Part shown: in pieces, positions 1 to 64,000 of the stretch
Layout of the letters: every line of letters starts with the position of its first letter
Numbering within the stretch: the stretch's first letter is position 1
Assembly: GCA_001447805.1 (NCBI GenBank)
Contig: CP013099.1
Coordinates: 2,115,181-2,179,180 of the forward strand
Direction: 5' to 3'
DNA length: 64,000 nucleotides
DNA from: Candidatus Tenderia electrophaga
GTDB lineage: Bacteria > Pseudomonadota > Gammaproteobacteria > Tenderiales > Tenderiaceae
Program-made: the position numbers and the translations under genes
Notes under the pieces: generated by a model
Told to the model about the DNA's origin: nothing
The model's database searches: none
Seen by the model: the letters and a program-made list of their open reading frames with translations, nothing else

Positions 1-504
1 ATAGCCGGTGGCACGGATGCCCTGACGAAACAACCAGCCCTCGTAATCGAAACCGCCGGGATTCATAAAGCCGTGAGGCTGCTTCAGCCGCAGCAGCAAC
101 TGCCAAGCTTGACCGACCTCCAGGGGCTGGTCGCTACGATACCAATTCAGCCGCACCCGACGCGGCACCTCGGCCGCCTGGAGCGGCGGCGTGATGACAT
201 CGGTGATCCGGAACAGAAAGCGCTGGCCGTATTGGCGTTGTTCGGGCAGGGACTCAATCACCCCCTCCACGAGCAGATTCTGGCCCTGCCATTCAGACGC
301 CAGCTCGGTGGCCAGCAGGCTGTGCGCCTGCAGCAAGGCGATCAAAAACCCGTTCACCATCCAGAGGGGAATTTTGAGTGGTGCAACCAGGAAAGATAGT
401 GGTAGGCTTAACAACAAAAGACCGGCCCAGCGACCGTCCGGCACGTCAGGCAGTTGCTGAAACACCACAATACCGGCAAGAAATGCGATGGCTGCAAGGC
501 GCAT
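1..504 (-). CDS. comEC: DNA internalization-related competence protein ComEC/Rec2, N-terminal part (gene runs off window start)
   Basis: Reverse-strand translation from ATG at 504..502 reads MRLAAIAFLAGIVVFQQL... and reaches position 1 as ...PGGFDYEGWLFRQGIRATGY, the conserved ComEC N-terminal region. No stop before the window edge, so it is absent from the ORF track. Plus-strand ORFs 73..399 and 191..460 are its antisense shadows. Confidence 0.8.
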   Translation of the reverse strand, partial: MRLAAIAFLAGIVVFQQLPDVPDGRWAGLLLLSLPLSFLVAPLKIPLWMVNGFLIALLQAHSLLATELASEWQGQNLLVEGVIESLPEQRQYGQRFLFRITDVITPPLQAAEVPRRVRLNWYRSDQPLEVGQAWQLLLRLKQPHGFMNPGGFDYEGWLFRQGIRATGY

Positions 505-586
505 CTTTGACTTCTTATTTTTATCCTGAGCTATGAGTGACCACGATTTCCCGGCCGCGGGGCGAGCGTAAGCACATTACCCTATC

Positions 587-1120
587 ATGCCGCGCAAGCT
601 GATCAAACGCTATCTGCCCGATCATCGCAGATTCAGGGAACACAAACACCTGAAGCGCTTCGGCCGTCTGCTGCACGATCCCAATATCTGGCATCTGAAT
701 CGGCGCTCGGTGTCAGGGGCCTTTTTCGTCGGCCTGCTGTGTGCCTGGATACCGGTGCCCTTTCAAATGGTCATCGCCGCCGCCATCGCCATCGCCGCGC
801 GCGTCAATCTGCCCATCTCGGTCATCTTAGTGTGGATCACCAATCCACTGACCATGGCGCCCATGTTCTACTACGCTCACAAACTCGGGGCCTGGATACT
901 CGACAGCCCGCCGCATAAATTCAGCTTTGAGCTATCCTTCAATTGGTTTATGAGCGAGCTGGGGCATTTCTGGCAGCCGTTCCTGCTCGGCTGTTTGCTT
1001 ATCGGGCTGCTGTCCGCCCTGACGGGTTATGTGGCGGCACAAGTGGTCTGGCGCGTGCACATCTTCCAGTATATAAAAAAACGCAGCGCCCGCCGCCGGC
1101 AAGGTAAAGAGACCTCTTAG
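587..1120 (+). CDS. DUF2062 domain-containing membrane protein
   Basis: 177 aa with basic N-terminus and two TM segments. Typical small membrane protein found next to comEC/lolCDE in gammaproteobacteria. Confidence 0.7.
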
Positions 1121-1797
1121 GCCGGCACCAGACGCCCCGCTTCCAAGCGCAACACCCGGTCCATCTTGCCGGCCAGAGAGAGATCATGGGTCACCACCAA
1201 AAAACTGGTACTCAACTCCCGGTTCAGGGACAGCATCAGGTCGTAAACCTGGGCGGCGGTATGCTGATCCAGATTGCCGGTGGGTTCGTCGGCCAAGACG
1301 CACTGAGGTTGGCTTATCAGGGCGCGCGCCACCGCGGCGCGTTGGCGCTCGCCACCGGACAATTCACCCGGCTTGTGCCGGGCGCGCGGCGCCAAGCCGA
1401 CCCGTTCCAGCATCTGCTGCGCCTGGGCGGCGGCGCGTTCGGGCCGATCGCCGCGGATCAGCAGCGGCATGGCCACATTCTCCAGGGCGGTAAATTCCGG
1501 CAACAAATGATGGAACTGATAGACAAAGCCCAAGCTGCGATTGCGCACTTCGCCGCGTTGGCGTTCGTTCATGCCGGTAAAATTCTGCCCCTTCAGATAG
1601 ACTTGACCGGCGCTGGGCAGATCCAGTCCGCCCAACACATGCAACAGCGTGCTTTTGCCGGACCCTGAGGCGCCGATGACGGCCAGGCGTTCACCCTTAC
1701 AGACCTTGAGATCGACGCCATTCAACACCTCGGCCGCCAGGCCGCCTTCAACGAAGCGCTTCACCAGGCCCTGGCAGGACAGAATCACCTCACTCAT
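1117..1797 (-). CDS. lolD: lipoprotein-releasing ABC transporter ATP-binding protein LolD
   Basis: Walker [13 protein letters not shown] signature LSGGERQR, Walker [11 protein letters not shown]. True start taken at internal Met ([15 protein letters not shown]) at 1797, overlapping the permease stop. The 49-aa upstream extension in the track ORF is rejected. Confidence 0.9.
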
Positions 1798-3037
1798 AGC
1801 GCAGCGCCTCCGCCGGCTGGGTGCGCGAGGCGCGCCAGGCGGGATACACAGTGGCCGCCAGGCACAGCACAAACGCCACCACGCTGATGGTGACGATGTC
1901 TGCGCCGCGCATCTCCGAGGGCAGATCGCTGATGTAGTAGACATCGGGCGACAGGAATTTCATGCCCAGGGCCCGTTCGATGGCCGGTACGATCACCTCC
2001 ACGTTGGAGGCCAGGGCGACACCGCCCGCCACCCCCAGCAGCGTACCGAACAAGCCGATCACCACCCCCTGGACGATGAAGATGCGCATAATCGCGCCGG
2101 GGCTGATGCCCAAGGTGCGCAGGATGGCGATATCGGCCTTCTTATCGGTGACGACCATCACCAGGGTGGAGACGATATTGAAGGCGGCCACCGCCACGAT
2201 CAGAGTCAAAATCACAAACATCACAATCTTCTCGGTCTTCACCGCGCGAAAGAAATTGACGTGTTGACGGGTCCAGTCGGTGATCACAAAACCGTGCGGC
2301 AAATCCTGCACCATGAGCTGGGTCAGGTAGGGGGCCTCGAACATGTCGTCGAGCTTGAGCCGCACGCCGCTGACCTGGCCCGGCTGCAGGAACAGCTTGG
2401 CGGCGTCCTCGATATGAATCAGGGCCAGGGCGCTGTCGAATTCATACATGCCGGCCTCGAATACCCCGGCCACGCTAAAGCGTTTCAAGCGCGGCATAAT
2501 GCCGATGGGCGTGACACTGGCCTGGGGCGTCACCAAGGTCACCTTGTCGCCCACCCTGACCCCCAGTTGGCGCGCCAGCTCCTGCCCCAGAATGATGTTG
2601 AACGCACCGGCCTTAAGGTCACTCAGGGCGCCGGCCACCATGGTCTGATCGAGGGTGGATACCTGCGGTTCCAATGTCGGTGCGACACCGCGAATGATTG
2701 AACCACTGACCCCGGCGCCGGCGGTCAGCATCCCTTCGCCGCGCACGAAAGGCGCCATGCCCTGGATCTGGGGATAGCGCTGCAGATACGGATCCAGACG
2801 CTGCCAGCGCTCCAGGCCGTCGCTGGCGCTGCTCACCACCATGTGCGAGGCCACGCCCAGGATACGCGTGCGCAGCTCCTGCTCGAAACCGTTCATCACC
2901 GACAGCACGGTGATCAGCGCCGTCACCCCCAGGGCGATCCCGGCGATGGAGATGAATGAGATAAAGGAAATAAAGTGGTTGCGCCGTTTGGCACGGGTGT
3001 AGCGCAGACCGATAAACAGTTCCAGGGGTTTAAACAT
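1790..3037 (-). CDS. lipoprotein-releasing ABC transporter permease (LolC/LolE family; single permease)
   Basis: 415 aa with MacB-like periplasmic domain and FtsX-type 4-TM topology. Immediately upstream of lolD on the same strand. Confidence 0.9.
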
Positions 3038-3040
3038 CGC

Positions 3041-3718
3041 TTAAGATAAATTTTCGGGTTGGAGTGCCGCCGGACATTGTCGCCTTAAACAGCATTCACT
3101 ACAACGGGCACGTTTGCGGCAGATATCCTTGGCGTGAATCACGATCAAGGCATGATACTCGTTGTACATCTGCACCTGTTGCGCGCGCGTCTTGATGCGG
3201 CGACTCAGGTTGGACTCGAATAGATGACGCAGGGTTTCATAGGCCTCGTCGCCGTCGATCAGCCCTAGGCGCGCAAACAGGCGGCGGGTATAGGCATCGA
3301 TAACGAACACCGGGCGATCAAAGGCATACAGCATCATGTCATCGGCGGTCTCAAATCCGACCCCGTTCACCGACAGCAGGCCGCGACGCAGTTCATCATC
3401 ATCCCATTCTCGAATGACCTTCTCGCCGCCCTGCTGTTGCAACCAGCGACAAAAATTCTGCAGGCGCTTGGCCTTGACGTTGAAATAGCCCGCCGGTTTG
3501 ATCAAGCGGGCAAGCTGTGCGGCGGGCATGGCGGCGATCTTGTTCAATGACAAGGCGCGGCCGTGCTTGAGATGGGCGATGGCCTTTTCTACATTGATCC
3601 AGGCGGTGTTCTGGGTCAGCACTGCGCCCACCATGATCTCGAACGGCGTATCACCCGGCCACCAGGATTGGGGGCCGTAGTGTTTGTACAGGCTGCGATA
3701 GACCGACAGAAACGTCAT
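3041..3718 (-). CDS. endonuclease III-like HhH-GPD family protein with C-terminal 4Fe-4S Cys cluster
   Basis: 225 aa with HhH-GPD-like core and C-X6-C-X2-C-X5-C near the C-terminus (CRKRARCSECCLRRQC). 4-nt overlap with rluB. Confidence 0.75.
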   Translation of the reverse strand: MTFLSVYRSLYKHYGPQSWWPGDTPFEIMVGAVLTQNTAWINVEKAIAHLKHGRALSLNKIAAMPAAQLARLIKPAGYFNVKAKRLQNFCRWLQQQGGEKVIREWDDDELRRGLLSVNGVGFETADDMMLYAFDRPVFVIDAYTRRLFARLGLIDGDEAYETLRHLFESNLSRRIKTRAQQVQMYNEYHALIVIHAKDICRKRARCSECCLRRQCPAALQPENLS

Positions 3719-4557
3719 TTACGCTTTTTGTAGACCGACTGCCTCGCCCTGACCGGCTTTTTGTGTGGCTTGCCCGCTTTGCGCCGGGCGGGCTTTTCGT
3801 CGCGGGCCAGTTGCTCCAGCGGGGTCAGGCCGACACTGTGGCGCAGCAATTCTATATCAGCGCGTGTCAACTCGTCCCATTCGCCCGATTTGAGACCGCG
3901 GCGCAGCGCAATCGGCCCATAGCGCACCCGCGACAGGCGGCTCACCCGCACCCCTTGGGATTCCCACAGGCGGCGCACCTCGCGGTTACGGCCTTCATTG
4001 AGGGTGACGTGGTACCAATGGTTGGCGCCCTGGCCGCCGGCATCGCGGATACTGTTGAAATGGGCCGGGCCGTCTTCCAACTCCACGCCCTGGCGCAGTT
4101 GGCGCAGCATGGCCTCATCCACCGGGCCCAGCACCCGCACGGCGTATTCACGCTCCAGTTCATGGGACGGATGCATCAGGCGGTTGGCCAGCTCACCGTC
4201 GGTGGTCAGCAAAATCAGACCGCTGGTGTTGATATCCAAGCGCCCCACGGTGATCCAACGGCCGCTGCGCAGACGCGGCAGACGGTCGAATATGGTGGGC
4301 CGCCCGTCCGGATCGGAACGGGTGCAGACTTCGCCTTCGGGCTTGTGATAGGCCAATACGCGGTGTTTGGTCGCCGGCCGTCGTTCGAGTCGAATCACCT
4401 TGCCGTCGACGCGCACGGTATCGCTCAATTCGGCCTTGTCGCCGAGGGAGATCACATTGCCGTTGACGCTGACACGGCCGGCCTCGATCAGACGTTCGGC
4501 CTCGCGCCGCGAGGCGATGCCGGCCGCGGCCAGAAGTTTTTGGATACGTTCTGCCAC
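3715..4557 (-). CDS. rluB: 23S rRNA pseudouridine synthase RluB
   Basis: S4 domain N-terminus, RluB/RsuA catalytic core (GRLD..SGL), lysine/arginine-rich C-terminal tail. Confidence 0.9.
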   Translation of the reverse strand: MAERIQKLLAAAGIASRREAERLIEAGRVSVNGNVISLGDKAELSDTVRVDGKVIRLERRPATKHRVLAYHKPEGEVCTRSDPDGRPTIFDRLPRLRSGRWITVGRLDINTSGLILLTTDGELANRLMHPSHELEREYAVRVLGPVDEAMLRQLRQGVELEDGPAHFNSIRDAGGQGANHWYHVTLNEGRNREVRRLWESQGVRVSRLSRVRYGPIALRRGLKSGEWDELTRADIELLRHSVGLTPLEQLARDEKPARRKAGKPHKKPVRARQSVYKKRK

Positions 4558-4565
4558 GATTAGGA

Positions 4566-5381
4566 TTAATAGGCGGCTTCGGTTTTGGAGCGGGCGTCGC
4601 TGTCGGAGCCGTCATCCTCCGCCTCGGCCTGCGCCTGCTCGTCACGCGTTTCAGGCGGCTGATCCTCGGCCTGCGCTGCGTCGGTCTCGACGTCGGCCGT
4701 GTCCCGCTCGGCAGGATGTTCATCCGCGTCCGCCAAGGCCACCGGCTGCACTTGATCCGTATCGCTCCCCGCGTCATTCGCGGCGTGATCACCCGCGTCA
4801 TCTTGCGCCTGTTCGCCGAAATCGAATTCGCGCTCGATGCTGTCGATGCTGCGCAATTCGGCCAGGGGGGGCAGATCGCTCAGACTCTTGAGATTGAAAT
4901 AATCGAGAAAGCCCTTGGTCGTCCCGTACAGCGCCGGCTTGCCGGGCACGTCGCGATGACCGATGACACGAATCCATTCGCGCTCCAGGAGGGACTTGAT
5001 GATATTGCTGCTCACCGTCACGCCGCGCACATCCTCGATCTCGCTGCGGGTGATCGGCTGGCGGTAGGCGATCAGCGCCAGGGTTTCCAGGGTGGCGCGC
5101 GAGTATTTCGACGGCCGCTCTTCCCACAGGCGCGCGATCCAGGGCGCCAGGGCGACCTTGACCTGGTAGCGAAAGCCGCTGCTCACCTCCTTCAACTCCA
5201 CACCGCGCTCGCCACATTCTTCCTGCAGTTGCGCAATGGCGCTGCGGATCTCCTCGCGGCTGGGCTGGCCCTCGTCCAGGAACAGGCTCAGGATCTGATC
5301 GATACTCAGGGGCCGGCCGGCGGCCAGCAGCGCGCCTTCGATGATCTGTTTCAGTTTGTCAGGATTCGTGTGCATGGACAT
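4566..5381 (-). CDS. scpB: SMC-Scp complex subunit ScpB (segregation and condensation protein B) with long acidic C-terminal tail
   Basis: Two winged-helix ScpB domains in the first ~190 aa, followed by an ~80-aa D/E/A/Q-rich low-complexity tail. Confidence 0.9.
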   Translation of the reverse strand: MSMHTNPDKLKQIIEGALLAAGRPLSIDQILSLFLDEGQPSREEIRSAIAQLQEECGERGVELKEVSSGFRYQVKVALAPWIARLWEERPSKYSRATLETLALIAYRQPITRSEIEDVRGVTVSSNIIKSLLEREWIRVIGHRDVPGKPALYGTTKGFLDYFNLKSLSDLPPLAELRSIDSIEREFDFGEQAQDDAGDHAANDAGSDTDQVQPVALADADEHPAERDTADVETDAAQAEDQPPETRDEQAQAEAEDDGSDSDARSKTEAAY

Positions 5382-6228
5382 TCTGATGCGCCTTTACGTA
5401 GATAGGTCCGAAGGGTTCGGTCTGAATCATTTCGATCAGACTCTCCTTGATCAATTCGAGCACGGCCAGCAGGGTCACCACCACCCCCATGCGTCCTTCC
5501 TGGACCTTAAACAATTTACTGAACTCGATAAAGCTGTCGGGATTGATCATGTCCAACACCCCGGTCATGCGCTCACGCACCGACAGGGCCTCACGCTGGA
5601 TGTGATGGGAGGAAAACATGTCGGCGCGCCGCAGCACGTCCTGAAAGGCCAGCAACACCTCTTTCAACTCCACCTCGGGCACCGGCTTGACCACCTTCAG
5701 ATCGGGCGCCTCGGCGCTGCTCTCGAACACATCGCGGCCGAGGCGCGGCAGCTCGTCCATATCCTCGGCGGCCCGTTTATAGCGTTCGTATTCCTGCAGC
5801 CGGCGCACCAGTTCGGCACGCGGGTCTTCCTCGTCTTCCTCGGCAGCCGCGGGACGCGGCAGCAGCATGCGCGACTTGATTTCGGCCAGCATGGCGGCCA
5901 TCACCAGGTACTCGGCGGCCAGCTCGAAACGCATATCCTGCATCATGTCGATATAGCTCATGTACTGGCGCGTGATCTCGGCAATGGGGATATCCAGGAC
6001 GTCCAGGTTCTGACGCCGGATCATGTATAACAACAGGTCCAAGGGGCCTTCAAAGGCTTCCAGGAACACCTCCAGCGCGTCGGGGGGAATATAGAGATCC
6101 CGGGGCAGCTGGGTCAGGGCCTCGCCGTGGATCAGGGCGAAGGGAATCTCCTGCTGCAGGGCCGTTTCGGCGGGCGCATCATGCTCGCCGTGACCGGCCG
6201 CTGCTGCGCTGTCGTGTGTCTCGCTCAT
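5359..6228 (-). CDS. scpA: segregation and condensation protein A (ScpA, kleisin)
   Basis: ScpA family sequence (LEAFEGPLDLLLYMIRRQNLDVLDIPIAEIT...). Start set at Met (MSETHD) at 6228 giving ATGA overlap with the trpS stop. The upstream 71-aa extension lies inside trpS and is rejected. Confidence 0.85.
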   Translation of the reverse strand: MSETHDSAAAAGHGEHDAPAETALQQEIPFALIHGEALTQLPRDLYIPPDALEVFLEAFEGPLDLLLYMIRRQNLDVLDIPIAEITRQYMSYIDMMQDMRFELAAEYLVMAAMLAEIKSRMLLPRPAAAEEDEEDPRAELVRRLQEYERYKRAAEDMDELPRLGRDVFESSAEAPDLKVVKPVPEVELKEVLLAFQDVLRRADMFSSHHIQREALSVRERMTGVLDMINPDSFIEFSKLFKVQEGRMGVVVTLLAVLELIKESLIEMIQTEPFGPIYVKAHQNVHAHES

Positions 6229-7442
6229 CGATACTCCAGGCCCATGGATTGACGCACCTCTTCCAACGTCTTGCGCGCCACTTCCCTGGCCTGTTCGGTT
6301 CCCTCGTTGACGACCTTGCGCACAAGGTTGGGGTTGTTGACGAATTCCTCGGCGCGCTCGCGCATGGGCGCTTGCTCCCGGATCACCTGATCGATCACTG
6401 GCTGCTTGCATTCCAGACAGCCGATGCCGGCGCTGCGACACCCCTCCTGCACCCAGGCCTTCACGTCATCCGTGGAATAGACCTGGTGCAACTGCCACAC
6501 CGGGCATTTATCCGGATCGCCCGGATCAGTACGCCGCACCCGCGCCGGATCAGTGGGCATGGTGCGCAGCTTCTTCTCCACCTCGGCCGGGTCTTCGCGC
6601 AGGGCGATGGTATTGCCGTAGGACTTAGACATCTTTTGCCCGTCCAGACCGGGCATCTTGGAGGCCTGGGTCAGCAGCGGCTGCGGCTCGGGCAGGATTA
6701 TTCTACCCCCTCCCTCCAGATATCCAAACAGCCGCTCCTTGTCACTGAGGGTGATATTCTGTTGCGCCTCCAGCAGGGCGCGCGCCGTCTGCAGCGCCTC
6801 ATCATCACCTTTTTCCTGAAATTTCTTCCTCAACTCATCGTAAAGCTTGGCGTTTTTCTTGCCCATTTTTTTGACCGCCGCCGCCGCCTTATCTTCAAAG
6901 CCGGGCTCACGGCCGTACAGATGATTGAAGCGCCGCGCCACTTCGCGGGTGAGTTCCACATGGGCCACTTGGTCTTCCCCCACCGGCACCAGTCCGGCCT
7001 TATAGATGAGGATGTCGGCGCTTTGCAGCAGCGGGTAGCCGAGAAAGCCGTAGGTGGCCAGGTCTTTCTCCTTCAACCGCTCCTGCTGGTCCTTATAGGT
7101 GGGCACGCGTTCCAGCCAGCCGAGCGGCGCCATCATGCCCAACAATAGGTGCAACTCGGCGTGTTCCGGCACCCGTGATTGAATGAAGATCTTGGCCGAG
7201 CCCGGATTGACACCGGCGGCCAGCCAGTCGATCACCATTTCCCAGACATTGTTGGCGATGATGGCGGTATTTTCGTACTCCGTGGTCAGGGCATGCCAAT
7301 CGGCCACGAAGAAGAAGCAGTCGTACTCGTGCTGCAGCTGAACCCAGTTTTTGAGCACGCCGTGATAGTGCCCCAGATGCAGCTTGCCGGTGGGACGCAT
7401 GCCGGACAGGACACGCTGCTGTTGGTTTGGAACCGTATTCAA
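6225..7442 (-). CDS. trpS: tryptophan--tRNA ligase (long form with insertion before KMSKS)
   Basis: HLGH-type motif (GKLHLGHYHG), KMSKS at C-terminal half, 405 aa class I aaRS. Confidence 0.92.
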   Translation of the reverse strand: MNTVPNQQQRVLSGMRPTGKLHLGHYHGVLKNWVQLQHEYDCFFFVADWHALTTEYENTAIIANNVWEMVIDWLAAGVNPGSAKIFIQSRVPEHAELHLLLGMMAPLGWLERVPTYKDQQERLKEKDLATYGFLGYPLLQSADILIYKAGLVPVGEDQVAHVELTREVARRFNHLYGREPGFEDKAAAAVKKMGKKNAKLYDELRKKFQEKGDDEALQTARALLEAQQNITLSDKERLFGYLEGGGRIILPEPQPLLTQASKMPGLDGQKMSKSYGNTIALREDPAEVEKKLRTMPTDPARVRRTDPGDPDKCPVWQLHQVYSTDDVKAWVQEGCRSAGIGCLECKQPVIDQVIREQAPMRERAEEFVNNPNLVRKVVNEGTEQAREVARKTLEEVRQSMGLEYR

Positions 7443-7469
7443 ATCACTCCCTTCCTTACCCTGGTCTAT

Positions 7470-8126
7470 TTATAAGGCCAACACACTATACAACAGCTGC
7501 ATCACACCCTGAACCACGGGCCATAGCAGACCACCCAGCAGACCGGTGAACAGCAATACCAGCAGAATCACAATGCCATAGGGTTCGATACGTGAATATT
7601 TGTAGGCCAGCGGCCCGGGCAACAGGCCGGCCAGCACGCGGCCGCCGTCCAGCGGCGGCAATGGTAACAAATTTAACACCATCAGAATGATGTTAATCAG
7701 AATACCGGCGCTGCCCATGTAGATCATGGGCAGGCCGAGGAACGGCACCTGATCCGCCAGCAGATAGCCGAGCTTGGCCACCACGCCCCAGCCGATGGCC
7801 ATGAGCAGATTGGAACTCGGACCGGCCAAGGCCACCAGCGCCATGTCACGCTTGGGATTACGCAGATTCTGCCACGTGACCGGCACCGGTTTGGCCCAGC
7901 CGAAGATGAAATTACCGGGCAGCAGCACGAATATCAGCGGCACCAGCACCGTGCCGATGGGATCGATGTGCTTGAGCGGGTTGAGGGTCAGACGCCCCAT
8001 CATTTCGGCCGTCGGGTCACCCAGGCGACGCGCCACCCAACCGTGGGAGACCTCGTGAACGGTGATGGCGAACAGCACCGGCAGGGCCCAGGCGGCGATC
8101 TCCTGCACTAAATTCAATTGCAACAT
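7470..8126 (-). CDS. site-2 protease family (M50) membrane metalloprotease
   Basis: HEVSHG (HExxH) in first TM, multi-TM, LDGG motif, 218 aa. Confidence 0.85.
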   Translation of the reverse strand: MLQLNLVQEIAAWALPVLFAITVHEVSHGWVARRLGDPTAEMMGRLTLNPLKHIDPIGTVLVPLIFVLLPGNFIFGWAKPVPVTWQNLRNPKRDMALVALAGPSSNLLMAIGWGVVAKLGYLLADQVPFLGLPMIYMGSAGILINIILMVLNLLPLPPLDGGRVLAGLLPGPLAYKYSRIEPYGIVILLVLLFTGLLGGLLWPVVQGVMQLLYSVLAL

Positions 8127-8148
8127 CGCAGCAGTATACCCCTTTCCG

Positions 8149-8178
8149 ACATAATGATAATTATTCGAATAATATTAT
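8149..8178. promoter_or_regulatory. Fur-box-like AT-rich palindromic sequence in promoter region of the M50 protease gene
   Basis: ATAATGATAATTATTCGAATAATATTATT; the first 19 nt match the Fur consensus GATAATGATAATCATTATC at about 15/19, 20–50 nt upstream of the start at 8126. Sequence similarity only. Confidence 0.3.
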
Positions 8179-8214
8179 TGCCTTACAATATTTATATGAC
8201 TCACTACTTTAAGG

Positions 8215-8835
8215 CTATAGCACAAGCTCGTCGGCCCCCTTGCCGCGCCGCACCACCTCCGGCGTCTCGTCCAGCAACTCGATCACCGTGGTGGGTTCCA
8301 GACCGCAGTAGCCGCCGTCGATGATCAGGTCCACCTGGTGACCGACCGTATCGCGCATGTCATAGGGATCGATCATGGGAAATTCATCGCCGGGCAGGAT
8401 CATGGTCGAACTCAGGATCGGCTCGCCCAGCGCGTCCAGCAGCGCCAGGGCGATGGCATTGTCGGGCATGCGCACGCCGATGGTCTTGCGCTTGGGGTGC
8501 AGCAGGCGTTTGGGCACGACCTTCATGGCCGGCAGCACGAAGGTGTAAGGGCCGGGGGTAAGCCCTTTGATGAAGCGATAGGCGATGTTGTCGATCTGGG
8601 CATAATCGGACATCTCGGACAAATCACGACACATCAGGGTGAAATTGTGTTTGTCATCCAAGCTGCGGATGCGGCGAATGCGCTCCACCGCCTTTTTGTC
8701 GCCGATCTGACAGCCGAAGGCATAACAGGAATCGGTAGGATAGATCACCACCCCGCCCTGGCGGATGATCTCCACCGCGCCCCGGATCAGGCGCTGTTGC
8801 GGCGTTTCCGGATGAATCTGGAAAAACTGGCTCAT
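8215..8835 (-). CDS. yciO: L-threonylcarbamoyladenylate synthase-like protein, Sua5/YciO/YrdC family
   Basis: YrdC-fold sequence. Start taken at MSQFFQIHPE (8835), 5 nt from trpH stop; upstream 45-aa extension rejected. Conserved trpH–yciO synteny. Confidence 0.85.
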   Translation of the reverse strand: MSQFFQIHPETPQQRLIRGAVEIIRQGGVVIYPTDSCYAFGCQIGDKKAVERIRRIRSLDDKHNFTLMCRDLSEMSDYAQIDNIAYRFIKGLTPGPYTFVLPAMKVVPKRLLHPKRKTIGVRMPDNAIALALLDALGEPILSSTMILPGDEFPMIDPYDMRDTVGHQVDLIIDGGYCGLEPTTVIELLDETPEVVRRGKGADELVL

Positions 8836-8839
8836 GCGT

Positions 8840-9709
8840 TCATTCCCACAAGCGCCAGACGGGTTCGCAGCCCTGCGGCAGGGGCGGCAAGCGGCCCATG
8901 TGGCGCCAGGTTTGACTGGGGCCGTGATAATCGGACCCCAAGGAGGCATGCAGTTCATAGCGGCGCACATAATCGGCCAGGTTGCGGGTCATGTTGATGT
9001 CCTGGCTGCCCGAGATCACCTCCAGCGCCCGTCCCCCCACGGCCTTGAACGCCTCGATCAGGCGCCGCAGTTTGGTGGCGGACAGCTTATAGCGGCCGGG
9101 ATGGGCGATGACCGCCTCACCGCCGGCGGCGGTAATCCACTGCACCGCCGTCTCCAGACTGGTCCATTCGGTCTTCACATAGGCGGGCTTGCCGGTGCCG
9201 AGATAACGGTCGAAGGCCTCCTGCAGGGTCTTGACGCGGCCGCAGGCATGCAGATGGCGGGCGAAGTGGGTCCGGCTCAGGATCTGGCCGTTGGCATAGC
9301 ACCTGGCCCCTTCCAGACTGCCGTCGAAGCCGAGCTTGTCCAAACGCCGCGCCATCTCGGTGGCGCGGGCCTCGCGCTGTCGCCGCAGTCCCGCCAGGCC
9401 TTGTTGCAGAGTGACATTTGCGACATCGAAATTCAGTCCGACGATGTGCAACAGATACGTGTCCCAAGTGACCGAGATTTCGACACCGCTGACAAAACCC
9501 AAGCCATGCGCGCGCGCCGCGCCGGCCGCCTCGGCGAGGCCGTCGGTAACATCATGGTCGGTGAGCGCCAACACCTCCACCCCGTTTTGCACGGCGTATT
9601 CCACCAGCGCCGTCGGCGAGAGTTCGCCGTCGGAGGCGGTGGAATGACAGTGCAGATCATATTTCGTGTATCTATCCGTTCCCATGAATCTCGCGGCATG
9701 CCTCGACAA
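8840..9709 (-). CDS. trpH: PHP-domain 3',5'-nucleoside bisphosphate phosphatase (TrpH/YciV family)
   Basis: PHP motifs (DLHCHSTASDG, LALTDHD). Alternative start at 9685 (MGTDRY...) is equally plausible; neither has a strong SD. Confidence 0.85.
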   Translation of the reverse strand: MSRHAARFMGTDRYTKYDLHCHSTASDGELSPTALVEYAVQNGVEVLALTDHDVTDGLAEAAGAARAHGLGFVSGVEISVTWDTYLLHIVGLNFDVANVTLQQGLAGLRRQREARATEMARRLDKLGFDGSLEGARCYANGQILSRTHFARHLHACGRVKTLQEAFDRYLGTGKPAYVKTEWTSLETAVQWITAAGGEAVIAHPGRYKLSATKLRRLIEAFKAVGGRALEVISGSQDINMTRNLADYVRRYELHASLGSDYHGPSQTWRHMGRLPPLPQGCEPVWRLWE

Positions 9710-9782
9710 AGCGGCCTATGATAGAATCTTTGACCTCATTTAGCGAGACCCCTTACTGCCCCCTTGAGATGTTGAGGACTTC

Positions 9783-10388
9783 ATGAAATTCCTGTTTGAT
9801 TTTTTCCCCATTCTTTTATTTTTCATTGCCTATAAAGCCTACGACATCTATGTCGCCACGGCCGTGGCCATCGTCGCCTCCTTCATCCAAGTGGGCTGGC
9901 TCTGGCTGCAGCATCGGCGCGTCGAGAAGATGCATGTCATCACGCTGTTGCTGATCGTGGTACTGGGCGGCGCCACCCTGGCCTTGCAAGACCCGACCTT
10001 CATCATGTGGAAGCCATCCCTGGTCAACTGGGCCTTCGCGCTGGTGTTCGTCGGCAGTCACTTCATCGGCAAAAAGACCATCGTGCAACGCATGATGGAG
10101 AAAAACGTAGCGCTGCCCGGGCACATCTGGCCGCGCCTGAATATCGCCTGGTCGGTGTTCTTCGTATTTATCGGCTTTCTCAATCTCTATGTGGCCTACA
10201 ATTTCGACGAGGCCACCTGGGTCAACTTCAAACTCTTCGGCATGATCGGCCTGACCTTCGTCTTCATCATCGCCCAGGCCTTTTTCATCGGCCGTTACAT
10301 GAAGGAGCCGGAATCGGCCAACCCGCCGGAATCCGTAAATTCCCCAGAATCCGTAAAATCCCCCGTAAAATCCAAGGAGCAACCTTGA
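9783..10388 (+). CDS. yciB: intracellular septation protein A (YciB)
   Basis: [18 protein letters not shown]... characteristic YciB N-terminus, 5 TM, 201 aa. Conserved yciB–yciI arrangement. Confidence 0.9.
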
Positions 10389-10687
10389 TGCTGTATGCCA
10401 TCATCGGCCGCGATAAGGACAACAGCCTGGAACAACGTCTGGCGGCACGCCCCGAGCATCTGCAACGACTGGAGGCCCTGAAAGGGCAAGGCCGCCTGCT
10501 GTTGGCCGGCCCCTTTCCCGCCATCGACAGCGAGGACCCCGGTCCGGCGGGCTTCAGCGGCAGCCTGATCGTGGCCGAGTTCGAATCCCTCGAGGCCGCG
10601 CAGCAATGGGCCGATCAGGACCCCTATGTTGCAGCCGGGGTGTACCAGAGTGTTACCATTAGGCCTTTCAAAAAGGTATTGCCTTAA
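10388..10687 (+). CDS. yciI: YciI family protein
   Basis: 99 aa; start ATG overlaps yciB stop (TGATG). Track ORF 10007..10687 is an out-of-frame upstream extension and is rejected. Confidence 0.8.
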
Positions 10688-10959
10688 TGTCCGCTGAACG
10701 GGAACAACTCATCCGCCAACGCATCGAAGACGCCCTCAGGCCGCAACACCTGGAGCTGATTGATGACAGCCACCTCCATGCCGGCCATGGTGCCACCGGC
10801 GGTCACTATACGGTGCGCGTTATGTCGGATGCATTTGTGGGCAAGAATCTGTTGCAGCGCCATCGACTGGTCTACGAGGCACTCGGCGACCTGATGAACG
10901 GCGAGATCCACGCCCTCAGCATCGACGCCAGCACCCCTGCAGAACATGCCGAAACCTAG
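10687..10959 (+). CDS. BolA family transcriptional regulator
   Basis: 90 aa with BolA fold signature (HLHAGH..GGHY). TAATG overlap with yciI. Confidence 0.85.
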   Translation: MSAEREQLIRQRIEDALRPQHLELIDDSHLHAGHGATGGHYTVRVMSDAFVGKNLLQRHRLVYEALGDLMNGEIHALSIDASTPAEHAET

Positions 10960-10996
10960 TCATAACCATCATTACAAAACCATTAAGGACTCAAGT

Positions 10997-11797
10997 ATGC
11001 AATCACTCATGAAGTCGATCTCCGCCTTGTTTCTACTGTGTGCAGTCTCTATATCCTTCGCCGCCGACGGTGACAAGCAGATCGCCACCGTGAACGGCGA
11101 ACCGATCACCACCGCCGATTTGCTCACCTATGCCAAGATCAAGAATCCAAAAGCCGACCTCAATTCGCCCCAGACCCGCCAGCAATTGATACAGGCCTAC
11201 GTCGGCCGCGAGCTGCTGTTTCAGGAAGCCATGAAGCAAAATCTGAATGAGTCGGAACGGGTTCAGTTGGCCCTGGACAATCAGCGTCGCGAAGTGATTT
11301 CGCAGGCCCTGGTGGCCAAGATCCTGAACCAGAACCCCGTCACCGAAGCACAGGCGCGCGCGTTTTATCAGCAACAGGCCGAGACCTCCAAAGCGGCGGA
11401 ATACAAGGCCGCCCATATCCTGACCCAATCGCAACAACAGGCCGAGGAGGCCATCGGCAAACTCAACAGCGGTACCGACTTCGCCCAGGTGGCGCGCGAT
11501 TTCTCCAGCGACAGCAGCGCCAGCCGCGGCGGGGAAATCGGCTGGATCAACCCGGCCAGAATGCCGGAGAACTTCGCCGCCGCACTGCAAAACACCCGCG
11601 TCGGCGAATACACCAAAACACCGGTGCAGACCAATTTCGGCTGGCATGTGATCAAGGTCGAGGCCTCGCGCCCGGTAAGCGTGCCGGACTTCGCTCAGGT
11701 GAAGGATCGCCTGATGCAGCTGCTTGCCGAGCAACGGGTGTCGGAATACGTGGCCGAATTGCAGAAAAAGGCCGACATCAAGATCAACAATCAGTGA
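10997..11797 (+). CDS. periplasmic peptidyl-prolyl cis-trans isomerase, PpiC/parvulin family
   Basis: Start at MQSLMKSISALFLLCAVSISFA (signal peptide) preceded by AAGGA. Parvulin motif (NFGWHVIKV) at C-terminus. Confidence 0.85.
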   Translation: MQSLMKSISALFLLCAVSISFAADGDKQIATVNGEPITTADLLTYAKIKNPKADLNSPQTRQQLIQAYVGRELLFQEAMKQNLNESERVQLALDNQRREVISQALVAKILNQNPVTEAQARAFYQQQAETSKAAEYKAAHILTQSQQQAEEAIGKLNSGTDFAQVARDFSSDSSASRGGEIGWINPARMPENFAAALQNTRVGEYTKTPVQTNFGWHVIKVEASRPVSVPDFAQVKDRLMQLLAEQRVSEYVAELQKKADIKINNQ

Positions 11798-11830
11798 ACC
11801 ATGCAATGCGCCCGGTGCCGCGGCACCGGG

Positions 11831-13855
<2,025 letters not shown>

Positions 13856-13941
13856 CTAAGGCACAACACACGCGATTGTTATTATCGGTGCGCGTATTAT
13901 CCCAGAAAGTCGGCCCACCACCCAGCCAAAAAACGCGCCCT

Positions 13942-15249
13942 TTAAAGCATGCCTGTCAACAGGGTGGCGATGCCAAGAAAGGAGAAAAACCCGACCACGT
14001 CGGTGACGGTGGTCAAAATAATGGATGAGGATTGTGCCGGATCCTGCCCCAGAGAACTGAGGATGACCGGGATAATGACGCCGGAAAACGCGGCAGCCGT
14101 CATGGAAATGATCATCGAGAAGGTGATCACCAGTCCCAAGCCATACGACCCGCTCCAGAAATAGACCCCGACAGCTGTAGTCAGCGCCACCGCAATCCCA
14201 TTGATAAAGGCGGCGCCGATCTCCTTGCGCGTCACGCGGCGCCAGTGACTGGTGCCGATCTCGCGCAACGCCAGTCCGCGCATGGTCACCGCCAGGGCCT
14301 GGGCGCCGGTATTGCCCGACTGCCCCGCCACCACCGGCAGCAACACTGCCAAGGCGGTAAAGCTGGCGATGGTACTCTCGAAAATACCCACCACACTGGC
14401 GGCCAAAAAGGCGGTGAGCAGATTGATCTGCAGCCAAGGCAGACGCTTGCGCACCACGAACCCGATACTGGACAGGGCACGTTCGTCCTTGCTGGCGCCG
14501 ACCATGGTCTGGATATCGGCGCTGGCCTCTTCCTGCACCGCCGTCACCAGGGCGTCCTGGCGGATAATCCCCATTAAGCGACCGTCGATATCCACCACCG
14601 GTAGATCCGTCATCTTGTGCTGTTCCATCTGTTCCACCACCTCGTCGCGGCTGGCGGTGGCCAGCACCCAGGCGGGCACCGCCTTGGCCAAGGCCTGCAA
14701 GGGGCCGGTGCCGTCGGCCAGCGACAAGGCCTGGATATCCACCATCTGCTTGACCACACCGTCGGCGTCGGTAAGAAACAACTGGCGGCTGAATTTGGGC
14801 TTGTGACGTTGCAACAGACGCAACGCTTCGCGCACCGTCAATTCGCCGCGCAAAGACAAAAAGCGCGGATCCATGACCCCACCGGCGCTGTCCGCAGGAT
14901 ATTCCATCAAACGCTGCAGTTCGTGACGGCGATCAGTATCCAGCAAGCGGAGATAGTCATCACGCGCCGCGTGCGGCAGGCGCAGCAACAATCTGGCCGA
15001 GGCTTGCGGCTCACTGCGCCCCAACAAGGTCCGAACAAAGCCCTCAGGCAACTGCAGCAGCGCCTCTTCCTGAGCTCCCAGAGGCAAGTGCTGCCAAAGC
15101 TGCAAGGCAATGGTCACCGGGACCGACTGCAATATGCCGCCGAGTTCATGCGCCCGGACCAAGGCAAGCTCGCGGGCCGCCTCCGCGGGATAGTGATTGA
15201 GATACTCGCGATTCAACGCCGCTGCCGCATGTTCAGACGCCGTTGTCAT
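13942..15249 (-). CDS. mgtE: magnesium transporter MgtE (full length: MgtE-N, tandem CBS, 5-TM domain)
   Basis: Start at MTTASEHAAAAL (15249); 48-aa upstream extension rejected. TM domain with GNTGAQ-type motif (AGQSGNTGAQALAV). Confidence 0.9.
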   Translation of the reverse strand: MTTASEHAAAALNREYLNHYPAEAARELALVRAHELGGILQSVPVTIALQLWQHLPLGAQEEALLQLPEGFVRTLLGRSEPQASARLLLRLPHAARDDYLRLLDTDRRHELQRLMEYPADSAGGVMDPRFLSLRGELTVREALRLLQRHKPKFSRQLFLTDADGVVKQMVDIQALSLADGTGPLQALAKAVPAWVLATASRDEVVEQMEQHKMTDLPVVDIDGRLMGIIRQDALVTAVQEEASADIQTMVGASKDERALSSIGFVVRKRLPWLQINLLTAFLAASVVGIFESTIASFTALAVLLPVVAGQSGNTGAQALAVTMRGLALREIGTSHWRRVTRKEIGAAFINGIAVALTTAVGVYFWSGSYGLGLVITFSMIISMTAAAFSGVIIPVILSSLGQDPAQSSSIILTTVTDVVGFFSFLGIATLLTGML

Positions 15250-16081
15250 GGGTATCCCTTTTCGCTCGTTGAGTGTCGAACAGCGTGTCGAGCGTGGCCG
15301 TGAGGGCCACCGCCAGCGATAACCAAAGCCACTCCAAAAATGTCGTGGTCGCTGCTCCGGTGTCGGCCGTGACCTGAATTGGCACCGCATCATGCAAGCT
15401 GGAGAAATCGATTTCCCCCACCAGTCTGGTTTTACTGTCGATGACCGGGAGATACTGGTGATGACGCCAGACCGGCATATCCACTACTTCCTTCACGCTG
15501 GCGCGCACCGGAATGCCGGGCACGCTCCTGAGGGCCAATTGGGCGATGGGCGCCTGGGCATCGGCGCGCAGCAACTGGACCAGGCTCAGCACGCCCTTCA
15601 GCCTGAGCGCCTCATCATTGACATAAATGTGATGCTGGCTCAATTGATGCGTCTGCCTGATGCGCTTCAATGCCTCCGTCACCGAAATCGTGGCGGGGAG
15701 CACGAATAAATAACTGCGCATGCGGCTACCCACACTGCCGTCCGGATAGCGCATCAAACGCGTCAGGCGTCTTTGCGTTGATTGTGGCACGCGCTCCAGG
15801 CGCGCCTGCGCCGCATCCGGCGGCATGGCGCGCAGCAGTGTGGCGGCCGTGTCCCTGTCGCAGGCATCCAGCAAGGCGGCGGCCGCGTCCGCGGGCATGG
15901 CGGCAAGATAGGCGGCGCCATGCGCTGTCACCATGGCGCTCAACACGGTGACGGCGGGGTGCAGCTCCAGCTCGCTTAGGTAATCGGCGACCACCTCCGG
16001 GCCGAGACGCTCCAGCACCCGCGCCGCGGCCTGGGGATGGCGGCTGACAAATGCGCGACTGAGTTGAAACTCACTCTTCAT
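15233..16081 (-). CDS. soluble MgtE-N-terminal-domain plus CBS-domain protein (no TM domain)
   Basis: 282 aa. The N-terminal half resembles the MgtE_N helical domain; the C-terminal half is a CBS pair (ISVTEALKRIRQ... / LPVIDSKTRLVGEI). Overlaps mgtE start by 17 nt and the upstream channel gene by 11 nt. Confidence 0.7.
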   Translation of the reverse strand: MKSEFQLSRAFVSRHPQAAARVLERLGPEVVADYLSELELHPAVTVLSAMVTAHGAAYLAAMPADAAAALLDACDRDTAATLLRAMPPDAAQARLERVPQSTQRRLTRLMRYPDGSVGSRMRSYLFVLPATISVTEALKRIRQTHQLSQHHIYVNDEALRLKGVLSLVQLLRADAQAPIAQLALRSVPGIPVRASVKEVVDMPVWRHHQYLPVIDSKTRLVGEIDFSSLHDAVPIQVTADTGAATTTFLEWLWLSLAVALTATLDTLFDTQRAKRDTHDNGV

Positions 16082-17018
16082 CGTCGGGCACTGAATCCAC
16101 CAGGGTCGAGAGATGGCGGCTGAACAGATTGGCGGGCAGGCTCACCTCGCCCTGATCACTGTCGAGGATCACCATGGTGGCGGTGATGGACAGCAGCCTG
16201 CCCTGCACGTCCAGTACGCGGATCATATCGCCGGTATGATAGCGTCGCCGCACTTGATGCGCCGCCAATACATTGGCGACATAATCCCGCGCCCCGATGC
16301 CGAAGGCCAAGGCGATGGCACTCAGCACCGCGGCCAGGGTAATGCCGAACACGGTGGCGAGAAAACTGACATCGATACCGAGCTGGGCCAGCGCCAGCAC
16401 CACCGTCAATACGATAATGACGCCCTGCATCACCTGCGCCAGTAGCCTGGCCTGGGCGACGCCGGCGGCGAACATGGCCGACTCCACCAGACGCCGGCAC
16501 AAAGACGCCAGAAATACGCCGACCGCAATGATCAAAGCGCTGAGCAGGATCACGGGCAGATAGCCGAGCCCCAGCCCGATCCATGCGGTGATGAACTCCA
16601 ATTCTAGGATATGGGCGGCGACGGCGAAGAAAAATATCAGCACCAGCCAAAACACCAACAGTCCCAGCAGGCGCGTCGGCGGATGCGCACTTTGCAGGGT
16701 CTTCAGACCGGGCACATGGGTCAAGCGATGCCAGAGATGGTCCAAGCCTTCGGCCAGCCGCACCACAAAACGCCGCAGCAGCCGCGCCAGCACCCAGCCC
16801 GCCATCAATACCACAAGCGCCGCCAGAAGCTGGGGCAGCCACGCCAGCACCGCATTCAGCATTTCCACCAGACTGTGGGTAAGCGTGTCCAGCCAGTTAT
16901 TCTCGTTCATAATAGAAGGATCTATTGTTGCGCCTTTAGCTATTGTAGACATTTTATGGATCGATGAAGTCGTCGCGACGCTCCGCCACACGGTGCTGTA
17001 ACACCTCGGCCAATTCAT
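16071..17018 (-). CDS. small MscS-like mechanosensitive ion channel family protein
   Basis: 4 predicted TM helices and an MscS-like pore-proximal segment (GDMIRVLDVQGRLLSITATMVILD). Start uncertain: ATG 17018, 16952 (MSTIAKG) or 16910 (MNENNW). Confidence 0.65.
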   Translation of the reverse strand: MNWPRCYSTVWRSVATTSSIHKMSTIAKGATIDPSIMNENNWLDTLTHSLVEMLNAVLAWLPQLLAALVVLMAGWVLARLLRRFVVRLAEGLDHLWHRLTHVPGLKTLQSAHPPTRLLGLLVFWLVLIFFFAVAAHILELEFITAWIGLGLGYLPVILLSALIIAVGVFLASLCRRLVESAMFAAGVAQARLLAQVMQGVIIVLTVVLALAQLGIDVSFLATVFGITLAAVLSAIALAFGIGARDYVANVLAAHQVRRRYHTGDMIRVLDVQGRLLSITATMVILDSDQGEVSLPANLFSRHLSTLVDSVPDDEE

Positions 17019-17054
17019 CTATGCTTACCCGAAACCGCCGACTAAGGCATCATC

Positions 17055-17288
17055 ATGACAAAAACCAAGACCATGCAACAAACAAAATTCATACTCGGCG
17101 TCGCCTTATTGGTGCTGCTGGTGATATTCACGGCGCAGAATACTGAAATAGTCACCATCACCTTCTTTTTTTGGCAACTCTCCATCTCGCGTGCCCTGAT
17201 GGTGTTTTTCGTACTCGCCATCGGCGTCGTCATCGGCCTGCTGGTCGGCACCTGGCAGGCCACGCACAAGACTAAGCGCGGTCAATGA
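17055..17288 (+). CDS. LapA/DUF1049 family small inner-membrane protein
   Basis: 77 aa with two TM helices and K/R-rich ends, typical of lipopolysaccharide assembly protein A-like proteins. Convergent 7-nt overlap with the DUF155 gene. Confidence 0.6.
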   Translation: MTKTKTMQQTKFILGVALLVLLVIFTAQNTEIVTITFFFWQLSISRALMVFFVLAIGVVIGLLVGTWQATHKTKRGQ

Positions 17289-18085
17289 GCCAAGATAAAA
17301 TCGTTCACCAGAAAGATGATTATCTCGACCGCGATGAGCCAGATGATGATCCACTCCAGGGTGGATGAATGCTGGTGTTTCTGATCGTCGGCCAGCATCT
17401 GGAACAATTCGTGGATGGTCTCAAGCTTGAGGGATAATATCTCGGTACGTTGTTTCAACTCCAAATAATGCGCCCCGATTTGATACACCGGCTCCAGTTC
17501 GGGGTATTCCCAGAAAAATTCCGGCGTATCCAGCAACTCATACTTGAGAATGATATCGCTCTTGGTCAAAAACAGCTTGCCGCGCATCCTGGCGGTCTGC
17601 CGCCGTGACAACAGGGTGGAGCCGGTGTCGGCCAACTTGCGCGGAATGGCGGCGGTCTCTTCGATGGTCTGCTGGGCCTGTCTCTCAAACATGGCCAGTT
17701 TCACCGACTGAGACAGGGCATGAGAGAAGGCCAACAGGGTCATGGTGTCGTTATCGACGAGCTCGATATGCTCATGGGTGAAACGGTTTTTCTCACAACC
17801 ATGGATAAAGGGATAATGTTCCGTTTCCCGTTCCGGGTAGGCGCGCAGCGCAAACAGCTGCAGCTGCTCGTCAATGCGCTCCACCACATCCTTCCTGACA
17901 TTCCAGTACACCGCGACGCCGAAGGGAAAAATGGCGCAACTGCCCTGTTCGACCTCGAGATAGATCACATCGCGGTAGCAGGCGCACCGTCCCGTGGTCA
18001 ACAGGGCTCCGGACAAGCCGAGGAAGTTGAAGGACTCGGCGTAGCACACCGCCTGACATGACAAGTATTCCATGTTCTCGGACAT
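17282..18085 (-). CDS. DUF155/RMD1-like protein with C-terminal TM helix (tentative family assignment)
   Basis: 267 aa, soluble domain then C-terminal hydrophobic helix (LEWIIIWLIAVEIIIFLV). Last gene of the apparent GNAT-C39 / ATP-grasp / DUF155 operon, 32 nt after the ATP-grasp stop. Confidence 0.6.
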   Translation of the reverse strand: MSENMEYLSCQAVCYAESFNFLGLSGALLTTGRCACYRDVIYLEVEQGSCAIFPFGVAVYWNVRKDVVERIDEQLQLFALRAYPERETEHYPFIHGCEKNRFTHEHIELVDNDTMTLLAFSHALSQSVKLAMFERQAQQTIEETAAIPRKLADTGSTLLSRRQTARMRGKLFLTKSDIILKYELLDTPEFFWEYPELEPVYQIGAHYLELKQRTEILSLKLETIHELFQMLADDQKHQHSSTLEWIIIWLIAVEIIIFLVNDFILAH

Positions 18086-18117
18086 CAGTTGCCTCGTTCA
18101 GATGGTCACCGCGATTG

Positions 18118-19584
18118 TTATTTCTTGCCATCCAGGCGGCGCAAAAAGTCGGCCATGACCAAGTTGAATAACTCCTCACCCAGATAGCGGTCCTCGACAC
18201 CCATATCCAGATTCGGATTGTCATTGACCTCGATCACGTAGACACCCCGATCACTTTGTTTGACGTCGACGCCGTAGAGCCCGTCGCCGATCAACCCCGC
18301 CGCCTTCACGGCGATCTCCACCACCGCGCGCGGCGCCTCGGCGACGGCCCAGGTCTTGGCGTCGCCTTCCTGAAAAGCGCCGCTGCTGCCGTGTTTGACG
18401 ATCTGCCAGTGTTTGCGGTACATGAAATACTGGCAGGCGAAAATGGGTTTGCGATTGAGCACGCCGATACGCCAATCGTACTCGGTATAAAGATACTCCT
18501 GCGCCAGAATCAGTTCGGAACTCTCGAACAGGCGCTCAGCGATGGCATGGAACTCGTCACGGCTTTCGGCCTTGAACACCCCTTGCGAAAAGGCACTGTC
18601 CGGCACCTTCAGCACCATGGGATAGCCGATGCTCCGTTCGGTGGCCTCCAGATCGCGCCTGCCCAGAATGGCGCTCTTAGGCGTGGCGATATGGTTGGCG
18701 CGCAGCAATTCCGCCAGATACACCTTGTTGGTGCAGCGCAGTATGGAGGACGGATCGTCGATCACGACCATGCCCTCACTCTCGGCGCGTTTGGCGAAAC
18801 GATAGGTATAGTGGCTGATGCGGGTGGTGTCGCGGATGAACAAGGCATCATATTCCGCCAACCGGGCGTAATCCTTGCGCTCGATCAGCTCGGCATTGAT
18901 GCCCAGCTTGCGCGCGGCCTTGATAAAGGCCTTGAGGGCGCGCGGATTGGACGGCGGCAAAGGGTCCTTGGGATCGTGCAGAATGGCCAGGTCGTAACGA
19001 CCGGGCAGCTTCTGCTTACGGGTACGCCAGCGTTTGGACAGATAGGCGCTGAGTGCGGCACTGAAGTAGGCCTTTTCCTCAGCTTTGAGCTTATGCAGGG
19101 CAAACGGCCGGATGGTGGTAATGCGCCATTTATCCAGGCTTTTGAAATTGATCTGCAACAAAGGATAAGGAAATATCTCGAACAGTTTGCGCGCCAGGCC
19201 GTTAAAGGCCGCGTCCTGACAAGCGCCGAACATGACGCGCAGTTCGAACTCGCCCACACCCTGGGTGACGTGTTGCTTCTTGAAGGCCTTTTCTACGTCT
19301 TCATCGAGGATCACAGCATCGAGGCTGTACAGCGCCTTGTCGCTGAGATCGAGCATGCTCTTCACCGAGGGGATGACACGGTGCCGACGCGCCTCGGCCA
19401 GCAGGGAACAATAATAACCGACCCTGGAATAACGGTAGTCCTTGCACAGGTTGATCACCTGCACGTTCTTGAGCGCGAAATACTCCGCCGAGGTCAAATA
19501 CTCGTCAATATCCACCACCGGACATTCGATCTCGCTATAGGTCCAGCGTTTGACGTCTTCAACCACTATTATCTGGGTCACCAT
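18118..19584 (-). CDS. RimK-like ATP-grasp amidoligase with ~200-aa N-terminal extension (RLAN-type)
   Basis: 488 aa. C-terminal ~290 aa show RimK-type ATP-grasp motifs (...VLKVPDSAFSQGV..., ...YVIEVNDNPN...). N-terminal domain is unrelated to classic RimK. Confidence 0.85.
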   Translation of the reverse strand: MVTQIIVVEDVKRWTYSEIECPVVDIDEYLTSAEYFALKNVQVINLCKDYRYSRVGYYCSLLAEARRHRVIPSVKSMLDLSDKALYSLDAVILDEDVEKAFKKQHVTQGVGEFELRVMFGACQDAAFNGLARKLFEIFPYPLLQINFKSLDKWRITTIRPFALHKLKAEEKAYFSAALSAYLSKRWRTRKQKLPGRYDLAILHDPKDPLPPSNPRALKAFIKAARKLGINAELIERKDYARLAEYDALFIRDTTRISHYTYRFAKRAESEGMVVIDDPSSILRCTNKVYLAELLRANHIATPKSAILGRRDLEATERSIGYPMVLKVPDSAFSQGVFKAESRDEFHAIAERLFESSELILAQEYLYTEYDWRIGVLNRKPIFACQYFMYRKHWQIVKHGSSGAFQEGDAKTWAVAEAPRAVVEIAVKAAGLIGDGLYGVDVKQSDRGVYVIEVNDNPNLDMGVEDRYLGEELFNLVMADFLRRLDGKK

Positions 19585-19609
19585 GGATGTATGTATTACC
19601 TCGTCTGTG

Positions 19610-20701
19610 TCATGGTGGATACAAGATCAACGCGGCGCGCTGACCACTCTTGCCGTACTGTGCCATACGCTCGAACTCCTTGTGTAGAATGGGCATGTTG
19701 ACGCAATCGGTGACCGTCTTGCCCTTCTCCTCATCGATGTAGGGGTCATGAAAATAGATGTAACGGTCGTCGTGACCGGTGACCACCACCCAATGGGGAA
19801 ACTTTTCCTTGTAAATACGATAGGAACTGATCAGGATCACCGGCACGGCACCGCTGTCCAGGGCCTCGATAATACCGACGAGCGTGAGGCGGTGATAACT
19901 GAGCTTGACGGGCAGGTGGCCGATCTCTTCCAGAAAATCCTCGTCCACCAAGCGGATCACCTCTTTTTTTTCCTCGCTGCGCACGGAATCGACGAACAAG
20001 GTCTCGCCTTCTTTGACGTAGATCTCGACGCGAAAGCCGCGGTGATGCGCCGCCAGCGCCAAACCGTAGGGACCGCAGCCGCCGTGACCGGAGGTCATAT
20101 AGATGGTGGTGGATTCACGCCACAGCCGCAGTTCCAAATGGCGGCTCATCTCGGTGTGATCATCCAGGGCCTTCATGGCCATCATCAGCGCCGCCGGGCC
20201 GCAGGTAAAGTCCAGCGTCTGCTGATAATAGGGCACCGAGGTCATATTCGGCGGAATATTCTGCACCAGACGTTTTTCCAGCCGCACAGCGTCGGACAGA
20301 TCATCGTAATACTGCATATAGCGGCCAAACTGTTGGTAGCCCATACTCTCGAACAACCTCAGCGAGGCCTTGTTATCCACCCGGATCTCCAGGCGCATAT
20401 AAATGCAATCATGTGCCAGCGCGGCGTCTTCGGCGGCCGCCACCAGACGACGCCCGAGACCGCCCTGGCGCGCCTCTTGGGTCACGGCAATGGAATAGAG
20501 CCGCGCCAGCGAGGTGCCGCGATGGAACAACACCATGGCGTAACCCACCAGCCGCCCGTCCTGCTCCGCCACCAGGGTGTCGGCATGGCCCTTGGTGAGC
20601 ATGTAACGGAAATTGCGGCGGCTGAGCCGATCGCTGTCGAAACAGACCTTTTCGATCTCGACCAGTTGGGGAATATCGCCAAGGGTGGCGGGGCGAATCA
20701 T
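19610..20701 (-). CDS. bifunctional GNAT N-acetyltransferase / C39-like papain-fold cysteine peptidase fusion
   Basis: N-terminal ~150 aa GNAT (RimI-like; QEARQGGLGRRL acetyl-CoA motif). C-terminal ~200 aa with C39-like catalytic Cys (QQTLDFTCGPAALMMA) and His (HWVVVTGHDD). 25-nt gap to the ATP-grasp gene. Confidence 0.8.
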   Translation of the reverse strand: MIRPATLGDIPQLVEIEKVCFDSDRLSRRNFRYMLTKGHADTLVAEQDGRLVGYAMVLFHRGTSLARLYSIAVTQEARQGGLGRRLVAAAEDAALAHDCIYMRLEIRVDNKASLRLFESMGYQQFGRYMQYYDDLSDAVRLEKRLVQNIPPNMTSVPYYQQTLDFTCGPAALMMAMKALDDHTEMSRHLELRLWRESTTIYMTSGHGGCGPYGLALAAHHRGFRVEIYVKEGETLFVDSVRSEEKKEVIRLVDEDFLEEIGHLPVKLSYHRLTLVGIIEALDSGAVPVILISSYRIYKEKFPHWVVVTGHDDRYIYFHDPYIDEEKGKTVTDCVNMPILHKEFERMAQYGKSGQRAALILYPP

Positions 20702-20797
20702 GGGCTAACTCCGGAAACGAGAAAGGGACGGCGGCGAATAATTAGCACAGTCCATAGCGCCACTCCAGGAAAATTTCGCTCATCTCCGGCACGGCAT

Positions 20798-21700
20798 TCA
20801 GGCGGCGGGCGGCCAGACCCGGTGCATTAGGTTGTTCTTGCCCGACTTTTTGATCTGGTACATCAGGTCGTCCACCGCCTTGATCATATCCCGCGCGCTG
20901 TGCATGGGGCGGATAAAACTCACCGCCCCGATACTGAACGTGACCGGCCAGCCCCGCGCCGCCATGGCCGCCAAGCCCTGGCGGTTCAGTTTGTCGATCA
21001 CCACGCCCGCCGCCGCCTTGTCGCTGAGCGGTAATAATACGGCGAATTCGTCACCTCCCAGCCGCGCCACCAGGTCACTGGCGCGGACATGCTGCTGCAG
21101 GCTATCCGCCACGGTTTCGAGCAGTTCATCGCCGCCGTCATGGCCGAAATGATCGTTGACATACTTGAAGCCATCCAGATCGATGTAAACGATTGTAAAC
21201 GGCTCAAGCTGGCGCTCGAACCTGAGCCGCTCGCGCTCGACTTGTTCAACGAAAAAGCGTCGATTGGCCAGCCCCGTCAGGGCGTCGGTGTCGGCCAGGC
21301 TCTGCTCCTGCTCAAGGGTCTTGCGCACCGTCAACAGCAAGCGCAGGATGATGAGAAAAAAGCCGAGACGCGCCAGTGTATTCCAAACCGGGATCAGTTC
21401 ATGACTGTATTGGTTGCCTTCGGCCAGATCGCACAACACCCACACCGCCGCCGACACCAAGGCCACCGTCAGCCCGACCCGCCCACCACCGTACCAACCG
21501 GCCAACATGATGGGCGCGGTATAGAACACGGCGAAGGAAAGCTCGGTGCCGCTGATGTAGTCCACCCCACCAAGCACCAGTACCAGGCCAAACCCGAGCG
21601 CCAACACGGTCGGCTTGGCCACAGACTCAAGACGTTTATGAAATACCTTCAGCATGCTAAACACATTCCCGCTGGCGTTCAACCAAGTCCACGACGGCAC
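20798..21700 (-). CDS. membrane-anchored diguanylate cyclase (GGDEF domain)
   Basis: N-terminal multi-TM region, then GGDEF domain with intact RLGGDEF active-site motif. Start may be 21655 (MLKVFHK). 96 nt upstream of the GNAT-C39 gene on the same strand. Confidence 0.85.
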   Translation of the reverse strand: MPSWTWLNASGNVFSMLKVFHKRLESVAKPTVLALGFGLVLVLGGVDYISGTELSFAVFYTAPIMLAGWYGGGRVGLTVALVSAAVWVLCDLAEGNQYSHELIPVWNTLARLGFFLIILRLLLTVRKTLEQEQSLADTDALTGLANRRFFVEQVERERLRFERQLEPFTIVYIDLDGFKYVNDHFGHDGGDELLETVADSLQQHVRASDLVARLGGDEFAVLLPLSDKAAAGVVIDKLNRQGLAAMAARGWPVTFSIGAVSFIRPMHSARDMIKAVDDLMYQIKKSGKNNLMHRVWPPAA

Positions 21701-21768
21701 TGGAAAATTACACCCGGGGACGCCAAAATGGCAATGACGATCTCACGCCAGCGAGTTGCGCACTGTCC

Positions 21769-22842
21769 ATGCCTTATTTTACTAAAACCTATCATCCGCC
21801 GGGGACGCCGCCCGGCACCCTGGTGGAACGTGCGGCCGGCGCAGCCGGCGCGTTGAGCATCCGCCTGGTCGATTACACCGATCAAGACTACCTGGATAAG
21901 GTGGTCGATCATGCCGATGAATGCCGTCCCTACCTGGAACGGGACAGTATCACCTGGATCCACTTTCAGGGCGCAATCCAGGCACAGGCACTGCGCAACA
22001 TCGGCGAGCTGTTCGATTTGCATGCACTGGCCATGGAGGATGTCATGAACAGCGGGCAACGTCCCAAGGTGGATGAATACGAAGATCAGCTGTTCATCGT
22101 CATGGCCATGCTGGACGTTCAGGCGCCGCACATGAAGGTCGACCAGGTATCGGTTTTTATCGGTCCGAACTACATCATCAGTTTCCACAACGGCGTCCAT
22201 GACCCCTTCGATCCGCTGCGCAAGCGGCTGAAAAAACGCAGCGGCCGGATTCGTTCACTCAAGGCCGATTATCTGCTCTATGGCATTATCGATCTGATCA
22301 TCGACCACGGCTTTCCGGTATTGGAACGCTTCGGCGAGGAAATCGAGACCCTCGAAGACACATTGCTGGCGGCGCCGACCCGCTCCACCCTGGGCGACAT
22401 TCACCGGTTGCGGCGCGAGCTGCTGTTGCTCAGGCGCATGCTGTGGCCGCACCGGGATATAATCAACTACCTGTCGCGCGGCGACAACGCCCTGATCGGC
22501 GCAGGCACCTTGATATATCTGCGCGACTGTTACGATCATTCGATCCAGATCATGGACCTGCTGGAAAACTACCGCGATATGGCCGCCAGCATGCACGATG
22601 TCTATCTCTCTTCGGCCAGTTATCGACTCAATGACGTCATGCGCGTACTGACCATCATCGCCACCATCTTTATTCCCCTGACCTTCATCGCTGGTATCTA
22701 CGGCATGAACTTCGAAAACCCGGACAGCCCCTGGGCCATGCCCGAGCTGGGCTGGTACTACGGCTACCCGCTGGTACTGGGCGGCATGCTGCTGATCGTA
22801 TTCGGCATGTTGTTTTATTTTCGCCGCAAGGCCTGGCTCTGA
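21769..22842 (+). CDS. corA: magnesium/cobalt transporter CorA
   Basis: 357 aa with C-terminal two TM and YGMNF (GMN) motif. Confidence 0.92.
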   Translation: MPYFTKTYHPPGTPPGTLVERAAGAAGALSIRLVDYTDQDYLDKVVDHADECRPYLERDSITWIHFQGAIQAQALRNIGELFDLHALAMEDVMNSGQRPKVDEYEDQLFIVMAMLDVQAPHMKVDQVSVFIGPNYIISFHNGVHDPFDPLRKRLKKRSGRIRSLKADYLLYGIIDLIIDHGFPVLERFGEEIETLEDTLLAAPTRSTLGDIHRLRRELLLLRRMLWPHRDIINYLSRGDNALIGAGTLIYLRDCYDHSIQIMDLLENYRDMAASMHDVYLSSASYRLNDVMRVLTIIATIFIPLTFIAGIYGMNFENPDSPWAMPELGWYYGYPLVLGGMLLIVFGMLFYFRRKAWL

Positions 22843-22894
22843 TTGACCGAATCTGTCAGTTTATTGCTATTATCCGTTGCCATAAGGAGAAGGT

Positions 22895-23701
22895 ATGGAT
22901 CCGGATACATCACAAGCACCACACTGGTGGGGCGAATACACCATCGCCGATACCAAAGGCCTACGCTGCCATATCGGGCCATTAGACCTGCTGCTACGCA
23001 ACCTGCATGAGGAATGGCAAATCGCCTACGATCGCAGCTCAGGCGACGAGGATAAACACAGCGTCTGCCAAATCAGCGAATCGGATCTGAGTCTCGAACA
23101 TTTCACCAACCATTCGCGTTACATCCTGCACGATGACTCGGGCAAAGTGTATATCAACCCGCGCTTGGCGGACCGGCCCATCGTATCCCGCCCCTGGTCG
23201 CCATTTCACCTCAGCGCGGGTCAGGAAACCACACTTTACGTCAGCTCGCCCCTGTGGATCGAAATCACGGTGGGGCACCAACGCCGCACGCTGGAGGAGA
23301 TCGCCATCCTGCGGCCGTCTGATACTTGGTTCGGCGCCTCCACGCAAGAGGGTGAGCTTTGCTACGCCTCGCGCACCAGTTGCCGTCTGCGCCTCGATGA
23401 ATTGCCCTGGCGCCCGCATCGCGCCCTTACGCCGGTGGTCATCCGTAATCGCGCCGACACCACATTATTACTGGAACGGCTCAGCCTGCCCGTGCCCCTG
23501 TTACCCCTGTTCGCCGCGCCGGACGGACGCCTGTGGACCCCGCGCGTCACCCTGACCCGCAGCGATGACGGCGACATGGCGGCGCTCAAGATCGACAAAG
23601 AGGCACCGGTGGAAGTCGACGCGGCGACGCTCATCCACACCCCCCGCACCAACGCCGGCACGGGCACCCTGGTGCGCGCCTTCAATGCCCTGTTTAGCTA
23701 A
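22895..23701 (+). CDS. conserved hypothetical protein (no recognisable domain)
   Basis: 268 aa ORF with strong SD (AAGGAGAAGGT-ATG), soluble, no TM or signal peptide. Located between corA and mscS. Confidence 0.55.
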   Translation: MDPDTSQAPHWWGEYTIADTKGLRCHIGPLDLLLRNLHEEWQIAYDRSSGDEDKHSVCQISESDLSLEHFTNHSRYILHDDSGKVYINPRLADRPIVSRPWSPFHLSAGQETTLYVSSPLWIEITVGHQRRTLEEIAILRPSDTWFGASTQEGELCYASRTSCRLRLDELPWRPHRALTPVVIRNRADTTLLLERLSLPVPLLPLFAAPDGRLWTPRVTLTRSDDGDMAALKIDKEAPVEVDAATLIHTPRTNAGTGTLVRAFNALFS

Positions 23702-23737
23702 GACCGGAAGATCCGCCCGCATGCAGAGAACGCAATC

Positions 23738-24607
23738 ATGACCGAGTTCTGGAACGAAATCACCACCTATCTCAGCAGCGAAAAGCTCTGGCTCGTGGTG
23801 CGCGCCACCATCCTGCTCATTATCGGTCTGGCGGTCGCCAAACTGGTCAGCAGTACCCTGGCCCGAGTCAGTCATAAAAAACTCGATAGCCATCGGGTGA
23901 TGCTGCTGCGGCGCGGTAGTTATTATCTTATTTTGGGCCTGTTTGCAGTCTCGGCCCTGCACGAACTGGGGTTCAACCTGAGTGTGCTGCTGGGCGCCGC
24001 GGGGATACTCACGGTCGCCATCGGCTTTGCCTCACAGACCTCCGCATCCAATCTTATCAGTGGCCTGTTCCTGGTGGCGGAACGCCCCTTTACGGTGGGC
24101 GATATTATCCGTGTCGGCACCACCTCGGGGGAGGTGCTGTCCATCGACCTGCTGTCGGTCAAACTGCGCACATTCGATAATCTGTTCGTGCGTATCCCCA
24201 ACGAGTCCCTGATCAAGTCCGAGGTCACCACCTTGACCCGCTTTCCCATCCGCCGGATCGATGTGGCGGTCGGCGTGGCCTACAAGGAGGACATCAACCA
24301 AGTCCGCGAGTTGCTGGAGGCGGTGGCGGATAAAAACCCGCTCTGTCTCGAGGAACCCAAACCGCTGTATATCTTTCAGGGCTTTGGCGAATCCTCACTC
24401 AACCTGCAATTTTCGGTCTGGGCCAAACGGGAAAATTTCCTGGAGCTCAAGAACCTCATACACCAAGAGATCAAAGAGGCCTTTGATGCCCACGGTATCG
24501 AGATCCCCTTCCCCCATCGCACCCTGTATACGGGCAGTGTCACCACACCCTTTCCGCTCAGGATGAGCAGCAGCGATTCGGCACAGGCCGACCAGGATAG
24601 GGCTTGA
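23738..24607 (+). CDS. mechanosensitive ion channel family protein (MscS-type)
   Basis: 3 TM plus MscS beta-domain (ISGLFLVAERPFTVGDIIRVG...GEVLSIDLLSVKLRTFDNLFVRIPN). Confidence 0.9.
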   Translation: MTEFWNEITTYLSSEKLWLVVRATILLIIGLAVAKLVSSTLARVSHKKLDSHRVMLLRRGSYYLILGLFAVSALHELGFNLSVLLGAAGILTVAIGFASQTSASNLISGLFLVAERPFTVGDIIRVGTTSGEVLSIDLLSVKLRTFDNLFVRIPNESLIKSEVTTLTRFPIRRIDVAVGVAYKEDINQVRELLEAVADKNPLCLEEPKPLYIFQGFGESSLNLQFSVWAKRENFLELKNLIHQEIKEAFDAHGIEIPFPHRTLYTGSVTTPFPLRMSSSDSAQADQDRA

Positions 24608-24730
24608 GCGGGCCTTAACCCGCCAGCGCGGACATTGCGAAATCTCAAAAAAACCGGTCACCAGATGTGCTAGGGTTTTAGGCATGTTGTCTCATCGCAC
24701 CCTTCAAGAACAATCAAGGTGACTCACAAG

Positions 24731-24949
24731 ATGGCAGAAGCTTCCGACTCGACCCCGTTGATGTTAAAGGCGCTCTATCCCCGCTCGCTCAAATACCTGA
24801 CCGACAATCTGCAGGCCTTGGTGCGTGGGCGCCTGTGGCTAAAGGTGATCATCGTCAAACAGGCGGCCTTGCGCACCACCACCGGCGAGGATGTACTCAC
24901 CGAGGCGCAATTGAGCGGGGCGCATAAGACCGAAGTCGGTCAAGCCTAA
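24731..24949 (+). CDS. small hypothetical protein upstream of trkH
   Basis: 72 aa from ATG 24731 preceded by AAGGTGA. Ends 15 nt before trkH. No recognisable family; may not be a real gene. Confidence 0.3.
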   Translation: MAEASDSTPLMLKALYPRSLKYLTDNLQALVRGRLWLKVIIVKQAALRTTTGEDVLTEAQLSGAHKTEVGQA

Positions 24950-24963
24950 GGGCGGGCGTCCCG

Positions 24964-26421
24964 ATGCAGGAGGCGGTCTCCACGCTCTACCACGCCGTGC
25001 GCCTAAAGGTGGTCGCCAAGTATCTCGGTCAATTGGCACTGATGCTGGCACTGCTGACCCTGGTGCCCCTGCTGGTGTCCCTGTTCTACGGCGAACACTT
25101 CTACAGTCTACGCTACGCCGGCGTGATCCTAGCCCTGCTGGTGCTGGGCATCCCCGGGCTCAAGTTGGCCGAACCGAGCGACATTCACACCAACGAGGCC
25201 CTGGTCATCACCGCCCTGGCCTTTGTGCTGTCGCCCCTGCTGATCAGTTGGCCCATGATGGCGGCCGGCCTGCCCTTTATCGATGCCTGGTTCGAGGCGG
25301 TCTCGGGCATTACCACCACCGGGCTCACGACGGTGCAGGCCTTCAGCGACAAACCCATGACCTTCCTCTTCGCCCGCGCCTGGATACAATGGTATGGCGG
25401 CCTGGGTATCGTCATCCTGTCGGTGGCCCTGTTGATGGGTCACCATAATGCCATGAAACGCCTGCTCGGTCCCGAAGGCGGTCAGAGCATGATCACCACC
25501 ACACGCCACTATGCGCGCCGCGTGTTGGTAGTCTATGTCCTCCTTAGCCTAGTGGGCGTGATCGTGGTCTGGTTGCTGCTCCAGGATGGTTTCCTGGCTA
25601 TCACCCACGTCATGACCGCCATCTCCACCGCCGGCTATTCACCACTGGACAACAGCCTGGCCGGTATCGACGACTGGGGCGCCCGGGCGGCGATCATGGT
25701 ACTGTGCTTCTGCGGCGCCGTGCCCTTCGTGCTCTACTATCGACTGTTTAAGGGCAACTGGCGCGGTGTGGTCTTCGACAGTGAATTCCAGCTCCTGCTG
25801 CTGCTCACCCTGGTGGTCAGCGCAGCATTGAGCCTCATCCTGGCCCAACAGTTCGAGTTCAGCTATCGCGAGGCGCTGGGGCACGGTTTCCTGCTCGGCA
25901 CGTCGACCCAGACCAGCACCGGTTTCAGTTCACTCGATGTCGGCGAACTGGACCCCTTGGCCAAGGGCATATTGATCATCGCCATGTTCATCGGCGGAGA
26001 CATGGGCTCCACGGCCGGCGGCATCAAGATCCTCAGGCTGTTGATCCTGGCGCGTCTGATCCAACTCATCATCCAGCGCTATACCCTGCCCGCCCACGCC
26101 GTGATCCAGCCGCGCCTCGACAATCGCAACCTGGAGCACGATGAGATCCATCAGGCCCTGGTGCTGATCCTGCTATTTATCATGGTGAATGTGCTCTCCT
26201 GGCTTGTCTTCCTGGCCTATGGGTACCCACCGTTGGATGCCCTTTTCGAGGTCGTTTCGGCCACCGGCACGGTGGGGCTGTCCACCGGCATCACCCATCC
26301 CGACCTGGAACCCAGCTTGAAAATGGTGCTGATCTTGGACATGCTGCTGGGGCGACTGGAAATCATCGCCCTGCTCATCGTATTGTATTACCGTACCTGG
26401 ATTGGAAAGAGGATGGCCTAA
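24964..26421 (+). CDS. trkH: TrkH family potassium uptake protein
   Basis: 485 aa polytopic protein with repeated selectivity-filter-like motifs (TTTGLT, STAGYS, TQTSTGFS, TGTVGLSTG). Confidence 0.92.
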   Translation: MQEAVSTLYHAVRLKVVAKYLGQLALMLALLTLVPLLVSLFYGEHFYSLRYAGVILALLVLGIPGLKLAEPSDIHTNEALVITALAFVLSPLLISWPMMAAGLPFIDAWFEAVSGITTTGLTTVQAFSDKPMTFLFARAWIQWYGGLGIVILSVALLMGHHNAMKRLLGPEGGQSMITTTRHYARRVLVVYVLLSLVGVIVVWLLLQDGFLAITHVMTAISTAGYSPLDNSLAGIDDWGARAAIMVLCFCGAVPFVLYYRLFKGNWRGVVFDSEFQLLLLLTLVVSAALSLILAQQFEFSYREALGHGFLLGTSTQTSTGFSSLDVGELDPLAKGILIIAMFIGGDMGSTAGGIKILRLLILARLIQLIIQRYTLPAHAVIQPRLDNRNLEHDEIHQALVLILLFIMVNVLSWLVFLAYGYPPLDALFEVVSATGTVGLSTGITHPDLEPSLKMVLILDMLLGRLEIIALLIVLYYRTWIGKRMA

Positions 26422-26423
26422 TC

Positions 26424-27068
26424 ATGCGCGCCGTATTCGTGGGAGCCTCATCGTTTGCCCTTATGACCGCCAATCTGCTGCTCAAGCGCGGTCACGAGGT
26501 GGTGATTATCGAAAAGGACAAGGAATGCATTGCCGAGCTGAGCGAGACGCTGGACTGCGGTTTTCTCCACGGGGACGGCAGCAAACCGGCCCTGCAGAAA
26601 GAGGCCGACCCGGACAGCACAGAGATCTTGTTCTGCCTCACCGGCGATGATCGTACCAACATCCTGGCCAGCCTGGTGGGACATTCACTGGGATTTAAAC
26701 GGGTCGTAACCCGCATCGAAGACCGCGAGCTCGAGCATATCTGCCTGGAGCTGGGGCTGGAAGACACCATTATCCCGGCCCGCACTATCGGCCGTTTTCT
26801 CGCCGACATGTTCGAGGGCCAGGACCTGCTGGAACTCTCCACCATGATCCGCGACGAGGCTCGGGTCTTCTCATTCGTGTTGCCGGAGGACTTCGAAGGC
26901 GGCGTCGAGGCCTTGGAGTTGCCCGCAGACGCCCGCCTGGTCTGTATCTATCGTCAGGACAAGCTCATCATCGCCAAGGACGATATGGACCTGCAGGCCG
27001 ATGACGAGGTGGTCATTCTCGCGCACCGCGACTGTTTGCCGAGCTTGCAGGAGCAATGGAACAGTTAG
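26424..27068 (+). CDS. trkA: Trk system NAD-binding subunit (TrkA-N plus TrkA-C; short KtrA-like form)
   Basis: Rossmann fold with GASSFA glycine motif, then TrkA_C domain; 214 aa, 3 nt after trkH. Confidence 0.85.
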   Translation: MRAVFVGASSFALMTANLLLKRGHEVVIIEKDKECIAELSETLDCGFLHGDGSKPALQKEADPDSTEILFCLTGDDRTNILASLVGHSLGFKRVVTRIEDRELEHICLELGLEDTIIPARTIGRFLADMFEGQDLLELSTMIRDEARVFSFVLPEDFEGGVEALELPADARLVCIYRQDKLIIAKDDMDLQADDEVVILAHRDCLPSLQEQWNS

Positions 27069-27241
27069 ACAGGTGTCGGGATATTTTACACATCCACCTG
27101 TACAACCCCGACACGAACACCCTAATTCATTAATTCTGAAGCCCCTGCCTGCAGTTGGCCCGGGATTTGCAATAAATTTTGTGCAGTTAAGTTGAATTTA
27201 TCGTTATCGGATGTTTAGTCATTGTCGCGCTTGGGGGTCAT

Positions 27242-27709
27242 GTGCAACACGGAGTGTGCCGCAGGAAGGGGGATCGTCGCCGCAGCCACCAACCCTTTCA
27301 CCTCTATAGCCTCGTCGGCCGGCGCCGCAACCATCGCCGCGCCGAACAGACCGCCAATGCCTGGCTGGATCATCACCCCTCCGTCTATCTCGTCGTCACC
27401 CTGGCCATCCTGGGCCTGTGTTTTGCCGATGCCTTTAATACCCTGCAATTGCTCCAAAATGGTGCCCAGGAACTCAACCCACTGATGGATGTGTTGATCC
27501 GATCCGATATTCGCCTCTTTGTCACGGCCAAATTCGCACTGACCGGCCTGGGCCTGTTATTGCTGGTGGGTTATCGCAACAGCACATTTATCAAATGGCT
27601 CAAGGCCCAGCATATCCTGTATAGCGTACTCGCCTTGTATGTCACCTTGATCCTATATCAATCGGTATTGATTCCGGATCATTTGTTAGGCCTGGTATTG
27701 CCCATCTGA
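27242..27709 (+). CDS. hypothetical membrane protein with Arg-rich N-terminus (possibly DUF5658-like)
   Basis: 155 aa. N-terminal 40 aa highly basic (RRKGDRRRS...GRRRNHRR), followed by 3 TM helices and an ...NGAQELNP... motif. Confidence 0.45.
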   Translation: MQHGVCRRKGDRRRSHQPFHLYSLVGRRRNHRRAEQTANAWLDHHPSVYLVVTLAILGLCFADAFNTLQLLQNGAQELNPLMDVLIRSDIRLFVTAKFALTGLGLLLLVGYRNSTFIKWLKAQHILYSVLALYVTLILYQSVLIPDHLLGLVLPI

Positions 27710-27734
27710 CGATGGTCGCACCATACGAGTCTGT

Positions 27735-28013
27735 CTACAAACGCTTGGCCACCAGCGTCGGCACCTTATCGCTGCGGGTCTCAAGCTTTACATAGCTCAA
27801 CAGACGCACGCTGCCCTCCTGATGCAGGGTCTCGTGGACCAGCTTGACGGCGGCGAGGATTTCATCCAGCTCGCCTTCGATGTTGGTGCCGGAGGCATGG
27901 GTTTCAAGGATAAGATCACGATCATGCAGCAGCTGGACCGCGCGCCGGACCTCCTCCCGGACCGACACCTCGCTACCCAGCGGAATGACCTGTAGTTCGG
28001 CAGTGGCTTTCAT
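27735..28013 (-). CDS. MTH1187/YkoF family thiamine-binding-like protein
   Basis: Start at MKATAELQVIPLG preceded by GGAGGAG SD. Track ORF extends 27 aa further upstream; rejected. Confidence 0.8.
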   Translation of the reverse strand: MKATAELQVIPLGSEVSVREEVRRAVQLLHDRDLILETHASGTNIEGELDEILAAVKLVHETLHQEGSVRLLSYVKLETRSDKVPTLVAKRL

Positions 28014-28104
28014 AACGGCTCCTCCCTCGATCCTTATAATGGCGGTGCCCATCACTATAGCCGATTCCGGGCCTGAGACATTACACCACCGCAATGGGGA
28101 AACA

Positions 28105-28135
28105 GAAAAAGGCCGGGGAGTACCCGGCCTTTTCT
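28105..28135 (-). terminator. rho-independent terminator (distal, after tRNA-Ser fragment)
   Basis: GGCCGGG-gagta-CCCGGCC hairpin; on minus strand followed by TTTTTCTGTTT. Confidence 0.7.
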
Positions 28136-28147
28136 CTATACTTTACC

Positions 28148-28260
28148 TGGCGGAGAAGGGTGAGCAAGGTTTCTATCAAAGCCAACGGTTTGGCTTTGAT
28201 CCTTGCGAACGCCCGAGCCTCTGGCGCGGGCTGGATGGTCACCGACTGAACCGCCAAATG
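28148..28260 (-). other. tRNA-Ser 3'-end-like fragment (degenerate tandem copy or att-like remnant)
   Basis: Minus-strand sequence ends ...CACCCTTCTCCGCCA, identical over 12 nt (CCTTCTCCGCCA) to the 3' acceptor and CCA end of the adjacent tRNA-Ser(GGA). No matching 5' acceptor strand and no T-arm. Contains internal hairpin ATCAAAGCCAA/TTGGCTTTGAT. Confidence 0.5.
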
Positions 28261-28290
28261 AAAAAAGCCAGCTGTTTAAGCTGGCTTTTG
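28261..28290 (-). terminator. rho-independent terminator immediately after tRNA-Ser(GGA)
   Basis: AGCCAGC-ttaaaca-GCTGGCT hairpin followed by T6 on the minus strand. Confidence 0.75.
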
Positions 28291-28294
28291 AGTC

Positions 28295-28384
28295 TGGCGG
28301 AGAAGGAGGGATTCGAACCCTCGATACGCTATTAACGTATACACACTTTCCAGGCGTGCTCCTTCAACCACTCGGACACTTCTC
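28295..28384 (-). tRNA. tRNA-Ser (anticodon GGA)
   Basis: Reverse complement GGAGAAGTGTCCGAGTGGTTGAAGGAGCACGCCTGGAAAGTGTGTATACGTTAATAGCGTATCGAGGGTTCGAATCCCTCCTTCTCCGCCA. 7-bp acceptor stem, anticodon loop CTGGAAA, long variable arm, GTTCGAATC T-loop, encoded CCA. Confidence 0.9.
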
Positions 28385-28398
28385 CTTTAAGGCGCGCA

Positions 28399-28427
28399 AT
28401 AGTACCCCATCTCTTTTGTTGACGCAA
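28399..28427 (-). promoter_or_regulatory. candidate sigma70 promoter of tRNA-Ser(GGA)
   Basis: Minus strand TTGCGT-N17-TACTAT followed by GC-rich discriminator TGCGCGCC ending ~7 nt before the tRNA 5' end. Confidence 0.4.
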
Positions 28428-28568
28428 TTGGCCATACTCATTTTCGCTGCGCTAATTGATTGGAATCACTGCAAAATTCCTTGAGTGGACCGATATATGT
28501 AATATGGAACCCTGCTCTATGTATGTCAGTCCCAACTAACAGCCATTAGCCAGGAAGGATGTCGGGCC

Positions 28569-31500
28569 ATGATTCATAACACACCCCCCTCTACCCTCTC
28601 GTCCAGCCGCGCGGCGATCAACCAGGCCTATCTGATGGACGAGGATGCCCACCTCAACACCCTGCTGGCAGCCCTGCATCTGGACCAGGATCAGCAGGCC
28701 CGCATCGAGGACATCGCCCGGGAACTGGTGGTGGAGCTGCGCCGGGTCAAGACCAGCAAGGGCGGCATCAGCGCCTTGTTGCAGGAGTACGACCTGAGCT
28801 CACAGGAAGGGGTAATGCTGATGTGCCTGGCCGAGGCGCTGCTGCGCGTCCCGGATTCCGAAACCGCCGACCGGCTGATCCGCGACAAACTGTCCCAGGC
28901 CGAGTGGGACACCCACCTGGGCAAGAGTCATTCCGTGTTCGTCAACGCCTCCACCTGGGGGCTGTTGCTGACCGGCCACATCGTCCAGCTGGCGCCCGAG
29001 ATGGTGCACGAAAGCAGCTCGTTTTTTTCGCGCCTGGTGAGCCGCAGCGGCGAACCGGTAATCCGCATGGCCATCAAGCGGGCCATGAAGATCATCGGTC
29101 AGCAATTCATCATGGGGACCAGTATCGACCAGGCCATTCAGCGGAGTCAGGCAAGCGACAACCGGCTGTTCCGCTACTCATTTGATATGTTGGGCGAGGC
29201 GGCCCTGACCGCGGCCGACGCGCAGACATATTTCGATGCCTACCTCAACGCCATCCACACCCTGGGCGAGCACGCCGCTAAAAGCCACGATGCGCTGTTC
29301 GCCAATCCCGGCATTTCGGTAAAACTATCGGCCCTGCATCCGCGCTATGAATACACCCAGCGCGAGCGCGTGGTAAAGGAACTGCCGCCGCGTCTGCTGC
29401 AACTGGCCCGGGCGGCCAAGCAGGCCAATATCAACCTGACCGTGGACGCGGAAGAGGCGGATCGCCTCGAGCTGTCCCTGGATATTTTTGAACAAGTCGT
29501 GTTGGATGAGTCGCTCACGGCCTGGGACGGTTTCGGCCTGGCACTGCAGGCCTATCAAAAGCGTGCCGTCTTCGTCATCGACTGGCTCGCCGAACTCAGT
29601 CACCGCAGCGCTCATCGCATCCCCATTCGTCTTGTCAAAGGCGCCTACTGGGACACGGAGATCAAGCGCGCCCAGGAGCAGGGCCTGCCCGACTACCCCG
29701 TGTTCAGCCGCAAGTGCTCCACCGACACCGCCTACCTGGCCTGCGCCCAGCGCATTCTGAATTGCGGCAGCGCCTTTTATCCCCAGTTCGCCACCCACAA
29801 TGCCCATACCCTGGCCAGCATCGTGGTGATGGCCGGCGACCGGGATTACGAATTCCAGCGCCTGCACGGCATGGGCGAAGGCCTGTACCGCATGGCCATC
29901 GAACAGCAACAGCTGACCCGTTACTGCCGCGTCTATGCCCCGGTGGGCAGCCACGAAGAACTGCTGCCCTACCTGGTGCGGCGGCTGTTGGAAAACGGCG
30001 CCAACACCTCCTTTGTCAATCAGATCGTCGACGCGCACACGCCGGTGGAACAAATCATCGCCAACCCCATTCATGAGACTGAGGTACTGCAGCAGAAACG
30101 CCATCCGCGTATCCCCCTGCCGCGCGACATCTATGCGCCGCAGCGTTTCAATTCCGGCGGGATCAACCTCAGCGACCCTGAGGCCCTGGCCGAACTGGAT
30201 CAAGGTCTGGAAGACGCTATGTGTAAATCCTGGATCGCCGCACCCATCGTCGGCGGTCAGACCCTTGCGGGGAAACACCGCACCGTGAGCAGCCCCGCCA
30301 ATCGCGAGCACACCATCGGCGAAGTACATCTGGCCGATCACGAGGCGGTGCAGCAGGCCTTGAGCCTGGCCCATGCCCACGCCACCGACTGGAACCATAC
30401 CGCGGCGGAACAGCGCGCCGAGATCCTGGACCAGGTGGCCAACATGCTGGAGCGCAATCGCTACGAACTCATGGCCCTGGCCATACGCGAAGGCGGCCGT
30501 ACACTCCGCGACGCGCTGAGCGAGGTGCGCGAGGCCATCGACTTTTGTCGTTACTACGCCGCCCGCGCGCGCGCGGATTTCGCCCAAGCGATCGAATTGC
30601 CGGGCGTCACCGGCGAACGCAACGAGCTGCGCTTAAGCGGCCGCGGCGCGTTCGTCTGCATCAGCCCGTGGAATTTCCCCGTCGCCATTTTCACCGGCCA
30701 GATCGCCGCCGCCCTGGCGGCGGGCAACAGCGTCATCGCCAAGCCGGCCGGGGCGACTTCATTGACCGGGGCGAAAATCATCAGTTTTATGCACCAGGCC
30801 GGGGTGCCGACCGAGGTGCTGCACTTCCTGCCCGGCGGCGGCGCCGAGATCGGCATGGCGCTGGTGCGCGACCCGCGCACCGCCGGCGTCGCCTTTACCG
30901 GCTCTACCGATACCGCGCGGCAGATCAACCAGGCCCTGGCGCAGCGCGACATCATCATCCCTTTCATCGCCGAGACCGGCGGCCAGAACGCCATGATCGT
31001 GGACAGCTCGGCACTGCCGGAGCAGGTGGTGGCCGACGCGCTCGAGTCCGCCTTCGACAGTGCCGGTCAACGCTGCTCGGCGCTGCGGGTGTTGTTCGTG
31101 CAAGAGGACGTGGCGCCGCGCATACTGGAACTGCTGAGCGGCGCCATGGAGGAACTGGTCATCGGCGATCCGGCACTGATCAATACCGACGTCGGCCCGG
31201 TGATCAACGACAAGGCCAAGGCGGGCCTGCAGCAGCATGTGGAACGTATGCGTCAGGAGGCGAACTTGGTCAAGACCGTGCCCCTGCCCGCGCATTGCAA
31301 CAACGGCTCGTTTTTTGCGCCGCACGCCTTCGAGATCGACACCCTGGATCAACTCAGCCACGAAGTATTCGGCCCGGTGCTGCACATCATTCGCTATCCG
31401 GCCAATCAACTGCATAACGTCGTCGAGGCCATCAATAATACCCGCTACGGCCTGACCCTGGGCATTCACAGCCGCATCGACGCCACGGCGCAGTATATCG

Positions 31501-31724
31501 CCCGCCACGCGCGTTGCGGCAATACCTATGTCAATCGCAATATGATCGGTGCCGTAGTGGGCACCCAGCCCTTCGGCGGCGAGGGATTATCGGGCACCGG
31601 CCCCAAGGCCGGCGGACCCCATTATCTGCACCGCTTTGCCAGCGAACGGGTGTTGACCATCAACACCACCGCGGTGGGGGGCAATGCCAGCCTGCTGTCC
31701 ATTGGCGAAGACGATGAATCCTAG
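28569..31724 (+). CDS. putA: bifunctional proline dehydrogenase / L-glutamate gamma-semialdehyde dehydrogenase PutA (short form, no RHH DNA-binding domain)
   Basis: 1051 aa with PRODH (beta/alpha)8 barrel region then ALDH domain (catalytic Cys in ...GQRCSA...). Starts directly with the arm/PRODH region. Confidence 0.93.
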   Translation: MIHNTPPSTLSSSRAAINQAYLMDEDAHLNTLLAALHLDQDQQARIEDIARELVVELRRVKTSKGGISALLQEYDLSSQEGVMLMCLAEALLRVPDSETADRLIRDKLSQAEWDTHLGKSHSVFVNASTWGLLLTGHIVQLAPEMVHESSSFFSRLVSRSGEPVIRMAIKRAMKIIGQQFIMGTSIDQAIQRSQASDNRLFRYSFDMLGEAALTAADAQTYFDAYLNAIHTLGEHAAKSHDALFANPGISVKLSALHPRYEYTQRERVVKELPPRLLQLARAAKQANINLTVDAEEADRLELSLDIFEQVVLDESLTAWDGFGLALQAYQKRAVFVIDWLAELSHRSAHRIPIRLVKGAYWDTEIKRAQEQGLPDYPVFSRKCSTDTAYLACAQRILNCGSAFYPQFATHNAHTLASIVVMAGDRDYEFQRLHGMGEGLYRMAIEQQQLTRYCRVYAPVGSHEELLPYLVRRLLENGANTSFVNQIVDAHTPVEQIIANPIHETEVLQQKRHPRIPLPRDIYAPQRFNSGGINLSDPEALAELDQGLEDAMCKSWIAAPIVGGQTLAGKHRTVSSPANREHTIGEVHLADHEAVQQALSLAHAHATDWNHTAAEQRAEILDQVANMLERNRYELMALAIREGGRTLRDALSEVREAIDFCRYYAARARADFAQAIELPGVTGERNELRLSGRGAFVCISPWNFPVAIFTGQIAAALAAGNSVIAKPAGATSLTGAKIISFMHQAGVPTEVLHFLPGGGAEIGMALVRDPRTAGVAFTGSTDTARQINQALAQRDIIIPFIAETGGQNAMIVDSSALPEQVVADALESAFDSAGQRCSALRVLFVQEDVAPRILELLSGAMEELVIGDPALINTDVGPVINDKAKAGLQQHVERMRQEANLVKTVPLPAHCNNGSFFAPHAFEIDTLDQLSHEVFGPVLHIIRYPANQLHNVVEAINNTRYGLTLGIHSRIDATAQYIARHARCGNTYVNRNMIGAVVGTQPFGGEGLSGTGPKAGGPHYLHRFASERVLTINTTAVGGNASLLSIGEDDES

Positions 31725-32113
31725 GGCAGATGCTCGCCCAGCGGCGCTTCGATAAACTCCAGAGCATTGCCGTCCAGGTCGCGGCAAAACAAGGCCTTGC
31801 GACCGGATTTGCTGCGCGTATAGACGGCGCCGGCGTCATCCAGGCGCTGACACAAGGCTTCAAGGTCTGCCACTGCGAAGGCGATGTGCCGATCACGGCC
31901 GCCATGCTCGGGGCGTCCCGTCACCGGATCGGGGTTGGGCACTTGCATCAAATGCAGCTGCTGCTGACCCACGTCGAACCAGACGCCGGGATATCCCAGA
32001 TCGGGCCGATCCGGATTAAGCGTCAAACCAAGCACTTGACAATAAAACTTCACCGACTTGTCTACGTCGGCCACAATTACCGTGGCATGCAAAATCGATT
32101 GTATGTTGGACAT
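31721..32113 (-). CDS. VOC family (glyoxalase/bleomycin-resistance fold) protein
   Basis: Start at MSNIQSILHATVIVADVDKS; 130 aa. 4-nt convergent overlap with putA stop. Upstream 19-aa extension rejected. Confidence 0.75.
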   Translation of the reverse strand: MSNIQSILHATVIVADVDKSVKFYCQVLGLTLNPDRPDLGYPGVWFDVGQQQLHLMQVPNPDPVTGRPEHGGRDRHIAFAVADLEALCQRLDDAGAVYTRSKSGRKALFCRDLDGNALEFIEAPLGEHLP

Positions 32114-32186
32114 AAGGCACCTGTTGGACTGATTACTTTCCCCGCTCAACATTGTAGAGTAAAGCGACAATTAAAGGAGCCAAGCC

Positions 32187-33143
32187 ATGTTGGGTGTGTT
32201 TCTCGATCGTGACAGCCTGGATCGCGGTGATTTAGACTTCTCCGCGCTGGACACTCTCAGTGACGACTGGCGCTTCTACGGCGTCACTCGGCCGGACGAC
32301 CTGGCCGAACGCATCTGCGACGCCCGGATCATCGTCAGCAATAAGGTGGTGATTGACGCCTCCGCCTTCGAGGCCGCGCCCAAGCTGCAACTGATTTGCA
32401 TCGCCGCCACCGGCTATAACAATGTGGACCTGGAGGCCGCCCGGCGCCACGGCGTGACCGTCTGCAACGTGCGCGGCTACGCCACGGCGTCGGTCAGCCA
32501 ACATGTCTTCGCACTGATTCTGTCCCTGTCCATTCACCTGGGCGGCTACCGCCGGGCGGTGATGAAGGGCGAATGGCAGCGCAGTCCGCACTTCTGTCTG
32601 CTCGACTATCCCATCGAAGAACTGGCCGGCAAAACACTCGGCATCATCGGCCACGGTGAACTGGGCCACGCCGTGGCGCGTCTGGGCGAGGCCTTCGGTA
32701 TGCATGTGCTCATCAGCGAGCACCGTGGTGGCGCGCCGCGTCCCGGCCGGGTGGCCTTCGAACAGGTGTTGGCGGACGCGGATGTGCTTACCCTGCACTG
32801 CCCGCTGACGGCGCAGACCCGCGGCCTGATCGGCACGAGCGAGATTCAACAGATGAAGCCCGGCGCCGTTCTCATCAACACCGCACGTGGCGGGATTGTC
32901 GACGAACAGGCCCTCGTCGATGCCCTGCGCGACGGCCGACTAGCGGGCGCCGGGGTGGACGTGCTCACCGAGGAGCCGCCGCTGCACGGCAACCCCCTGC
33001 TCGCCGACGACATCCCCAATCTCATCCTCACTCCGCATATCGCCTGGGCCAGTCGCAACGCGCGTCAACGTCTGTTGGACGCGATCGGCGCCAACATCGG
33101 CGCCTTCTTGGCTGGCACGCCGCGCAACGTCGTGAGTACATGA
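32187..33143 (+). CDS. D-isomer-specific 2-hydroxyacid dehydrogenase (glycerate dehydrogenase/hydroxypyruvate reductase-like)
   Basis: NAD-binding GxGxxG (GIIGHGELG), catalytic R/E/H triad context (NTARGGIVD..., TPHIAW); 318 aa. Confidence 0.85.
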   Translation: MLGVFLDRDSLDRGDLDFSALDTLSDDWRFYGVTRPDDLAERICDARIIVSNKVVIDASAFEAAPKLQLICIAATGYNNVDLEAARRHGVTVCNVRGYATASVSQHVFALILSLSIHLGGYRRAVMKGEWQRSPHFCLLDYPIEELAGKTLGIIGHGELGHAVARLGEAFGMHVLISEHRGGAPRPGRVAFEQVLADADVLTLHCPLTAQTRGLIGTSEIQQMKPGAVLINTARGGIVDEQALVDALRDGRLAGAGVDVLTEEPPLHGNPLLADDIPNLILTPHIAWASRNARQRLLDAIGANIGAFLAGTPRNVVST

Positions 33144-34570
33144 GCGCTTATTACCTCGCCATCGATCAAGGCGGCCATGCCAGCCGCGCGATTGTCTTCG
33201 ATGCCGCGGGCAACCCTGTCAGCCAGGCCGAGCAGTCTATTCAAACCCACACCCCGCGGGTGGGTTGGGTGGAACACGACGCCGCGGCACTGGTCCAGGC
33301 CACGCGCGCGGCCATCCACCGGGCGCTTGCACCGCTGGGGGACAATAAACGGCACATCCAAGCAGCAGGCCTGGCGACCCAGCGCGCCAGCATCGCCTGT
33401 TGGCATAAAACCAGCGGCGCGGCACTGGCGCCCATCCTGAGTTGGCAGGACCGGCGCCACGCCCAATGGTTGGAACGGCTGCACGCACACAGCGAAACCA
33501 TACATGCCAAAACCGGTCTGTTCCTGTCGCCCCACTACGGCGCCAGCAAGATGCGCTGGTGTCTGGATAATCTCGATGAAGTCAAACATGCCCGGCAACA
33601 AGGACAGCTGGTGATCGGCCCGCTGGCCAGCTTCCTGGCCTGGCAGCTGGTGAAACAACGGCCGCTACTCGCCGATCCGGCCAATGCCTCGCGCACCTTG
33701 TTGTGGAACCTGCAGCGCGGCGACTGGGATGACGACTTACTGGAACTGTTCGGCATCCCCAAAGCCATCCTGCCGCCCTGTGTGGCCAGTCGCGCGGCGG
33801 TCGGGCAGCTGGACATCGACGCACTCAGCATTCCGCTTGAGGTGATCACCGGCGACCAATCCGCCGCCCTGTTCGCCTGGGGCCGGCCGCAGGCGGAGGC
33901 CTGTTATATCAATGTAGGCACCGGGGCCTTCGTTCAACGCGCCATGAACACCCTCCCGAACGCCAAACGTTTGCTCAGCGGTATCGCTTATCAGGATGAC
34001 TCACAGACCTGGTTCACCTTGGAGGGCACGGTCAACGGCGCCGCCCGCGCCCTGCAATGGTATGGTGAAAAACACGGAATCACGAACATCGAGCAGTGCG
34101 TGACCGAGGCATTGGCCAGCGCAGCCATACCGGCGCTGTTTATCAACACGGTGGTCGGCTTGGGCTCACCCGACTGGCACAGCCAACTCGAGCCACGGTT
34201 CGTAGGCAGTCACAATCGCGCCGCACAACTGCTGGGCATTGTGGAAAGCATTGTGTTTTTAATCCAACGCAACCTGGATGAAATGCGCCACTGCACGGCT
34301 GCCGCGCAACACATCATTATCAGCGGCGGATTGGCCAAGCTGGACCGGCTGTGCCAGAGCCTTGCCGACCTAAGCAAGCGCCCGGTGAAACGCCCGCCCC
34401 TCCATGAGGCGACGGCAAGCGGCCTGGCCTACCTGGTGGCGCAACCCTCCGGCAAGTGGTGCGCGGGGGAGGGTTCCCGGACCTTTTTACCGCATACCCA
34501 TGCGGCGCTCGAGCAACGCTATAGCGACTGGAGTCGAGAGCTGCAGCGCTCGATCGCCGACAAGGCTTGA
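33140..34570 (+). CDS. FGGY-family carbohydrate kinase
   Basis: 476 aa, N-terminal LAIDQGGHASRAIVFD (actin-like ATPase phosphate-1 motif), FGGY C-terminal domain. 4-nt overlap with preceding gene. Confidence 0.85.
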   Translation: MSAYYLAIDQGGHASRAIVFDAAGNPVSQAEQSIQTHTPRVGWVEHDAAALVQATRAAIHRALAPLGDNKRHIQAAGLATQRASIACWHKTSGAALAPILSWQDRRHAQWLERLHAHSETIHAKTGLFLSPHYGASKMRWCLDNLDEVKHARQQGQLVIGPLASFLAWQLVKQRPLLADPANASRTLLWNLQRGDWDDDLLELFGIPKAILPPCVASRAAVGQLDIDALSIPLEVITGDQSAALFAWGRPQAEACYINVGTGAFVQRAMNTLPNAKRLLSGIAYQDDSQTWFTLEGTVNGAARALQWYGEKHGITNIEQCVTEALASAAIPALFINTVVGLGSPDWHSQLEPRFVGSHNRAAQLLGIVESIVFLIQRNLDEMRHCTAAAQHIIISGGLAKLDRLCQSLADLSKRPVKRPPLHEATASGLAYLVAQPSGKWCAGEGSRTFLPHTHAALEQRYSDWSRELQRSIADKA

Positions 34571-34689
34571 AATGCCCGGTTGAATTCAATATGTTACCCT
34601 TCATCAGTGCGAAGGTCGGCATTTCAAACAATAATAAACCACGGCGTCGTTGGTTAACGCGCCGTTCTTCAAGGACGATATATAGCGCT

Positions 34690-35448
34690 ATGGAACCACC
34701 TATTCTGATCGCCCATCGCGGCTACGCCAAGAAATTCCCGGAAAACACCTTGGTCGCCATCCAGGCGGCACTGGATGCAGGCGCATGCGGCGTGGAGTTC
34801 GATGTGCAGTTCACCAAAGACGGCGTACCGGTCTTGTTGCACGATGCCAATCTGAAACGCACCACCGGCACCAACAAGCGCATCACCAGTATAGAACATG
34901 CCCAGGTGCACGAAATTACAGTCAATGAAGCCCAACAACGCCCGAAAAAATTCGGCAATGTGGGTATCCCGACGCTGGCCTCAGTGGTGGAATTGTTCAT
35001 CGATTATCCCAAGCGCCACGCCTTTGTAGAAATCAAGCAGGAATCCATCGACGCCTTTGGTATTGAAAAGGTGATCAAAACCCTGGCCACCCTGTGCCAG
35101 CCCATTATCGACCGTTGCACCCTGATCGGTTATGACGATCTCGCGCTGCGTTGTTCGCGCGCCATGGGATTCAAATCCATCGGCTGGGTGTTGAAAAAAT
35201 ACAATGACGAATCGCGCATCCGGGCCACCGAACTGGCCCCCGATTTTCTCTTCTGCAATCACACCAAGCTCCCCAAAAAAACCACAGACATCTGGCCCGG
35301 TCCCTGGCATTGGGTGTTTTACGAAGTCACCCATGTCAAACAAGCGCTGCAGCTGTTGGAGCTGGGCGCAGAATATCTGGAGACCATGGCCATCGCCGAA
35401 CTCATGAAGAGCAAACAGTTGCGGGCGCGCCATTGCGGTGAAGCCTGA
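34690..35448 (+). CDS. glycerophosphodiester phosphodiesterase (GDPD) family protein
   Basis: Start at MEPPILIAHRGY (HR catalytic motif), EFDVQFTKDGVPVLLHD metal-binding motif. Track ORF start 34567 gives a non-homologous 41-aa extension and is rejected. Confidence 0.8.
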   Translation: MEPPILIAHRGYAKKFPENTLVAIQAALDAGACGVEFDVQFTKDGVPVLLHDANLKRTTGTNKRITSIEHAQVHEITVNEAQQRPKKFGNVGIPTLASVVELFIDYPKRHAFVEIKQESIDAFGIEKVIKTLATLCQPIIDRCTLIGYDDLALRCSRAMGFKSIGWVLKKYNDESRIRATELAPDFLFCNHTKLPKKTTDIWPGPWHWVFYEVTHVKQALQLLELGAEYLETMAIAELMKSKQLRARHCGEA

Positions 35449-36637
35449 GTCGAGTGTGTCCTCCCCTTATTACGACATCATCATCATCGGGGGCGGCATT
35501 CACGGCGCCGGTGTCGCCCAGGCGGCCGCGGCACGGGGGTATTCGGTGCTGGTCCTGGAACAATCCGCCATCGCCGCCGGCACCTCGAGCCGCTCCAGCA
35601 AATTAATTCACGGCGGTCTGCGCTATCTGGAGAGCGCCCAATTCAACCTGGTGCGCGAATGCCTGTATGAACGCGCGCTACTGCTCAAAAACGCACCCGA
35701 TCTGGTGCAACTCAAACCGTTCTATATTCCGGTGTATTCCGAGACCAGCCGCAGCGCCTGGCAGATTCGCGCCGGCTTGTCGCTTTACGGCACTCTGGGC
35801 GGTCTGAGCAATGCCACTCGTTTCCAGAGTGTCGCCATGCGTGAATGGGGCAAACTCGACGGTCTGGATTTGGAAGATCTGCAAAAGGTGTTTCGTTATT
35901 ACGACGCCCAGACCGATGACAAGTTACTCACCGAAGCGGTCATGCGTTCCGCTCAGTCCCTCGGCGCCGAGCTGCAAATGCCCGCTAAATTTATCGCCGC
36001 CGAGCGGCGCGGCCAAGCTTATGTAGTGCACTACCAAACCGAGTTTAAACAGTTCGAATGCGAAACCGCCCTGCTCGTCAATGCCGGCGGCCCGTGGGTC
36101 AATGAAGTGCTGCAGCACGTGACGCCGACCATACACGCCCTGGCGATCGACTTGATCCAGGGCACCCATATCATTCTGGACGGCACCGTCAATCAAGGCA
36201 TCTATTATATGGAAGCGCCGGAGGACAAACGCGCCGTCTTCGTCATGCCTTGGAAGGATAAATTGATGGTGGGCACCACCGAGAGTTTGTTCCGTGGCAA
36301 TCCGTCCAAGGTGATCCCCTTGGCCAAGGAAAAATCTTACCTATTGCAGACCCTGGGCTATTATTTCCCGCGCTACCGTTTCACGACGCATAAGGAGATC
36401 CTGTCCTCTTTCGCTGGTCTGCGTGTACTGCCCAAAATCGACGGCATCCCCTTCTCACGCCCGCGCGACACTCTGTTTCATACCGATACACCGCAACAGC
36501 CGCGATTGGTGAGCATTTACGGCGGCAAGCTCACGGCCTACCGCGCCACTGCCGAAAGACTGATGCACCGATTCAGCTTCGTGCTGCCCGAACGCAAGGC
36601 AATGGGCGATACCCGTAAGCTGCCCTTGACTCCCTAA
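35438..36637 (+). CDS. FAD-dependent glycerol-3-phosphate dehydrogenase/oxidase-like protein (short, 399 aa)
   Basis: N-terminal dinucleotide-binding motif DIIIIGGGIHGAGVA. GlpD/GlpO-like core without the C-terminal domain. 11-nt overlap with GDPD. Confidence 0.8.
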   Translation: MKPESSVSSPYYDIIIIGGGIHGAGVAQAAAARGYSVLVLEQSAIAAGTSSRSSKLIHGGLRYLESAQFNLVRECLYERALLLKNAPDLVQLKPFYIPVYSETSRSAWQIRAGLSLYGTLGGLSNATRFQSVAMREWGKLDGLDLEDLQKVFRYYDAQTDDKLLTEAVMRSAQSLGAELQMPAKFIAAERRGQAYVVHYQTEFKQFECETALLVNAGGPWVNEVLQHVTPTIHALAIDLIQGTHIILDGTVNQGIYYMEAPEDKRAVFVMPWKDKLMVGTTESLFRGNPSKVIPLAKEKSYLLQTLGYYFPRYRFTTHKEILSSFAGLRVLPKIDGIPFSRPRDTLFHTDTPQQPRLVSIYGGKLTAYRATAERLMHRFSFVLPERKAMGDTRKLPLTP

Positions 36638-36692
36638 CAGCCCCGGTCGCATTGCAAGCGTAAAGCCAGTAAAATACGGGGCTTATCAATAT

Positions 36693-38678
36693 TTGCGGAA
36701 TGTGGCAATGAAAAGCCTCTGGGACGATAACGAAGCCAAACAATACGCAGGCGAGCTGAGCCAACGCGTCTACACATCGCGCCTGCTGGGGCGCGACACC
36801 TCCTTGGTGTTACACGGCGGCGGCAACACCTCGGTTAAAATCACTGCGACCAACCTGGTGGGCGAAGAGGAAGAACTGCTCTGTGTCAAAGGCAGCGGCT
36901 GGGACCTGGAGACCATCGACATCCCCGGCTTTCCCGCCGTCAAATTGGAGCATCTGATCAAACTCGCCAAGCTGGACTCGCTTTCCGATCCGCAGATGGT
37001 CAACGAACTGCGCACCCATATGACCGACGCCACCGCGCCCACCCCCTCGGTGGAGGCCATACTGCACGCCACGCTGCCCTACAAATATGTCGATCATACC
37101 CACGCCGACGCGGTGGTGACGGTATGCAATACGCCGCATGGGCTGGACAAGATCAAACAGATCTACGGCGACTCGGTGGTGATCGTGCCCTACATCATGC
37201 CGGGGTTTGACCTGGCACGGCAGTGCGCCATCGAATTCGCAAAGCAGCGCAATGAAGGCAGCATCGGCATGGTGCTAATGCACCACGGCATCTTTTCCTT
37301 CGGCGATACAGCACAGGAATCCTATCAACGCATGATCCGGCTGGTGGGCATGGCCGAGGATTACATACGCGAACATGGCGCATGGGAACTCGATTACGAC
37401 ACCCCGGCCAAAGACACCATCGCCCCCCTCGCCCTGGCGCAGCTGCGCCAGGATGTTTCCAAGGCCGCCGGCTTTCCGCTGCTACTCCGCAGTCAGCGCG
37501 ACGCCAAGGCCATGAGCTTCATCAACCGCAGTGATGTAGCCAAGATCTCGCAACAGGGCCCGGCTACGCCGGATCACGTCATCCGCACCAAGCGCCTGCC
37601 CCTGGTGGGGCGCGACGTGAAAAGCTATATCGCCGACTATAAGACCTATTTCGAGCAACACGCCCCCCGGGCGCGCGCGCCCAAGACCATGCTCGACCCG
37701 GCACCGCGCGTGATCCTGGATAAAGAACTGGGCATGGTCACGGCGGGCAAGAGCGCCAAAGAGGCGAAGATCGTCGCAGACATCTACGACCATACGATGG
37801 ATATTATTACGCGCGCCGAGCTGTTGGGTGGCTGGCAGGCCCTCCCGGCCAAGGACCTGTTCGACATGGAATACTGGGATCTGGAACAGGCCAAACTGCG
37901 CAAGGGCGGCAAGCCGCCGGTATTTCAGGGCGAGGCGGCCTTGGTCACCGGCGCCGCCTCGGGCATCGGTCGGGCCTGTGTCGACTCCATGCTGGCACGC
38001 GGCGCGGCGGTCATCGCGCTGGATATCGATCCCGCTATCGAGACCCTATTCGAGCGTTCCGACGTCCTCGGCATCGTCTGCGACGTGGGCAGTGAATCTC
38101 AGCTTCAAGCCGCGCTCAAACAGGGTGTCGCCACCTTCGGCGGCCTGGACATGCTGGTGCTGAACGCCGGCATCTTCCCCGGCGGCTGCCGTATCGACAA
38201 TCTGAGTTCCGAGGCGTGGCGCAAGGTCATGAACATCAATCTGGACGCCAACCTGATCCTGATGCGCGAGGCCTATCCCTATCTCAAACTGGCCCCCCAG
38301 GGCGGCCGCGTGGTGGCGATGGGCTCGAAGAACGTCCTGGCGCCGGGCCCCGGCGCGGTGGCCTACTCCGCCAGCAAGGCGGCATTGACCCAGATCACCC
38401 GCGTCGCGGCGCTGGAATGGGGCGCGGACAATATCCGCGTCAACACCCTGCATCCGGACTGCGTCTACGACACCGGCATCTGGACCGATGAAGTGCTGGC
38501 CGCGCGCGCCGAACATTACGGCTTGACGGTAGACGAATACAAAACCAAGAATGTGTTAAAAACAGAGGTCAGCAGCCACGACGTGGCGGAGCTGACGGCG
38601 GAGCTGTGCGGGCCGTTGTTCGCCAAGACCACGGCGGCGCAGTTGCCGATCGATGGGGGTAATGAACGAGTAATTTAA
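36693..38678 (+). CDS. bifunctional class II aldolase/adducin-domain plus short-chain dehydrogenase (rhamnulose-1-phosphate aldolase/SDR-like fusion)
   Basis: 661 aa. N-terminal ~400 aa class II aldolase fold; C-terminal SDR with TGAASGIGRA glycine motif and YSASKAA catalytic Tyr-Lys. Start may be 36708 (MKSLWDD). Confidence 0.85.
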   Translation: MRNVAMKSLWDDNEAKQYAGELSQRVYTSRLLGRDTSLVLHGGGNTSVKITATNLVGEEEELLCVKGSGWDLETIDIPGFPAVKLEHLIKLAKLDSLSDPQMVNELRTHMTDATAPTPSVEAILHATLPYKYVDHTHADAVVTVCNTPHGLDKIKQIYGDSVVIVPYIMPGFDLARQCAIEFAKQRNEGSIGMVLMHHGIFSFGDTAQESYQRMIRLVGMAEDYIREHGAWELDYDTPAKDTIAPLALAQLRQDVSKAAGFPLLLRSQRDAKAMSFINRSDVAKISQQGPATPDHVIRTKRLPLVGRDVKSYIADYKTYFEQHAPRARAPKTMLDPAPRVILDKELGMVTAGKSAKEAKIVADIYDHTMDIITRAELLGGWQALPAKDLFDMEYWDLEQAKLRKGGKPPVFQGEAALVTGAASGIGRACVDSMLARGAAVIALDIDPAIETLFERSDVLGIVCDVGSESQLQAALKQGVATFGGLDMLVLNAGIFPGGCRIDNLSSEAWRKVMNINLDANLILMREAYPYLKLAPQGGRVVAMGSKNVLAPGPGAVAYSASKAALTQITRVAALEWGADNIRVNTLHPDCVYDTGIWTDEVLAARAEHYGLTVDEYKTKNVLKTEVSSHDVAELTAELCGPLFAKTTAAQLPIDGGNERVI

Positions 38679-38851
38679 ACCTTGAACCGCAAAGGTCGCC
38701 AAGGAACGCAAAGAGAATATGAATTTTGGAGTTACAGGGAATCTACAATCTCAATTCTAAAACCACTTAATTATCACTTTCTCGAATTGACTTCGCGCAC
38801 CTTCGCGCCCTTTGCGGTTAAATTTCAAACATACAACATGGATCAGTAATA

Positions 38852-40522
38852 ATGGCCCAATACATCTACACCATGAACCGGGTGAGCAAGGTTGTTCCCC
38901 CCAAACGCACCATCATCAAGGACATCTCCCTGTCCTTCTTTCCCGGCGCCAAGATCGGCCTGCTGGGCCTCAACGGCGCGGGTAAATCCACCGTGCTGCG
39001 CATCATGGCCGGTGAGGACACGGAATACGAAGGCGAGGCGCGGCCGCAGCCCGGCATCAACATCGGCTATCTGCCCCAGGAGCCGGAACTGGACCCCAGC
39101 AAGGACGTGCGCGGCAACGTGGAAGAGGCCCTGGGCCACATCAAAGAGGCGATGGAGAAGCTGGATCAAGTCTACGCCGCCTACGCCGAGCCGGACGCCG
39201 ACTTCGATGCCCTGGCCAAGCAGCAGGCCGAGCTGGAGAACATCATCCAGGCCAGTGATGCCCACAATCTGGAGCGCAAACTGGAGATCGCCGCCGACGC
39301 CCTGCGCCTGCCGGCCTGGGATGCGGATGTGACCACACTCTCCGGCGGTGAGCGCCGCCGCGTGGCGCTGTGCCGCCTGATCCTGTCGGCGCCTGACATG
39401 CTGCTGCTGGATGAGCCCACCAACCACCTGGACGCCGAATCAGTCGCCTGGCTGGAGCAATTCCTGCGCGAATTCCAGGGCACCGTGGTGGCCGTTACCC
39501 ATGACCGCTACTTCCTCGACAATGTGGCCGGCTGGATCCTGGAATTGGACCGCGGCCACGGCATCCCCTGGGAGGGCAACTACTCCTCCTGGCTGGAGCA
39601 GAAGGAGAAGCGCCTGGAGCAGGAGGAGAAAGGCGAACAGGCGCGCATGAAGGCGATGAAGGCCGAGCTGGAATGGGTGCGCAGCAACCCCAAAGGGCGC
39701 CACGCCAAGAGCAAGGCGCGCCTCACCCGCTATGAAGAACTGGCCAACCAGAACTTCGACAAGCGCAACGAGACCAACGAGCTATTCATTCCACCGGGCC
39801 CGCGCCTGGGCGATCTGGTGATCGAGGCCGACGGTCTGAGAAAGGGTTTCGGCGAGCGCCTGCTCATCGACGATCTCAGTTTCAATCTACCGCGCGGCGG
39901 CATCGTCGGCGTCATCGGCCCCAATGGCGCCGGTAAGTCCACCTTGTTCAAGATGATCATTGGCACGGAACAAGCGGATGGCGGCGAGCTGCGCATCGGC
40001 GAGACGGTACAGCTGGCCTACGTGGACCAGAGCCGTGACGCCCTGGATGACAGCAAGACCGCCTGGGAAGAGGTCTCCGACGGTCAGGACATCATCACCG
40101 TCAACGGCGTGCAGATCAACTCACGCGCCTACCTGAGCCGCTTCAACTTCAAGGGCACCGACCAACAGAAGCGCGTCGGCAAACTCTCCGGCGGCGAGCG
40201 CAACCGCCTGCATCTGGCCAAGCTGCTGCAAAGCGGCGGCAACGTGCTGCTGCTGGACGAACCCACCAACGACCTGGACGTGGAGACGCTGCGCGCCCTG
40301 GAAGAGGCCTTGCTGGAATTCGCCGGCTGCGTGGTGGTCATCTCCCATGACCGCTGGTTCCTGGACCGTATCGCCACCCACATGCTCGCCTTCGAGGGTG
40401 ACAGTCACGTGGAGTGGTTCGAGGGTAACTTCGCCGACTATGAAGAGGACAAGAAACGTCGTCTGGGTGAAGATGCCGTGACGCAGCCGCATCGTATTAC
40501 TTATAAGAAATTCAGCGATTGA
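38852..40522 (+). CDS. ettA: energy-dependent translational throttle protein EttA (ABC-F)
   Basis: Two ABC cassettes (GLNGAGKST / GPNGAGKST; LSGGERRR / LSGGERNR) with arm and linker; 556 aa; MAQYIYTMNRVSK N-terminus typical of EttA. Confidence 0.93.
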   Translation: MAQYIYTMNRVSKVVPPKRTIIKDISLSFFPGAKIGLLGLNGAGKSTVLRIMAGEDTEYEGEARPQPGINIGYLPQEPELDPSKDVRGNVEEALGHIKEAMEKLDQVYAAYAEPDADFDALAKQQAELENIIQASDAHNLERKLEIAADALRLPAWDADVTTLSGGERRRVALCRLILSAPDMLLLDEPTNHLDAESVAWLEQFLREFQGTVVAVTHDRYFLDNVAGWILELDRGHGIPWEGNYSSWLEQKEKRLEQEEKGEQARMKAMKAELEWVRSNPKGRHAKSKARLTRYEELANQNFDKRNETNELFIPPGPRLGDLVIEADGLRKGFGERLLIDDLSFNLPRGGIVGVIGPNGAGKSTLFKMIIGTEQADGGELRIGETVQLAYVDQSRDALDDSKTAWEEVSDGQDIITVNGVQINSRAYLSRFNFKGTDQQKRVGKLSGGERNRLHLAKLLQSGGNVLLLDEPTNDLDVETLRALEEALLEFAGCVVVISHDRWFLDRIATHMLAFEGDSHVEWFEGNFADYEEDKKRRLGEDAVTQPHRITYKKFSD

Positions 40523-40547
40523 TTTTGTGGGGCGCTGCGCGACTTAA

Positions 40548-40680
40548 TACCCCCCCCTAACCCCCCCTAACCCCCCCTTTTTCAAAGGGGGGATCTACGT
40601 GCTTATAGCGACGCTTTACCCACTAGAGGGTGACATACATTTATAGCCCCCTCTTTAATAAAGAGGGGGTTGGGGGAGAT
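40548..40680. repeat. C-rich tandem decamer (TAACCCCCCC x3) with flanking G-run and a second 10-bp palindrome
   Basis: 40548..40577 TAACCCCCCC repeated three times, then TTTTTCAAAGGGGGG (C7/G6 hairpin potential). 40645..40670 AGCCCCCTCTTTAATAAAGAGGGGGT perfect palindrome. Lies just after the ettA stop. Confidence 0.7.
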
Positions 40681-40707
40681 TTGAGGCGAGCCCACCACAG
40701 ATTTAGG

Positions 40708-40750
40708 TAAAAAAAAGCCCCGGCATTCAAAACCGCCGGGGCTTTTTTAT
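40708..40750. terminator. bidirectional rho-independent terminator between convergent ettA and fusA-like genes
   Basis: A8-GCCCCGGC-attcaaaacc-GCCGGGGC-T6: A-run upstream and T-run downstream of a GC hairpin. Confidence 0.8.
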
Positions 40751-40791
40751 TGCGATACCAGCGGGACCATAGGCCCCGCTGTTTTTCTGCC

Positions 40792-42876
40792 TTACTTCTT
40801 GGCTTCGCGCTCCTGCACTTCCTTGATGACGTCATCGGCCACATTCTTGGGGCAGGCACTATAGTGTGCGAATTCCATGGAGAACTGGCCGCGACCCGAG
40901 GTCATGGTACGCAGGTCACCGATGTAACCGAACATCTCGGACAGCGGACACTCGGCCTTGATACGCACACCGGTCGGGCCTGATTCCTGGCCCTGGATCA
41001 TGCCGCGGCGACGGTTCAGGTCACCGATGACATCGCCGACGTGATCATCCGGGGTAAACACATCCACCTTCATGATCGGCTCCAGCAACTGCGGGCCGGC
41101 CTTGGGCATGGTCTGACGATAGGCCGCCCTGGCGGCGATCTCATAGGCCACCGCCGAGGAGTCGACCGCGTGGAAGGCACCATCCATCAGGATGACCTTG
41201 AAGTCGAGACAGGGGAAGCCGGCCAGCACGCCCTTTGCGGTGCTTTCTCTGAAGCCCTTCTCCACGGCCGGCCAGAATTCACGCGGTACATTACCGCCGG
41301 TGACCTTGGATTCGAATTCAAAGCCTGAACCCGGTTCGCCTGGCTCGATGACGTAATCGATCTTGGCGAATTGGCCCGAGCCACCCGTCTGTTTCTTATG
41401 GGTATAGCTGTCTTCAGTCCGTTGGGTGATGGTCTCGCGGTAGGCGACCTGAGGCTTGCCCACGTTGACCTCGATGCCATGGGTACGCTTGAGGATATCG
41501 ACCTTGATGTCCAGATGCAGCTCACCCATGCCCTTGATAATGGTCTCGCCGGAATCTTCATCCGTTTCAACGCGGAAGGACGGGTCTTCGGCGATCATCT
41601 TGCCGATGGCGATACCCATCTTCTCAGCAGACGCCTTGTCCTTGGGCGCGATGGCGATAGATATAACCGGTTCGGGGAACACCATGGGCTCCAGGGTGGC
41701 CGGGTTTTTGGGGTCGGCCAGGGTATGTCCGGTTTGCACGTTTTTCATACCCACCACGGCAACGATGTCGCCGGCCTGGGCGCTGTCGCGCTCCTCGCGC
41801 GAATCCGCATGCATCTCGACGATACGGCCGATACGCTCGGTCTTGCCGGTGAAGGTATTCATTACCGTGTCACCCTTGTTCATCTTACCGGTATAGACGC
41901 GCATAAAGGTCAGGGCGCCGAAACGGTCGTCCATGATCTTGAATGCCAGGGCACGCAGTGGACCGTTGGGATCAACGATGGCGAATTTTCCGGTCTCGTT
42001 ACCTTCCAAATCCACCTCAGGCTGAGGATTGACCTCCGTCGGGCTTGGCAAATAATCGACCACGCCGTCCAGCACCAGCTGAACCCCTTTGTTTTTGAAT
42101 GAAGAACCGCAGAAGGTCGGGAAGAAATCCAGATGGATAGTCCCCTTGCGAATGCAACGCTTGAGGTCTTCGATGGACGGCTCTTCGCCTTCCAGATATT
42201 TCTCCATCAAGTCATCGTCCTGCTCGACAGCCGTTTCCACCAACTCGGCGCGATATTCTTCCGCCTTGGCTTTATACGCCTCCGGGATGTCGACGATCTC
42301 GTAGTTGAGCGGATCGCCCGATTCGTCCCAGATCCACGCTTTCATGTTGAGCAGGTCGATGACGCCCTTGAAATCGTCTTCGATGCCGATGGGCAGGGTC
42401 ATCACCAGCGGGCGCGCGGCCAGCACGTTCTTGACCTGGTCGACCACGCGATAGAAATCAGCGCCGATACGGTCAAGCTTGTTGACGTAGATGATGCGCG
42501 CGACCTTGGAGTCGTTGGCGTAACGCCAGTTGGTCTCGGACTGGGGCTCGACGCCGCCGGAACCGCAGAACACGCCGACACCGCCGTCGAGCACCTTCAG
42601 CGAACGATACACCTCGATGGTGAAGTCCACGTGGCCGGGGGTGTCGATAATGTTGAAACGATGATCCTTCCAAAAACAGGTGGTGGCGGCGGACTGGATG
42701 GTGATTCCGCGCTCTCTCTCCTGATCCATGAAATCGGTGGTGGCGGCGCCGTCGTGGACTTCTCCCAGCTTGTGGATCTTACCCGTCAGCTTGAGGATAC
42801 GTTCGGTGGTGGTGGTCTTGCCCGCATCCACGTGCGCGAAAATACCAATGTTTCTGTATTTAGTCAGATCAGTCAT
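40792..42876 (-). CDS. fusA: elongation factor G paralogue (stand-alone EF-G2-type)
   Basis: 694 aa, G1 [10 protein letters not shown]3 DTPGHVDF, full EF-G domain set. Not adjacent to rpsL/rpsG/tuf, hence a second-copy-type EF-G. Confidence 0.9.
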
Positions 42877-43225
42877 GTTTCTACTCTAGAGTTGTGTATA
42901 AAATCATTCGGCCGAGCGCTAAAAGCCGGCCCACGTCAAAATGGCCGCTATTTTACATCAAAATCTGTGAAAAAACAGGCAAATACCGGGAGGACAGCAA
43001 AATTCTCCGCGCGCGGCCGGGAATGCCGGTTATCCCCTTGTTTTGTAACGATAGTGAGCCTGGGACGGGGGGAACGGACCCTACCGGCACCCAACACCGC
43101 GGTCAATCACAGTGCAACTGACCGCCGCCGCGGGGAATAGTTCTCCCGAGCGCGCGGCGACCCTCGCCAAACGCCTGATTTATGCCCATACTTGTCAAAG
43201 GCAAAACACTCAGGGAGGAATACAC

Positions 43226-44017
43226 ATGCAGCGTTTATGTTTGTTTGGCGTCCTGCTGGCCGTACTGGCGCTACCGGCGCAGGCCAAGGTCATCGCCGAG
43301 TCGGTCACGTATCAAGCCGGCGACACCCTCCTAAAGGGCTACTTGGTCTATGACGACGCCATCCGGGGCAAACGACCGGGGATTCTCGTGGTGCATGAAT
43401 GGTGGGGGCTGAACGACTATGCACGCATGCGCGCGCGTCTGTTGGCGGAGCAGGGTTATGTGGCGCTGGCACTGGACATGTACGGCGAGGGCAAGCAGGC
43501 CAGCCATCCGGAAGATGCGCAGAAATTCTCCTCTGAAATCGCCAATAACGTCGAGCTGGGCAAACTACGCTTCACCGCGGCGATGGACTTTTTGAAACAA
43601 CAGCCACTCACGGATACCACCGACATCGCCGCTATCGGCTATTGCTTCGGCGGTGCCGTGGTGCTGCAAATGGCGCGCGAGGGGGTCGATCTGGATGCCG
43701 TGGTCAGCTTTCACGGCAGCCTCGGCACCCGCAATCCGGCCGAGGCCGGCGCCGTCAAGGCGCAGATTATGGTCGCCCACGGCGCGCAAGATCCGTTTGT
43801 GAAACCGGAGCAGATCACCGGCTTTATAGATGAGATGAACCAGGCCGAGGCGTTTTACCGCTTTATCATCTACAGCGGCGCCAAGCATTCCTTTACCAAT
43901 CCGGGAGCCGATGAATTCGGCGAAAAATTCGATCTGCCCCTCGAGTACAACCCGCAGGCGGATCGCGATTCCTGGCAGCATATGCAGACTTTTTTGCGCG
44001 ACGCCTTCCTTAAATAG
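43226..44017 (+). CDS. secreted dienelactone hydrolase family protein
   Basis: Start at MQRLCLFGVLLAVLALPAQA (signal peptide) preceded by GGGAGGA. Alpha/beta hydrolase with nucleophile motif GYCFGG. Track ORF 43112 start rejected. Confidence 0.85.
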   Translation: MQRLCLFGVLLAVLALPAQAKVIAESVTYQAGDTLLKGYLVYDDAIRGKRPGILVVHEWWGLNDYARMRARLLAEQGYVALALDMYGEGKQASHPEDAQKFSSEIANNVELGKLRFTAAMDFLKQQPLTDTTDIAAIGYCFGGAVVLQMAREGVDLDAVVSFHGSLGTRNPAEAGAVKAQIMVAHGAQDPFVKPEQITGFIDEMNQAEAFYRFIIYSGAKHSFTNPGADEFGEKFDLPLEYNPQADRDSWQHMQTFLRDAFLK

Positions 44018-44306
44018 GCCCGCGGCGGCGGCCAGCAAGGCGGCCTCCGCATCGCGGCGCGAAATGTCGTAACCCAGCGACACCCCGGCGGAGATGGCCG
44101 ATCAGGCTTCAAAAGCTGATCAAGGATCGGCAATAGCGGTGTTTGGGACCGGCCTGGCAGTGACGCCTCAACAACAGATTGCCGCCCATGAACGCAGCCA
44201 CTGCCAGGATAAGGGTGACGATACCGGCAACAAAGTCTCGCAAGCTCAAGCCGGACCTGCGTAATTCCGGGTATTGAAAAAAGCGTCCGCTGTGCGCTAA
44301 GACCCG

Positions 44307-44927
44307 CTATTCCAAGCCCTTCTCTTCGATGCTCATAATCGCGGCATAATGGGCGCGGGCGATGCGATCACGCCCCTCCCGCGTCATCAGGCACTCGCGA
44401 CACTCCTGCTCGTTATCCATGAAAAAGTTTTCCGTCAGGATGGCCGGCATACGAGTACGTGTGAGCACGTAGAAATTGGCCTCCTTGTCCACATCACCGT
44501 CCAGGGTGTCGGCGCGCATCCTGATATCGGGGAACTCATTCTTGAATTCATTAAAAAACACCGTTGCCACGGCGTCCGAATCCGTCTCGCCCGGCGAAGT
44601 ATAGACCTCGTATCCGGTGCCGCCACCGGCGTTAGCGTGAATGGATACATAAATACAGTTGCGCTGGTGGTGATAGTTGTTGGCGCGCCGCACCCGTTCG
44701 TTGAGTGAGATATCTTCCAATTCCGGCGCGATATTGACATAGCTGACCCGATCGGCGGTCAGCATCTCAATCAGGCGGTTGACGATGGAGCGGTTGAACT
44801 CGCCTTCATAAAGAATCGCCCCGTCGTCCCATTTGGGACTGCGCTTACCCTCGGTTTGATACAGGCCGTCGATTACGCCGCCATGACCGTTGTCCAGCAA
44901 CCATAGATATCTGCTTGTCATCGCCAT
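44307..44927 (-). CDS. N-acetylmuramoyl-L-alanine amidase (Amidase_3 family), cytoplasmic-type (no signal peptide)
   Basis: 206 aa with WLLDNGHGG..DG Zn-binding N-terminal motif, and second-His / Glu context (SIHANAGG, E in TENFFMDNEQE) of Amidase_3. Confidence 0.75.
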   Translation of the reverse strand: MAMTSRYLWLLDNGHGGVIDGLYQTEGKRSPKWDDGAILYEGEFNRSIVNRLIEMLTADRVSYVNIAPELEDISLNERVRRANNYHHQRNCIYVSIHANAGGGTGYEVYTSPGETDSDAVATVFFNEFKNEFPDIRMRADTLDGDVDKEANFYVLTRTRMPAILTENFFMDNEQECRECLMTREGRDRIARAHYAAIMSIEEKGLE

Positions 44928-44985
44928 CCATCCCTCGTCTGTACGGATATATTTTTAGTTGTAGCATAGTTCAAGTCCACCGCAA

Positions 44986-45441
44986 TCAAAGCAGAGCGCG
45001 CGCCATCACCAGCGCGTCTTCCCGGCCGACATGGCTGGGATAATAATTATTGCGGCAACCCAGTTCGTTAAACCCCATCGAATGATACAGGCTGATTGCT
45101 GCTTGATTGGAGGCGCGCACTTCCAGCAACATCAGCTCGATGTCATGTTTGCGAGCGATTTGCTCGAGCATATGCAACAATCCCCGCCCCAAGCCCGCAC
45201 CGCGGAAATCGGGATGAACACAGACATTCAGCACATGGGCCTCCCCCGCCCCCATGGACATGACGGCATAGCCGACCAGCCGCCCATCCCTCTCCAGCAG
45301 ACCGCCGTAGTAGCCGCTATTGAGGCAATCGCGGAAATTTCCGGCGCTCCAGGGAAAGGTATAGGAAAGGCGCTCCAGCGGCATCACCGTTTCGATGTCG
45401 TCCATTTTCATCGGGCGCAACTGATACGGAGCGGGAAACAT
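44986..45441 (-). CDS. rimI: ribosomal protein S18-alanine N-acetyltransferase RimI
   Basis: GNAT fold with RGAGLGRGLL acetyl-CoA motif, ~150 aa. Start may be 45411 (MKMDD). Confidence 0.85.
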   Translation of the reverse strand: MFPAPYQLRPMKMDDIETVMPLERLSYTFPWSAGNFRDCLNSGYYGGLLERDGRLVGYAVMSMGAGEAHVLNVCVHPDFRGAGLGRGLLHMLEQIARKHDIELMLLEVRASNQAAISLYHSMGFNELGCRNNYYPSHVGREDALVMARALL

Positions 45442-45450
45442 GCGACCGGC

Positions 45451-46167
45451 TCAGTGACTAGCGTTCATCACTTGCCGCGCCAGCAGCAGATCCTGCCAGG
45501 CCTTGCGTTTTTGCGCCGGCGAGCGCAGCAGGTAGGCCGGATGATAGCTGATCACCACCGGAACGCCGGTATCGGCGTATTCGAAGCGTTTGCCGCGCAG
45601 CGCGCCGACGCGCTCATCGGTGTTGAGCAGATTGTGGGCGGCGACGCGTCCGACGGCGAGAATAATCTTGGGTTGGATCAACTCGATTTGGCGTTTGAGA
45701 TAGCCCCGGCAGGCACCGGCTTCGTCCGGCTTGGGGTCGCGATTACCGGGCGGGCGACACTTGACGATGTTGGTGATATAGACCTGTTCACGTTGCAGGC
45801 CGATCGCCAGCAGCATCTGATCCAAGAGCTTGCCGGCGCGGCCGACGAAGGGTTCGCCCTGCTTGTCTTCGTCGGCGCCCGGGGCTTCACCGATGATCAG
45901 CCAGTCGGCCCGATGATCGCCCACACCGGGAACCGCTTGGATGCGGTGTTCATGTAAGGGGCAACGAGTACAGGCACGGACGGTGGCCTCCAGCTCGGGC
46001 CAATCCAAGGCGGCAATGGCCGGGTCGGCATCGGCCGCAGGATCGGAGACTGTGGTGGTGGTGGCGTCGACCGCATCGGCGCCACCGCCCGGCGCCGGGG
46101 ACCGGCGCAGCCGCCAACTCTGGATGCCCATGGCATCCAGATAGGGTTGGCGTTTGTGCTGATCCAT
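45451..46167 (-). CDS. uracil-DNA glycosylase, family 4
   Basis: GEAPGADED motif-1 (family 4 GE[AG]PG), CxxC 4Fe-4S ligands (CTRCPLHE), HPAYLLR C-terminal motif. Confidence 0.85.
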
Positions 46168-46185
46168 GGTCCCCTCCCGGTGTCA

Positions 46186-47721
46186 TTAAAGTTGGGGATG
46201 GGCCCGTTCGGCCGCCGCCAGGATCTTGTTCAGGGCGTTGATATAGGCCCGCGCCGAGGCGATGACGATATCGGTATCGGCCCCTTGACCGTTGACGATG
46301 CGGCCACCGCGCTCCAGGCGCACGGTCACCTCGCCCTGGGCGTCGGTGCCGCTGGTGATATTGCTGACCGAATACAGCTGCAGGTCGGCGCCGCTGTCGA
46401 TCACCGCTTCGATGGCCTTGAAGGTCGCGTCCACCGGGCCACTGCCGCGCGACTGGCCCTGCTGTTCTTCGTTGTTGATGCGCAGGGTGATCCGGGCGTC
46501 GGGGGTCTCGCCGGTTTCGGAACAGACCTTCAGGGCGACCAGTTTAACGTATTCGTTCTCGGCCTCCAGATTGACCTCGGTGACCAGGGCCTGCAGATCG
46601 TCGTCGTAGATCTCATGCTTTTTGTCGGCCAGTTCTTTAAAGCGGGCGAAGGTGTCGTTGAGTTCCTCTTCCGAGTCAAAGGCGATGCCCAATTCCTGCA
46701 GGCGGGTGCGGAAGGCGTTGCGCCCCGAGTGTTTACCCAGCACCATGCGGTTGGTACTCCAACCGACGTCTTCGGCGCGCATGATCTCGTAGGTCTCGCG
46801 ATTCTTGAGCACACCGTCCTGGTGAATGCCCGACTCATGGGCGAAGGCGTTGGCGCCGACGATGGCCTTGTTGGGCTGCACCACGAAACCGGTGATGCCC
46901 GAGACCAGGCGGCTGCAGGGCACGATCTGGGCGGTATCCAGGGTGGTATCGCAGGGAAAGATATCCTGGCGCGTGCGCACCGCCATAACGATCTCTTCCA
47001 GCGAGGCATTGCCGGCGCGTTCGCCCAGGCCGTTGATGGTGCACTCCACCTGGCGGGCGCCGTTCATGACCGCCGACAGGGAGTTGGCCACGGCCAGGCC
47101 CAAGTCATTATGACAATGCACCGAGAACACCGCCTTGTCCGCGTTGGGGATGCGCTCGATCAGGTTACGCATCAGGCCGCCGAATTGTTCCGGCACGTTG
47201 TAACCGACCGTGTCCGGGATGTTGATGGTACGGGCGCCGGCCTCAATCACCGCCTCGATCACACGGCAGAGAAAATCCAGCTCGGAGCGGCCGGCGTCTT
47301 CGGGGGAGAACTCGACGTTGTCGGTGTACCGGCGGGCGCGCTGGACCGCCTTCACGGCCTGCTCCACCACCTGGTCCGGCGACATGCGCAGCTTCATCTC
47401 CATATGGATGGGCGAGGTGGCGATGAAGGTGTGGATGCGCGCCGAGTTGGCGCCCTTGAGGGCCTCGCCGGCGCGATCGATGTCCTTGTCCAGGGCGCGG
47501 GCCAGACCACAGACCGTGCTGTCCTTGACGGTATTGGCCACCGCCTGTACCGACTCGAAGTCACCCTGGCTGGCGATGGGAAAACCGGCCTCGATAACGT
47601 CGACGCGCATCTTTTCCAAGGCCTTGGCGATACGGATCTTCTCTTCCTTGGTCATGGAGGCGCCGGGGCTTTGCTCGCCGTCGCGCAAGGTGGTGTCGAA
47701 AATGATTAATTTATCACTCAT
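46186..47721 (-). CDS. leuA: 2-isopropylmalate synthase LeuA
   Basis: [24 protein letters not shown]-terminus, [14 protein letters not shown] metal-binding motif, C-terminal LeuA dimerisation/regulatory domain; 511 aa. Confidence 0.95.
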
Positions 47722-48023
47722 TTTTCAATGCTCCAGTGCTGTGTGCTGATGTTACAGCAGGGCTACATCAGCGGCAAACGGAAGGCTCCGGGGGAACGCT
47801 TTCCGTCGATCAGTGTTCAGGTTTGTATGATTTTGGGCCCGCAACCGGGCTAGGGGATTAGTCTCTGCCCGAAGGCAGCAGTCGCAGGCCGGCGCGCAGC
47901 AAGGCATTGCCGGTGGAGGGAAGGACAAACTGTGGGACCGCTGGAGTCATGAAGCTTTCCGATATTCGTTGGAAGAAATATAACGTCCCCGGCGCCGGTG
48001 CGCAAGCCCGCCGGGGCTGCAAA

Positions 48024-48779
48024 TCACTGCCCTTTGTCGGCCGACTTGCGCGCGGCGCGGCGCTGACGCAACAACACCAAGGTCAGCACCGGACCGGACA
48101 GGGCATAGATGAGCGCCATGGCGAACAGCACACGCGGCGGGTCCAGGGCCACCAGCACGAAGATCGCCACCACCACCAGGATCTTGAAAAACGGCACCTT
48201 GCCCTTGAGATCCAGGTCTTTAAAACTGTTATAACGCACGTTGCTGACCATGAGCACACCGGCGGCGGCCGTCAGCAGGGCCGTGATCCAGCCCAGATCC
48301 CCCCGCACCCAGGCGGCGTCATGCCCCCACCAGACCAGCCCCACCACCAAGGCCGCCGCCGCCGGGCTGGCCAGGCCTTGAAAATAACGCTTATCGATAA
48401 TACCGACCTGGGTATTGAAACGCGCCAGGCGCAACGCGGCACCCGCGGCATAGACAAAGGCGGCGGCGAAGCCCACCTTACCCAGCGGCGTCAATGCCCA
48501 GAGATACATGACCAATGCCGGCGCCAGACCGAAGGACACCATGTCGGCCAGACTATCGTACTCCTTGCCGAAATCACTCTGGGTATTGGTCATGCGTGCC
48601 AGCCGGCCGTCGATGCCGTCCATGAACATGGCGATAAAGATCGCGATTGCCGCCGCTTCGAAGCGACCGCTCATGGCGGCGATGATGGCGAAGAAGCCGG
48701 CAAACAGGCCCGCCGTGGTGAACAGATTGGGCAACAGATAAATACCGCGGCGGCGTTTTTTTTCTGCTTCCGTTTCCAT
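48024..48779 (-). CDS. pssA: CDP-diacylglycerol--serine O-phosphatidyltransferase (CDP-alcohol phosphatidyltransferase family)
   Basis: D-G-x2-A-R...G-x3-D-x3-D motif (DGIDGRLARMTNTQSDFGKEYDSLAD), multi-TM, 251 aa. Confidence 0.88.
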   Translation of the reverse strand: METEAEKKRRRGIYLLPNLFTTAGLFAGFFAIIAAMSGRFEAAAIAIFIAMFMDGIDGRLARMTNTQSDFGKEYDSLADMVSFGLAPALVMYLWALTPLGKVGFAAAFVYAAGAALRLARFNTQVGIIDKRYFQGLASPAAAALVVGLVWWGHDAAWVRGDLGWITALLTAAAGVLMVSNVRYNSFKDLDLKGKVPFFKILVVVAIFVLVALDPPRVLFAMALIYALSGPVLTLVLLRQRRAARKSADKGQ

Positions 48780-48904
48780 TGGCGTTCGCTCTTGCTCCTT
48801 CAGTTCCAGACTAAGGCTCCATTCTTACATCTTCGTGTAATGGATACAAAACAGGGATTGGGCCGCAGCACCAATCCCTGTAGCGATAGCGTCAAAAACA
48901 AAGA

Positions 48905-49972
<1,068 letters not shown>

Positions 49973-50470
49973 TTACAGCGACAGACTCTTCTCGCCACGG
50001 GCGATGCCCGATACACCTGAGCGCACGGTCTCGATGATCGCTTCCGCGCCCACCGCCTTGAGAAAGGCATCGAGCTTGTCGCCGGTGCCGGTCAGCTCCA
50101 CGGTATAGGTGGAGGTGGTGACATCGATAATATTGCCGCGGAAGATATCCACCAGGCGGTTGATCTCATGGCGCGCCTCGGTGCCCGACTCGGCCTTGAT
50201 CTTGACCAACATCATCTCACGCTCGATGTGGGCGCCTTCGGTGAGATCGATCAGCTTGACCACATCGATCAGCTTATTGAGCTGCTTGGTGATCTGTTCG
50301 ATGATCTCGTCCGAGCCGCGCGTCACCAGGGTCATGCGCGACAGGGATGGATCCTCGGTCGGCGCCACGGTCAGGGATTCGATGTTATAGCCGCGCGCCG
50401 AAAACAGCCCGGCCACACGTGACAGGGCACCCGCTTCATTTTCCATCAAAATCGAAATTATATGCCGCAT
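49973..50470 (-). CDS. ilvH: acetolactate synthase small (regulatory) subunit
   Basis: ACT domain N-terminus (RHIISILMENEAGALSRVAGLFSARGYNIESLTV) plus C-terminal AHAS small-subunit domain; 165 aa. Confidence 0.93.
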   Translation of the reverse strand: MRHIISILMENEAGALSRVAGLFSARGYNIESLTVAPTEDPSLSRMTLVTRGSDEIIEQITKQLNKLIDVVKLIDLTEGAHIEREMMLVKIKAESGTEARHEINRLVDIFRGNIIDVTTSTYTVELTGTGDKLDAFLKAVGAEAIIETVRSGVSGIARGEKSLSL

Positions 50471-50474
50471 CGAC

Positions 50475-52172
50475 TTACACCAAAATCATTTCATTCAGGC
50501 CGGCACCGGCCGGGATCATGGGATAGACATTTTCCGTCTGGTCGGTGACGAAATCCAGAAACACCAGCCGGTCTTTGTATTTACCGGTGGCCTCTTCCAA
50601 GGCCGGCACCACATCCTCGGGCTTTTCGATACGCATGCCGATGTGGCCGTAGGATTCGGCCAGCTTGACGAAGTCCGGCAGCGCATCCATGTAGGACATG
50701 GAATAACGGCCCTGATAGAAGAACTCCTGCCACTGCCGCACCATGCCCAAATAACGGTTATTCAAGCAGACGATCTTGATGGGCAGGCCGTACTGCAGAC
50801 AGGTGGACAACTCCTGGATGTTCATCTGGATGCTGCCCTCACCCGTGACGCAGGCAACCACATCCTTGGGGTTGGCGAACTGCGCCCCCATAGCCGCCGG
50901 CAGGCCGAAGCCCATGGTGCCGAGACCGCCGGAATTGATCCAGCGATAGGGCTTGTCGAACTTGTAGAACTGCGCCGCCCACATCTGGTGCTGGCCCACG
51001 TCGGAGGTGACAAAGGCGTTGCCCTTGGTGACATTATAGAGCGACTCGACCACATACTGGGGTTTGATCTGTTCGGACTCACGGTCATACTTCAGGCAGT
51101 CCACCGCGCGCCATTCCTCGATCTGCTTCCACCACTCGGCCATGGCCTTCTTTTCCGGCGTCTTGCCCGATTCATTGACCAGGGCCAACATCTCTTTCAA
51201 GACATGGGTGACGCCGCCGACGATGGGCACGTCGACCTTGACGTTCTTCGAAATCGAGGCCGGATCGATATCCACATGGATGATCTTGGCGGTAGGACAG
51301 AACTTCTCGATATTGCCGGTGACCCGGTCATCGAAACGGGCGCCGATGGCAATGAGCACATCAGAATTGTGCATGGCCATGTTGGCCTCGTAGGTGCCGT
51401 GCATGCCCAGCATACCCAGGAACTGCTTGTCCGTGGCCGGATAGGCGCCCAAGCCCATGAGCGTATTGGTGCAGGGAAAACCCAGCGTCTTCACCAGGTC
51501 GGTGAGCGCCTTGGCGCCGCGGTCCAGAATCACCCCGCCGCCGGTATAGACCATGGGTCGCTGCGCCGACAGCATCAGCTCGACGGCCTTTTGGATCTGG
51601 CGTTTGTTGCCCTTCACCACCGGGTTGTAGGAACGCATCTTGATGCGCTTGGGATAATGATACTCGGCCTTTTCGGCGGTGATGTCCTTCGGGATATCGA
51701 CCACCACAGGTCCGGGCCGACCGGTGGTGGCGACGTAAAAGGCCTTCTTGATGGTCTCCGCCAGCTTGGTGACGTCCTTGACCAGGAAGTTGTGCTTGAC
51801 ACAGGGTCGGGTGATACCGACAGAATCGACCTCCTGGAAGGCATCGTTGCCGATCAAGCTGGTGGGCACCTGGCCGGTGAAGACCACCATCGGGATGGAG
51901 TCCATGTAGGCGGTGGCAATACCGGTGACGGCATTCGTGGCGCCGGGGCCGGAGGTCACCAGCACCACGCCCGGCTTGCCCGAAGAACGTGCATAGCCGT
52001 CGGCGGCATGGGTGGCGGCCTGTTCGTGGCGCACCAGCACGTGCTCGACCTTATCCTGCTTGTAGAGGGCATCGTAGATGTGCAACACGGCCCCACCGGG
52101 GTAGCCGAACACATACTCGACACCTTCATCCTCAAGACAACGGACAAAGATTTCGGCGCCTGTTAATTCCAC
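50475..52172 (-). CDS. ilvI: acetolactate synthase large (catalytic) subunit, biosynthetic type
   Basis: ThDP motif GDG...N ([11 protein letters not shown]). N-terminus aligns with AHAS ([27 protein letters not shown]). Start assigned to GTG at 52172 with GAGGGA SD 8 nt upstream. The ATG at 52238 would add 22 non-conserved aa. Confidence 0.9.
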
Positions 52173-52202
52173 CTTGGTATCTCCCTCAAAAAACCGTACT
52201 AC

Positions 52203-52235
52203 TTCAGAAAAAAAAGCCCGCTTAACGGGCAGTTG
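52203..52235 (-). other. terminator-like hairpin plus T-run in the ilvIH-ilvC 5' leader
   Basis: Minus strand GCCCG-ttaag-CGGGC followed by TTTTTTTT, ending ~30 nt before the GAGGGA SD / GTG start. Confidence 0.45.
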
Positions 52236-52412
52236 CATGAATTCGGCGTTTTTGTTCCTAAGAAGGGCTCGAAACTACATTAGAAATCGAGACTTAGTCA
52301 AGCGCTACGCGCGCGGATGGCAGTATATCAGAATTTCACCACGCCGGGCGACTGGCAATGCCGCTGCGAGCCTCGTTATAATTCGCCGAAACCCAGACAC
52401 AACGGAGGTCTC

Positions 52413-52757
52413 ATGCCCTATCTCACGCTTCAAACCAACCAAGGTATTGACGCAAATGACATGCCCGCCGTGCTGGATGCACTTTCCAAAGGCGTCGCCG
52501 CAGCCTTGGGAAAATCGGAAAATTACGTCATGATCGCGCTGGACAGCGCAAAACCCATGTTTTTTGCCGGAAATGATGCCCCCGCCGCCTATGTCGAATT
52601 GAAAAGCCTAGGGCTGCCGGAAGACCAGACGACGCGCTTTTCAGAACAGCTCTGCAGCCTGGTTGAAGCACAGATCGGCGTCCGCCGGGAACGCATCTAT
52701 ATCAACTTCGGCGCGCCAGCCCGGCACATGTGGGGCTGGAATGGAAAGACGTTTTAG
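52413..52757 (+). CDS. MIF/phenylpyruvate-tautomerase-like (tautomerase superfamily) protein
   Basis: Start at MPYLTLQTNQ (Pro-1 after Met removal) preceded by GGAGG; 114 aa. Track ORF 52317 start rejected. Confidence 0.75.
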   Translation: MPYLTLQTNQGIDANDMPAVLDALSKGVAAALGKSENYVMIALDSAKPMFFAGNDAPAAYVELKSLGLPEDQTTRFSEQLCSLVEAQIGVRRERIYINFGAPARHMWGWNGKTF

Positions 52758-53503
52758 CCTTCGACAAAACCGCTCAAAAAGTCGTCCACCTGAGACCAGA
52801 CATCCTCAGTCACGGCGGCATCGTAGTCGGGGTGCAGCGGATCCATAAATCCGTGTGCGGCGGGAAACACATAATTGCGATGGATAATTAGGGATTTCTT
52901 CAGCAACTGGCTGTATTCATCCATCATGGCGGCGGTAATGGCCTCGTCGTCCCGGGCAAAAATGGTCAACACCGGCGCCTTCAAATTACGCACCTGGTCC
53001 ACATTGGCCTCAAGCACGCCGTAGATTACCACCGTCGCGGCCACTTTTTCCGGCGCCGCCACCGCCGCCTGGAACGACTGCCAACCGCCGAACCCGGCCC
53101 CCAGGGTCACCAACTTGCGGCCCTCGCGCTCACGCGCCAGATAGTTGAGCCCGGCGTTCACATTCACCTTGACCGATTCCGGGTCGGTGGCGTCCATGAT
53201 TTCGGTCGCCAGCCACATTTTGTCCGAGATACGACCGTCGAAGACATCAATGGCCAGGGCCCGATAACCGCGCGCGGCGAAGCGCTCCACCCACGCGCGC
53301 ACCGTCTCGTTCAGGCCCCAGCGGTCATGCAAAATTAATATACCCAGTTCGGCATCTTGCGGCCCGGCCGCATAGCCCTGCAAATACGTGCCCATGGCCG
53401 TTTGCAGGGTGATGGTGCCCTGATTGGGATCCGCCGGGGCAGGATCGGCCGCCCGCACCGAGACGGCAACAAGACATAAAATACATAGAATAAGGCTTTT
53501 CAT
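52754..53503 (-). CDS. secreted dienelactone hydrolase family protein (paralogue of 43226..44017)
   Basis: Start at MKSLILCILCLVAVSVRA (signal peptide) with GGAGTG SD. Nucleophile motif GAGFGG. Upstream extension rejected. Confidence 0.85.
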   Translation of the reverse strand: MKSLILCILCLVAVSVRAADPAPADPNQGTITLQTAMGTYLQGYAAGPQDAELGILILHDRWGLNETVRAWVERFAARGYRALAIDVFDGRISDKMWLATEIMDATDPESVKVNVNAGLNYLAREREGRKLVTLGAGFGGWQSFQAAVAAPEKVAATVVIYGVLEANVDQVRNLKAPVLTIFARDDEAITAAMMDEYSQLLKKSLIIHRNYVFPAAHGFMDPLHPDYDAAVTEDVWSQVDDFLSGFVEG

Positions 53504-53643
53504 AGTCACTCCGGCACAATCACGCCGATCAACATAGCAACAAGCACAGCGGCGCTCAAGCGATTCCAACCCGGCAGCGCCCAGACTATCGCCTCCCCTG
53601 TGCTATGCTCGGCAGCAAGTAAGCGACAACGAAGGGAGTACGC

Positions 53644-54450
53644 ATGGCCTCACAAAACCAACCCGATTGGGATACCCTGGCGGAAAAGTTTGATCTCTGG
53701 CTCCCCCACATCGCCCCGGTCGGTGAGGCCTTGCTGGAAGCGCTGCAGGTCGACCCCGGCGACGCGGTGTTGGATGTAGCCTGCGGCACCGGTGAACCGG
53801 CCCTGAGCCTGGCGCGGCGTCATCCCCATGCCCGGGTGACCGCCGTCGACGCCGCCGCTGGCATGGTGCGCGCGGCCCAGAACAAACTCAAAGACGAGCG
53901 CCTCGATAATATTCAGTTCGACATCATGGCGGCGGAACACATGGACTTCGAAGACGCCAGCTTCGACAAAGTGCTGTGCCGCTTCGGCGTCATGCTGTTC
54001 GAAGATCCCCTGCAAGGGCTGAAAGAAATGCGCCGCGTACTCAAACCCGGCGGCCAATTCGCCCTGGCGGTGTGGAGCACGGCGGAAACTATGACCACCA
54101 TGCACTGGGCCCACCGCGCGTTCAAGAATCGCCTGAAGGAAGAGGATCAACCTGCCCTGGCCAAGGTCACCTCGCTGGGCGAGTCAGGCATGCTGGAATC
54201 CCTGCTGAATCAGGCCGGCTTCAAGCAACATATCATCCAACGCAAGCCCTTTGATTACCACTTCCAGAGCTTCGACGAATACTGGGACACGGTCGAGGCC
54301 TCGGACATTATGAAGCAGCAGTTCGACGCCCTGGCCGAAGGCGAGCGCGACCAGGTGCGTGACGAGATTGCGCGCTTCGCCCGGGATTTTCACAGCGACA
54401 GCGGCCTGGCCATTCCACACGAGTACATCCTCGCCTACGGCGTCAGGTAA
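53644..54450 (+). CDS. class I SAM-dependent methyltransferase
   Basis: Motif I VLDVACGTGEPA, motif post-I/II (RVTAVDAA...), 268 aa. Confidence 0.85.
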   Translation: MASQNQPDWDTLAEKFDLWLPHIAPVGEALLEALQVDPGDAVLDVACGTGEPALSLARRHPHARVTAVDAAAGMVRAAQNKLKDERLDNIQFDIMAAEHMDFEDASFDKVLCRFGVMLFEDPLQGLKEMRRVLKPGGQFALAVWSTAETMTTMHWAHRAFKNRLKEEDQPALAKVTSLGESGMLESLLNQAGFKQHIIQRKPFDYHFQSFDEYWDTVEASDIMKQQFDALAEGERDQVRDEIARFARDFHSDSGLAIPHEYILAYGVR

Positions 54451-54460
54451 GCAACGAACG

Positions 54461-54817
54461 TCAGAACGCATTCAACAGATCGCCGAAACCCCATACCAGG
54501 GTGCCGACGATCAGCATGTACAGGCCGTATTTCTCGTACCGCCACACCCCCCCTGCCACATCATCGATCAAATGTCGTTTGTCGCTGTCGGCCCAGTCGC
54601 GCTCGAACTGGCGTGGCGGCCGCATCTGGCTGAGTTTGAGGCGGTTGATGTGATCGATGATCTGATGCGAGGTGAGTACAATGCCGTTGATGACCACCAA
54701 GGAGCCGCTGCGCGACAACCACAACCAATCATCCAGCCAGACACTCAGCAGTACGCCCAACATGAGCGTCAGCAGGGCGACGGCATAGGCCTTGATTGCA
54801 AAATGGGTGGTCTTCAC
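54461..54817 (-). CDS. hypothetical small membrane protein
   Basis: 118 aa, two or three TM helices, no recognisable family. Confidence 0.5.
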   Translation of the reverse strand: MKTTHFAIKAYAVALLTLMLGVLLSVWLDDWLWLSRSGSLVVINGIVLTSHQIIDHINRLKLSQMRPPRQFERDWADSDKRHLIDDVAGGVWRYEKYGLYMLIVGTLVWGFGDLLNAF

Positions 54818-54860
54818 TGCTGTTCATAGTAGCCGATCTGCGCCAACGCGCCATGGCAGC

Positions 54861-57353
54861 TCAGACACTGCGCAGGGTGCGCAGCGGCGGCTGATTGATG
54901 ACAAAGCGCGTGCCCAGCGTCCCGGCGATACCAATGCCCAGCGCCCCTATCAGCATGCCACCGAACCACAAGGTGGGGCCGGGCGCGTATTCCAACTCGA
55001 AGATGCGCTCCGCCACCACCATGCCGACGCCGCCGGCGCTGAGGGCTGCCACCAGGCCGGACATCAGACCCAGGCCCGCGTATTCGAGCATCAGGCTGCC
55101 GAGCAACTGGCTGCGCCGCGCGCCCAGGGTGCGCAGCACCGCCGCCTCGTGGATGCGTTCATCGCGGCTGGAGTGAATGGCGGCATACATCACCATCAGT
55201 CCGGCCAGCAGGGTGAAGACGAAGACATATTCCACCGCCAGGGTGACGCGCGCGATAATGCGCCGCACCTGCCCCATGATGGCGTCGACATCGAAGACGG
55301 TGATGTTGGGGAACTGCTGTACCAGGTCATTCAGCACCTGGTGCTCATCCGCAGGCAGATAGAACGCGCTCATATAGCTGACCGGAAACCCCTCCAGCAC
55401 CCCCGGCGGCGCCAGCACGAAAAAGTTGGCGCGGAAACTGTCCCACTCCACCGTGCGCAGGCTGGTGATGGGGGCGGTGAATTGTTGCCCGGCGGCGCGA
55501 TAGGTCAAGGTGTCTCCGAGCTGCAGGTCCAGTTCCTCGGCGATGCCCTGCTCCACGGACAGCATGGGCCGGCCGTGTTCGTCCTCATCCCACCAGCGCC
55601 CGGCGACGATATTGTTGTCCGCCTGCAAATCAGCGGCCCAGGATAGGTTGAACTCGCGCGTGGCCAGGCGCTTGCCGCGCTCGGTGGCGAAATCATCTTC
55701 GCTCACCGCTTGGCCGTTTATCTCCACCAGGCGCATGCGCACCATGGGATAAAGCTCCGGCACCTCGATGCCCTGCCGCGCGAAAAAGCCTTCCACTTGA
55801 TCGAGCTGCTCGGGCTGCACATTGATCAGAAAGCGATTAGGGGCATCGGCCGGCACCTTGCCCTGCCACTCTTCCAACAAATCGGTACGCACCACGGTGA
55901 GCAGCAACAAGGCCATCAGGCCGATACTGAAGCCCATCATTTGCAGCATGCTGCTGCCGGCACGGCGCGAGATATTGACCAGGCCGAAGCGCCACGAGGC
56001 CCGCCCCTGCCGACTCAAAGGCTTGAGGATCAGTAGCAACACCCCGACCAGGGCCGCCAACGCCAGCAACAGCACCACCAGACCCGCGAGAATGGTCAGG
56101 GCCAGGCGGGTGTCCTGGGCCTGGAGCAAGGCCAGCACCACAAACGCGGCGCTGCCGGCGCTATAGGCCAATAGACTGTTGATCTGCAAGCGACCCAGGT
56201 CACGCCGAATCACCCGCATGGTGGAGACATTGGCCAGTTGCAGAATCGGTGGCATGGCGAATCCCAGCAGGGTGATCATGCCGGTCAACATGCCCAGCGC
56301 CACGGGCCAGGCCGAGGGCGCCGGCAACTGGATGCGCGCCAGTTCACCCAAGAACAACACCAGTCCGCCCTGGGCCAGATACCCGAGCGCCACCCCCAGG
56401 GCGCTGGCCAGCAGGCCCAGCACCAGCATTTGATATAGATACAGTCGATTGATCACGGCCTGAGAGGCACCCAGACAGCGCATCACCGCGCAATTATCGA
56501 GATGGCGGCTGACATAGCGCCGCGCCGCCATGGCCACCGCCGCCCCGGCCAACAACACGCTCACCAGGGCCGCCAGCCCGAGAAAACGCTCGCCCCGCTC
56601 CAAGGCGGTGCGCACCTGGGGCCGGGCGTCCTTGACGCTGTTCAGTTCTTCGCCGGGCGCCAGGGTGTCCTGCCACTGGCGGCGCAACTGCTCCACCTGC
56701 TCCGGCGCGCCGGCCACCAACAATCGATAACGCACCCGGCTGGCGGGCTGCACCAGCTCGGTGGCGGGCAGGTCTTCCAGATTCATCAGCAGACGCGGCA
56801 CGAAGCCGGAGATCATGCCGCCGGACTGGGTCGGCTCGCTGGTCAGCACGGCGCCGATGCGCAGGGTGGTCTCCCCCACCTGTACCGTCTCGCCCACCTC
56901 CAGTTTCAGGGCGTTCATCAGGCGACCGTCGGCCCAGGCCGTGCCCGGCTCGGGGCCGTGAGCCACCGCCTCGTCCGGGGCAAACTGCTCGGGCGCTATG
57001 CGGTTACGGCCGCGCAGCGGGTAATTGGCGCTCACTGCCTTCAATCCCACCAATTGACTCTGCTCCCCCGCCAACACCATGGTGGGAAACTCCACCGTGG
57101 CGGCGCTGCGCAGCCCCGCGTCTCTGGCGTGATCGCGGCGTTGCGCGGCGATGGGATCGCGCGAGACCAGCACCAGGTCGCCGCCCAGCAGGTCGTTGGC
57201 CTGCAGCTCCAGGGCCTGATGGATGCGGCTGGTAAAGAAATTCACCGACGACACGCTGGCCACGGCGATCACCAGCGCCAGCGCCAGGATGGTGAGCTCA
57301 CCGGCGCGCCAGTCGCGGCGCAACTGGCGCAGACCGAGTCGGAATGCGTTCAT
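54861..57353 (-). CDS. ybbP: ABC transporter permease with duplicated FtsX/MacB-type domains (YbbP family)
   Basis: 830 aa, two repeats of 4-TM FtsX-like modules each preceded by a large periplasmic loop. 4-nt overlap with ATPase gene. ybbA-ybbP divergent from tesA, as in enteric synteny. Confidence 0.88.
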   Translation of the reverse strand: MNAFRLGLRQLRRDWRAGELTILALALVIAVASVSSVNFFTSRIHQALELQANDLLGGDLVLVSRDPIAAQRRDHARDAGLRSAATVEFPTMVLAGEQSQLVGLKAVSANYPLRGRNRIAPEQFAPDEAVAHGPEPGTAWADGRLMNALKLEVGETVQVGETTLRIGAVLTSEPTQSGGMISGFVPRLLMNLEDLPATELVQPASRVRYRLLVAGAPEQVEQLRRQWQDTLAPGEELNSVKDARPQVRTALERGERFLGLAALVSVLLAGAAVAMAARRYVSRHLDNCAVMRCLGASQAVINRLYLYQMLVLGLLASALGVALGYLAQGGLVLFLGELARIQLPAPSAWPVALGMLTGMITLLGFAMPPILQLANVSTMRVIRRDLGRLQINSLLAYSAGSAAFVVLALLQAQDTRLALTILAGLVVLLLALAALVGVLLLILKPLSRQGRASWRFGLVNISRRAGSSMLQMMGFSIGLMALLLLTVVRTDLLEEWQGKVPADAPNRFLINVQPEQLDQVEGFFARQGIEVPELYPMVRMRLVEINGQAVSEDDFATERGKRLATREFNLSWAADLQADNNIVAGRWWDEDEHGRPMLSVEQGIAEELDLQLGDTLTYRAAGQQFTAPITSLRTVEWDSFRANFFVLAPPGVLEGFPVSYMSAFYLPADEHQVLNDLVQQFPNITVFDVDAIMGQVRRIIARVTLAVEYVFVFTLLAGLMVMYAAIHSSRDERIHEAAVLRTLGARRSQLLGSLMLEYAGLGLMSGLVAALSAGGVGMVVAERIFELEYAPGPTLWFGGMLIGALGIGIAGTLGTRFVINQPPLRTLRSV

Positions 57354-58024
57354 CCCTCCAGCCTCAACCGCCCGTCCTCCAATTCCACCTGCCGGTCACA
57401 GCGCTGGGCCAGGTTCGGGTCGTGGGTCACCAATACCAGGGTGGTGCCCTGCTCGGCATTGAGCTGGAACAGTAAATCGATGATGCGGGCGCCGGTGTTG
57501 CGATCCAGATTGCCGGTGGGTTCGTCCGCGAACAACAACTTGGGATGAGGCGCAAAGGCGCGCGCAATGGCGACGCGCTGCTGCTCGCCGCCGGACAGCT
57601 GTTTGGGATAATGACCGGTGCGCGCGCCCAGGCCGACGCGCTGCAATACGCTGGCGGCCACCTGCGGCGCGTCGCGGCGCCCCGCCAGCTCCATGGGCAA
57701 CATGACATTCTCCAGGGCGGTAAGATTGGGCAACAGCTGAAACGCCTGAAATACAAAACCGACCTTTTCCGCGCGCAGCCGGGCACGTTGGTCTTCGTCC
57801 AGGCCGAACAGATCCACGCCGTCGATCATGACCTGGCCGGTGGTGGGGGTATCCAGCCCCGCCAACAGCCCCAGCAAGGTCGACTTACCCGCGCCGGAGG
57901 CGCCCACCACGGCCACGGATTCGCCGGCCGAGATAGAAAGTGACACGTCGTGTAATAAGTCCAGCTCGCCGTCGGGACTGCGCACCCGTTTGCCCAGTCC
58001 CCGGACTCTCAATACCTCAGCCAT
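57350..58024 (-). CDS. ybbA: ABC transporter ATP-binding protein (YbbA family)
   Basis: Start at MAEVLRVRGLGK (58024). Walker A GASGAGKST, signature LSGGEQQR, Walker [12 protein letters not shown]. Upstream 19-aa extension rejected. Confidence 0.88.
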   Translation of the reverse strand: MAEVLRVRGLGKRVRSPDGELDLLHDVSLSISAGESVAVVGASGAGKSTLLGLLAGLDTPTTGQVMIDGVDLFGLDEDQRARLRAEKVGFVFQAFQLLPNLTALENVMLPMELAGRRDAPQVAASVLQRVGLGARTGHYPKQLSGGEQQRVAIARAFAPHPKLLFADEPTGNLDRNTGARIIDLLFQLNAEQGTTLVLVTHDPNLAQRCDRQVELEDGRLRLEG

Positions 58025-58145
58025 AGTCGATTGGAAGATCCTTTTTTCTTGTTGGACATGCGTGTTCCCCACCTTAGACACGATAATGACAGATGATTCA
58101 CTGCGCGCCCTGCGCAGGGCGAATCAGATCAGGCATAATGGTGCC

Positions 58146-58772
58146 ATGCAAAAAATCGTCTTTACCCTATTGGTGGTGCTCTGCTGTGGCGTAACGGCCC
58201 AGGCCGATGAGCATAAAATTCTGGTACTGGGCGACAGCCTCAGCGCCGCCTTCGGCATCAGCCAGGAACAAGGCTGGGTGGCCCTGCTACAACAGCGGCT
58301 CACGCGCACTGGTGAAAAGTATCAGGTCATCAATGCCAGCATCAGCGGCGAGACCACCGCCGGCGGGCTGTCACGCCTGCCCGCGCTGCTGCAACGGCAT
58401 GAGCCCGACATCGTAATCTTAGAGCTGGGCGCCAACGACGGTCTGCGCGGCCTGTCACTGAATGACATGCACGCCAACCTCGCGCGGATGATCGAACTTT
58501 CCCGGGCCCGCGGGGCCGAGGTGCTGCTGCTGGGTATGCAGTTGCCGCCCAACTACGGCCCCACCTACACGCGTCAGTTTCACGAAGTGTATGCCCGGCT
58601 GGCCGAGAGCGAAGACGTCGCTCTGGTCCCGTTTCTGCTCGCGGGGGTGGCGCAGCAGCGCTCACTGTTCCAGGCCGACGGCCTGCATCCGAGCGCCGCG
58701 GCACAGGATGAACTGCTCGAAAATGTGTGGGACAAGCTACAGTCACTGCTTACAACCAGCGGCGCCGTCTAA
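58146..58772 (+). CDS. tesA: SGNH/GDSL arylesterase, acyl-CoA thioesterase I-like (TesA)
   Basis: Start MQKIVFTLLVVLCCGVTAQA (signal peptide), GDSLSA block I, ...GANDG... block III, DGLHPS block V. Track ORF 57828 start rejected. Confidence 0.88.
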   Translation: MQKIVFTLLVVLCCGVTAQADEHKILVLGDSLSAAFGISQEQGWVALLQQRLTRTGEKYQVINASISGETTAGGLSRLPALLQRHEPDIVILELGANDGLRGLSLNDMHANLARMIELSRARGAEVLLLGMQLPPNYGPTYTRQFHEVYARLAESEDVALVPFLLAGVAQQRSLFQADGLHPSAAAQDELLENVWDKLQSLLTTSGAV

Positions 58773-59730
58773 ACAGCCATATCTGCAGCCCCACCAGCAC
58801 CACCAGAAACAGAATCACCACTTCAAAACCATAGGCGTACTCGGCGCCGGGGATGCCGCCCACGTTGATACCCAACAGCCCGGTCAGAAATCCCAAGGGC
58901 AGGAACACCGCCGCCACCAGCGATAACACATACATGCGGTTGTTCATCTGCTCCGAGAGTCGATTATTCAACTCCTCCTGCACCACGCCGGCGCGATCGC
59001 GCGCCGCCTCCAGGTCCTCCACATAGCGCACTACGCGGTCGGTGATTTCACGCAGGCGGATGCGGTCATTGTCCGACAACCACTCGACTCTTTCTTGGGC
59101 CAAGCGAGCCATGGCCTCGCGCTGGGGTGACAGGTAGCGCCGCAGACCGATTACTTCCATGCGCATGCGGGCCAGTTCGTGGCGCAGTTGCGCCCGCTCT
59201 GATTCCACCACCTCGTTTTCGAGCCGATCCACCTCTTCTTCGATGGCGTCGATCGCATCCGCCATACGCACCACCAGGCGATCGGCCAGGTCGACCAACA
59301 GTTCGCCCGGTGTACCAGGTCCGTCACCGCGATCGATGGACTCGCGCACATCAACAATAGAGAGCAGACGCCGGCGCCGGGTGGTGATCACACGCCGATC
59401 CTCCACCCACAGGCGGAGCGCCACCATGTCCTCGGGATCGGCCCCCGGGTTGGTATTGACGCCGCGCAGCATCACCAGCAGGCCGTCTTTCAGGGCGGTA
59501 CTGCGCGGACGCGTCTCATCGGCCAACAGCGCATCACAGACCACCTTATCGACGCCGCTGTCCTGACGCAGCCAGCGCTGTGCCTCGGCATGCGTAAAAT
59601 CCAGGTGCACCCACAAAAACCCCTCGTCCGAGCGCCATTGTTGAAGGCCCTGCCAGTCCAGCGGGGTACCGCCGCCCTTGCCGTCGAGGGCATAGGCAGC
59701 AATCAGTCCATCTTGCTCGTCCATGGTCAA
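58750..59730 (-). CDS. zntB: CorA-family zinc transporter ZntB-like
   Basis: 326 aa, two C-terminal TM helices, GINVGG in place of GMN (LLGINVGGIPG). Confidence 0.8.
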   Translation of the reverse strand: MTMDEQDGLIAAYALDGKGGGTPLDWQGLQQWRSDEGFLWVHLDFTHAEAQRWLRQDSGVDKVVCDALLADETRPRSTALKDGLLVMLRGVNTNPGADPEDMVALRLWVEDRRVITTRRRRLLSIVDVRESIDRGDGPGTPGELLVDLADRLVVRMADAIDAIEEEVDRLENEVVESERAQLRHELARMRMEVIGLRRYLSPQREAMARLAQERVEWLSDNDRIRLREITDRVVRYVEDLEAARDRAGVVQEELNNRLSEQMNNRMYVLSLVAAVFLPLGFLTGLLGINVGGIPGAEYAYGFEVVILFLVVLVGLQIWLFRRRRWL

Positions 59731-59810
59731 TTCCCGGATCGTTGTTTAGTATGAGGACTATAACCGACTTGGGCGCAGCGGCAATAACACGCGCTCGACC
59801 GGGCCATAGC

Positions 59811-59850
59811 GCAAAACAAAAAGGGCCGACACACTTGTGTATCAGCCCTT
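59811..59850 (-). terminator. rho-independent terminator (distal, after tRNA-Ser(TGA) fragment)
   Basis: Minus strand AGGGCTGATACACAAGTGTGTCGGCCCT hairpin followed by TTTTTGTTTTG. Confidence 0.7.
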
Positions 59851-59863
59851 TGTTGAAAAGTAA

Positions 59864-60000
59864 TGGCGGAGAGGCAGGGATTACTCGGGCGTCCGCCCTC
59901 GCCCTACGGGCCAGCCTCGCTCCGCTCCGCTGTTCTCCCTCCGCTGCGCTACGGTCGTCGAACCGAAGGGTTCTCATCAAAACCTGCCCCACTCCAAAAA
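59864..60000 (-). other. tRNA-Ser 3'-end-like fragment (19-nt duplicate of tRNA-Ser(TGA) 3' end plus degenerate body)
   Basis: Plus-strand TGGCGGAGAGGCAGGGATT at 59864..59882 is identical to 60039..60057 (3' end of tRNA-Ser TGA). No intact cloverleaf, but a GGAGGGA segment could pair 6/7 with the CCTCTCC 3' strand. Confidence 0.5.
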
Positions 60001-60034
60001 CAAAAAAGGCCGCCTCTGGGGCGGCCTTTTGTAT
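60001..60034 (-). terminator. rho-independent terminator immediately after tRNA-Ser(TGA)
   Basis: GGCCGCC-tctgg-GGCGGCC hairpin flanked by A6 and T4..T4 (bidirectional potential); on minus strand followed by TTTTTTG. Confidence 0.75.
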
Positions 60035-60038
60035 TTTA

Positions 60039-60128
60039 TGGCGGAGAGGCAGGGATTCGAACCCTGGGAAGGTTTAACCCTTCAACGGTTTTCAAGACCG
60101 CCGCTTTCGACCGCTCAGCCACCTCTCC
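60039..60128 (-). tRNA. tRNA-Ser (anticodon TGA)
   Basis: Reverse complement GGAGAGGTGGCTGAGCGGTCGAAAGCGGCGGTCTTGAAAACCGTTGAAGGGTTAAACCTTCCCAGGGTTCGAATCCCTGCCTCTCCGCCA. 7-bp acceptor, anticodon loop CTTGAAA, long variable arm, GTTCGAATC T-loop, encoded CCA. Confidence 0.9.
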
Positions 60129-60142
60129 GCAGAAGCGCAAGA

Positions 60143-60153
60143 TGATACCAAAA
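60143..60153 (-). promoter_or_regulatory. candidate extended -10 promoter (TGgTATCAT) of tRNA-Ser(TGA)
   Basis: Minus strand ...TTTTTGGTATCATCTTGCGCTTCTGC-GGAGAGG. TGn-TATCAT 13 nt upstream of the mature 5' end, GC-rich discriminator. Confidence 0.3.
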
Positions 60154-60294
60154 ATTTTCAGGATTTCCAGCACTTGAGGAAAAATTTTGCGATTTAGACC
60201 GGGTATTAATCTAGGGAACCTTTCGTGCTAAACTCGGGTCTCAGAATATGAGTAATTCTCTATGGAATTCAACTTAAACAGGAGTCTGAACACT

Positions 60295-60966
60295 ATGAGA
60301 CCAGTAGAACGTGTGTACGGCGGTGCGATTCCCGCTTCGGCGTCGACCAATAAGGTTCTGCGAAATACCTACATGCTGCTTTCTATGACGCTGCTGTTCA
60401 GCGCCTTGATGGCGGGCGTGTCCATGACCATGCAGATGGGTCCGATGGCACACTTGCTGTCGTTCGTGGGTTCCATCGTGCTGATTTGGTTCGTGCTGCC
60501 GCGCACTGCGAATTCGGCTGCAGGCATCGGTGTGGTGTTTGCCATTACCGGCCTGATGGGCTTCGGTCTTGGGCCCTTGCTCAACGCCTACCTGAGCATG
60601 GCCAACGGTAGCCAGGTGGTGATGACCGCCTTGGGCGGTACCGGTGCCATCTTCCTGGGGCTGTCGGCCTACACGCTGACGACCAAAAAGGATTTCAGCT
60701 TCCTGGGCGGCATGCTGTTCGTCGGTATTCTGGTGGTGCTCCTCGGCGCTATTGTGAATATCTTTCTGGCCATTCCGTTCGTATCGATGGCCATCTCCGC
60801 TGCGGTAATCCTGATCATGAGTGGTTTCATCCTGTATGACACCAGCCGCATCATCAACGGCGGGGAGACCAATTACATCATGGCGACGGTCTCTTTGTAC
60901 CTGAGCATCTACAACATCTTCGTCAGCCTGCTGCACCTCCTGGGTGCGTTTAACGGCGACGATTAA
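60295..60966 (+). CDS. Bax inhibitor-1/YccA family membrane protein
   Basis: Start MRPVERVYGG preceded by AGGAG. 7 TM, 223 aa, C-terminal ...LGAFNGDD typical of BI-1/YccA. Track ORF start 60262 rejected. Confidence 0.85.
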   Translation: MRPVERVYGGAIPASASTNKVLRNTYMLLSMTLLFSALMAGVSMTMQMGPMAHLLSFVGSIVLIWFVLPRTANSAAGIGVVFAITGLMGFGLGPLLNAYLSMANGSQVVMTALGGTGAIFLGLSAYTLTTKKDFSFLGGMLFVGILVVLLGAIVNIFLAIPFVSMAISAAVILIMSGFILYDTSRIINGGETNYIMATVSLYLSIYNIFVSLLHLLGAFNGDD

Positions 60967-61032
60967 TTAGCCCATACAGGCTATGCTAAGGCCCCGGCTG
61001 GTCCGGGGCCTTTTTCTTGGGGAGGCGTCATT

Positions 61033-61218
61033 ATGGAAATGTGGATGAAGGTCGCCTATGCCGTGGCCCTGGGGGCCATGGTAATTTTCCTGTTGCCGCG
61101 CGCCAAGGCAATGATGGCGAATAGCCGCAAGGCCGAGGCGGGCGAATGGCGCGGCGTGATTATCCCCTTGCTGCTGGTCATCCTGTTTGTCGTATTGCTG
61201 ATTCAATCGGTCCAATAG
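61033..61218 (+). CDS. hypothetical small membrane protein (2 TM, 61 aa)
   Basis: GGGAGG SD 7 nt upstream of ATG; two hydrophobic helices separated by basic loop. Confidence 0.45.
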   Translation: MEMWMKVAYAVALGAMVIFLLPRAKAMMANSRKAEAGEWRGVIIPLLLVILFVVLLIQSVQ

Positions 61219-61229
61219 GCCAGCCCCCC

Positions 61230-62216
61230 TTGGAAACCCATCCCTTCGCCCCCTTCATCCGCACCCTGGGCCGCGGCCAGAAGGGTTCGCGCTCGCTGTC
61301 ACAAGATGAGGCCTTTGAGGCCATGGGCATGATCCTGGAGGGACAGGTGGAGCCGGAACAGCTGGGGGCCTTCCTGATGCTGATCCGGGTCAAGGAGGAA
61401 ACGCCGGATGAGGTTGCCGGCTTCGTGCGCGCCGTGCGCTGGACTATCCAACTGCCCGAAAATATTCCGGCGGTGGATCTGGACTGGTCCAGCTATGCCG
61501 GCAAGCGCCGTCATTTGCCCTGGTTTCTGTTGAGCGTGCTGCTGCTGGCGGACCAGGGGGTCAAGGTATTCATGCACGGCCTTAAAGGGCGCAAGGATAA
61601 CCGTATCTACACCCCGCAAGCCTTGGAGTTTCTCGGCCTGCCGGTATCCGATTCGCTGGCCGAGGCCGCCCAGCGGCTGGAGACGCACACATTCGCCTAT
61701 GTGAACCTGGAGCGCATCAGCCCGCGGCTGCAGCAGATTATCGACCTGCGCGAGATCCTGGGCCTGCGCTCGCCGGTGCATACCGTGTCACGCATGCTCA
61801 ACCCGTTTCTCGCCCCCCATCAGATGCAGGGCATTTTTCATCCCGGTTATCTGGCGATCCATCAAGGCGCCGCCGCGCTCCTGGAGCAAGCCCACATGGC
61901 CGTGATAAAGGGCGACGGCGGCGAGATCGAGGCCAGCCCGGACAGCAGTTGCAGGGTATTATCGGTGAATCAACAACGGTGTAACGAAGAAGAATGGCCA
62001 CCCCTGCTCGCTACCCGTGAACTCAAACCCAAATCCCTGGAACTCGAGCTGTTGCCACAACTCTGGCGCGGCGAAATCGAACACAAATATGGTACTGCCG
62101 CCGTCATCAACACCCTTGCCGTGACACTGCAGATGATGCAAAAACAAAGCCGCCGCGAAGACGCGCTGGCCATGGCGACGGAGTGGTGGCAGACGCGTTC
62201 GAAGGATCTCATTTAA
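61230..62216 (+). CDS. ybiB: glycosyl transferase family 3 / TrpD2 (YbiB-like) protein
   Basis: Homology to the YbiB N-terminus begins at ...HPFAPFIRTLGRGQKGSRSLSQDEAFEAMGMILEGQV.... Start tentatively TTG 61230, giving 328 aa (YbiB is ~320 aa). Alternative ATG 61146 would overlap the small membrane ORF. Confidence 0.7.
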   Translation: METHPFAPFIRTLGRGQKGSRSLSQDEAFEAMGMILEGQVEPEQLGAFLMLIRVKEETPDEVAGFVRAVRWTIQLPENIPAVDLDWSSYAGKRRHLPWFLLSVLLLADQGVKVFMHGLKGRKDNRIYTPQALEFLGLPVSDSLAEAAQRLETHTFAYVNLERISPRLQQIIDLREILGLRSPVHTVSRMLNPFLAPHQMQGIFHPGYLAIHQGAAALLEQAHMAVIKGDGGEIEASPDSSCRVLSVNQQRCNEEEWPPLLATRELKPKSLELELLPQLWRGEIEHKYGTAAVINTLAVTLQMMQKQSRREDALAMATEWWQTRSKDLI

Positions 62217-62369
62217 TATTCGCCAAGATTCTTACCCGCCGCCCCTACACAACAGCCCCGTTTCTGCTAAATTTAGAACGTAGGTTTCTGGATATTGCAA
62301 GTTCTCAGCCTTGCTCGGCTGTGGTGGCTTCTTTTAATCCTTATAGATCCGGGGACGAGGGAGGGGGGT

Positions 62370-63893
62370 ATGGGTGTCAATGAGACGTTGCTCGATTTTG
62401 TGTTTCCGATTTCCAAAGCGACGCTCAATCAGTTTCTAACTAATATTTCATACGGCGTAGTGTTTTCCGACGAACACGGAAAAACGCTCTACGCGAACAA
62501 TAAAATGGAACAAATCCTCGGCTATCAAACAGCCGAGATCAACGGCAAGACGCTCGAGACATTTTTCATTCCGAAAGATCGTCACAAACTCAATTCGGTT
62601 CTTCAAACGACGCTAAGCACTCGCGGTCATCGCGCAGAAAAACATTTAGAGGCCGTGGCGGTAAACCGGGCAGGCGTGGAAATCCCGGTGGCCATTTCCT
62701 TCAACCTGATCCGCGAGGGCGAGCGCCAACTCATCTTTTGCCTGGTGCAGGACATCAGCCAGCAAGTCACCCTGCAAAAGGAGTTATACCAACAGGCCAT
62801 CACCGATTCGCTTACCGGTCTATACAACCGGCGCTATTTCGATCAACGACTGTTTGAAGAATTCACCCGCGCCAATCGCTACAGTCGCCCCTTCTCGGTG
62901 GTCATCATCGATATCGACGGCTTCAAACAGGCCAATGATTTACATGGCCACTCCTTCGGCGATGAGATGTTGATCAAGGCCACGGACACGTTCAAGACCG
63001 TGCTGCGCGAAGGCGACAGCATTTATCGTTACGGCGGCGACGAGTTCGCCATGCTGCTCCCCGAAACCAGCAAGGAAGGGGGCATTGAAGTGGCTGAACG
63101 GCTCAAGTCCATGTTCGCAACACGCTTTAGCAGCAACGAAAAACGCGTGCGGCTGTCACTTAGTATCGGCGTCTCGAGCTACCCTGAAGACGGCATGGAC
63201 GAAAAGAACCTGATCAGCGCCGCCGACCGTCGTATGTACTCAGCCAAAGACTCCGGTGGCAACATGGTCAGCGCCTATGACGAAGTGACGTATTTAAACG
63301 ATGATACCAGCCTGCTGTTACGCTCGCTCTGCAGTCTCGCGGCGTTGATGGAGAAGAGCCGCGGGCTCACCTCACGCGGCCTGAGTCACTCACAAAGCAC
63401 CCGTACCCTGTCCATTGAGATCGCTCACCGACTGGGGCTGTCCGATGAGCGTATCGCCCTGCTGGAACAAGCCGCCATCCTGCACGACATCGGTAACATC
63501 ACCGTTCCGGCCGCGGTATTATGCAAGAAAAACGCGCTTAGTGACGAAGAACGGCTTGAGATCCGCAAACACACGATGATCGGCGAAGAGATTATCGAAA
63601 TGCTTGACACCACGCACGAGCAAAAGGAACTTCAGGCGCTCAAACGCATTATTGGCGAGCATCATGAACGCATCGACGGCTCGGGCTATCCGCGCGGCCT
63701 GAAGAATAGCGCTATCAGTATCGAGGCGCGCATCCTGGCCGCCGCGGACGCCTACAACGCAATGGTTTCCGAACGTCCTTATCGCAAACCCATGACCCAG
63801 ACCCAGGCGCTGCAGGAGATGCAAAAACTGGCCGGCACGCTTTACGATACCGAAGTGGTGTCACACCTGTTGCAAATCAGATCCAATCAGTGA
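62370..63893 (+). CDS. PAS-GGDEF-HD-GYP multidomain c-di-GMP signalling protein
   Basis: Start MGVNETLLDF preceded by GAGGGAGGGGGG. PAS (~40-150), GGDEF with intact RYGGDEF, HD-GYP with HD...HHERIDGSGYPRGL; 507 aa. Confidence 0.85.
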   Translation: MGVNETLLDFVFPISKATLNQFLTNISYGVVFSDEHGKTLYANNKMEQILGYQTAEINGKTLETFFIPKDRHKLNSVLQTTLSTRGHRAEKHLEAVAVNRAGVEIPVAISFNLIREGERQLIFCLVQDISQQVTLQKELYQQAITDSLTGLYNRRYFDQRLFEEFTRANRYSRPFSVVIIDIDGFKQANDLHGHSFGDEMLIKATDTFKTVLREGDSIYRYGGDEFAMLLPETSKEGGIEVAERLKSMFATRFSSNEKRVRLSLSIGVSSYPEDGMDEKNLISAADRRMYSAKDSGGNMVSAYDEVTYLNDDTSLLLRSLCSLAALMEKSRGLTSRGLSHSQSTRTLSIEIAHRLGLSDERIALLEQAAILHDIGNITVPAAVLCKKNALSDEERLEIRKHTMIGEEIIEMLDTTHEQKELQALKRIIGEHHERIDGSGYPRGLKNSAISIEARILAAADAYNAMVSERPYRKPMTQTQALQEMQKLAGTLYDTEVVSHLLQIRSNQ

Positions 63894-64000
63894 TGCCCGC
63901 GGCCGTCTTCGCCATCCAGTTCGGCGAGCTGCAACTCCTCGCCCAGCTGCAACCAGGCCTCTTCCGTTTCCTGCTGCCGCTTTTTCAATTCACCCTGCCT
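63888..64000 (-). CDS. 3' end of an unidentified convergent gene (C-terminus ...ELQLAELDGEDGRGHH), runs off window end
   Basis: Open minus-strand frame from window end to TGA (plus 63888..63890), overlapping the stop of the preceding gene by 6 nt. Identity not determinable from 37 codons. Confidence 0.25.

Follow-up and report, generated by a model that had tools for sequence, protein, structure and literature searches.

Comparison of 80 ligase loci from several phyla indicated that the core of this locus is a conserved two-gene amidoligase module. One gene encodes a GNAT acetyltransferase, mostly fused to a DUF3335 peptidase domain, and the other encodes a RimK-like ligase with an N-terminal RLAN domain. 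By domain content and gene adjacency, the locus in the window (the whole 64,000-nt stretch of DNA analysed) is a typical member of this RLAN-RimK-like/GNAT-DUF3335 type, with which it agreed in all three features tested. As the most likely of the functions considered, we propose that the module makes and turns over an N-acetylated acidic α-peptide, similar to N-acetyl-aspartyl-glutamate (NAAG) or oligo-glutamate. This is a plausible reading, although its likelihood stays somewhat below even.

Organization of the Locus

ORF scanning and Pfam searches placed four genes on the reverse strand. These are a GGDEF gene (20,798–21,700), the GNAT-DUF3335 gene (core gene 1; 19,610–20,701), the gene of the 488-aa RLAN plus RimK-like ligase (core gene 2; 18,118–19,584), and an accessory DUF155 gene (17,282–18,085). 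The intergenic gaps are 96 nt between GGDEF and GNAT-DUF3335, 25 nt between GNAT-DUF3335 and the ligase, and 32 nt between the ligase and DUF155. The four ORFs, their coordinates, strand, and gaps were thus the same as in the preliminary description, and the Pfam search recovered every domain identity given there. A GGAG/GAGG box can be read approximately 10–14 nt before the ATG of the GNAT-DUF3335, ligase, and DUF155 genes. Promoter and terminator scans of the locus gave counts at chance level. The tight spacing is the sole evidence that the genes may be co-transcribed. The module is surrounded in the window by MgtE, CorA, MscS, and TrkHA genes.

The GGDEF Neighbour

The GGDEF protein is by sequence a membrane diguanylate cyclase with about four hydrophobic helices. 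Its GGDEF domain (PF00990) spans residues 136–290 (E 9e-41, 139.8 bits), and the translation shows an intact LGGDEF motif with RASD, an RxxD site, five residues ahead. The gene probably starts at Met16 (nt 21,655), because homology to its relative begins there.

The preliminary description treated the four genes as one cassette with c-di-GMP-linked or membrane-localised action. In its c-di-GMP form, this reading makes them an operon in which the cyclase regulates the ligase. The GGDEF gene is indeed co-directional and lies 96 nt upstream. GGDEF genes also occur within a few kb of the module in three other loci (L021, L024, and L078) and adjoin DUF155 in about five metagenomic loci. Little et al. 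are said to have described in 2016 that RimK activity in Pseudomonas responds to c-di-GMP. However, none of the 80 ligase loci has a GGDEF gene in the module. In a 92%-identical relative (L081), the region matching 20,780–21,469 of the window is deleted and GGDEF is left as a 65-aa stump. In a 77% relative (L083), GGDEF adjoins CorA, and an opposite-strand LysR gene separates it from the module. GGDEF genes are abundant in such genomes, so occasional proximity to the module is expected. GGDEF was therefore rejected as a module member. Judged from these neighbourhoods, it is a bystander, with CorA as the neighbour that it has kept. Control by c-di-GMP is largely refuted and is now very improbable, and the four-gene cassette was not kept as a whole across the compared loci.

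Conservation of the Two-Gene Module

The GNAT gene adjoins the RLAN plus RimK-like ligase gene in 78 of the 80 loci; 64 of these GNAT genes carry the DUF3335 domain and 14 do not. The loci belong to Gamma-, Alpha-, and Betaproteobacteria, Desulfobulbaceae, Bacteroidota, Fidelibacterota, and Bdellovibrionota. The family is very strongly conserved, with 46–63% identity across phyla. Homologues of the ligase form more than 8000 clusters, and the top 120 are all at least 60% identical. When 204 flanking genes were clustered and assigned to Pfam families, no third universally conserved neighbour and no precursor gene emerged, in agreement with the earlier remark that no substrate gene lies nearby.

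The combination of ligase, GNAT, and Cys peptidase proposed in the preliminary description was thereby borne out as a conserved unit. Of the wider neighbourhood that it proposed, the ligase/GNAT(-peptidase) pair was conserved and DUF155 was recurrent, and GGDEF fell away. Its "make and trim" chemistry is not the minimal one, since 14 of the 80 loci lack the peptidase domain. The minimal chemistry of the module is predicted to be acetylation plus ligation.

Literature searches covering RLAN, DUF3335, RimK-family proteins, and the combination of RimK and CorA returned no functional study or experimental report of a product, which is consistent with the earlier statement that no product or target is known. 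Operons combining an RLAN-RimK-like ligase with a GNAT/papain-like peptidase were reportedly predicted by comparative genomics by Iyer, Abhiman, Burroughs, and Aravind in 2009 (in Mol Biosyst). In the locus of the window, both core genes have the domain pairs and the side-by-side arrangement of that prediction, as judged by the Pfam names. To our knowledge, the prediction included neither DUF155 nor the CorA-like protein of Pseudomonas as a partner, nor an ATP-grasp-like fold of RLAN, and we know of no product for any RLAN-RimK-like/GNAT-DUF3335 member.

The GNAT-DUF3335 Protein

Two domains were annotated in the protein encoded at 19,610–20,701 (reverse strand). Pfam and NCBIfam rimI matches define a RimI-like GNAT part (aa 1–150), with Acetyltransf_1 (PF00583) at residues 13–122 (E 1e-17). 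The second part (aa 156–360) is a papain-fold, C39-like cysteine peptidase matched by DUF3335 "Peptidase_C39 like" (PF11814; E 5e-89, 298 bits), and the C39-like peptidase previously assigned to the C-terminal half of this protein was thus confirmed. The putative catalytic Cys167 and His303, located in the invariant TCGP and HW motifs, respectively, are at least 98% conserved among 65 homologues.

The nearest relatives of the GNAT part are enzymes that acetylate protein N-termini, among them RimI and Naa10/30. Its TIGR01575 score of 76.8 lies below the RimI cutoff of 86.4. A separate gene of the window (44,986–45,441) scores 129.4 with the same model and is likely the genuine RimI, the S18 alanine N-acetyltransferase.

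The DUF3335 domain has weak Pfam C39 and C39_2 matches, and its score for the C39 bacteriocin peptidase (PF03412) is below the cutoff (17.8 vs. 22). It has the papain fold and the Cys/His pair in common with the C39 bacteriocin-processing peptidases of ABC transporters. It differs from them in being fused to a GNAT, and no ABC transporter or double-glycine precursor genes were found in the neighbourhoods examined.

Among PDB sequences, the DUF3335 profile comes nearest to BtrH_N-type acyltransferase-like proteins (E 0.0024); a double-glycine protease ranks behind them (E 0.1). These matches raise the question of transpeptidation, in which the papain-fold domain would act as a transferase, as in phytochelatin synthase and BtrH, and polymerise ligase-made units. 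The resulting polymer or metal-binding peptide would be a polyanion of the cyanophycin or phytochelatin type, with a role in buffering Mg2+ or other cations. The CorA-like, CorA, MgtE, and CNNM genes in the neighbourhoods and the two invariant glutamates in the DUF155 helix would suit such a product. However, the similarity to these PDB entries is weak and limited to about 45 residues, the 14 loci mentioned above lack the peptidase domain, and the cation-transporter links are restricted to a few lineages. Pfam also found no Mur-ligase-type domain in the ligase, which sets it apart from cyanophycin synthetase. We consider transpeptidation improbable.

The RLAN-RimK-like Ligase

[quoted passage not shown] The RLAN part as a whole covers aa 1–188 (19,021–19,584, reverse strand). 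The catalytic part covers aa 197–488 approximately (18,118–18,996, reverse strand), as defined by TIGR00768 rimK_fam (residues 216–461), PDB matches, and alignment with RimK. Lys326, Glu363, Arg372, and Glu452-x-Asn454 align with the E. coli RimK residues and are at least 98% conserved. The PDB sequence matches are RimK and LysX, the best being RimK 5zct/4iwx (E about 4e-9).

The ligase belongs to the same ATP-grasp subfamily as RimK, the S6 L-glutamate ligase and poly-α-glutamate synthetase, and shares its catalytic residues. It differs in the additional 190-aa RLAN part and in its scores, which are far below the RimK cutoff with PRK10446 (42.7 vs. 331 bits) and also below that of TIGR00768 (81.4 vs. 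143.4). The gene partners differ as well: rimK of Pseudomonas is accompanied by RimA/RimB, and the ligase of the window by the GNAT-peptidase. Ngg, the N-acetylglutaminylglutamine synthetase, combines a GNAT and an ATP-grasp domain in one protein and produces the osmolyte NAGGN. The score of the ligase for Ngg was far below the equivalog score (TIGR03103, 29.2 vs. 569).

RLAN is predicted to have a truncated, ATP-grasp-like fold without ATP- and Mg-binding residues and, for that reason, is probably a pseudo-enzyme half of the ligase. The preliminary description called the N-terminal 200 aa or so a non-RimK domain and gave a known RimK extension as a result that would count against its proposal. 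This came half true: RLAN is a named Pfam domain, albeit a functionally uncharacterised one, and the label "non-RimK" does not fit its predicted ATP-grasp-like fold. Sequence comparison gave no proof that RLAN arose by internal duplication: the hhalign alignment was colinear with a readable KWRI/DWRI match, but its probability was 1.7% and non-significant. The N domain of cyanophycin synthetase was absent among the fold matches listed for RLAN, and this relationship was dropped.

The DUF155 Partner

The DUF155 gene begins 32 nt past the end of the ligase gene. DUF155 (PF02582) covers residues 51–217 of its product (E 7e-46, 157 bits vs. a cutoff of 27), and a C-terminal hydrophobic helix lies at approximately residues 243–262. 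The family alignment showed two invariant glutamates, E244 and E254, in this helix. At least five gene orders place DUF155 beside the ligase, including those of L085, L087, L020, and L021. Of 80 metagenomic DUF155 loci, 11 have the module next to it, whereas only 2 of the 80 ligase loci have DUF155, and it occurs without the module in L088–L091. On this comparison, DUF155 is a recurrent but optional partner of the two-gene module, and the lineage of the window has added a predicted tail-anchored DUF155 membrane protein to it. The partnership proposed in the preliminary description is therefore genuine and recurs in several gene orders.

Elsewhere, the rRNA methyltransferase gene RlmJ directly follows DUF155 in 18 loci, and 7 loci have a gene for a MATCAP-family (QEGLA) carboxypeptidase at the second position upstream of DUF155. 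CNNM genes are also found among the neighbourhoods. A relationship of DUF155 to the CorA fold was rejected (hhalign probability 0.3%), a PDB profile search with DUF155 found nothing, and the single-sequence AF2 model was poor (pLDDT 41).

The eukaryotic DUF155 proteins RMND1 and Mrx10 are tied to mitochondrial translation. RMND1/Rmd1/Mrx10 have the same Pfam domain and C-terminal membrane helix as the bacterial protein of the window, whereas adjacency to a peptide ligase is seen only in bacteria. DUF155/RMD1 proteins might cooperate at the membrane with enzymes that add and remove C-terminal amino-acid tails, or might be the targets of these enzymes; the RimK-like ligase module of the window and, at other loci, carboxypeptidases of the MATCAP family are the candidates. 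A link to the ribosome or to Mg2+ homeostasis would follow from the RlmJ adjacency, the nearby CorA/MgtE/CNNM genes, and the two invariant helix glutamates. We regard this view of the family as a long shot.

Accessory Hydrolases and Cation-Transport Neighbours

The gene abutting the ligase in L064 passes the NCBIfam aspartoacylase cutoff (237 vs. 180 bits). Its relative in L068 matches Pfam AstE/AspA only, and the aspartoacylase link is confined to these two related loci. DUF2817 genes were found in L054, L056, L057, L077, L085, and L087, and a weak M42-like peptidase gene in L083. In 19 Pseudomonas loci, a CorA-like gene lies 26 nt past the ligase; its product has GMS in place of GMN. A general enrichment of ion transporters around the module was rejected, as it was seen only in the lineage of the window and in Pseudomonas.

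Proposed Function

According to the acidic-peptide proposal, the GNAT would acetylate the amino group of Asp, of Glu, or of the first residue of a short acidic peptide. The ligase would use ATP to add Glu/Asp in α-linkage to the C-terminal carboxylate, giving a product that resembles NAAG or a capped oligo-α-glutamate. The Cys peptidase would hydrolyse or re-prime this product, and in other genomes an aspartoacylase, a DUF2817 protein, or an M42-like metallopeptidase would serve as an extra hydrolase in the module. RLAN is probably a non-catalytic dimer-mimic or a platform that holds the substrate. DUF155 here and the atypical CorA-like protein in Pseudomonas would tie the acidic product to the membrane or to cation homeostasis.

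The points in favour are the domain identities, the intact catalytic residues, the GNAT adjacency, the accessory hydrolases, and the missing precursor gene. We also counted the RLAN fold, the DUF155 linkage, the CorA-like genes, the MgtE/CorA/MscS/TrkHA genes of the window, and the separate genuine RimI. E. coli RimK reportedly converts free Glu into poly-α-glutamate in vitro (a result ascribed to Kino, 2011, as cited in PMC4431377). In mammals, NAA/NAAG are made and broken by the acetyltransferase NAT8L, the RimK-like ligases RIMKLA/RIMKLB, and aspartoacylase. When only enzyme classes are compared, the same trio occurs in bacteria through the aspartoacylase-like gene of L064, and the bacterial module adds the Cys peptidase and the RLAN domain. 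A comparable pairing is seen in glutathionylspermidine synthetase/amidase, where an amide bond is made at the expense of ATP and can be broken again by a Cys amidase of the papain superfamily. It differs in its enzyme families, in the fusion of the CHAP amidase to the ligase itself, and in having no GNAT.

Several points count against an acidic peptide. Substrate specificity is not readable from sequence. The nearest relatives of the GNAT modify protein N-termini, and those of the ligase, RimK and LysX, act on protein C-termini. M14-type peptidases trim protein tails too. The aspartoacylase and cation-transporter links come from two related loci and a few lineages, respectively, and the identity kept across phyla would equally suit a macromolecular partner.

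The main rival is a protein-tail modification, comparable to the action of RimK on ribosomal protein S6 or of LysX on LysW. Here the ligase would extend the C-terminus of a housekeeping protein by a Glu/Asp tail, the GNAT-peptidase would process and acetylate an N-terminus, and metallopeptidases would remove the tail. DUF155 would be a membrane adaptor or a target, perhaps connected to the ribosome. The best GNAT matches (RimI and Naa-type enzymes), the best ligase matches (RimK and LysX/ArgX), and the peptide-processing endopeptidases among C39-type enzymes speak for it. So do the RlmJ and MATCAP-family neighbours of DUF155 and the link of RMND1 and Mrx10 to mitochondrial translation. However, the RimK and RimI scores are under the NCBIfam cutoffs, and no candidate substrate gene is conserved near the module. 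The DUF155 C-terminus follows the hydrophobic helix and would therefore be outside the cytoplasm. The aspartoacylase partner suits small N-acetyl amino acids better. Tail modification is a serious candidate, but we think it rather unlikely.

Implications

The core pair is very widespread: it occurs throughout Pseudomonas and in several phyla, with more than 8000 protein clusters, and it is strongly conserved. Even so, our literature searches gave no experimental account of what it makes. Reduction to a two-gene minimal unit narrows the hypothesis to a definite metabolite, an N-acetyl acidic peptide, and the ATP-grasp-like fold of RLAN suggests a built-in pseudo-subunit in the ligase. RMND1 is a mitochondrial-disease gene, and we know of no molecular function for the DUF155/RMD1 family in any organism. 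The repeated adjacency to the module is a rare functional clue for this family. If DUF155 proteins do work with enzymes that add or remove C-terminal tails, this would be the first mechanistic lead for a family that includes human RMND1.

Gene organization and domain annotation

The four minus-strand ORFs of the preliminary description were borne out at their coordinates, with intergenic spacings of 96, 25 and 32 nt, and its domain calls (GGDEF, GNAT with a C39-like peptidase, RimK-type ATP-grasp, DUF155) were matched by Pfam. The GGDEF protein (20798–21700, −), as read from its translation, has its GGDEF motif intact together with an RxxD site, and its N-terminal part contains about four hydrophobic helices; its true start is probably Met16 (nt 21655). 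The second protein (19610–20701, −) comprises a GNAT domain (residues 13–122) and a DUF3335 "Peptidase_C39 like" domain (residues 156–360, E 5e-89). The third is a ligase (18118–19584, −) with an N-terminal RLAN domain (residues 27–176, E 8e-47) and a RimK-type ATP-grasp domain (residues 286–461), and the fourth is a DUF155 protein (17282–18085, −; E 7e-46). The GNAT-peptidase and ligase genes form the core pair, hereafter the module. Promoter and terminator scans of the locus gave counts at chance level, so the case for an operon is made by the gene spacing and the ribosome-binding boxes readable before the three downstream genes.

The nearest family of the GNAT domain was RimI, and those of the ligase were RimK and LysX, all with scores under the respective cutoffs. 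A separate 151-aa GNAT (44986–45441, −) passed the RimI equivalog cutoff (129 vs 86 bits), indicating that the housekeeping S18 acetyltransferase is encoded there, outside the module. Across 65 homologues, conservation of the peptidase TCGP cysteine and HW histidine was 98% or higher. The acetyl-CoA motif R-x-x-G-x-G/A of the GNAT is read from the translation as RQGGLGRRL, and Lys326, Glu363, Arg372 and Glu452-x-Asn454 of the ligase align with E. coli RimK. Judged from these residues, the catalytic machinery of the module is intact. Profile comparison found no close solved relative of DUF3335; the top matches were to BtrH_N-like proteins at E 0.0024 and to a double-glycine protease at E 0.1.

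The module is embedded in an ion-homeostasis island (13942–17018 and 21769–27068) containing MgtE, a soluble MgtE_N+CBS protein, a mechanosensitive-channel-helix protein, CorA, a weak DUF432 match, MscS, TrkH and TrkA. The identical gene set flanks the module in a 92% relative (L081). The MgtE ORF (13942–15393, −) overlaps the 5′ MgtE_N/CBS ORF (15233–16081, −) by 161 nt, and since the overlap is just 17 nt in L081, translation of MgtE probably begins further 3′ than the listed ORF does. A 71-aa LapA-domain membrane protein gene (about 17083–17298, +; Pfam E 5e-11) is convergent with DUF155, and the 82-aa ORF at 17106–17354 (−) is probably its shadow. A second CorA-superfamily gene (58750–59730, −) scored over the ZntB model cutoff (310 vs 292 bits).

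Distribution and minimal unit of the module

Strong conservation marks the ligase family, which is also very large: more than 8000 clusters were found, the best 120 of which were 60–92% identical and named at source simply "RimK family protein". A scan covering one genome per species yielded 590 relatives, and 80 loci were retained, about 28 of them from Pseudomonas species. They span Gamma-, Alpha- and Betaproteobacteria, Desulfobulbaceae, Bacteroidota, Fidelibacterota and Bdellovibrionota. The window arrangement, with the GNAT-peptidase fusion co-directional and immediately 5′ of the ligase, occurred in 33/80 loci, mostly with a gap of 17–110 nt. The fusion was divergent from the ligase in 31/80, a GNAT without the peptidase domain lay beside the ligase in 14/80, and no GNAT was nearby in 2/80. 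Because of these counts, GNAT plus ligase is the minimal unit; the Cys peptidase is dispensable, though commonly present. When flanking genes were clustered, and 204 of them surveyed with Pfam, neither another universal neighbour nor a candidate for a precursor gene emerged, in agreement with the first impression that no obvious substrate gene is encoded nearby.

The proposed four-gene cassette thus held for the GNAT-ligase pairing (78/80 loci), while DUF155 was optional (2/80) and GGDEF was part of the module in none of the 80 loci. The GGDEF gene is a bystander. In L081, a deletion of about 690 nt, equivalent to window 20780–21469, left the first 65 codons of the GGDEF gene (6151–6369) and the remaining genes intact and syntenic. 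In a 77% relative (L083), the GGDEF orthologue adjoins CorA, with an opposite-strand LysR gene between it and the module. The c-di-GMP link suggested earlier fell on these grounds, and regulation of the ligase by the GGDEF cyclase is very improbable. A second, larger GGDEF protein is encoded at 62295–63893 (+). PAS-PAS-GGDEF genes stand immediately beside DUF155 in about 5/80 metagenomic loci (L101, L132, L152, L153, L161), a proximity that could be chance or common lineage.

The RLAN domain

Ligase residues 1–205 were modelled with AlphaFold2 from a 60-sequence alignment, giving a confident model (mean pLDDT 83.4). Its best structural matches in Foldseek were ATP-grasp enzymes themselves, ArgX/LysX and PsnB (E about 8e-4 to 1e-3, probability 1.0). 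When the RLAN profile was compared with that of the catalytic part of the same protein, the alignment was colinear and not significant (probability 1.7%), with a readable KWRI/DWRI match. In this non-significant alignment, RLAN lacks the Lys and Glu that bind ATP and ends ahead of the Mg-binding Glu-x-Asn region. Because of the ATP-grasp-like fold, these lost positions and the early end, we read RLAN as a putative catalytically dead, truncated ATP-grasp half, probably serving as an in-built pseudo-subunit or as a platform that holds the substrate.

Accessory genes

In two Bacteriovoracaceae/Halobacteriovoraceae loci, the ligase gene has an AstE/AspA-type gene as its immediate neighbour, and the copy in one of them, L064, exceeded the NCBIfam aspartoacylase cutoff (237 vs 180 bits). 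DUF2817, which has a faint AstE/AspA match, lies between both core genes in six loci (L054, L056, L057, L077, L085, L087). Between its ligase and DUF155 genes, L083 has an additional gene (9461–10513) whose 350-aa product weakly resembles M42 aminopeptidases (Pfam E 0.0012, under cutoff; TET1 E 0.03). By our own reading, its motifs HxDxxG, DN and EEE are M42-like; another locus (L092, 5336–5524) has a short match to its N-terminus (63 aa, 73% identical). In Pseudomonas, the ligase is followed after 26 nt by a CorA-superfamily gene at 19 loci (e.g., L032 9487–10410). The pore motif of this partner is GMS in place of GMN (GGMS vs the canonical CorA YGMN). Its score is far under the CorA cutoff (72 vs 201 bits), and it may therefore not be a Mg2+ transporter.

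DUF155 as an optional partner

The DUF155 partnership recurs: an RLAN ligase was adjacent in 11/80 sampled metagenomic DUF155 loci, in at least five distinct gene orders, and by our own rough estimate chance adjacency to a single-copy gene is about 0.1%. The partnership is genuine, though not obligatory. In just 2/80 ligase loci (L020, L021), it was present 5′ of the GNAT gene, overlapping the GNAT start. Orthologues about 50% identical lie directly 3′ of the GNAT-peptidase in Methylotuvimicrobium buryatense and gammaproteobacterium HdN1, in the order ligase/DUF2817/GNAT-peptidase/DUF155. DUF155 occurs without the module in L088–L091, and the pairs HdN1 vs L091 and window vs L088 would fit gain or loss of the module beside it. 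Thymidine-phosphorylase-like and PRPP-synthetase-like genes are directly 5′ of DUF155 in L091 (3539–6004); in HdN1 (L087 1–2052) this pair is separated from DUF155 by three genes, ligase, DUF2817 and GNAT-peptidase, which would fit insertion or loss of the module. The DUF155 protein has a lone C-terminal hydrophobic helix (residues 243–262) with an invariant Trp and invariant E244 and E254, ten residues apart, which is unusual in a simple membrane anchor.

A second conserved DUF155 context was found in L098, L102, L109, L111–L120 and other metagenomic loci. A 140-aa protein, which looks to begin with a signal peptide, is encoded immediately 5′ of DUF155 in 24 loci, and the rRNA methyltransferase gene RlmJ immediately 3′ in 18. 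In 7 loci the second gene 5′ of DUF155 encodes a MATCAP/QEGLA-family carboxypeptidase, and in 4 a DUF6524 membrane protein gene lies 5′.

Proposed function

We tentatively favour a cytoplasmic cycle in which an N-acetylated acidic alpha-peptide is made and broken down. The GNAT would cap Asp, Glu or the N-terminus of a peptide, the ligase would lengthen the C-terminus by Glu or Asp, and the Cys peptidase and accessory metallopeptidases would degrade or re-prime the product. This cycle is favoured because an acetyltransferase and a ligase make up the minimal unit, because the flanking-gene survey found no precursor gene, and because aspartoacylase, DUF2817 and M42-type enzymes are partners. Mammalian NAT8L, RIMKLA/B and aspartoacylase, and bacterial Ngg, are close parallels that also argue for it. 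So does RimK, for which synthesis of poly-alpha-glutamate from free Glu is reported (Kino 2011, cited in PMC4431377).

The main rival, modification of a protein tail, is somewhat less probable. The GNAT and the ligase are both nearest to enzymes acting on protein termini, and the company of DUF155 elsewhere (the putative signal-peptide protein, RlmJ and the carboxypeptidase) also points that way. A transpeptidase or polymer-forming role appears unlikely beside the acetylated acidic peptide cycle.

Operons of RLAN-RimK-like ligases with GNAT/papain-like peptidases were reportedly predicted by Iyer et al. 2009. We take the core pair to match that type, and Pfam RLAN and DUF3335 to be its two distinctive domains. 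A literature search found no experimental study of the module. The locus is a typical member of this predicted, uncharacterised kind, in a DUF155-adding version. To our knowledge, the recurrent DUF155 link, the atypical Pseudomonas CorA-like partner, the ATP-grasp-like fold of RLAN and the bystander status of GGDEF are new. The locus is a real, ordinary instance of a widespread orphan system, which is amenable to testing in Pseudomonas and offers a lead on the DUF155/RMND1 family.

Follow-up and report, generated by a model that had tools for sequence, protein, structure and literature searches.

Integrative elements that target tRNA genes classically leave, as their signature, direct repeats of the tRNA 3' end beginning in the T-loop. 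Members of the RtT RNA family (Rfam RF00391) also carry the end of a tRNA. E. coli K-12 has four RtT copies (133–137 bits). All four terminate in AATCCTTCCCCCACCACCA, which is identical to the final 19 nt of tRNA-Tyr, and the annotated 3' end of rttR coincides with the CCA of the first of these tails. According to papers that cite Bosl and Kersten 1991, the E. coli RNA has an effect on the amino-acid starvation response. In Actinobacillus pleuropneumoniae, the family members Arrc20 and Arrc21 lie beside Asn and Lys tRNA genes and gave Northern blot signals (PMC4986893).

Here we analyze a 64-kb window (the whole stretch of Candidatus Tenderia electrophaga DNA considered, 64,000 nucleotides) in which the 3' end of a tRNA-Ser gene is repeated downstream from the gene. 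The best overall explanation, to which we assign a probability of roughly 0.8, is that a diverged RtT member stands behind tRNA-Ser(UGA).

The tRNA-Ser(UGA) locus

Reading in the direction of the tRNA, the locus comprises the following features:

60142–60169, minus strand: promoter-like site 5' of tRNA-Ser(UGA), consisting of TGGAAA, a 16-nt spacer, and a TG-extended TATCAT (consensus scan, 9/12)
60039–60128, minus strand: tRNA-Ser(UGA) gene with encoded CCA (ARAGORN; Rfam tRNA model, 60.5 bits)
59996–60030, minus strand: terminator-like hairpin 1, between the tRNA and the element, AAAAGGCCGCC-CCAGA-GGCGGCCTTTT and then the T-run TTGTTTTT (terminator scan, 11 pairs; the hairpin itself is 60030–60004)
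59864–59995, minus strand: RtT-like structured RNA element, 132 nt (Rfam RF00391; profile built without the window copy; alignment with 41 relatives and E. coli RtT)
59864–59882, minus strand: tail of the element, identical to the final 19 nt of tRNA-Ser(UGA), AAUCCCUGCCUCUCCGCCA (repeat search)
59809–59851, minus strand: terminator-like hairpin 2 and then a T-run, after the tail (terminator scan, 14 pairs; the hairpin itself is 59851–59820)

The 19-nt direct repeat of the original prediction is exact. TGGCGGAGAGGCAGGGATT occurs at 60039–60057, at the 3' end of tRNA-Ser(UGA), and again at 59864–59882, with about 155 bp between the two. On the tRNA strand it reads AATCCCTGCCTCTCCGCCA, and it takes in the last bases of the T-loop, the 3' strand of the T-stem, the 3' strand of the acceptor stem, the discriminator, and CCA. 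When up to three mismatches are allowed, the 64-kb window holds one further match, the 3' end of tRNA-Ser(GGA), and shuffled versions of the window gave a mean of 0.01 matches. The tail is identical to the tRNA at 19 of 19 positions, whereas the flanks past the CCA agree at 7 of 20, which is the chance level.

The terminators that had been proposed after the tRNA and after the fragment were both detected on the minus strand as hairpins with T-runs. Hairpin 1, a strong-looking intrinsic terminator, precedes the element, and no separate promoter for the element was found at the locus; expression of the element would therefore depend on read-through. Judging from its match to the consensus, the TGGAAA/TATCAT site may be the promoter from which the element is transcribed. 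A second candidate, picked out by eye and lying inside and just after the tRNA (TTCGAA-17-TAAAAT), was rejected because it would fire into hairpin 1 and is thus of no help as a promoter for the element.

The same arrangement had been claimed for the other tRNA-Ser locus of the window. The architecture is indeed shared, but the insert behind tRNA-Ser(GGA), at 28140–28260, has no similarity to RtT that Rfam, nhmmer, or blastn could detect, and no synteny was found for that locus via homologs of the neighboring genes.

Assignment to the RtT family

The sequence at 59864–59995 is very probably an RtT homolog. The body of the fragment had been described as degenerate; it is instead a conserved structured element, as indicated by the Rfam match, the alignment with relatives, and the covariation. 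The RF00391 covariance model gives 34.3 bits (E 5.4e-5 in a 451-nt search) over model positions 1–130 of 130, and the match spans 59864–60002, with seven T-run bases 5' of P1 included. This score falls short of the Rfam gathering threshold of 45 bits, and the copy is absent from a scan of the window at that threshold. A profile of 41 relatives, with the window copy left out, recovers it at E 1.8e-15 as the sole site in the 64-kb window.

The sequence blocks of RtT are present in order, namely AUGAGAA...GGUUCGA (59971–59978 and 59960–59964), CCCGNAGGGYGAG (59898–59910), and GAGUAAUCC (59878–59886). Read as a whole, the element carries GAUGAGAA-P2-GGUUCGAC, then CCCGNAGGGYGAG, then P5 followed by GAGUAAUCC. 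It lies behind the tRNA on the same strand, the 5' strand of P1 beginning 43 nt past the CCA of tRNA-Ser(UGA). As is typical of RtT, the 3' tail is the last 19 nt of the tRNA including CCA (19/19), and the helix that closes the element is made by a 5' strand that pairs with the portion of the tail corresponding to the T-stem (4 + 7 pairs in both the minimum-energy and the centroid fold). The parts of the element, other than the tail, are as follows:

59983–59995, minus strand: 5' strand of P1, GGAGUGGGGCAGG, pairing with CCUGCCU and CUCC of the tail (minimum-energy and centroid folds; family covariation)
59960–59978, minus strand: conserved box GAUGAGAA, overlapping hairpin P2 (GAACC-CUUC-GGUUC) (invariant columns in alignment A2)
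59911–59956, minus strand: P3/P4 region (segment folding)
59898–59910, minus strand: conserved junction CCCGUAGGGCGAG with the mini-hairpin GCCC-GUA-GGGC (almost no variation in A2; 93.9% pairing in helix 4)
59887–59898, minus strand: hairpin P5 (GGGC-GGAC-GCCC), then GAGUAA at 59881–59886 (segment folding and sequence)

In the window copy, P1 has 11 pairs (4 and 7, separated by a 2-nt bulge) and leaves GCCA unpaired. In this predicted fold, P1 together with GCCA has the geometry of the acceptor/T-arm “top half” of a tRNA, with the RtT body replacing the T-loop. P2, the mini-hairpin, and P5 can all form, and an unconstrained fold swaps P2 for an alternative helix. The folding energy of the element alone, for which the minimum-energy fold lacks P2, is no different from that of dinucleotide shuffles (z = 0.00). 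The P3/P4 region folds into two clean hairpins in 39 of 44 relatives but not in the window copy (segment folding), in which P3 is CCG/CGG and P4 is CAGC/GCUG around a 13-nt loop with GGAGC GGAGC GAG, both weak at 3–4 pairs.

Two resemblances to known RNA motifs were considered and set aside. GAUGAG-stem-GAC resembles the core of a hammerhead ribozyme; the position that corresponds to the invariant A14 varies among relatives (C, G, A, or T), and there is no match to an Rfam ribozyme. GGUUCGA could suggest a T-loop motif; its bases are the 3' strand of P2, and there is no closing pair at the right spacing.

Relatives in metagenomes, their tails, and covariation

One scan of metagenome contigs gave 120 near full-length relatives, and for 100 of the 120 the fetched locus contained a same-strand upstream tRNA. 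It should be noted that the relatives were gathered with a search pattern derived from the window copy, so the invariance of the columns in P2 and the boxes is partly built in. The GAUGAGAA/P2 columns in particular were fixed by the pattern, and the E. coli RtT and the Rfam consensus carry the same columns.

The 100 partner tRNAs are those for Gln (34), Lys (29), Ser (25), Tyr (6), Arg (4), Met (1), and Glu (1), and even at Rfam's own threshold the metagenome loci yield RtT calls downstream of tRNAs for Lys, Gln, and Arg and of one tRNA-Ser(UGA). Elements that follow at least 12 kinds of tRNA share the 19-nt boundary, as do tandem arrays. Such arrays are found in L114, L190, and E. coli, and copy number varies widely. 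According to a crude detector, a terminator-like hairpin lies between tRNA and element in 29 of 78 related elements; 17 of the 78 have such hairpins on both sides, preceding the element and following the tail.

The RtT-like tail copies the last 18–19 nt of whichever tRNA precedes it, and the strand that pairs with the tail changes along with it. Tails match the local tRNA at a median of 18 of 19 positions (at least 17/19 in 78 of 100 elements), compared with a median of 12/19 and a maximum of 16/19 against tRNAs for a different amino acid. This specificity extends to tRNAs that share an anticodon, of which the local one is strictly the best match for 73 of 88 elements. The exact run that ends at CCA is 16–20 nt long in 52 of 66 elements, mostly 18–19 nt and never above 20. 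The number of P1 pairs varies within the family, between about 7 and 12, and the P1 duplex averages −16.4 kcal/mol when formed with an element's own tail versus −10.7 kcal/mol with tails taken from elements that follow tRNAs for another amino acid. We found no statement in the open-access literature that the RtT tail and P1 track the identity of the local tRNA, and it may be noted elsewhere.

The helices covary. In alignment A2, pairing is seen in 85.9% of cells (72.3% in shuffles), 145 cells are changed on both sides (61 in shuffles), and the covariation score is 0.348, versus 0.133 in shuffles, a value reached by 0 of 500 shuffles, with slid controls at 0.07–0.09. P1, including the strand that pairs with the tail, covaries across the family. 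G-U pairs are found on the tRNA-sense strand, something for which a signal in double-stranded DNA would not account. Covariation of this strength across the family implies selection on the RNA. MAFFT misaligns P4 and P5, so these two hairpins were judged by separate segment folding. P5 forms with at least 4 pairs in 37 of 44 elements with differing stem sequences, and the P3/P4 hairpins, like P5, recur with different stem sequences.

Thus identified, the element shows that one of the readings offered in the original prediction, a family of small RNAs derived from tRNA 3' ends, was essentially right: the RF00391 match and the relatives in E. coli and in metagenomes identify that family as RtT.

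Close relatives and alternative explanations

Among the relatives compared at the syntenic tRNA-Ser(UGA)-yccA locus, an intact element was seen in Ca. Tenderia electrophaga only. The tail is decayed in L085 (14/19), the element is truncated in L217, the locus is rearranged in L087, and L211, L213, and L215 have no RtT-like element at this site. Constraint in this lineage looks weak. Exact matches to the YccA protein came from the same species only, with an identical intergenic region, and a 96%-identical relative is uninformative about the element because its contigs end within the tRNA. The called neighbors are CorA-like, Bax1-I/YccA, GDSL lipase, ABC transporter, and similar genes; with the CorA-like neighbor as the synteny anchor, no relative exceeded 70% identity, and in none was the gene adjacent to a tRNA.

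This distribution favors the most serious alternative, namely that the window copy is a decaying, nonfunctional RtT relic with little or no transcription, in a family whose units are spread and lost by recombination between the tRNA-end repeats. The weak P3 and P4 (with the short GGAGC repeat in the P4 loop), the lack of any thermodynamic excess, the terminator that precedes the element, and the highly variable copy number of RtT elsewhere all point the same way. However, the tail is perfect while its flanks are at the chance level; P1, P2, the mini-hairpin, P5, and all of the conserved boxes are intact; and the covariation across the family implies selection on the RNA. On balance, we consider decay of this kind unlikely, although it is a genuine contender.

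There is far less to be said for a tandem duplicate of tRNA-Ser that decayed into a pseudogene, as had also been suggested for this locus. The 3' end is identical to that of the tRNA, and the 5' strand of P1 (GGAGUGG-GG-CAGG) resembles the acceptor 5' strand GGAGAGG followed by the T-stem 5' strand CAGGG. But neither ARAGORN nor the Rfam tRNA model finds a tRNA in 59864–59995, or any residual D, anticodon, or variable arm there, and the homologs of the body are elements found downstream of tRNA-Tyr, Lys, Gln, Arg, and Met rather than tRNA-Ser itself. In no family member does identity with the tRNA stretch farther than 20 nt upstream from its CCA end. The relatives examined carry no second tRNA at the syntenic site, where a normal one had been envisaged as the mark of simple pseudogenization. 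We give this explanation very little credence. An ancient tRNA origin of the RtT family as a whole is compatible with these observations.

Least probable of all is that the repeats are attL/attR-like scars of an integrase insertion at the tRNA 3' end whose island has since been deleted, or a functional attB-like core used in repeated integrase events, as had been proposed: the repeat does match the classic tRNA-targeting signature in starting in the T-loop, and the site is polymorphic for presence and absence among relatives, but the repeats are only about 155 bp apart and what lies between them is a conserved RNA family with strand-specific covariation; no integrase family or island cargo was recorded between or beside them among the called genes within ~6 kb; the search pattern that has >120 matches in metagenome contigs has 0 in 2.9 million viral contigs, and blastn against plasmids found none; the 19-nt boundary recurs behind many kinds of tRNA and in tandem arrays; and the copy does not carry the whole T-arm, because the repeat is not accompanied by the T-stem 5' arm or the remainder of the T-loop.

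Proposed processing and implications

For the diverged RtT element preferred here, we suggest, as the likeliest mechanism, a processing route that we hold at somewhat less than even odds. Transcription would begin at the tRNA promoter, read through hairpin 1 into the element, and stop at hairpin 2. P1 and the GCCA overhang would mimic the acceptor/T-arm end of the tRNA, and the enzymes of tRNA 3'-end maturation would trim the 3' end back to CCA, yielding a discrete structured RNA of ~130 nt, and RNase P might cut the 5' end at the base of P1. The tail may be kept identical to the neighboring tRNA by selection on P1, by gene conversion, or by both.

A bolder proposal, which we regard as improbable, is that RtT-like elements are widespread mimics of the top half of their cognate tRNA, with tail and pairing strand kept matched by selection, and that they act in a tRNA-identity-specific manner rather than being mere by-products of processing. 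If that were true, the RNA might titrate, or signal to, a reader of the acceptor end (a synthetase, RelA on the ribosome, a 3'-end nuclease, or a tRNA-targeting toxin), and the insert behind tRNA-Ser(GGA), which is unrelated and has a 12-nt tail, would belong to another family, so far undescribed, that follows the same principle.

For the window itself, the assignment puts a named RNA family in place of an island scar or a pseudogene. It also extends RtT to tRNA-Ser in a Chromatiales-like electroautotroph, where the Rfam threshold misses the copy. The rule that the tail follows the local tRNA offers a testable handle on RtT RNA, the function of which is described as unknown in the open-access literature.

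Comparison with known systems

The consensus of the sX4 sRNA of Xanthomonas (RF02223) consists of a tRNA-Ser, a hairpin, and ...GGGGGGUGAGA, an ending that looks like the 5' strand of an RtT P1 plus the start of the UGAGAA box; its matches to the window are weak, sub-threshold, and mostly a reflection of the tRNA itself. The tRNA “top-half” mimics (the tRNA-like domain of tmRNA and the minihelix substrates of RNase P) resemble the window element in having an acceptor and T-stem helix that ends in the discriminator and CCA. They differ in that the element has a body of ~100 nt in place of a T-loop; the likeness is a structural one suggested by the fold and does not imply membership. The attL/attR repeats of tRNA-targeting elements are likewise direct repeats of a tRNA 3' end from the T-loop onward, whereas at the tRNA-Ser(UGA) locus no integrase or cargo was recorded, no viral or plasmid relatives were found, and a conserved structured RNA lies between the repeats.

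Within the RtT family, Arrc20 and Arrc21 of A. pleuropneumoniae are a precedent for members not confined to tyrT (PMC4986893). Compared with the E. coli RtT, the partner in the window is tRNA-Ser(UGA) rather than tRNA-Tyr, with tail and P1 5' strand switched to match; the element occurs singly rather than in a tandem array, and between it and the tRNA there is a terminator-like hairpin; its P2 is shorter, its P3 and P4 are weak, and its score is under the Rfam gathering threshold; and it belongs to a Chromatiales-like electroautotroph rather than to an enterobacterium. Like rttR at the E. coli tyrT-tyrV locus, it lies directly behind a tRNA on the same strand, with the same sequence blocks, the same closing helix, and a full-length alignment to the model, and the two share the boundary of the 19-nt tail, which starts at AAUCC and includes CCA.

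A repeated tRNA end behind tRNA-Ser(UGA)

The window holds two tRNA genes, both on the minus strand (called by ARAGORN and confirmed by Rfam). The exact 19-mer TGGCGGAGAGGCAGGGATT occurs at the 3' end of one of them, tRNA-Ser(UGA) (60039-60057), and again at 59864-59882, where it reads AATCCCTGCCTCTCCGCCA on the tRNA strand. When up to three mismatches are allowed, the sole further match in the window is the 3' end of tRNA-Ser(GGA); in shuffled versions of the window the mean number of matches is 0.01. The order described in the original prediction (tRNA, terminator, 19-nt copy of the tRNA 3' end, terminator) is borne out by the sequence check. The locus is flanked by genes for a CorA-like protein (58750-59724, minus) and yccA (60295-60966, plus). 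The adjoining YccA/Bax1-I protein is 100% identical to Tel_10010 of Candidatus Tenderia electrophaga, and the intergenic region is identical in other assemblies of this organism.

Features of the two tRNA genes and of the element behind tRNA-Ser(UGA)
28295-28385, minus: tRNA-Ser(GGA) (ARAGORN, Rfam)
60039-60128, minus: tRNA-Ser(UGA) (ARAGORN, Rfam)
60030-60004, minus: hairpin 1, terminator-like with T-run, directly after tRNA-Ser(UGA)
Between hairpin 1 and the 19-nt copy, tRNA strand: G+C-rich stretch of ~115 nt
59983-59995, minus: 5' strand of closing helix P1, GGAGUGGGGCAGG
59971-59978, minus: box, GAUGAGAA
59960-59973, minus: hairpin P2, GAACC-CUUC-GGUUC
59911-59956, minus: hairpins P3/P4, weak
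59898-59910, minus: junction, CCCGUAGGGCGAG
59887-59898, minus: hairpin P5, GGGC-GGAC-GCCC
59881-59886, minus: pre-tail motif, GAGUAA
59864-59882, minus: tail, AAUCCCUGCCUCUCCGCCA
59851-59820, minus: hairpin 2, terminator-like, after the 19-nt copy

Assignment to the RtT RNA family

The feature is a real, new and diverged member of the RtT RNA family that is sub-threshold in Rfam, and not a mobile-element scar; RtT homology, a tail that follows the tRNA, a covarying fold and the place behind a tRNA are all observed. In a permissive Rfam scan of 59750-60200, 59864-60002 (minus) matches RF00391 (RtT RNA) over model positions 1-130 of 130, with 34.3 bits (E 5.4e-5; gathering score 45), and the aligned blocks are AUGAGAAcCUUCG, GGCCCGnAGGGCGAGG, CGAGUAAUCC and the tail. 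A profile built without the window copy recovers it at E 1.8e-15 and has no second match anywhere in the window. The E. coli K-12 tyrT-tyrV locus carries four RtT copies (133-137 bits), each closed by the final 19 nt of tRNA-Tyr, AATCCTTCCCCCACCACCA. Thus, the layout first noticed here is the one that defines the known RtT family, and the earlier suggestion of a family of small RNAs derived from tRNA 3' ends was essentially correct.

Relatives and the tail rule

A metagenome search with a pattern built from the conserved blocks (TGAGAACC N2-6 GGTTCGA N30-60 AGGGYGA) returned at least 120 stretches, about a dozen of which are chance matches in coding DNA. Using a profile from 42 distinct elements (alignment A2) and a cut-off of E ≤ 1e-6, we obtained 143 hits in 109 loci among the matches listed; 120 of these count as near full-length, and for 100 of the 120 the fetched locus includes a tRNA upstream on the same strand. 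The partners, again among the matches listed, are Lys(UUU) (29 elements), Gln(UUG) (24), Ser(GGA) (10), Gln(CUG) (10), Ser(UGA) (nine), Ser(CGA) (six), Tyr (six, four of them from E. coli), Arg (four), Met (one) and Glu (one). Among the loci listed, RtT scores above the Rfam gathering threshold behind Lys, Gln, Arg and one Ser(UGA) tRNA, and in Actinobacillus pleuropneumoniae expressed RtT members adjoin Asn and Lys tRNA genes (PMC4986893), so the link of RtT to several kinds of tRNA operon was already known. Tandem RtT-like arrays, reaching four or more copies, occur in some metagenome loci (L114 5213-5795, L190 6236-6686, L133, L099, L126, L138 and L166); the L114 array lies behind tRNA-Gln with a 149-nt period. 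In Lys-Val tRNA operons (L130, L172, L183, L186) the RtT-like units stand behind tRNA-Lys, never behind tRNA-Val.

Among the matches listed, the tail and the final 19 nt of the tRNA upstream of it agree at a median of 18 positions (19/19 in 22 cases; exact-pattern set), versus a median of 12 and a maximum of 16 for tRNAs of another amino acid; at least 17 of 19 positions match in 78 of the 100 near full-length elements. In 73 of 88 listed cases no rival with the same anticodon and a different 19-mer matches as well as the local tRNA, which ties in nine and loses in six. Of 66 listed first elements, 52 have an exact run of 16-20 nt up to the CCA, chiefly 18-19, and none has one above 20. The repeat continues for at least 13 nt beyond the CCA in 20 of these 66 (spacer or terminator co-duplicated), the rest showing chance identity. 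In the window, identity past the CCA is 7/20, while the 19 tail bases equal those of tRNA-Ser(UGA). Because these bases are kept although the adjoining DNA has fully diverged, the comparison favours constraint or gene conversion over recent duplication. It is the general rule that the tail follows its tRNA that is worth pursuing; the locus itself is of modest interest.

Structure across the family and in the window

P1 forms between the tail and a complementary strand immediately 5' of the GAUGAGAA box. Its mean duplex energy is −16.4 kcal/mol with the own tail and −10.7 with foreign tails (from elements whose tRNA serves another amino acid), and in 33 of 42 elements the own tail ranks above at least 90% of the foreign ones. 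Pairs were counted on A2 for P1, P2, P3 and a GCCC/GGGY mini-hairpin, against 500 shuffles.

Pair counts in A2, observed and shuffled
Standard-pair cells: 85.9%, 72.3%
Cells changed on both sides: 145, 61
Covariation score: 0.348, 0.133

None of the 500 shuffles reached the observed covariation score, and sliding the partner column by 1-3 positions as a control gave 0.07-0.09. Both-side changes occur in 7/9 pairs of P1 and 6/6 of P3; P2 is invariant, but it was fixed beforehand by the search pattern. G-U pairs are common on the tRNA-sense strand, as expected of an RNA transcribed in the tRNA direction. P4 and P5 were assessed by per-segment folding because MAFFT misaligns both: two separate hairpins lie between GGUUCGA and CCCG in 39 of 44 elements, P5 has at least four pairs in 37 of 44, and the P3/P4 and P5 stem sequences vary widely among them.

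In the folded window copy, P1 consists of GGAG/CUCC and GGGCAGG/CCUGCCU pairs with a 2-nt bulge and an unpaired GCCA, and its 5' strand resembles an acceptor 5' strand followed by a T-stem 5' strand. As modelled, P1 with its overhang has the geometry of a coaxial acceptor/T-stem tRNA half, with the RtT body in the T-loop's place. P3 and P4 have only 3-4 pairs in segment folding; a tandem GGAGC GGAGC GAG run (59915-59928, minus), possibly from slippage in a decaying stem, lies in the P4 loop, in place of the clean P4 hairpin of relatives. Folded by itself, the element is no more stable than its shuffles (z = 0.00), and P2 is missing from the unconstrained fold; the more negative z-scores of longer stretches are due largely to the flanking terminators.

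The same locus in relatives

We compared the tRNA-Ser(UGA)-yccA locus in organisms whose YccA is 80-85% identical. The element is present with a conserved core in L085 (tail decayed to 14/19, P1 degraded), decayed and truncated in L217, and absent from L211, L213 and L215. L087, with YccA 85% identical, has no element 3' of tRNA-Ser and a rearranged copy upstream of the intact tRNA: at ~2665-2830 (minus; also in L088), a duplicate of the tRNA-Ser promoter and first ~21 nt of the tRNA is joined at GGTCGAC to P3-P5 of an RtT-like body. The arrangement resembles a product of recombination between the D-loop of the tRNA (GAGCGGTCGA) and the GGTTCGAC box of RtT. In the closest non-identical relative (L083, L084; YccA 96% identical), contigs stop inside tRNA-Ser(UGA), just 5' of the T-arm, probably an assembly break at sequence common to tRNA-Ser genes. 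The synteny comparison proposed earlier thus finds the element decayed, truncated, absent or rearranged; it is evolutionarily labile in the Tenderia lineage, and the window's copy is the most intact.

That the window copy is itself a decaying relic is a real possibility, given the weak P3/P4, the GGAGC repeat, the z of 0.00 and this lability. Tandem duplication and decay of a tRNA, as originally offered, is not supported: the body has no cloverleaf remnants and is common to elements behind unrelated tRNAs. Integrase-mediated events at tRNA-Ser can be set aside: no integrase family is recorded among called genes within ~6 kb of the locus, there is no cargo, no relatives of the element were found in viral contigs by pattern search or in plasmids by blastn, and the insert is a conserved RNA.

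The tRNA-Ser(GGA) locus

The original prediction gave both tRNA-Ser loci the same arrangement. The shared architecture is real, but no likeness between the two inserts was detected. Behind tRNA-Ser(GGA) (28140-28260, minus) stand a terminator, an insert of ~110 nt, a 12-nt copy of the tRNA end (CCTTCTCCGCCA) and a terminator. The insert, closed by UGGCGG...CCGCCA, folds strongly (z = −7.9 with its terminators), gives no detectable match to RtT in Rfam, nhmmer and blastn comparisons, and matches no Rfam family above noise. Neighbours of this site are not syntenic in relatives; at L218 661-1840 a RES/Xre toxin-antitoxin pair, upstream of a thiamine-binding protein gene (protein 90% identical), holds the position of tRNA-Ser(GGA) and its insert. 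RF02223 (sX4) gives weak, sub-threshold matches at window 28246-28387 and L087 2517-2676. The sX4 consensus is a tRNA-Ser plus a hairpin and ...GGGGGGUGAGA; this final part resembles the 5' strand of P1 and the first bases of the UGAGAA box in RtT-like elements behind tRNA-Ser(GGA) (L097, L143), so sX4 may overlap an RtT-like element.

Proposed expression and comparison with E. coli

A promoter scan found no promoter of the element's own, which suggests that the tRNA promoter most likely drives transcription and that the polymerase would have to read through hairpin 1. A crude detector places a terminator-like hairpin between tRNA and element in 29 of 78 relatives (13 of 24 Ser-linked ones), and hairpins on both sides in 17 of 78, among the matches listed. 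The nucleases of tRNA 3'-end maturation should also trim the P1-held tail with its CCA; the annotated E. coli rttR, which starts 8 nt past tyrV and whose 3' end falls on the first tail's CCA, agrees with such trimming. Minihelices of acceptor and T-arm are established substrates of bacterial RNase P, and for this reason a cut at the P1 base may also occur. Papers citing Bosl and Kersten 1991 credit E. coli RtT RNA with an influence on the amino-acid starvation response. The E. coli tyrT repeats are paralleled by the tandem arrays of metagenome loci, and the window copy shares their identity boundary, from AAUCC in the T-loop; the difference is that the copied sequence is tRNA-Tyr in E. coli and tRNA-Ser here.
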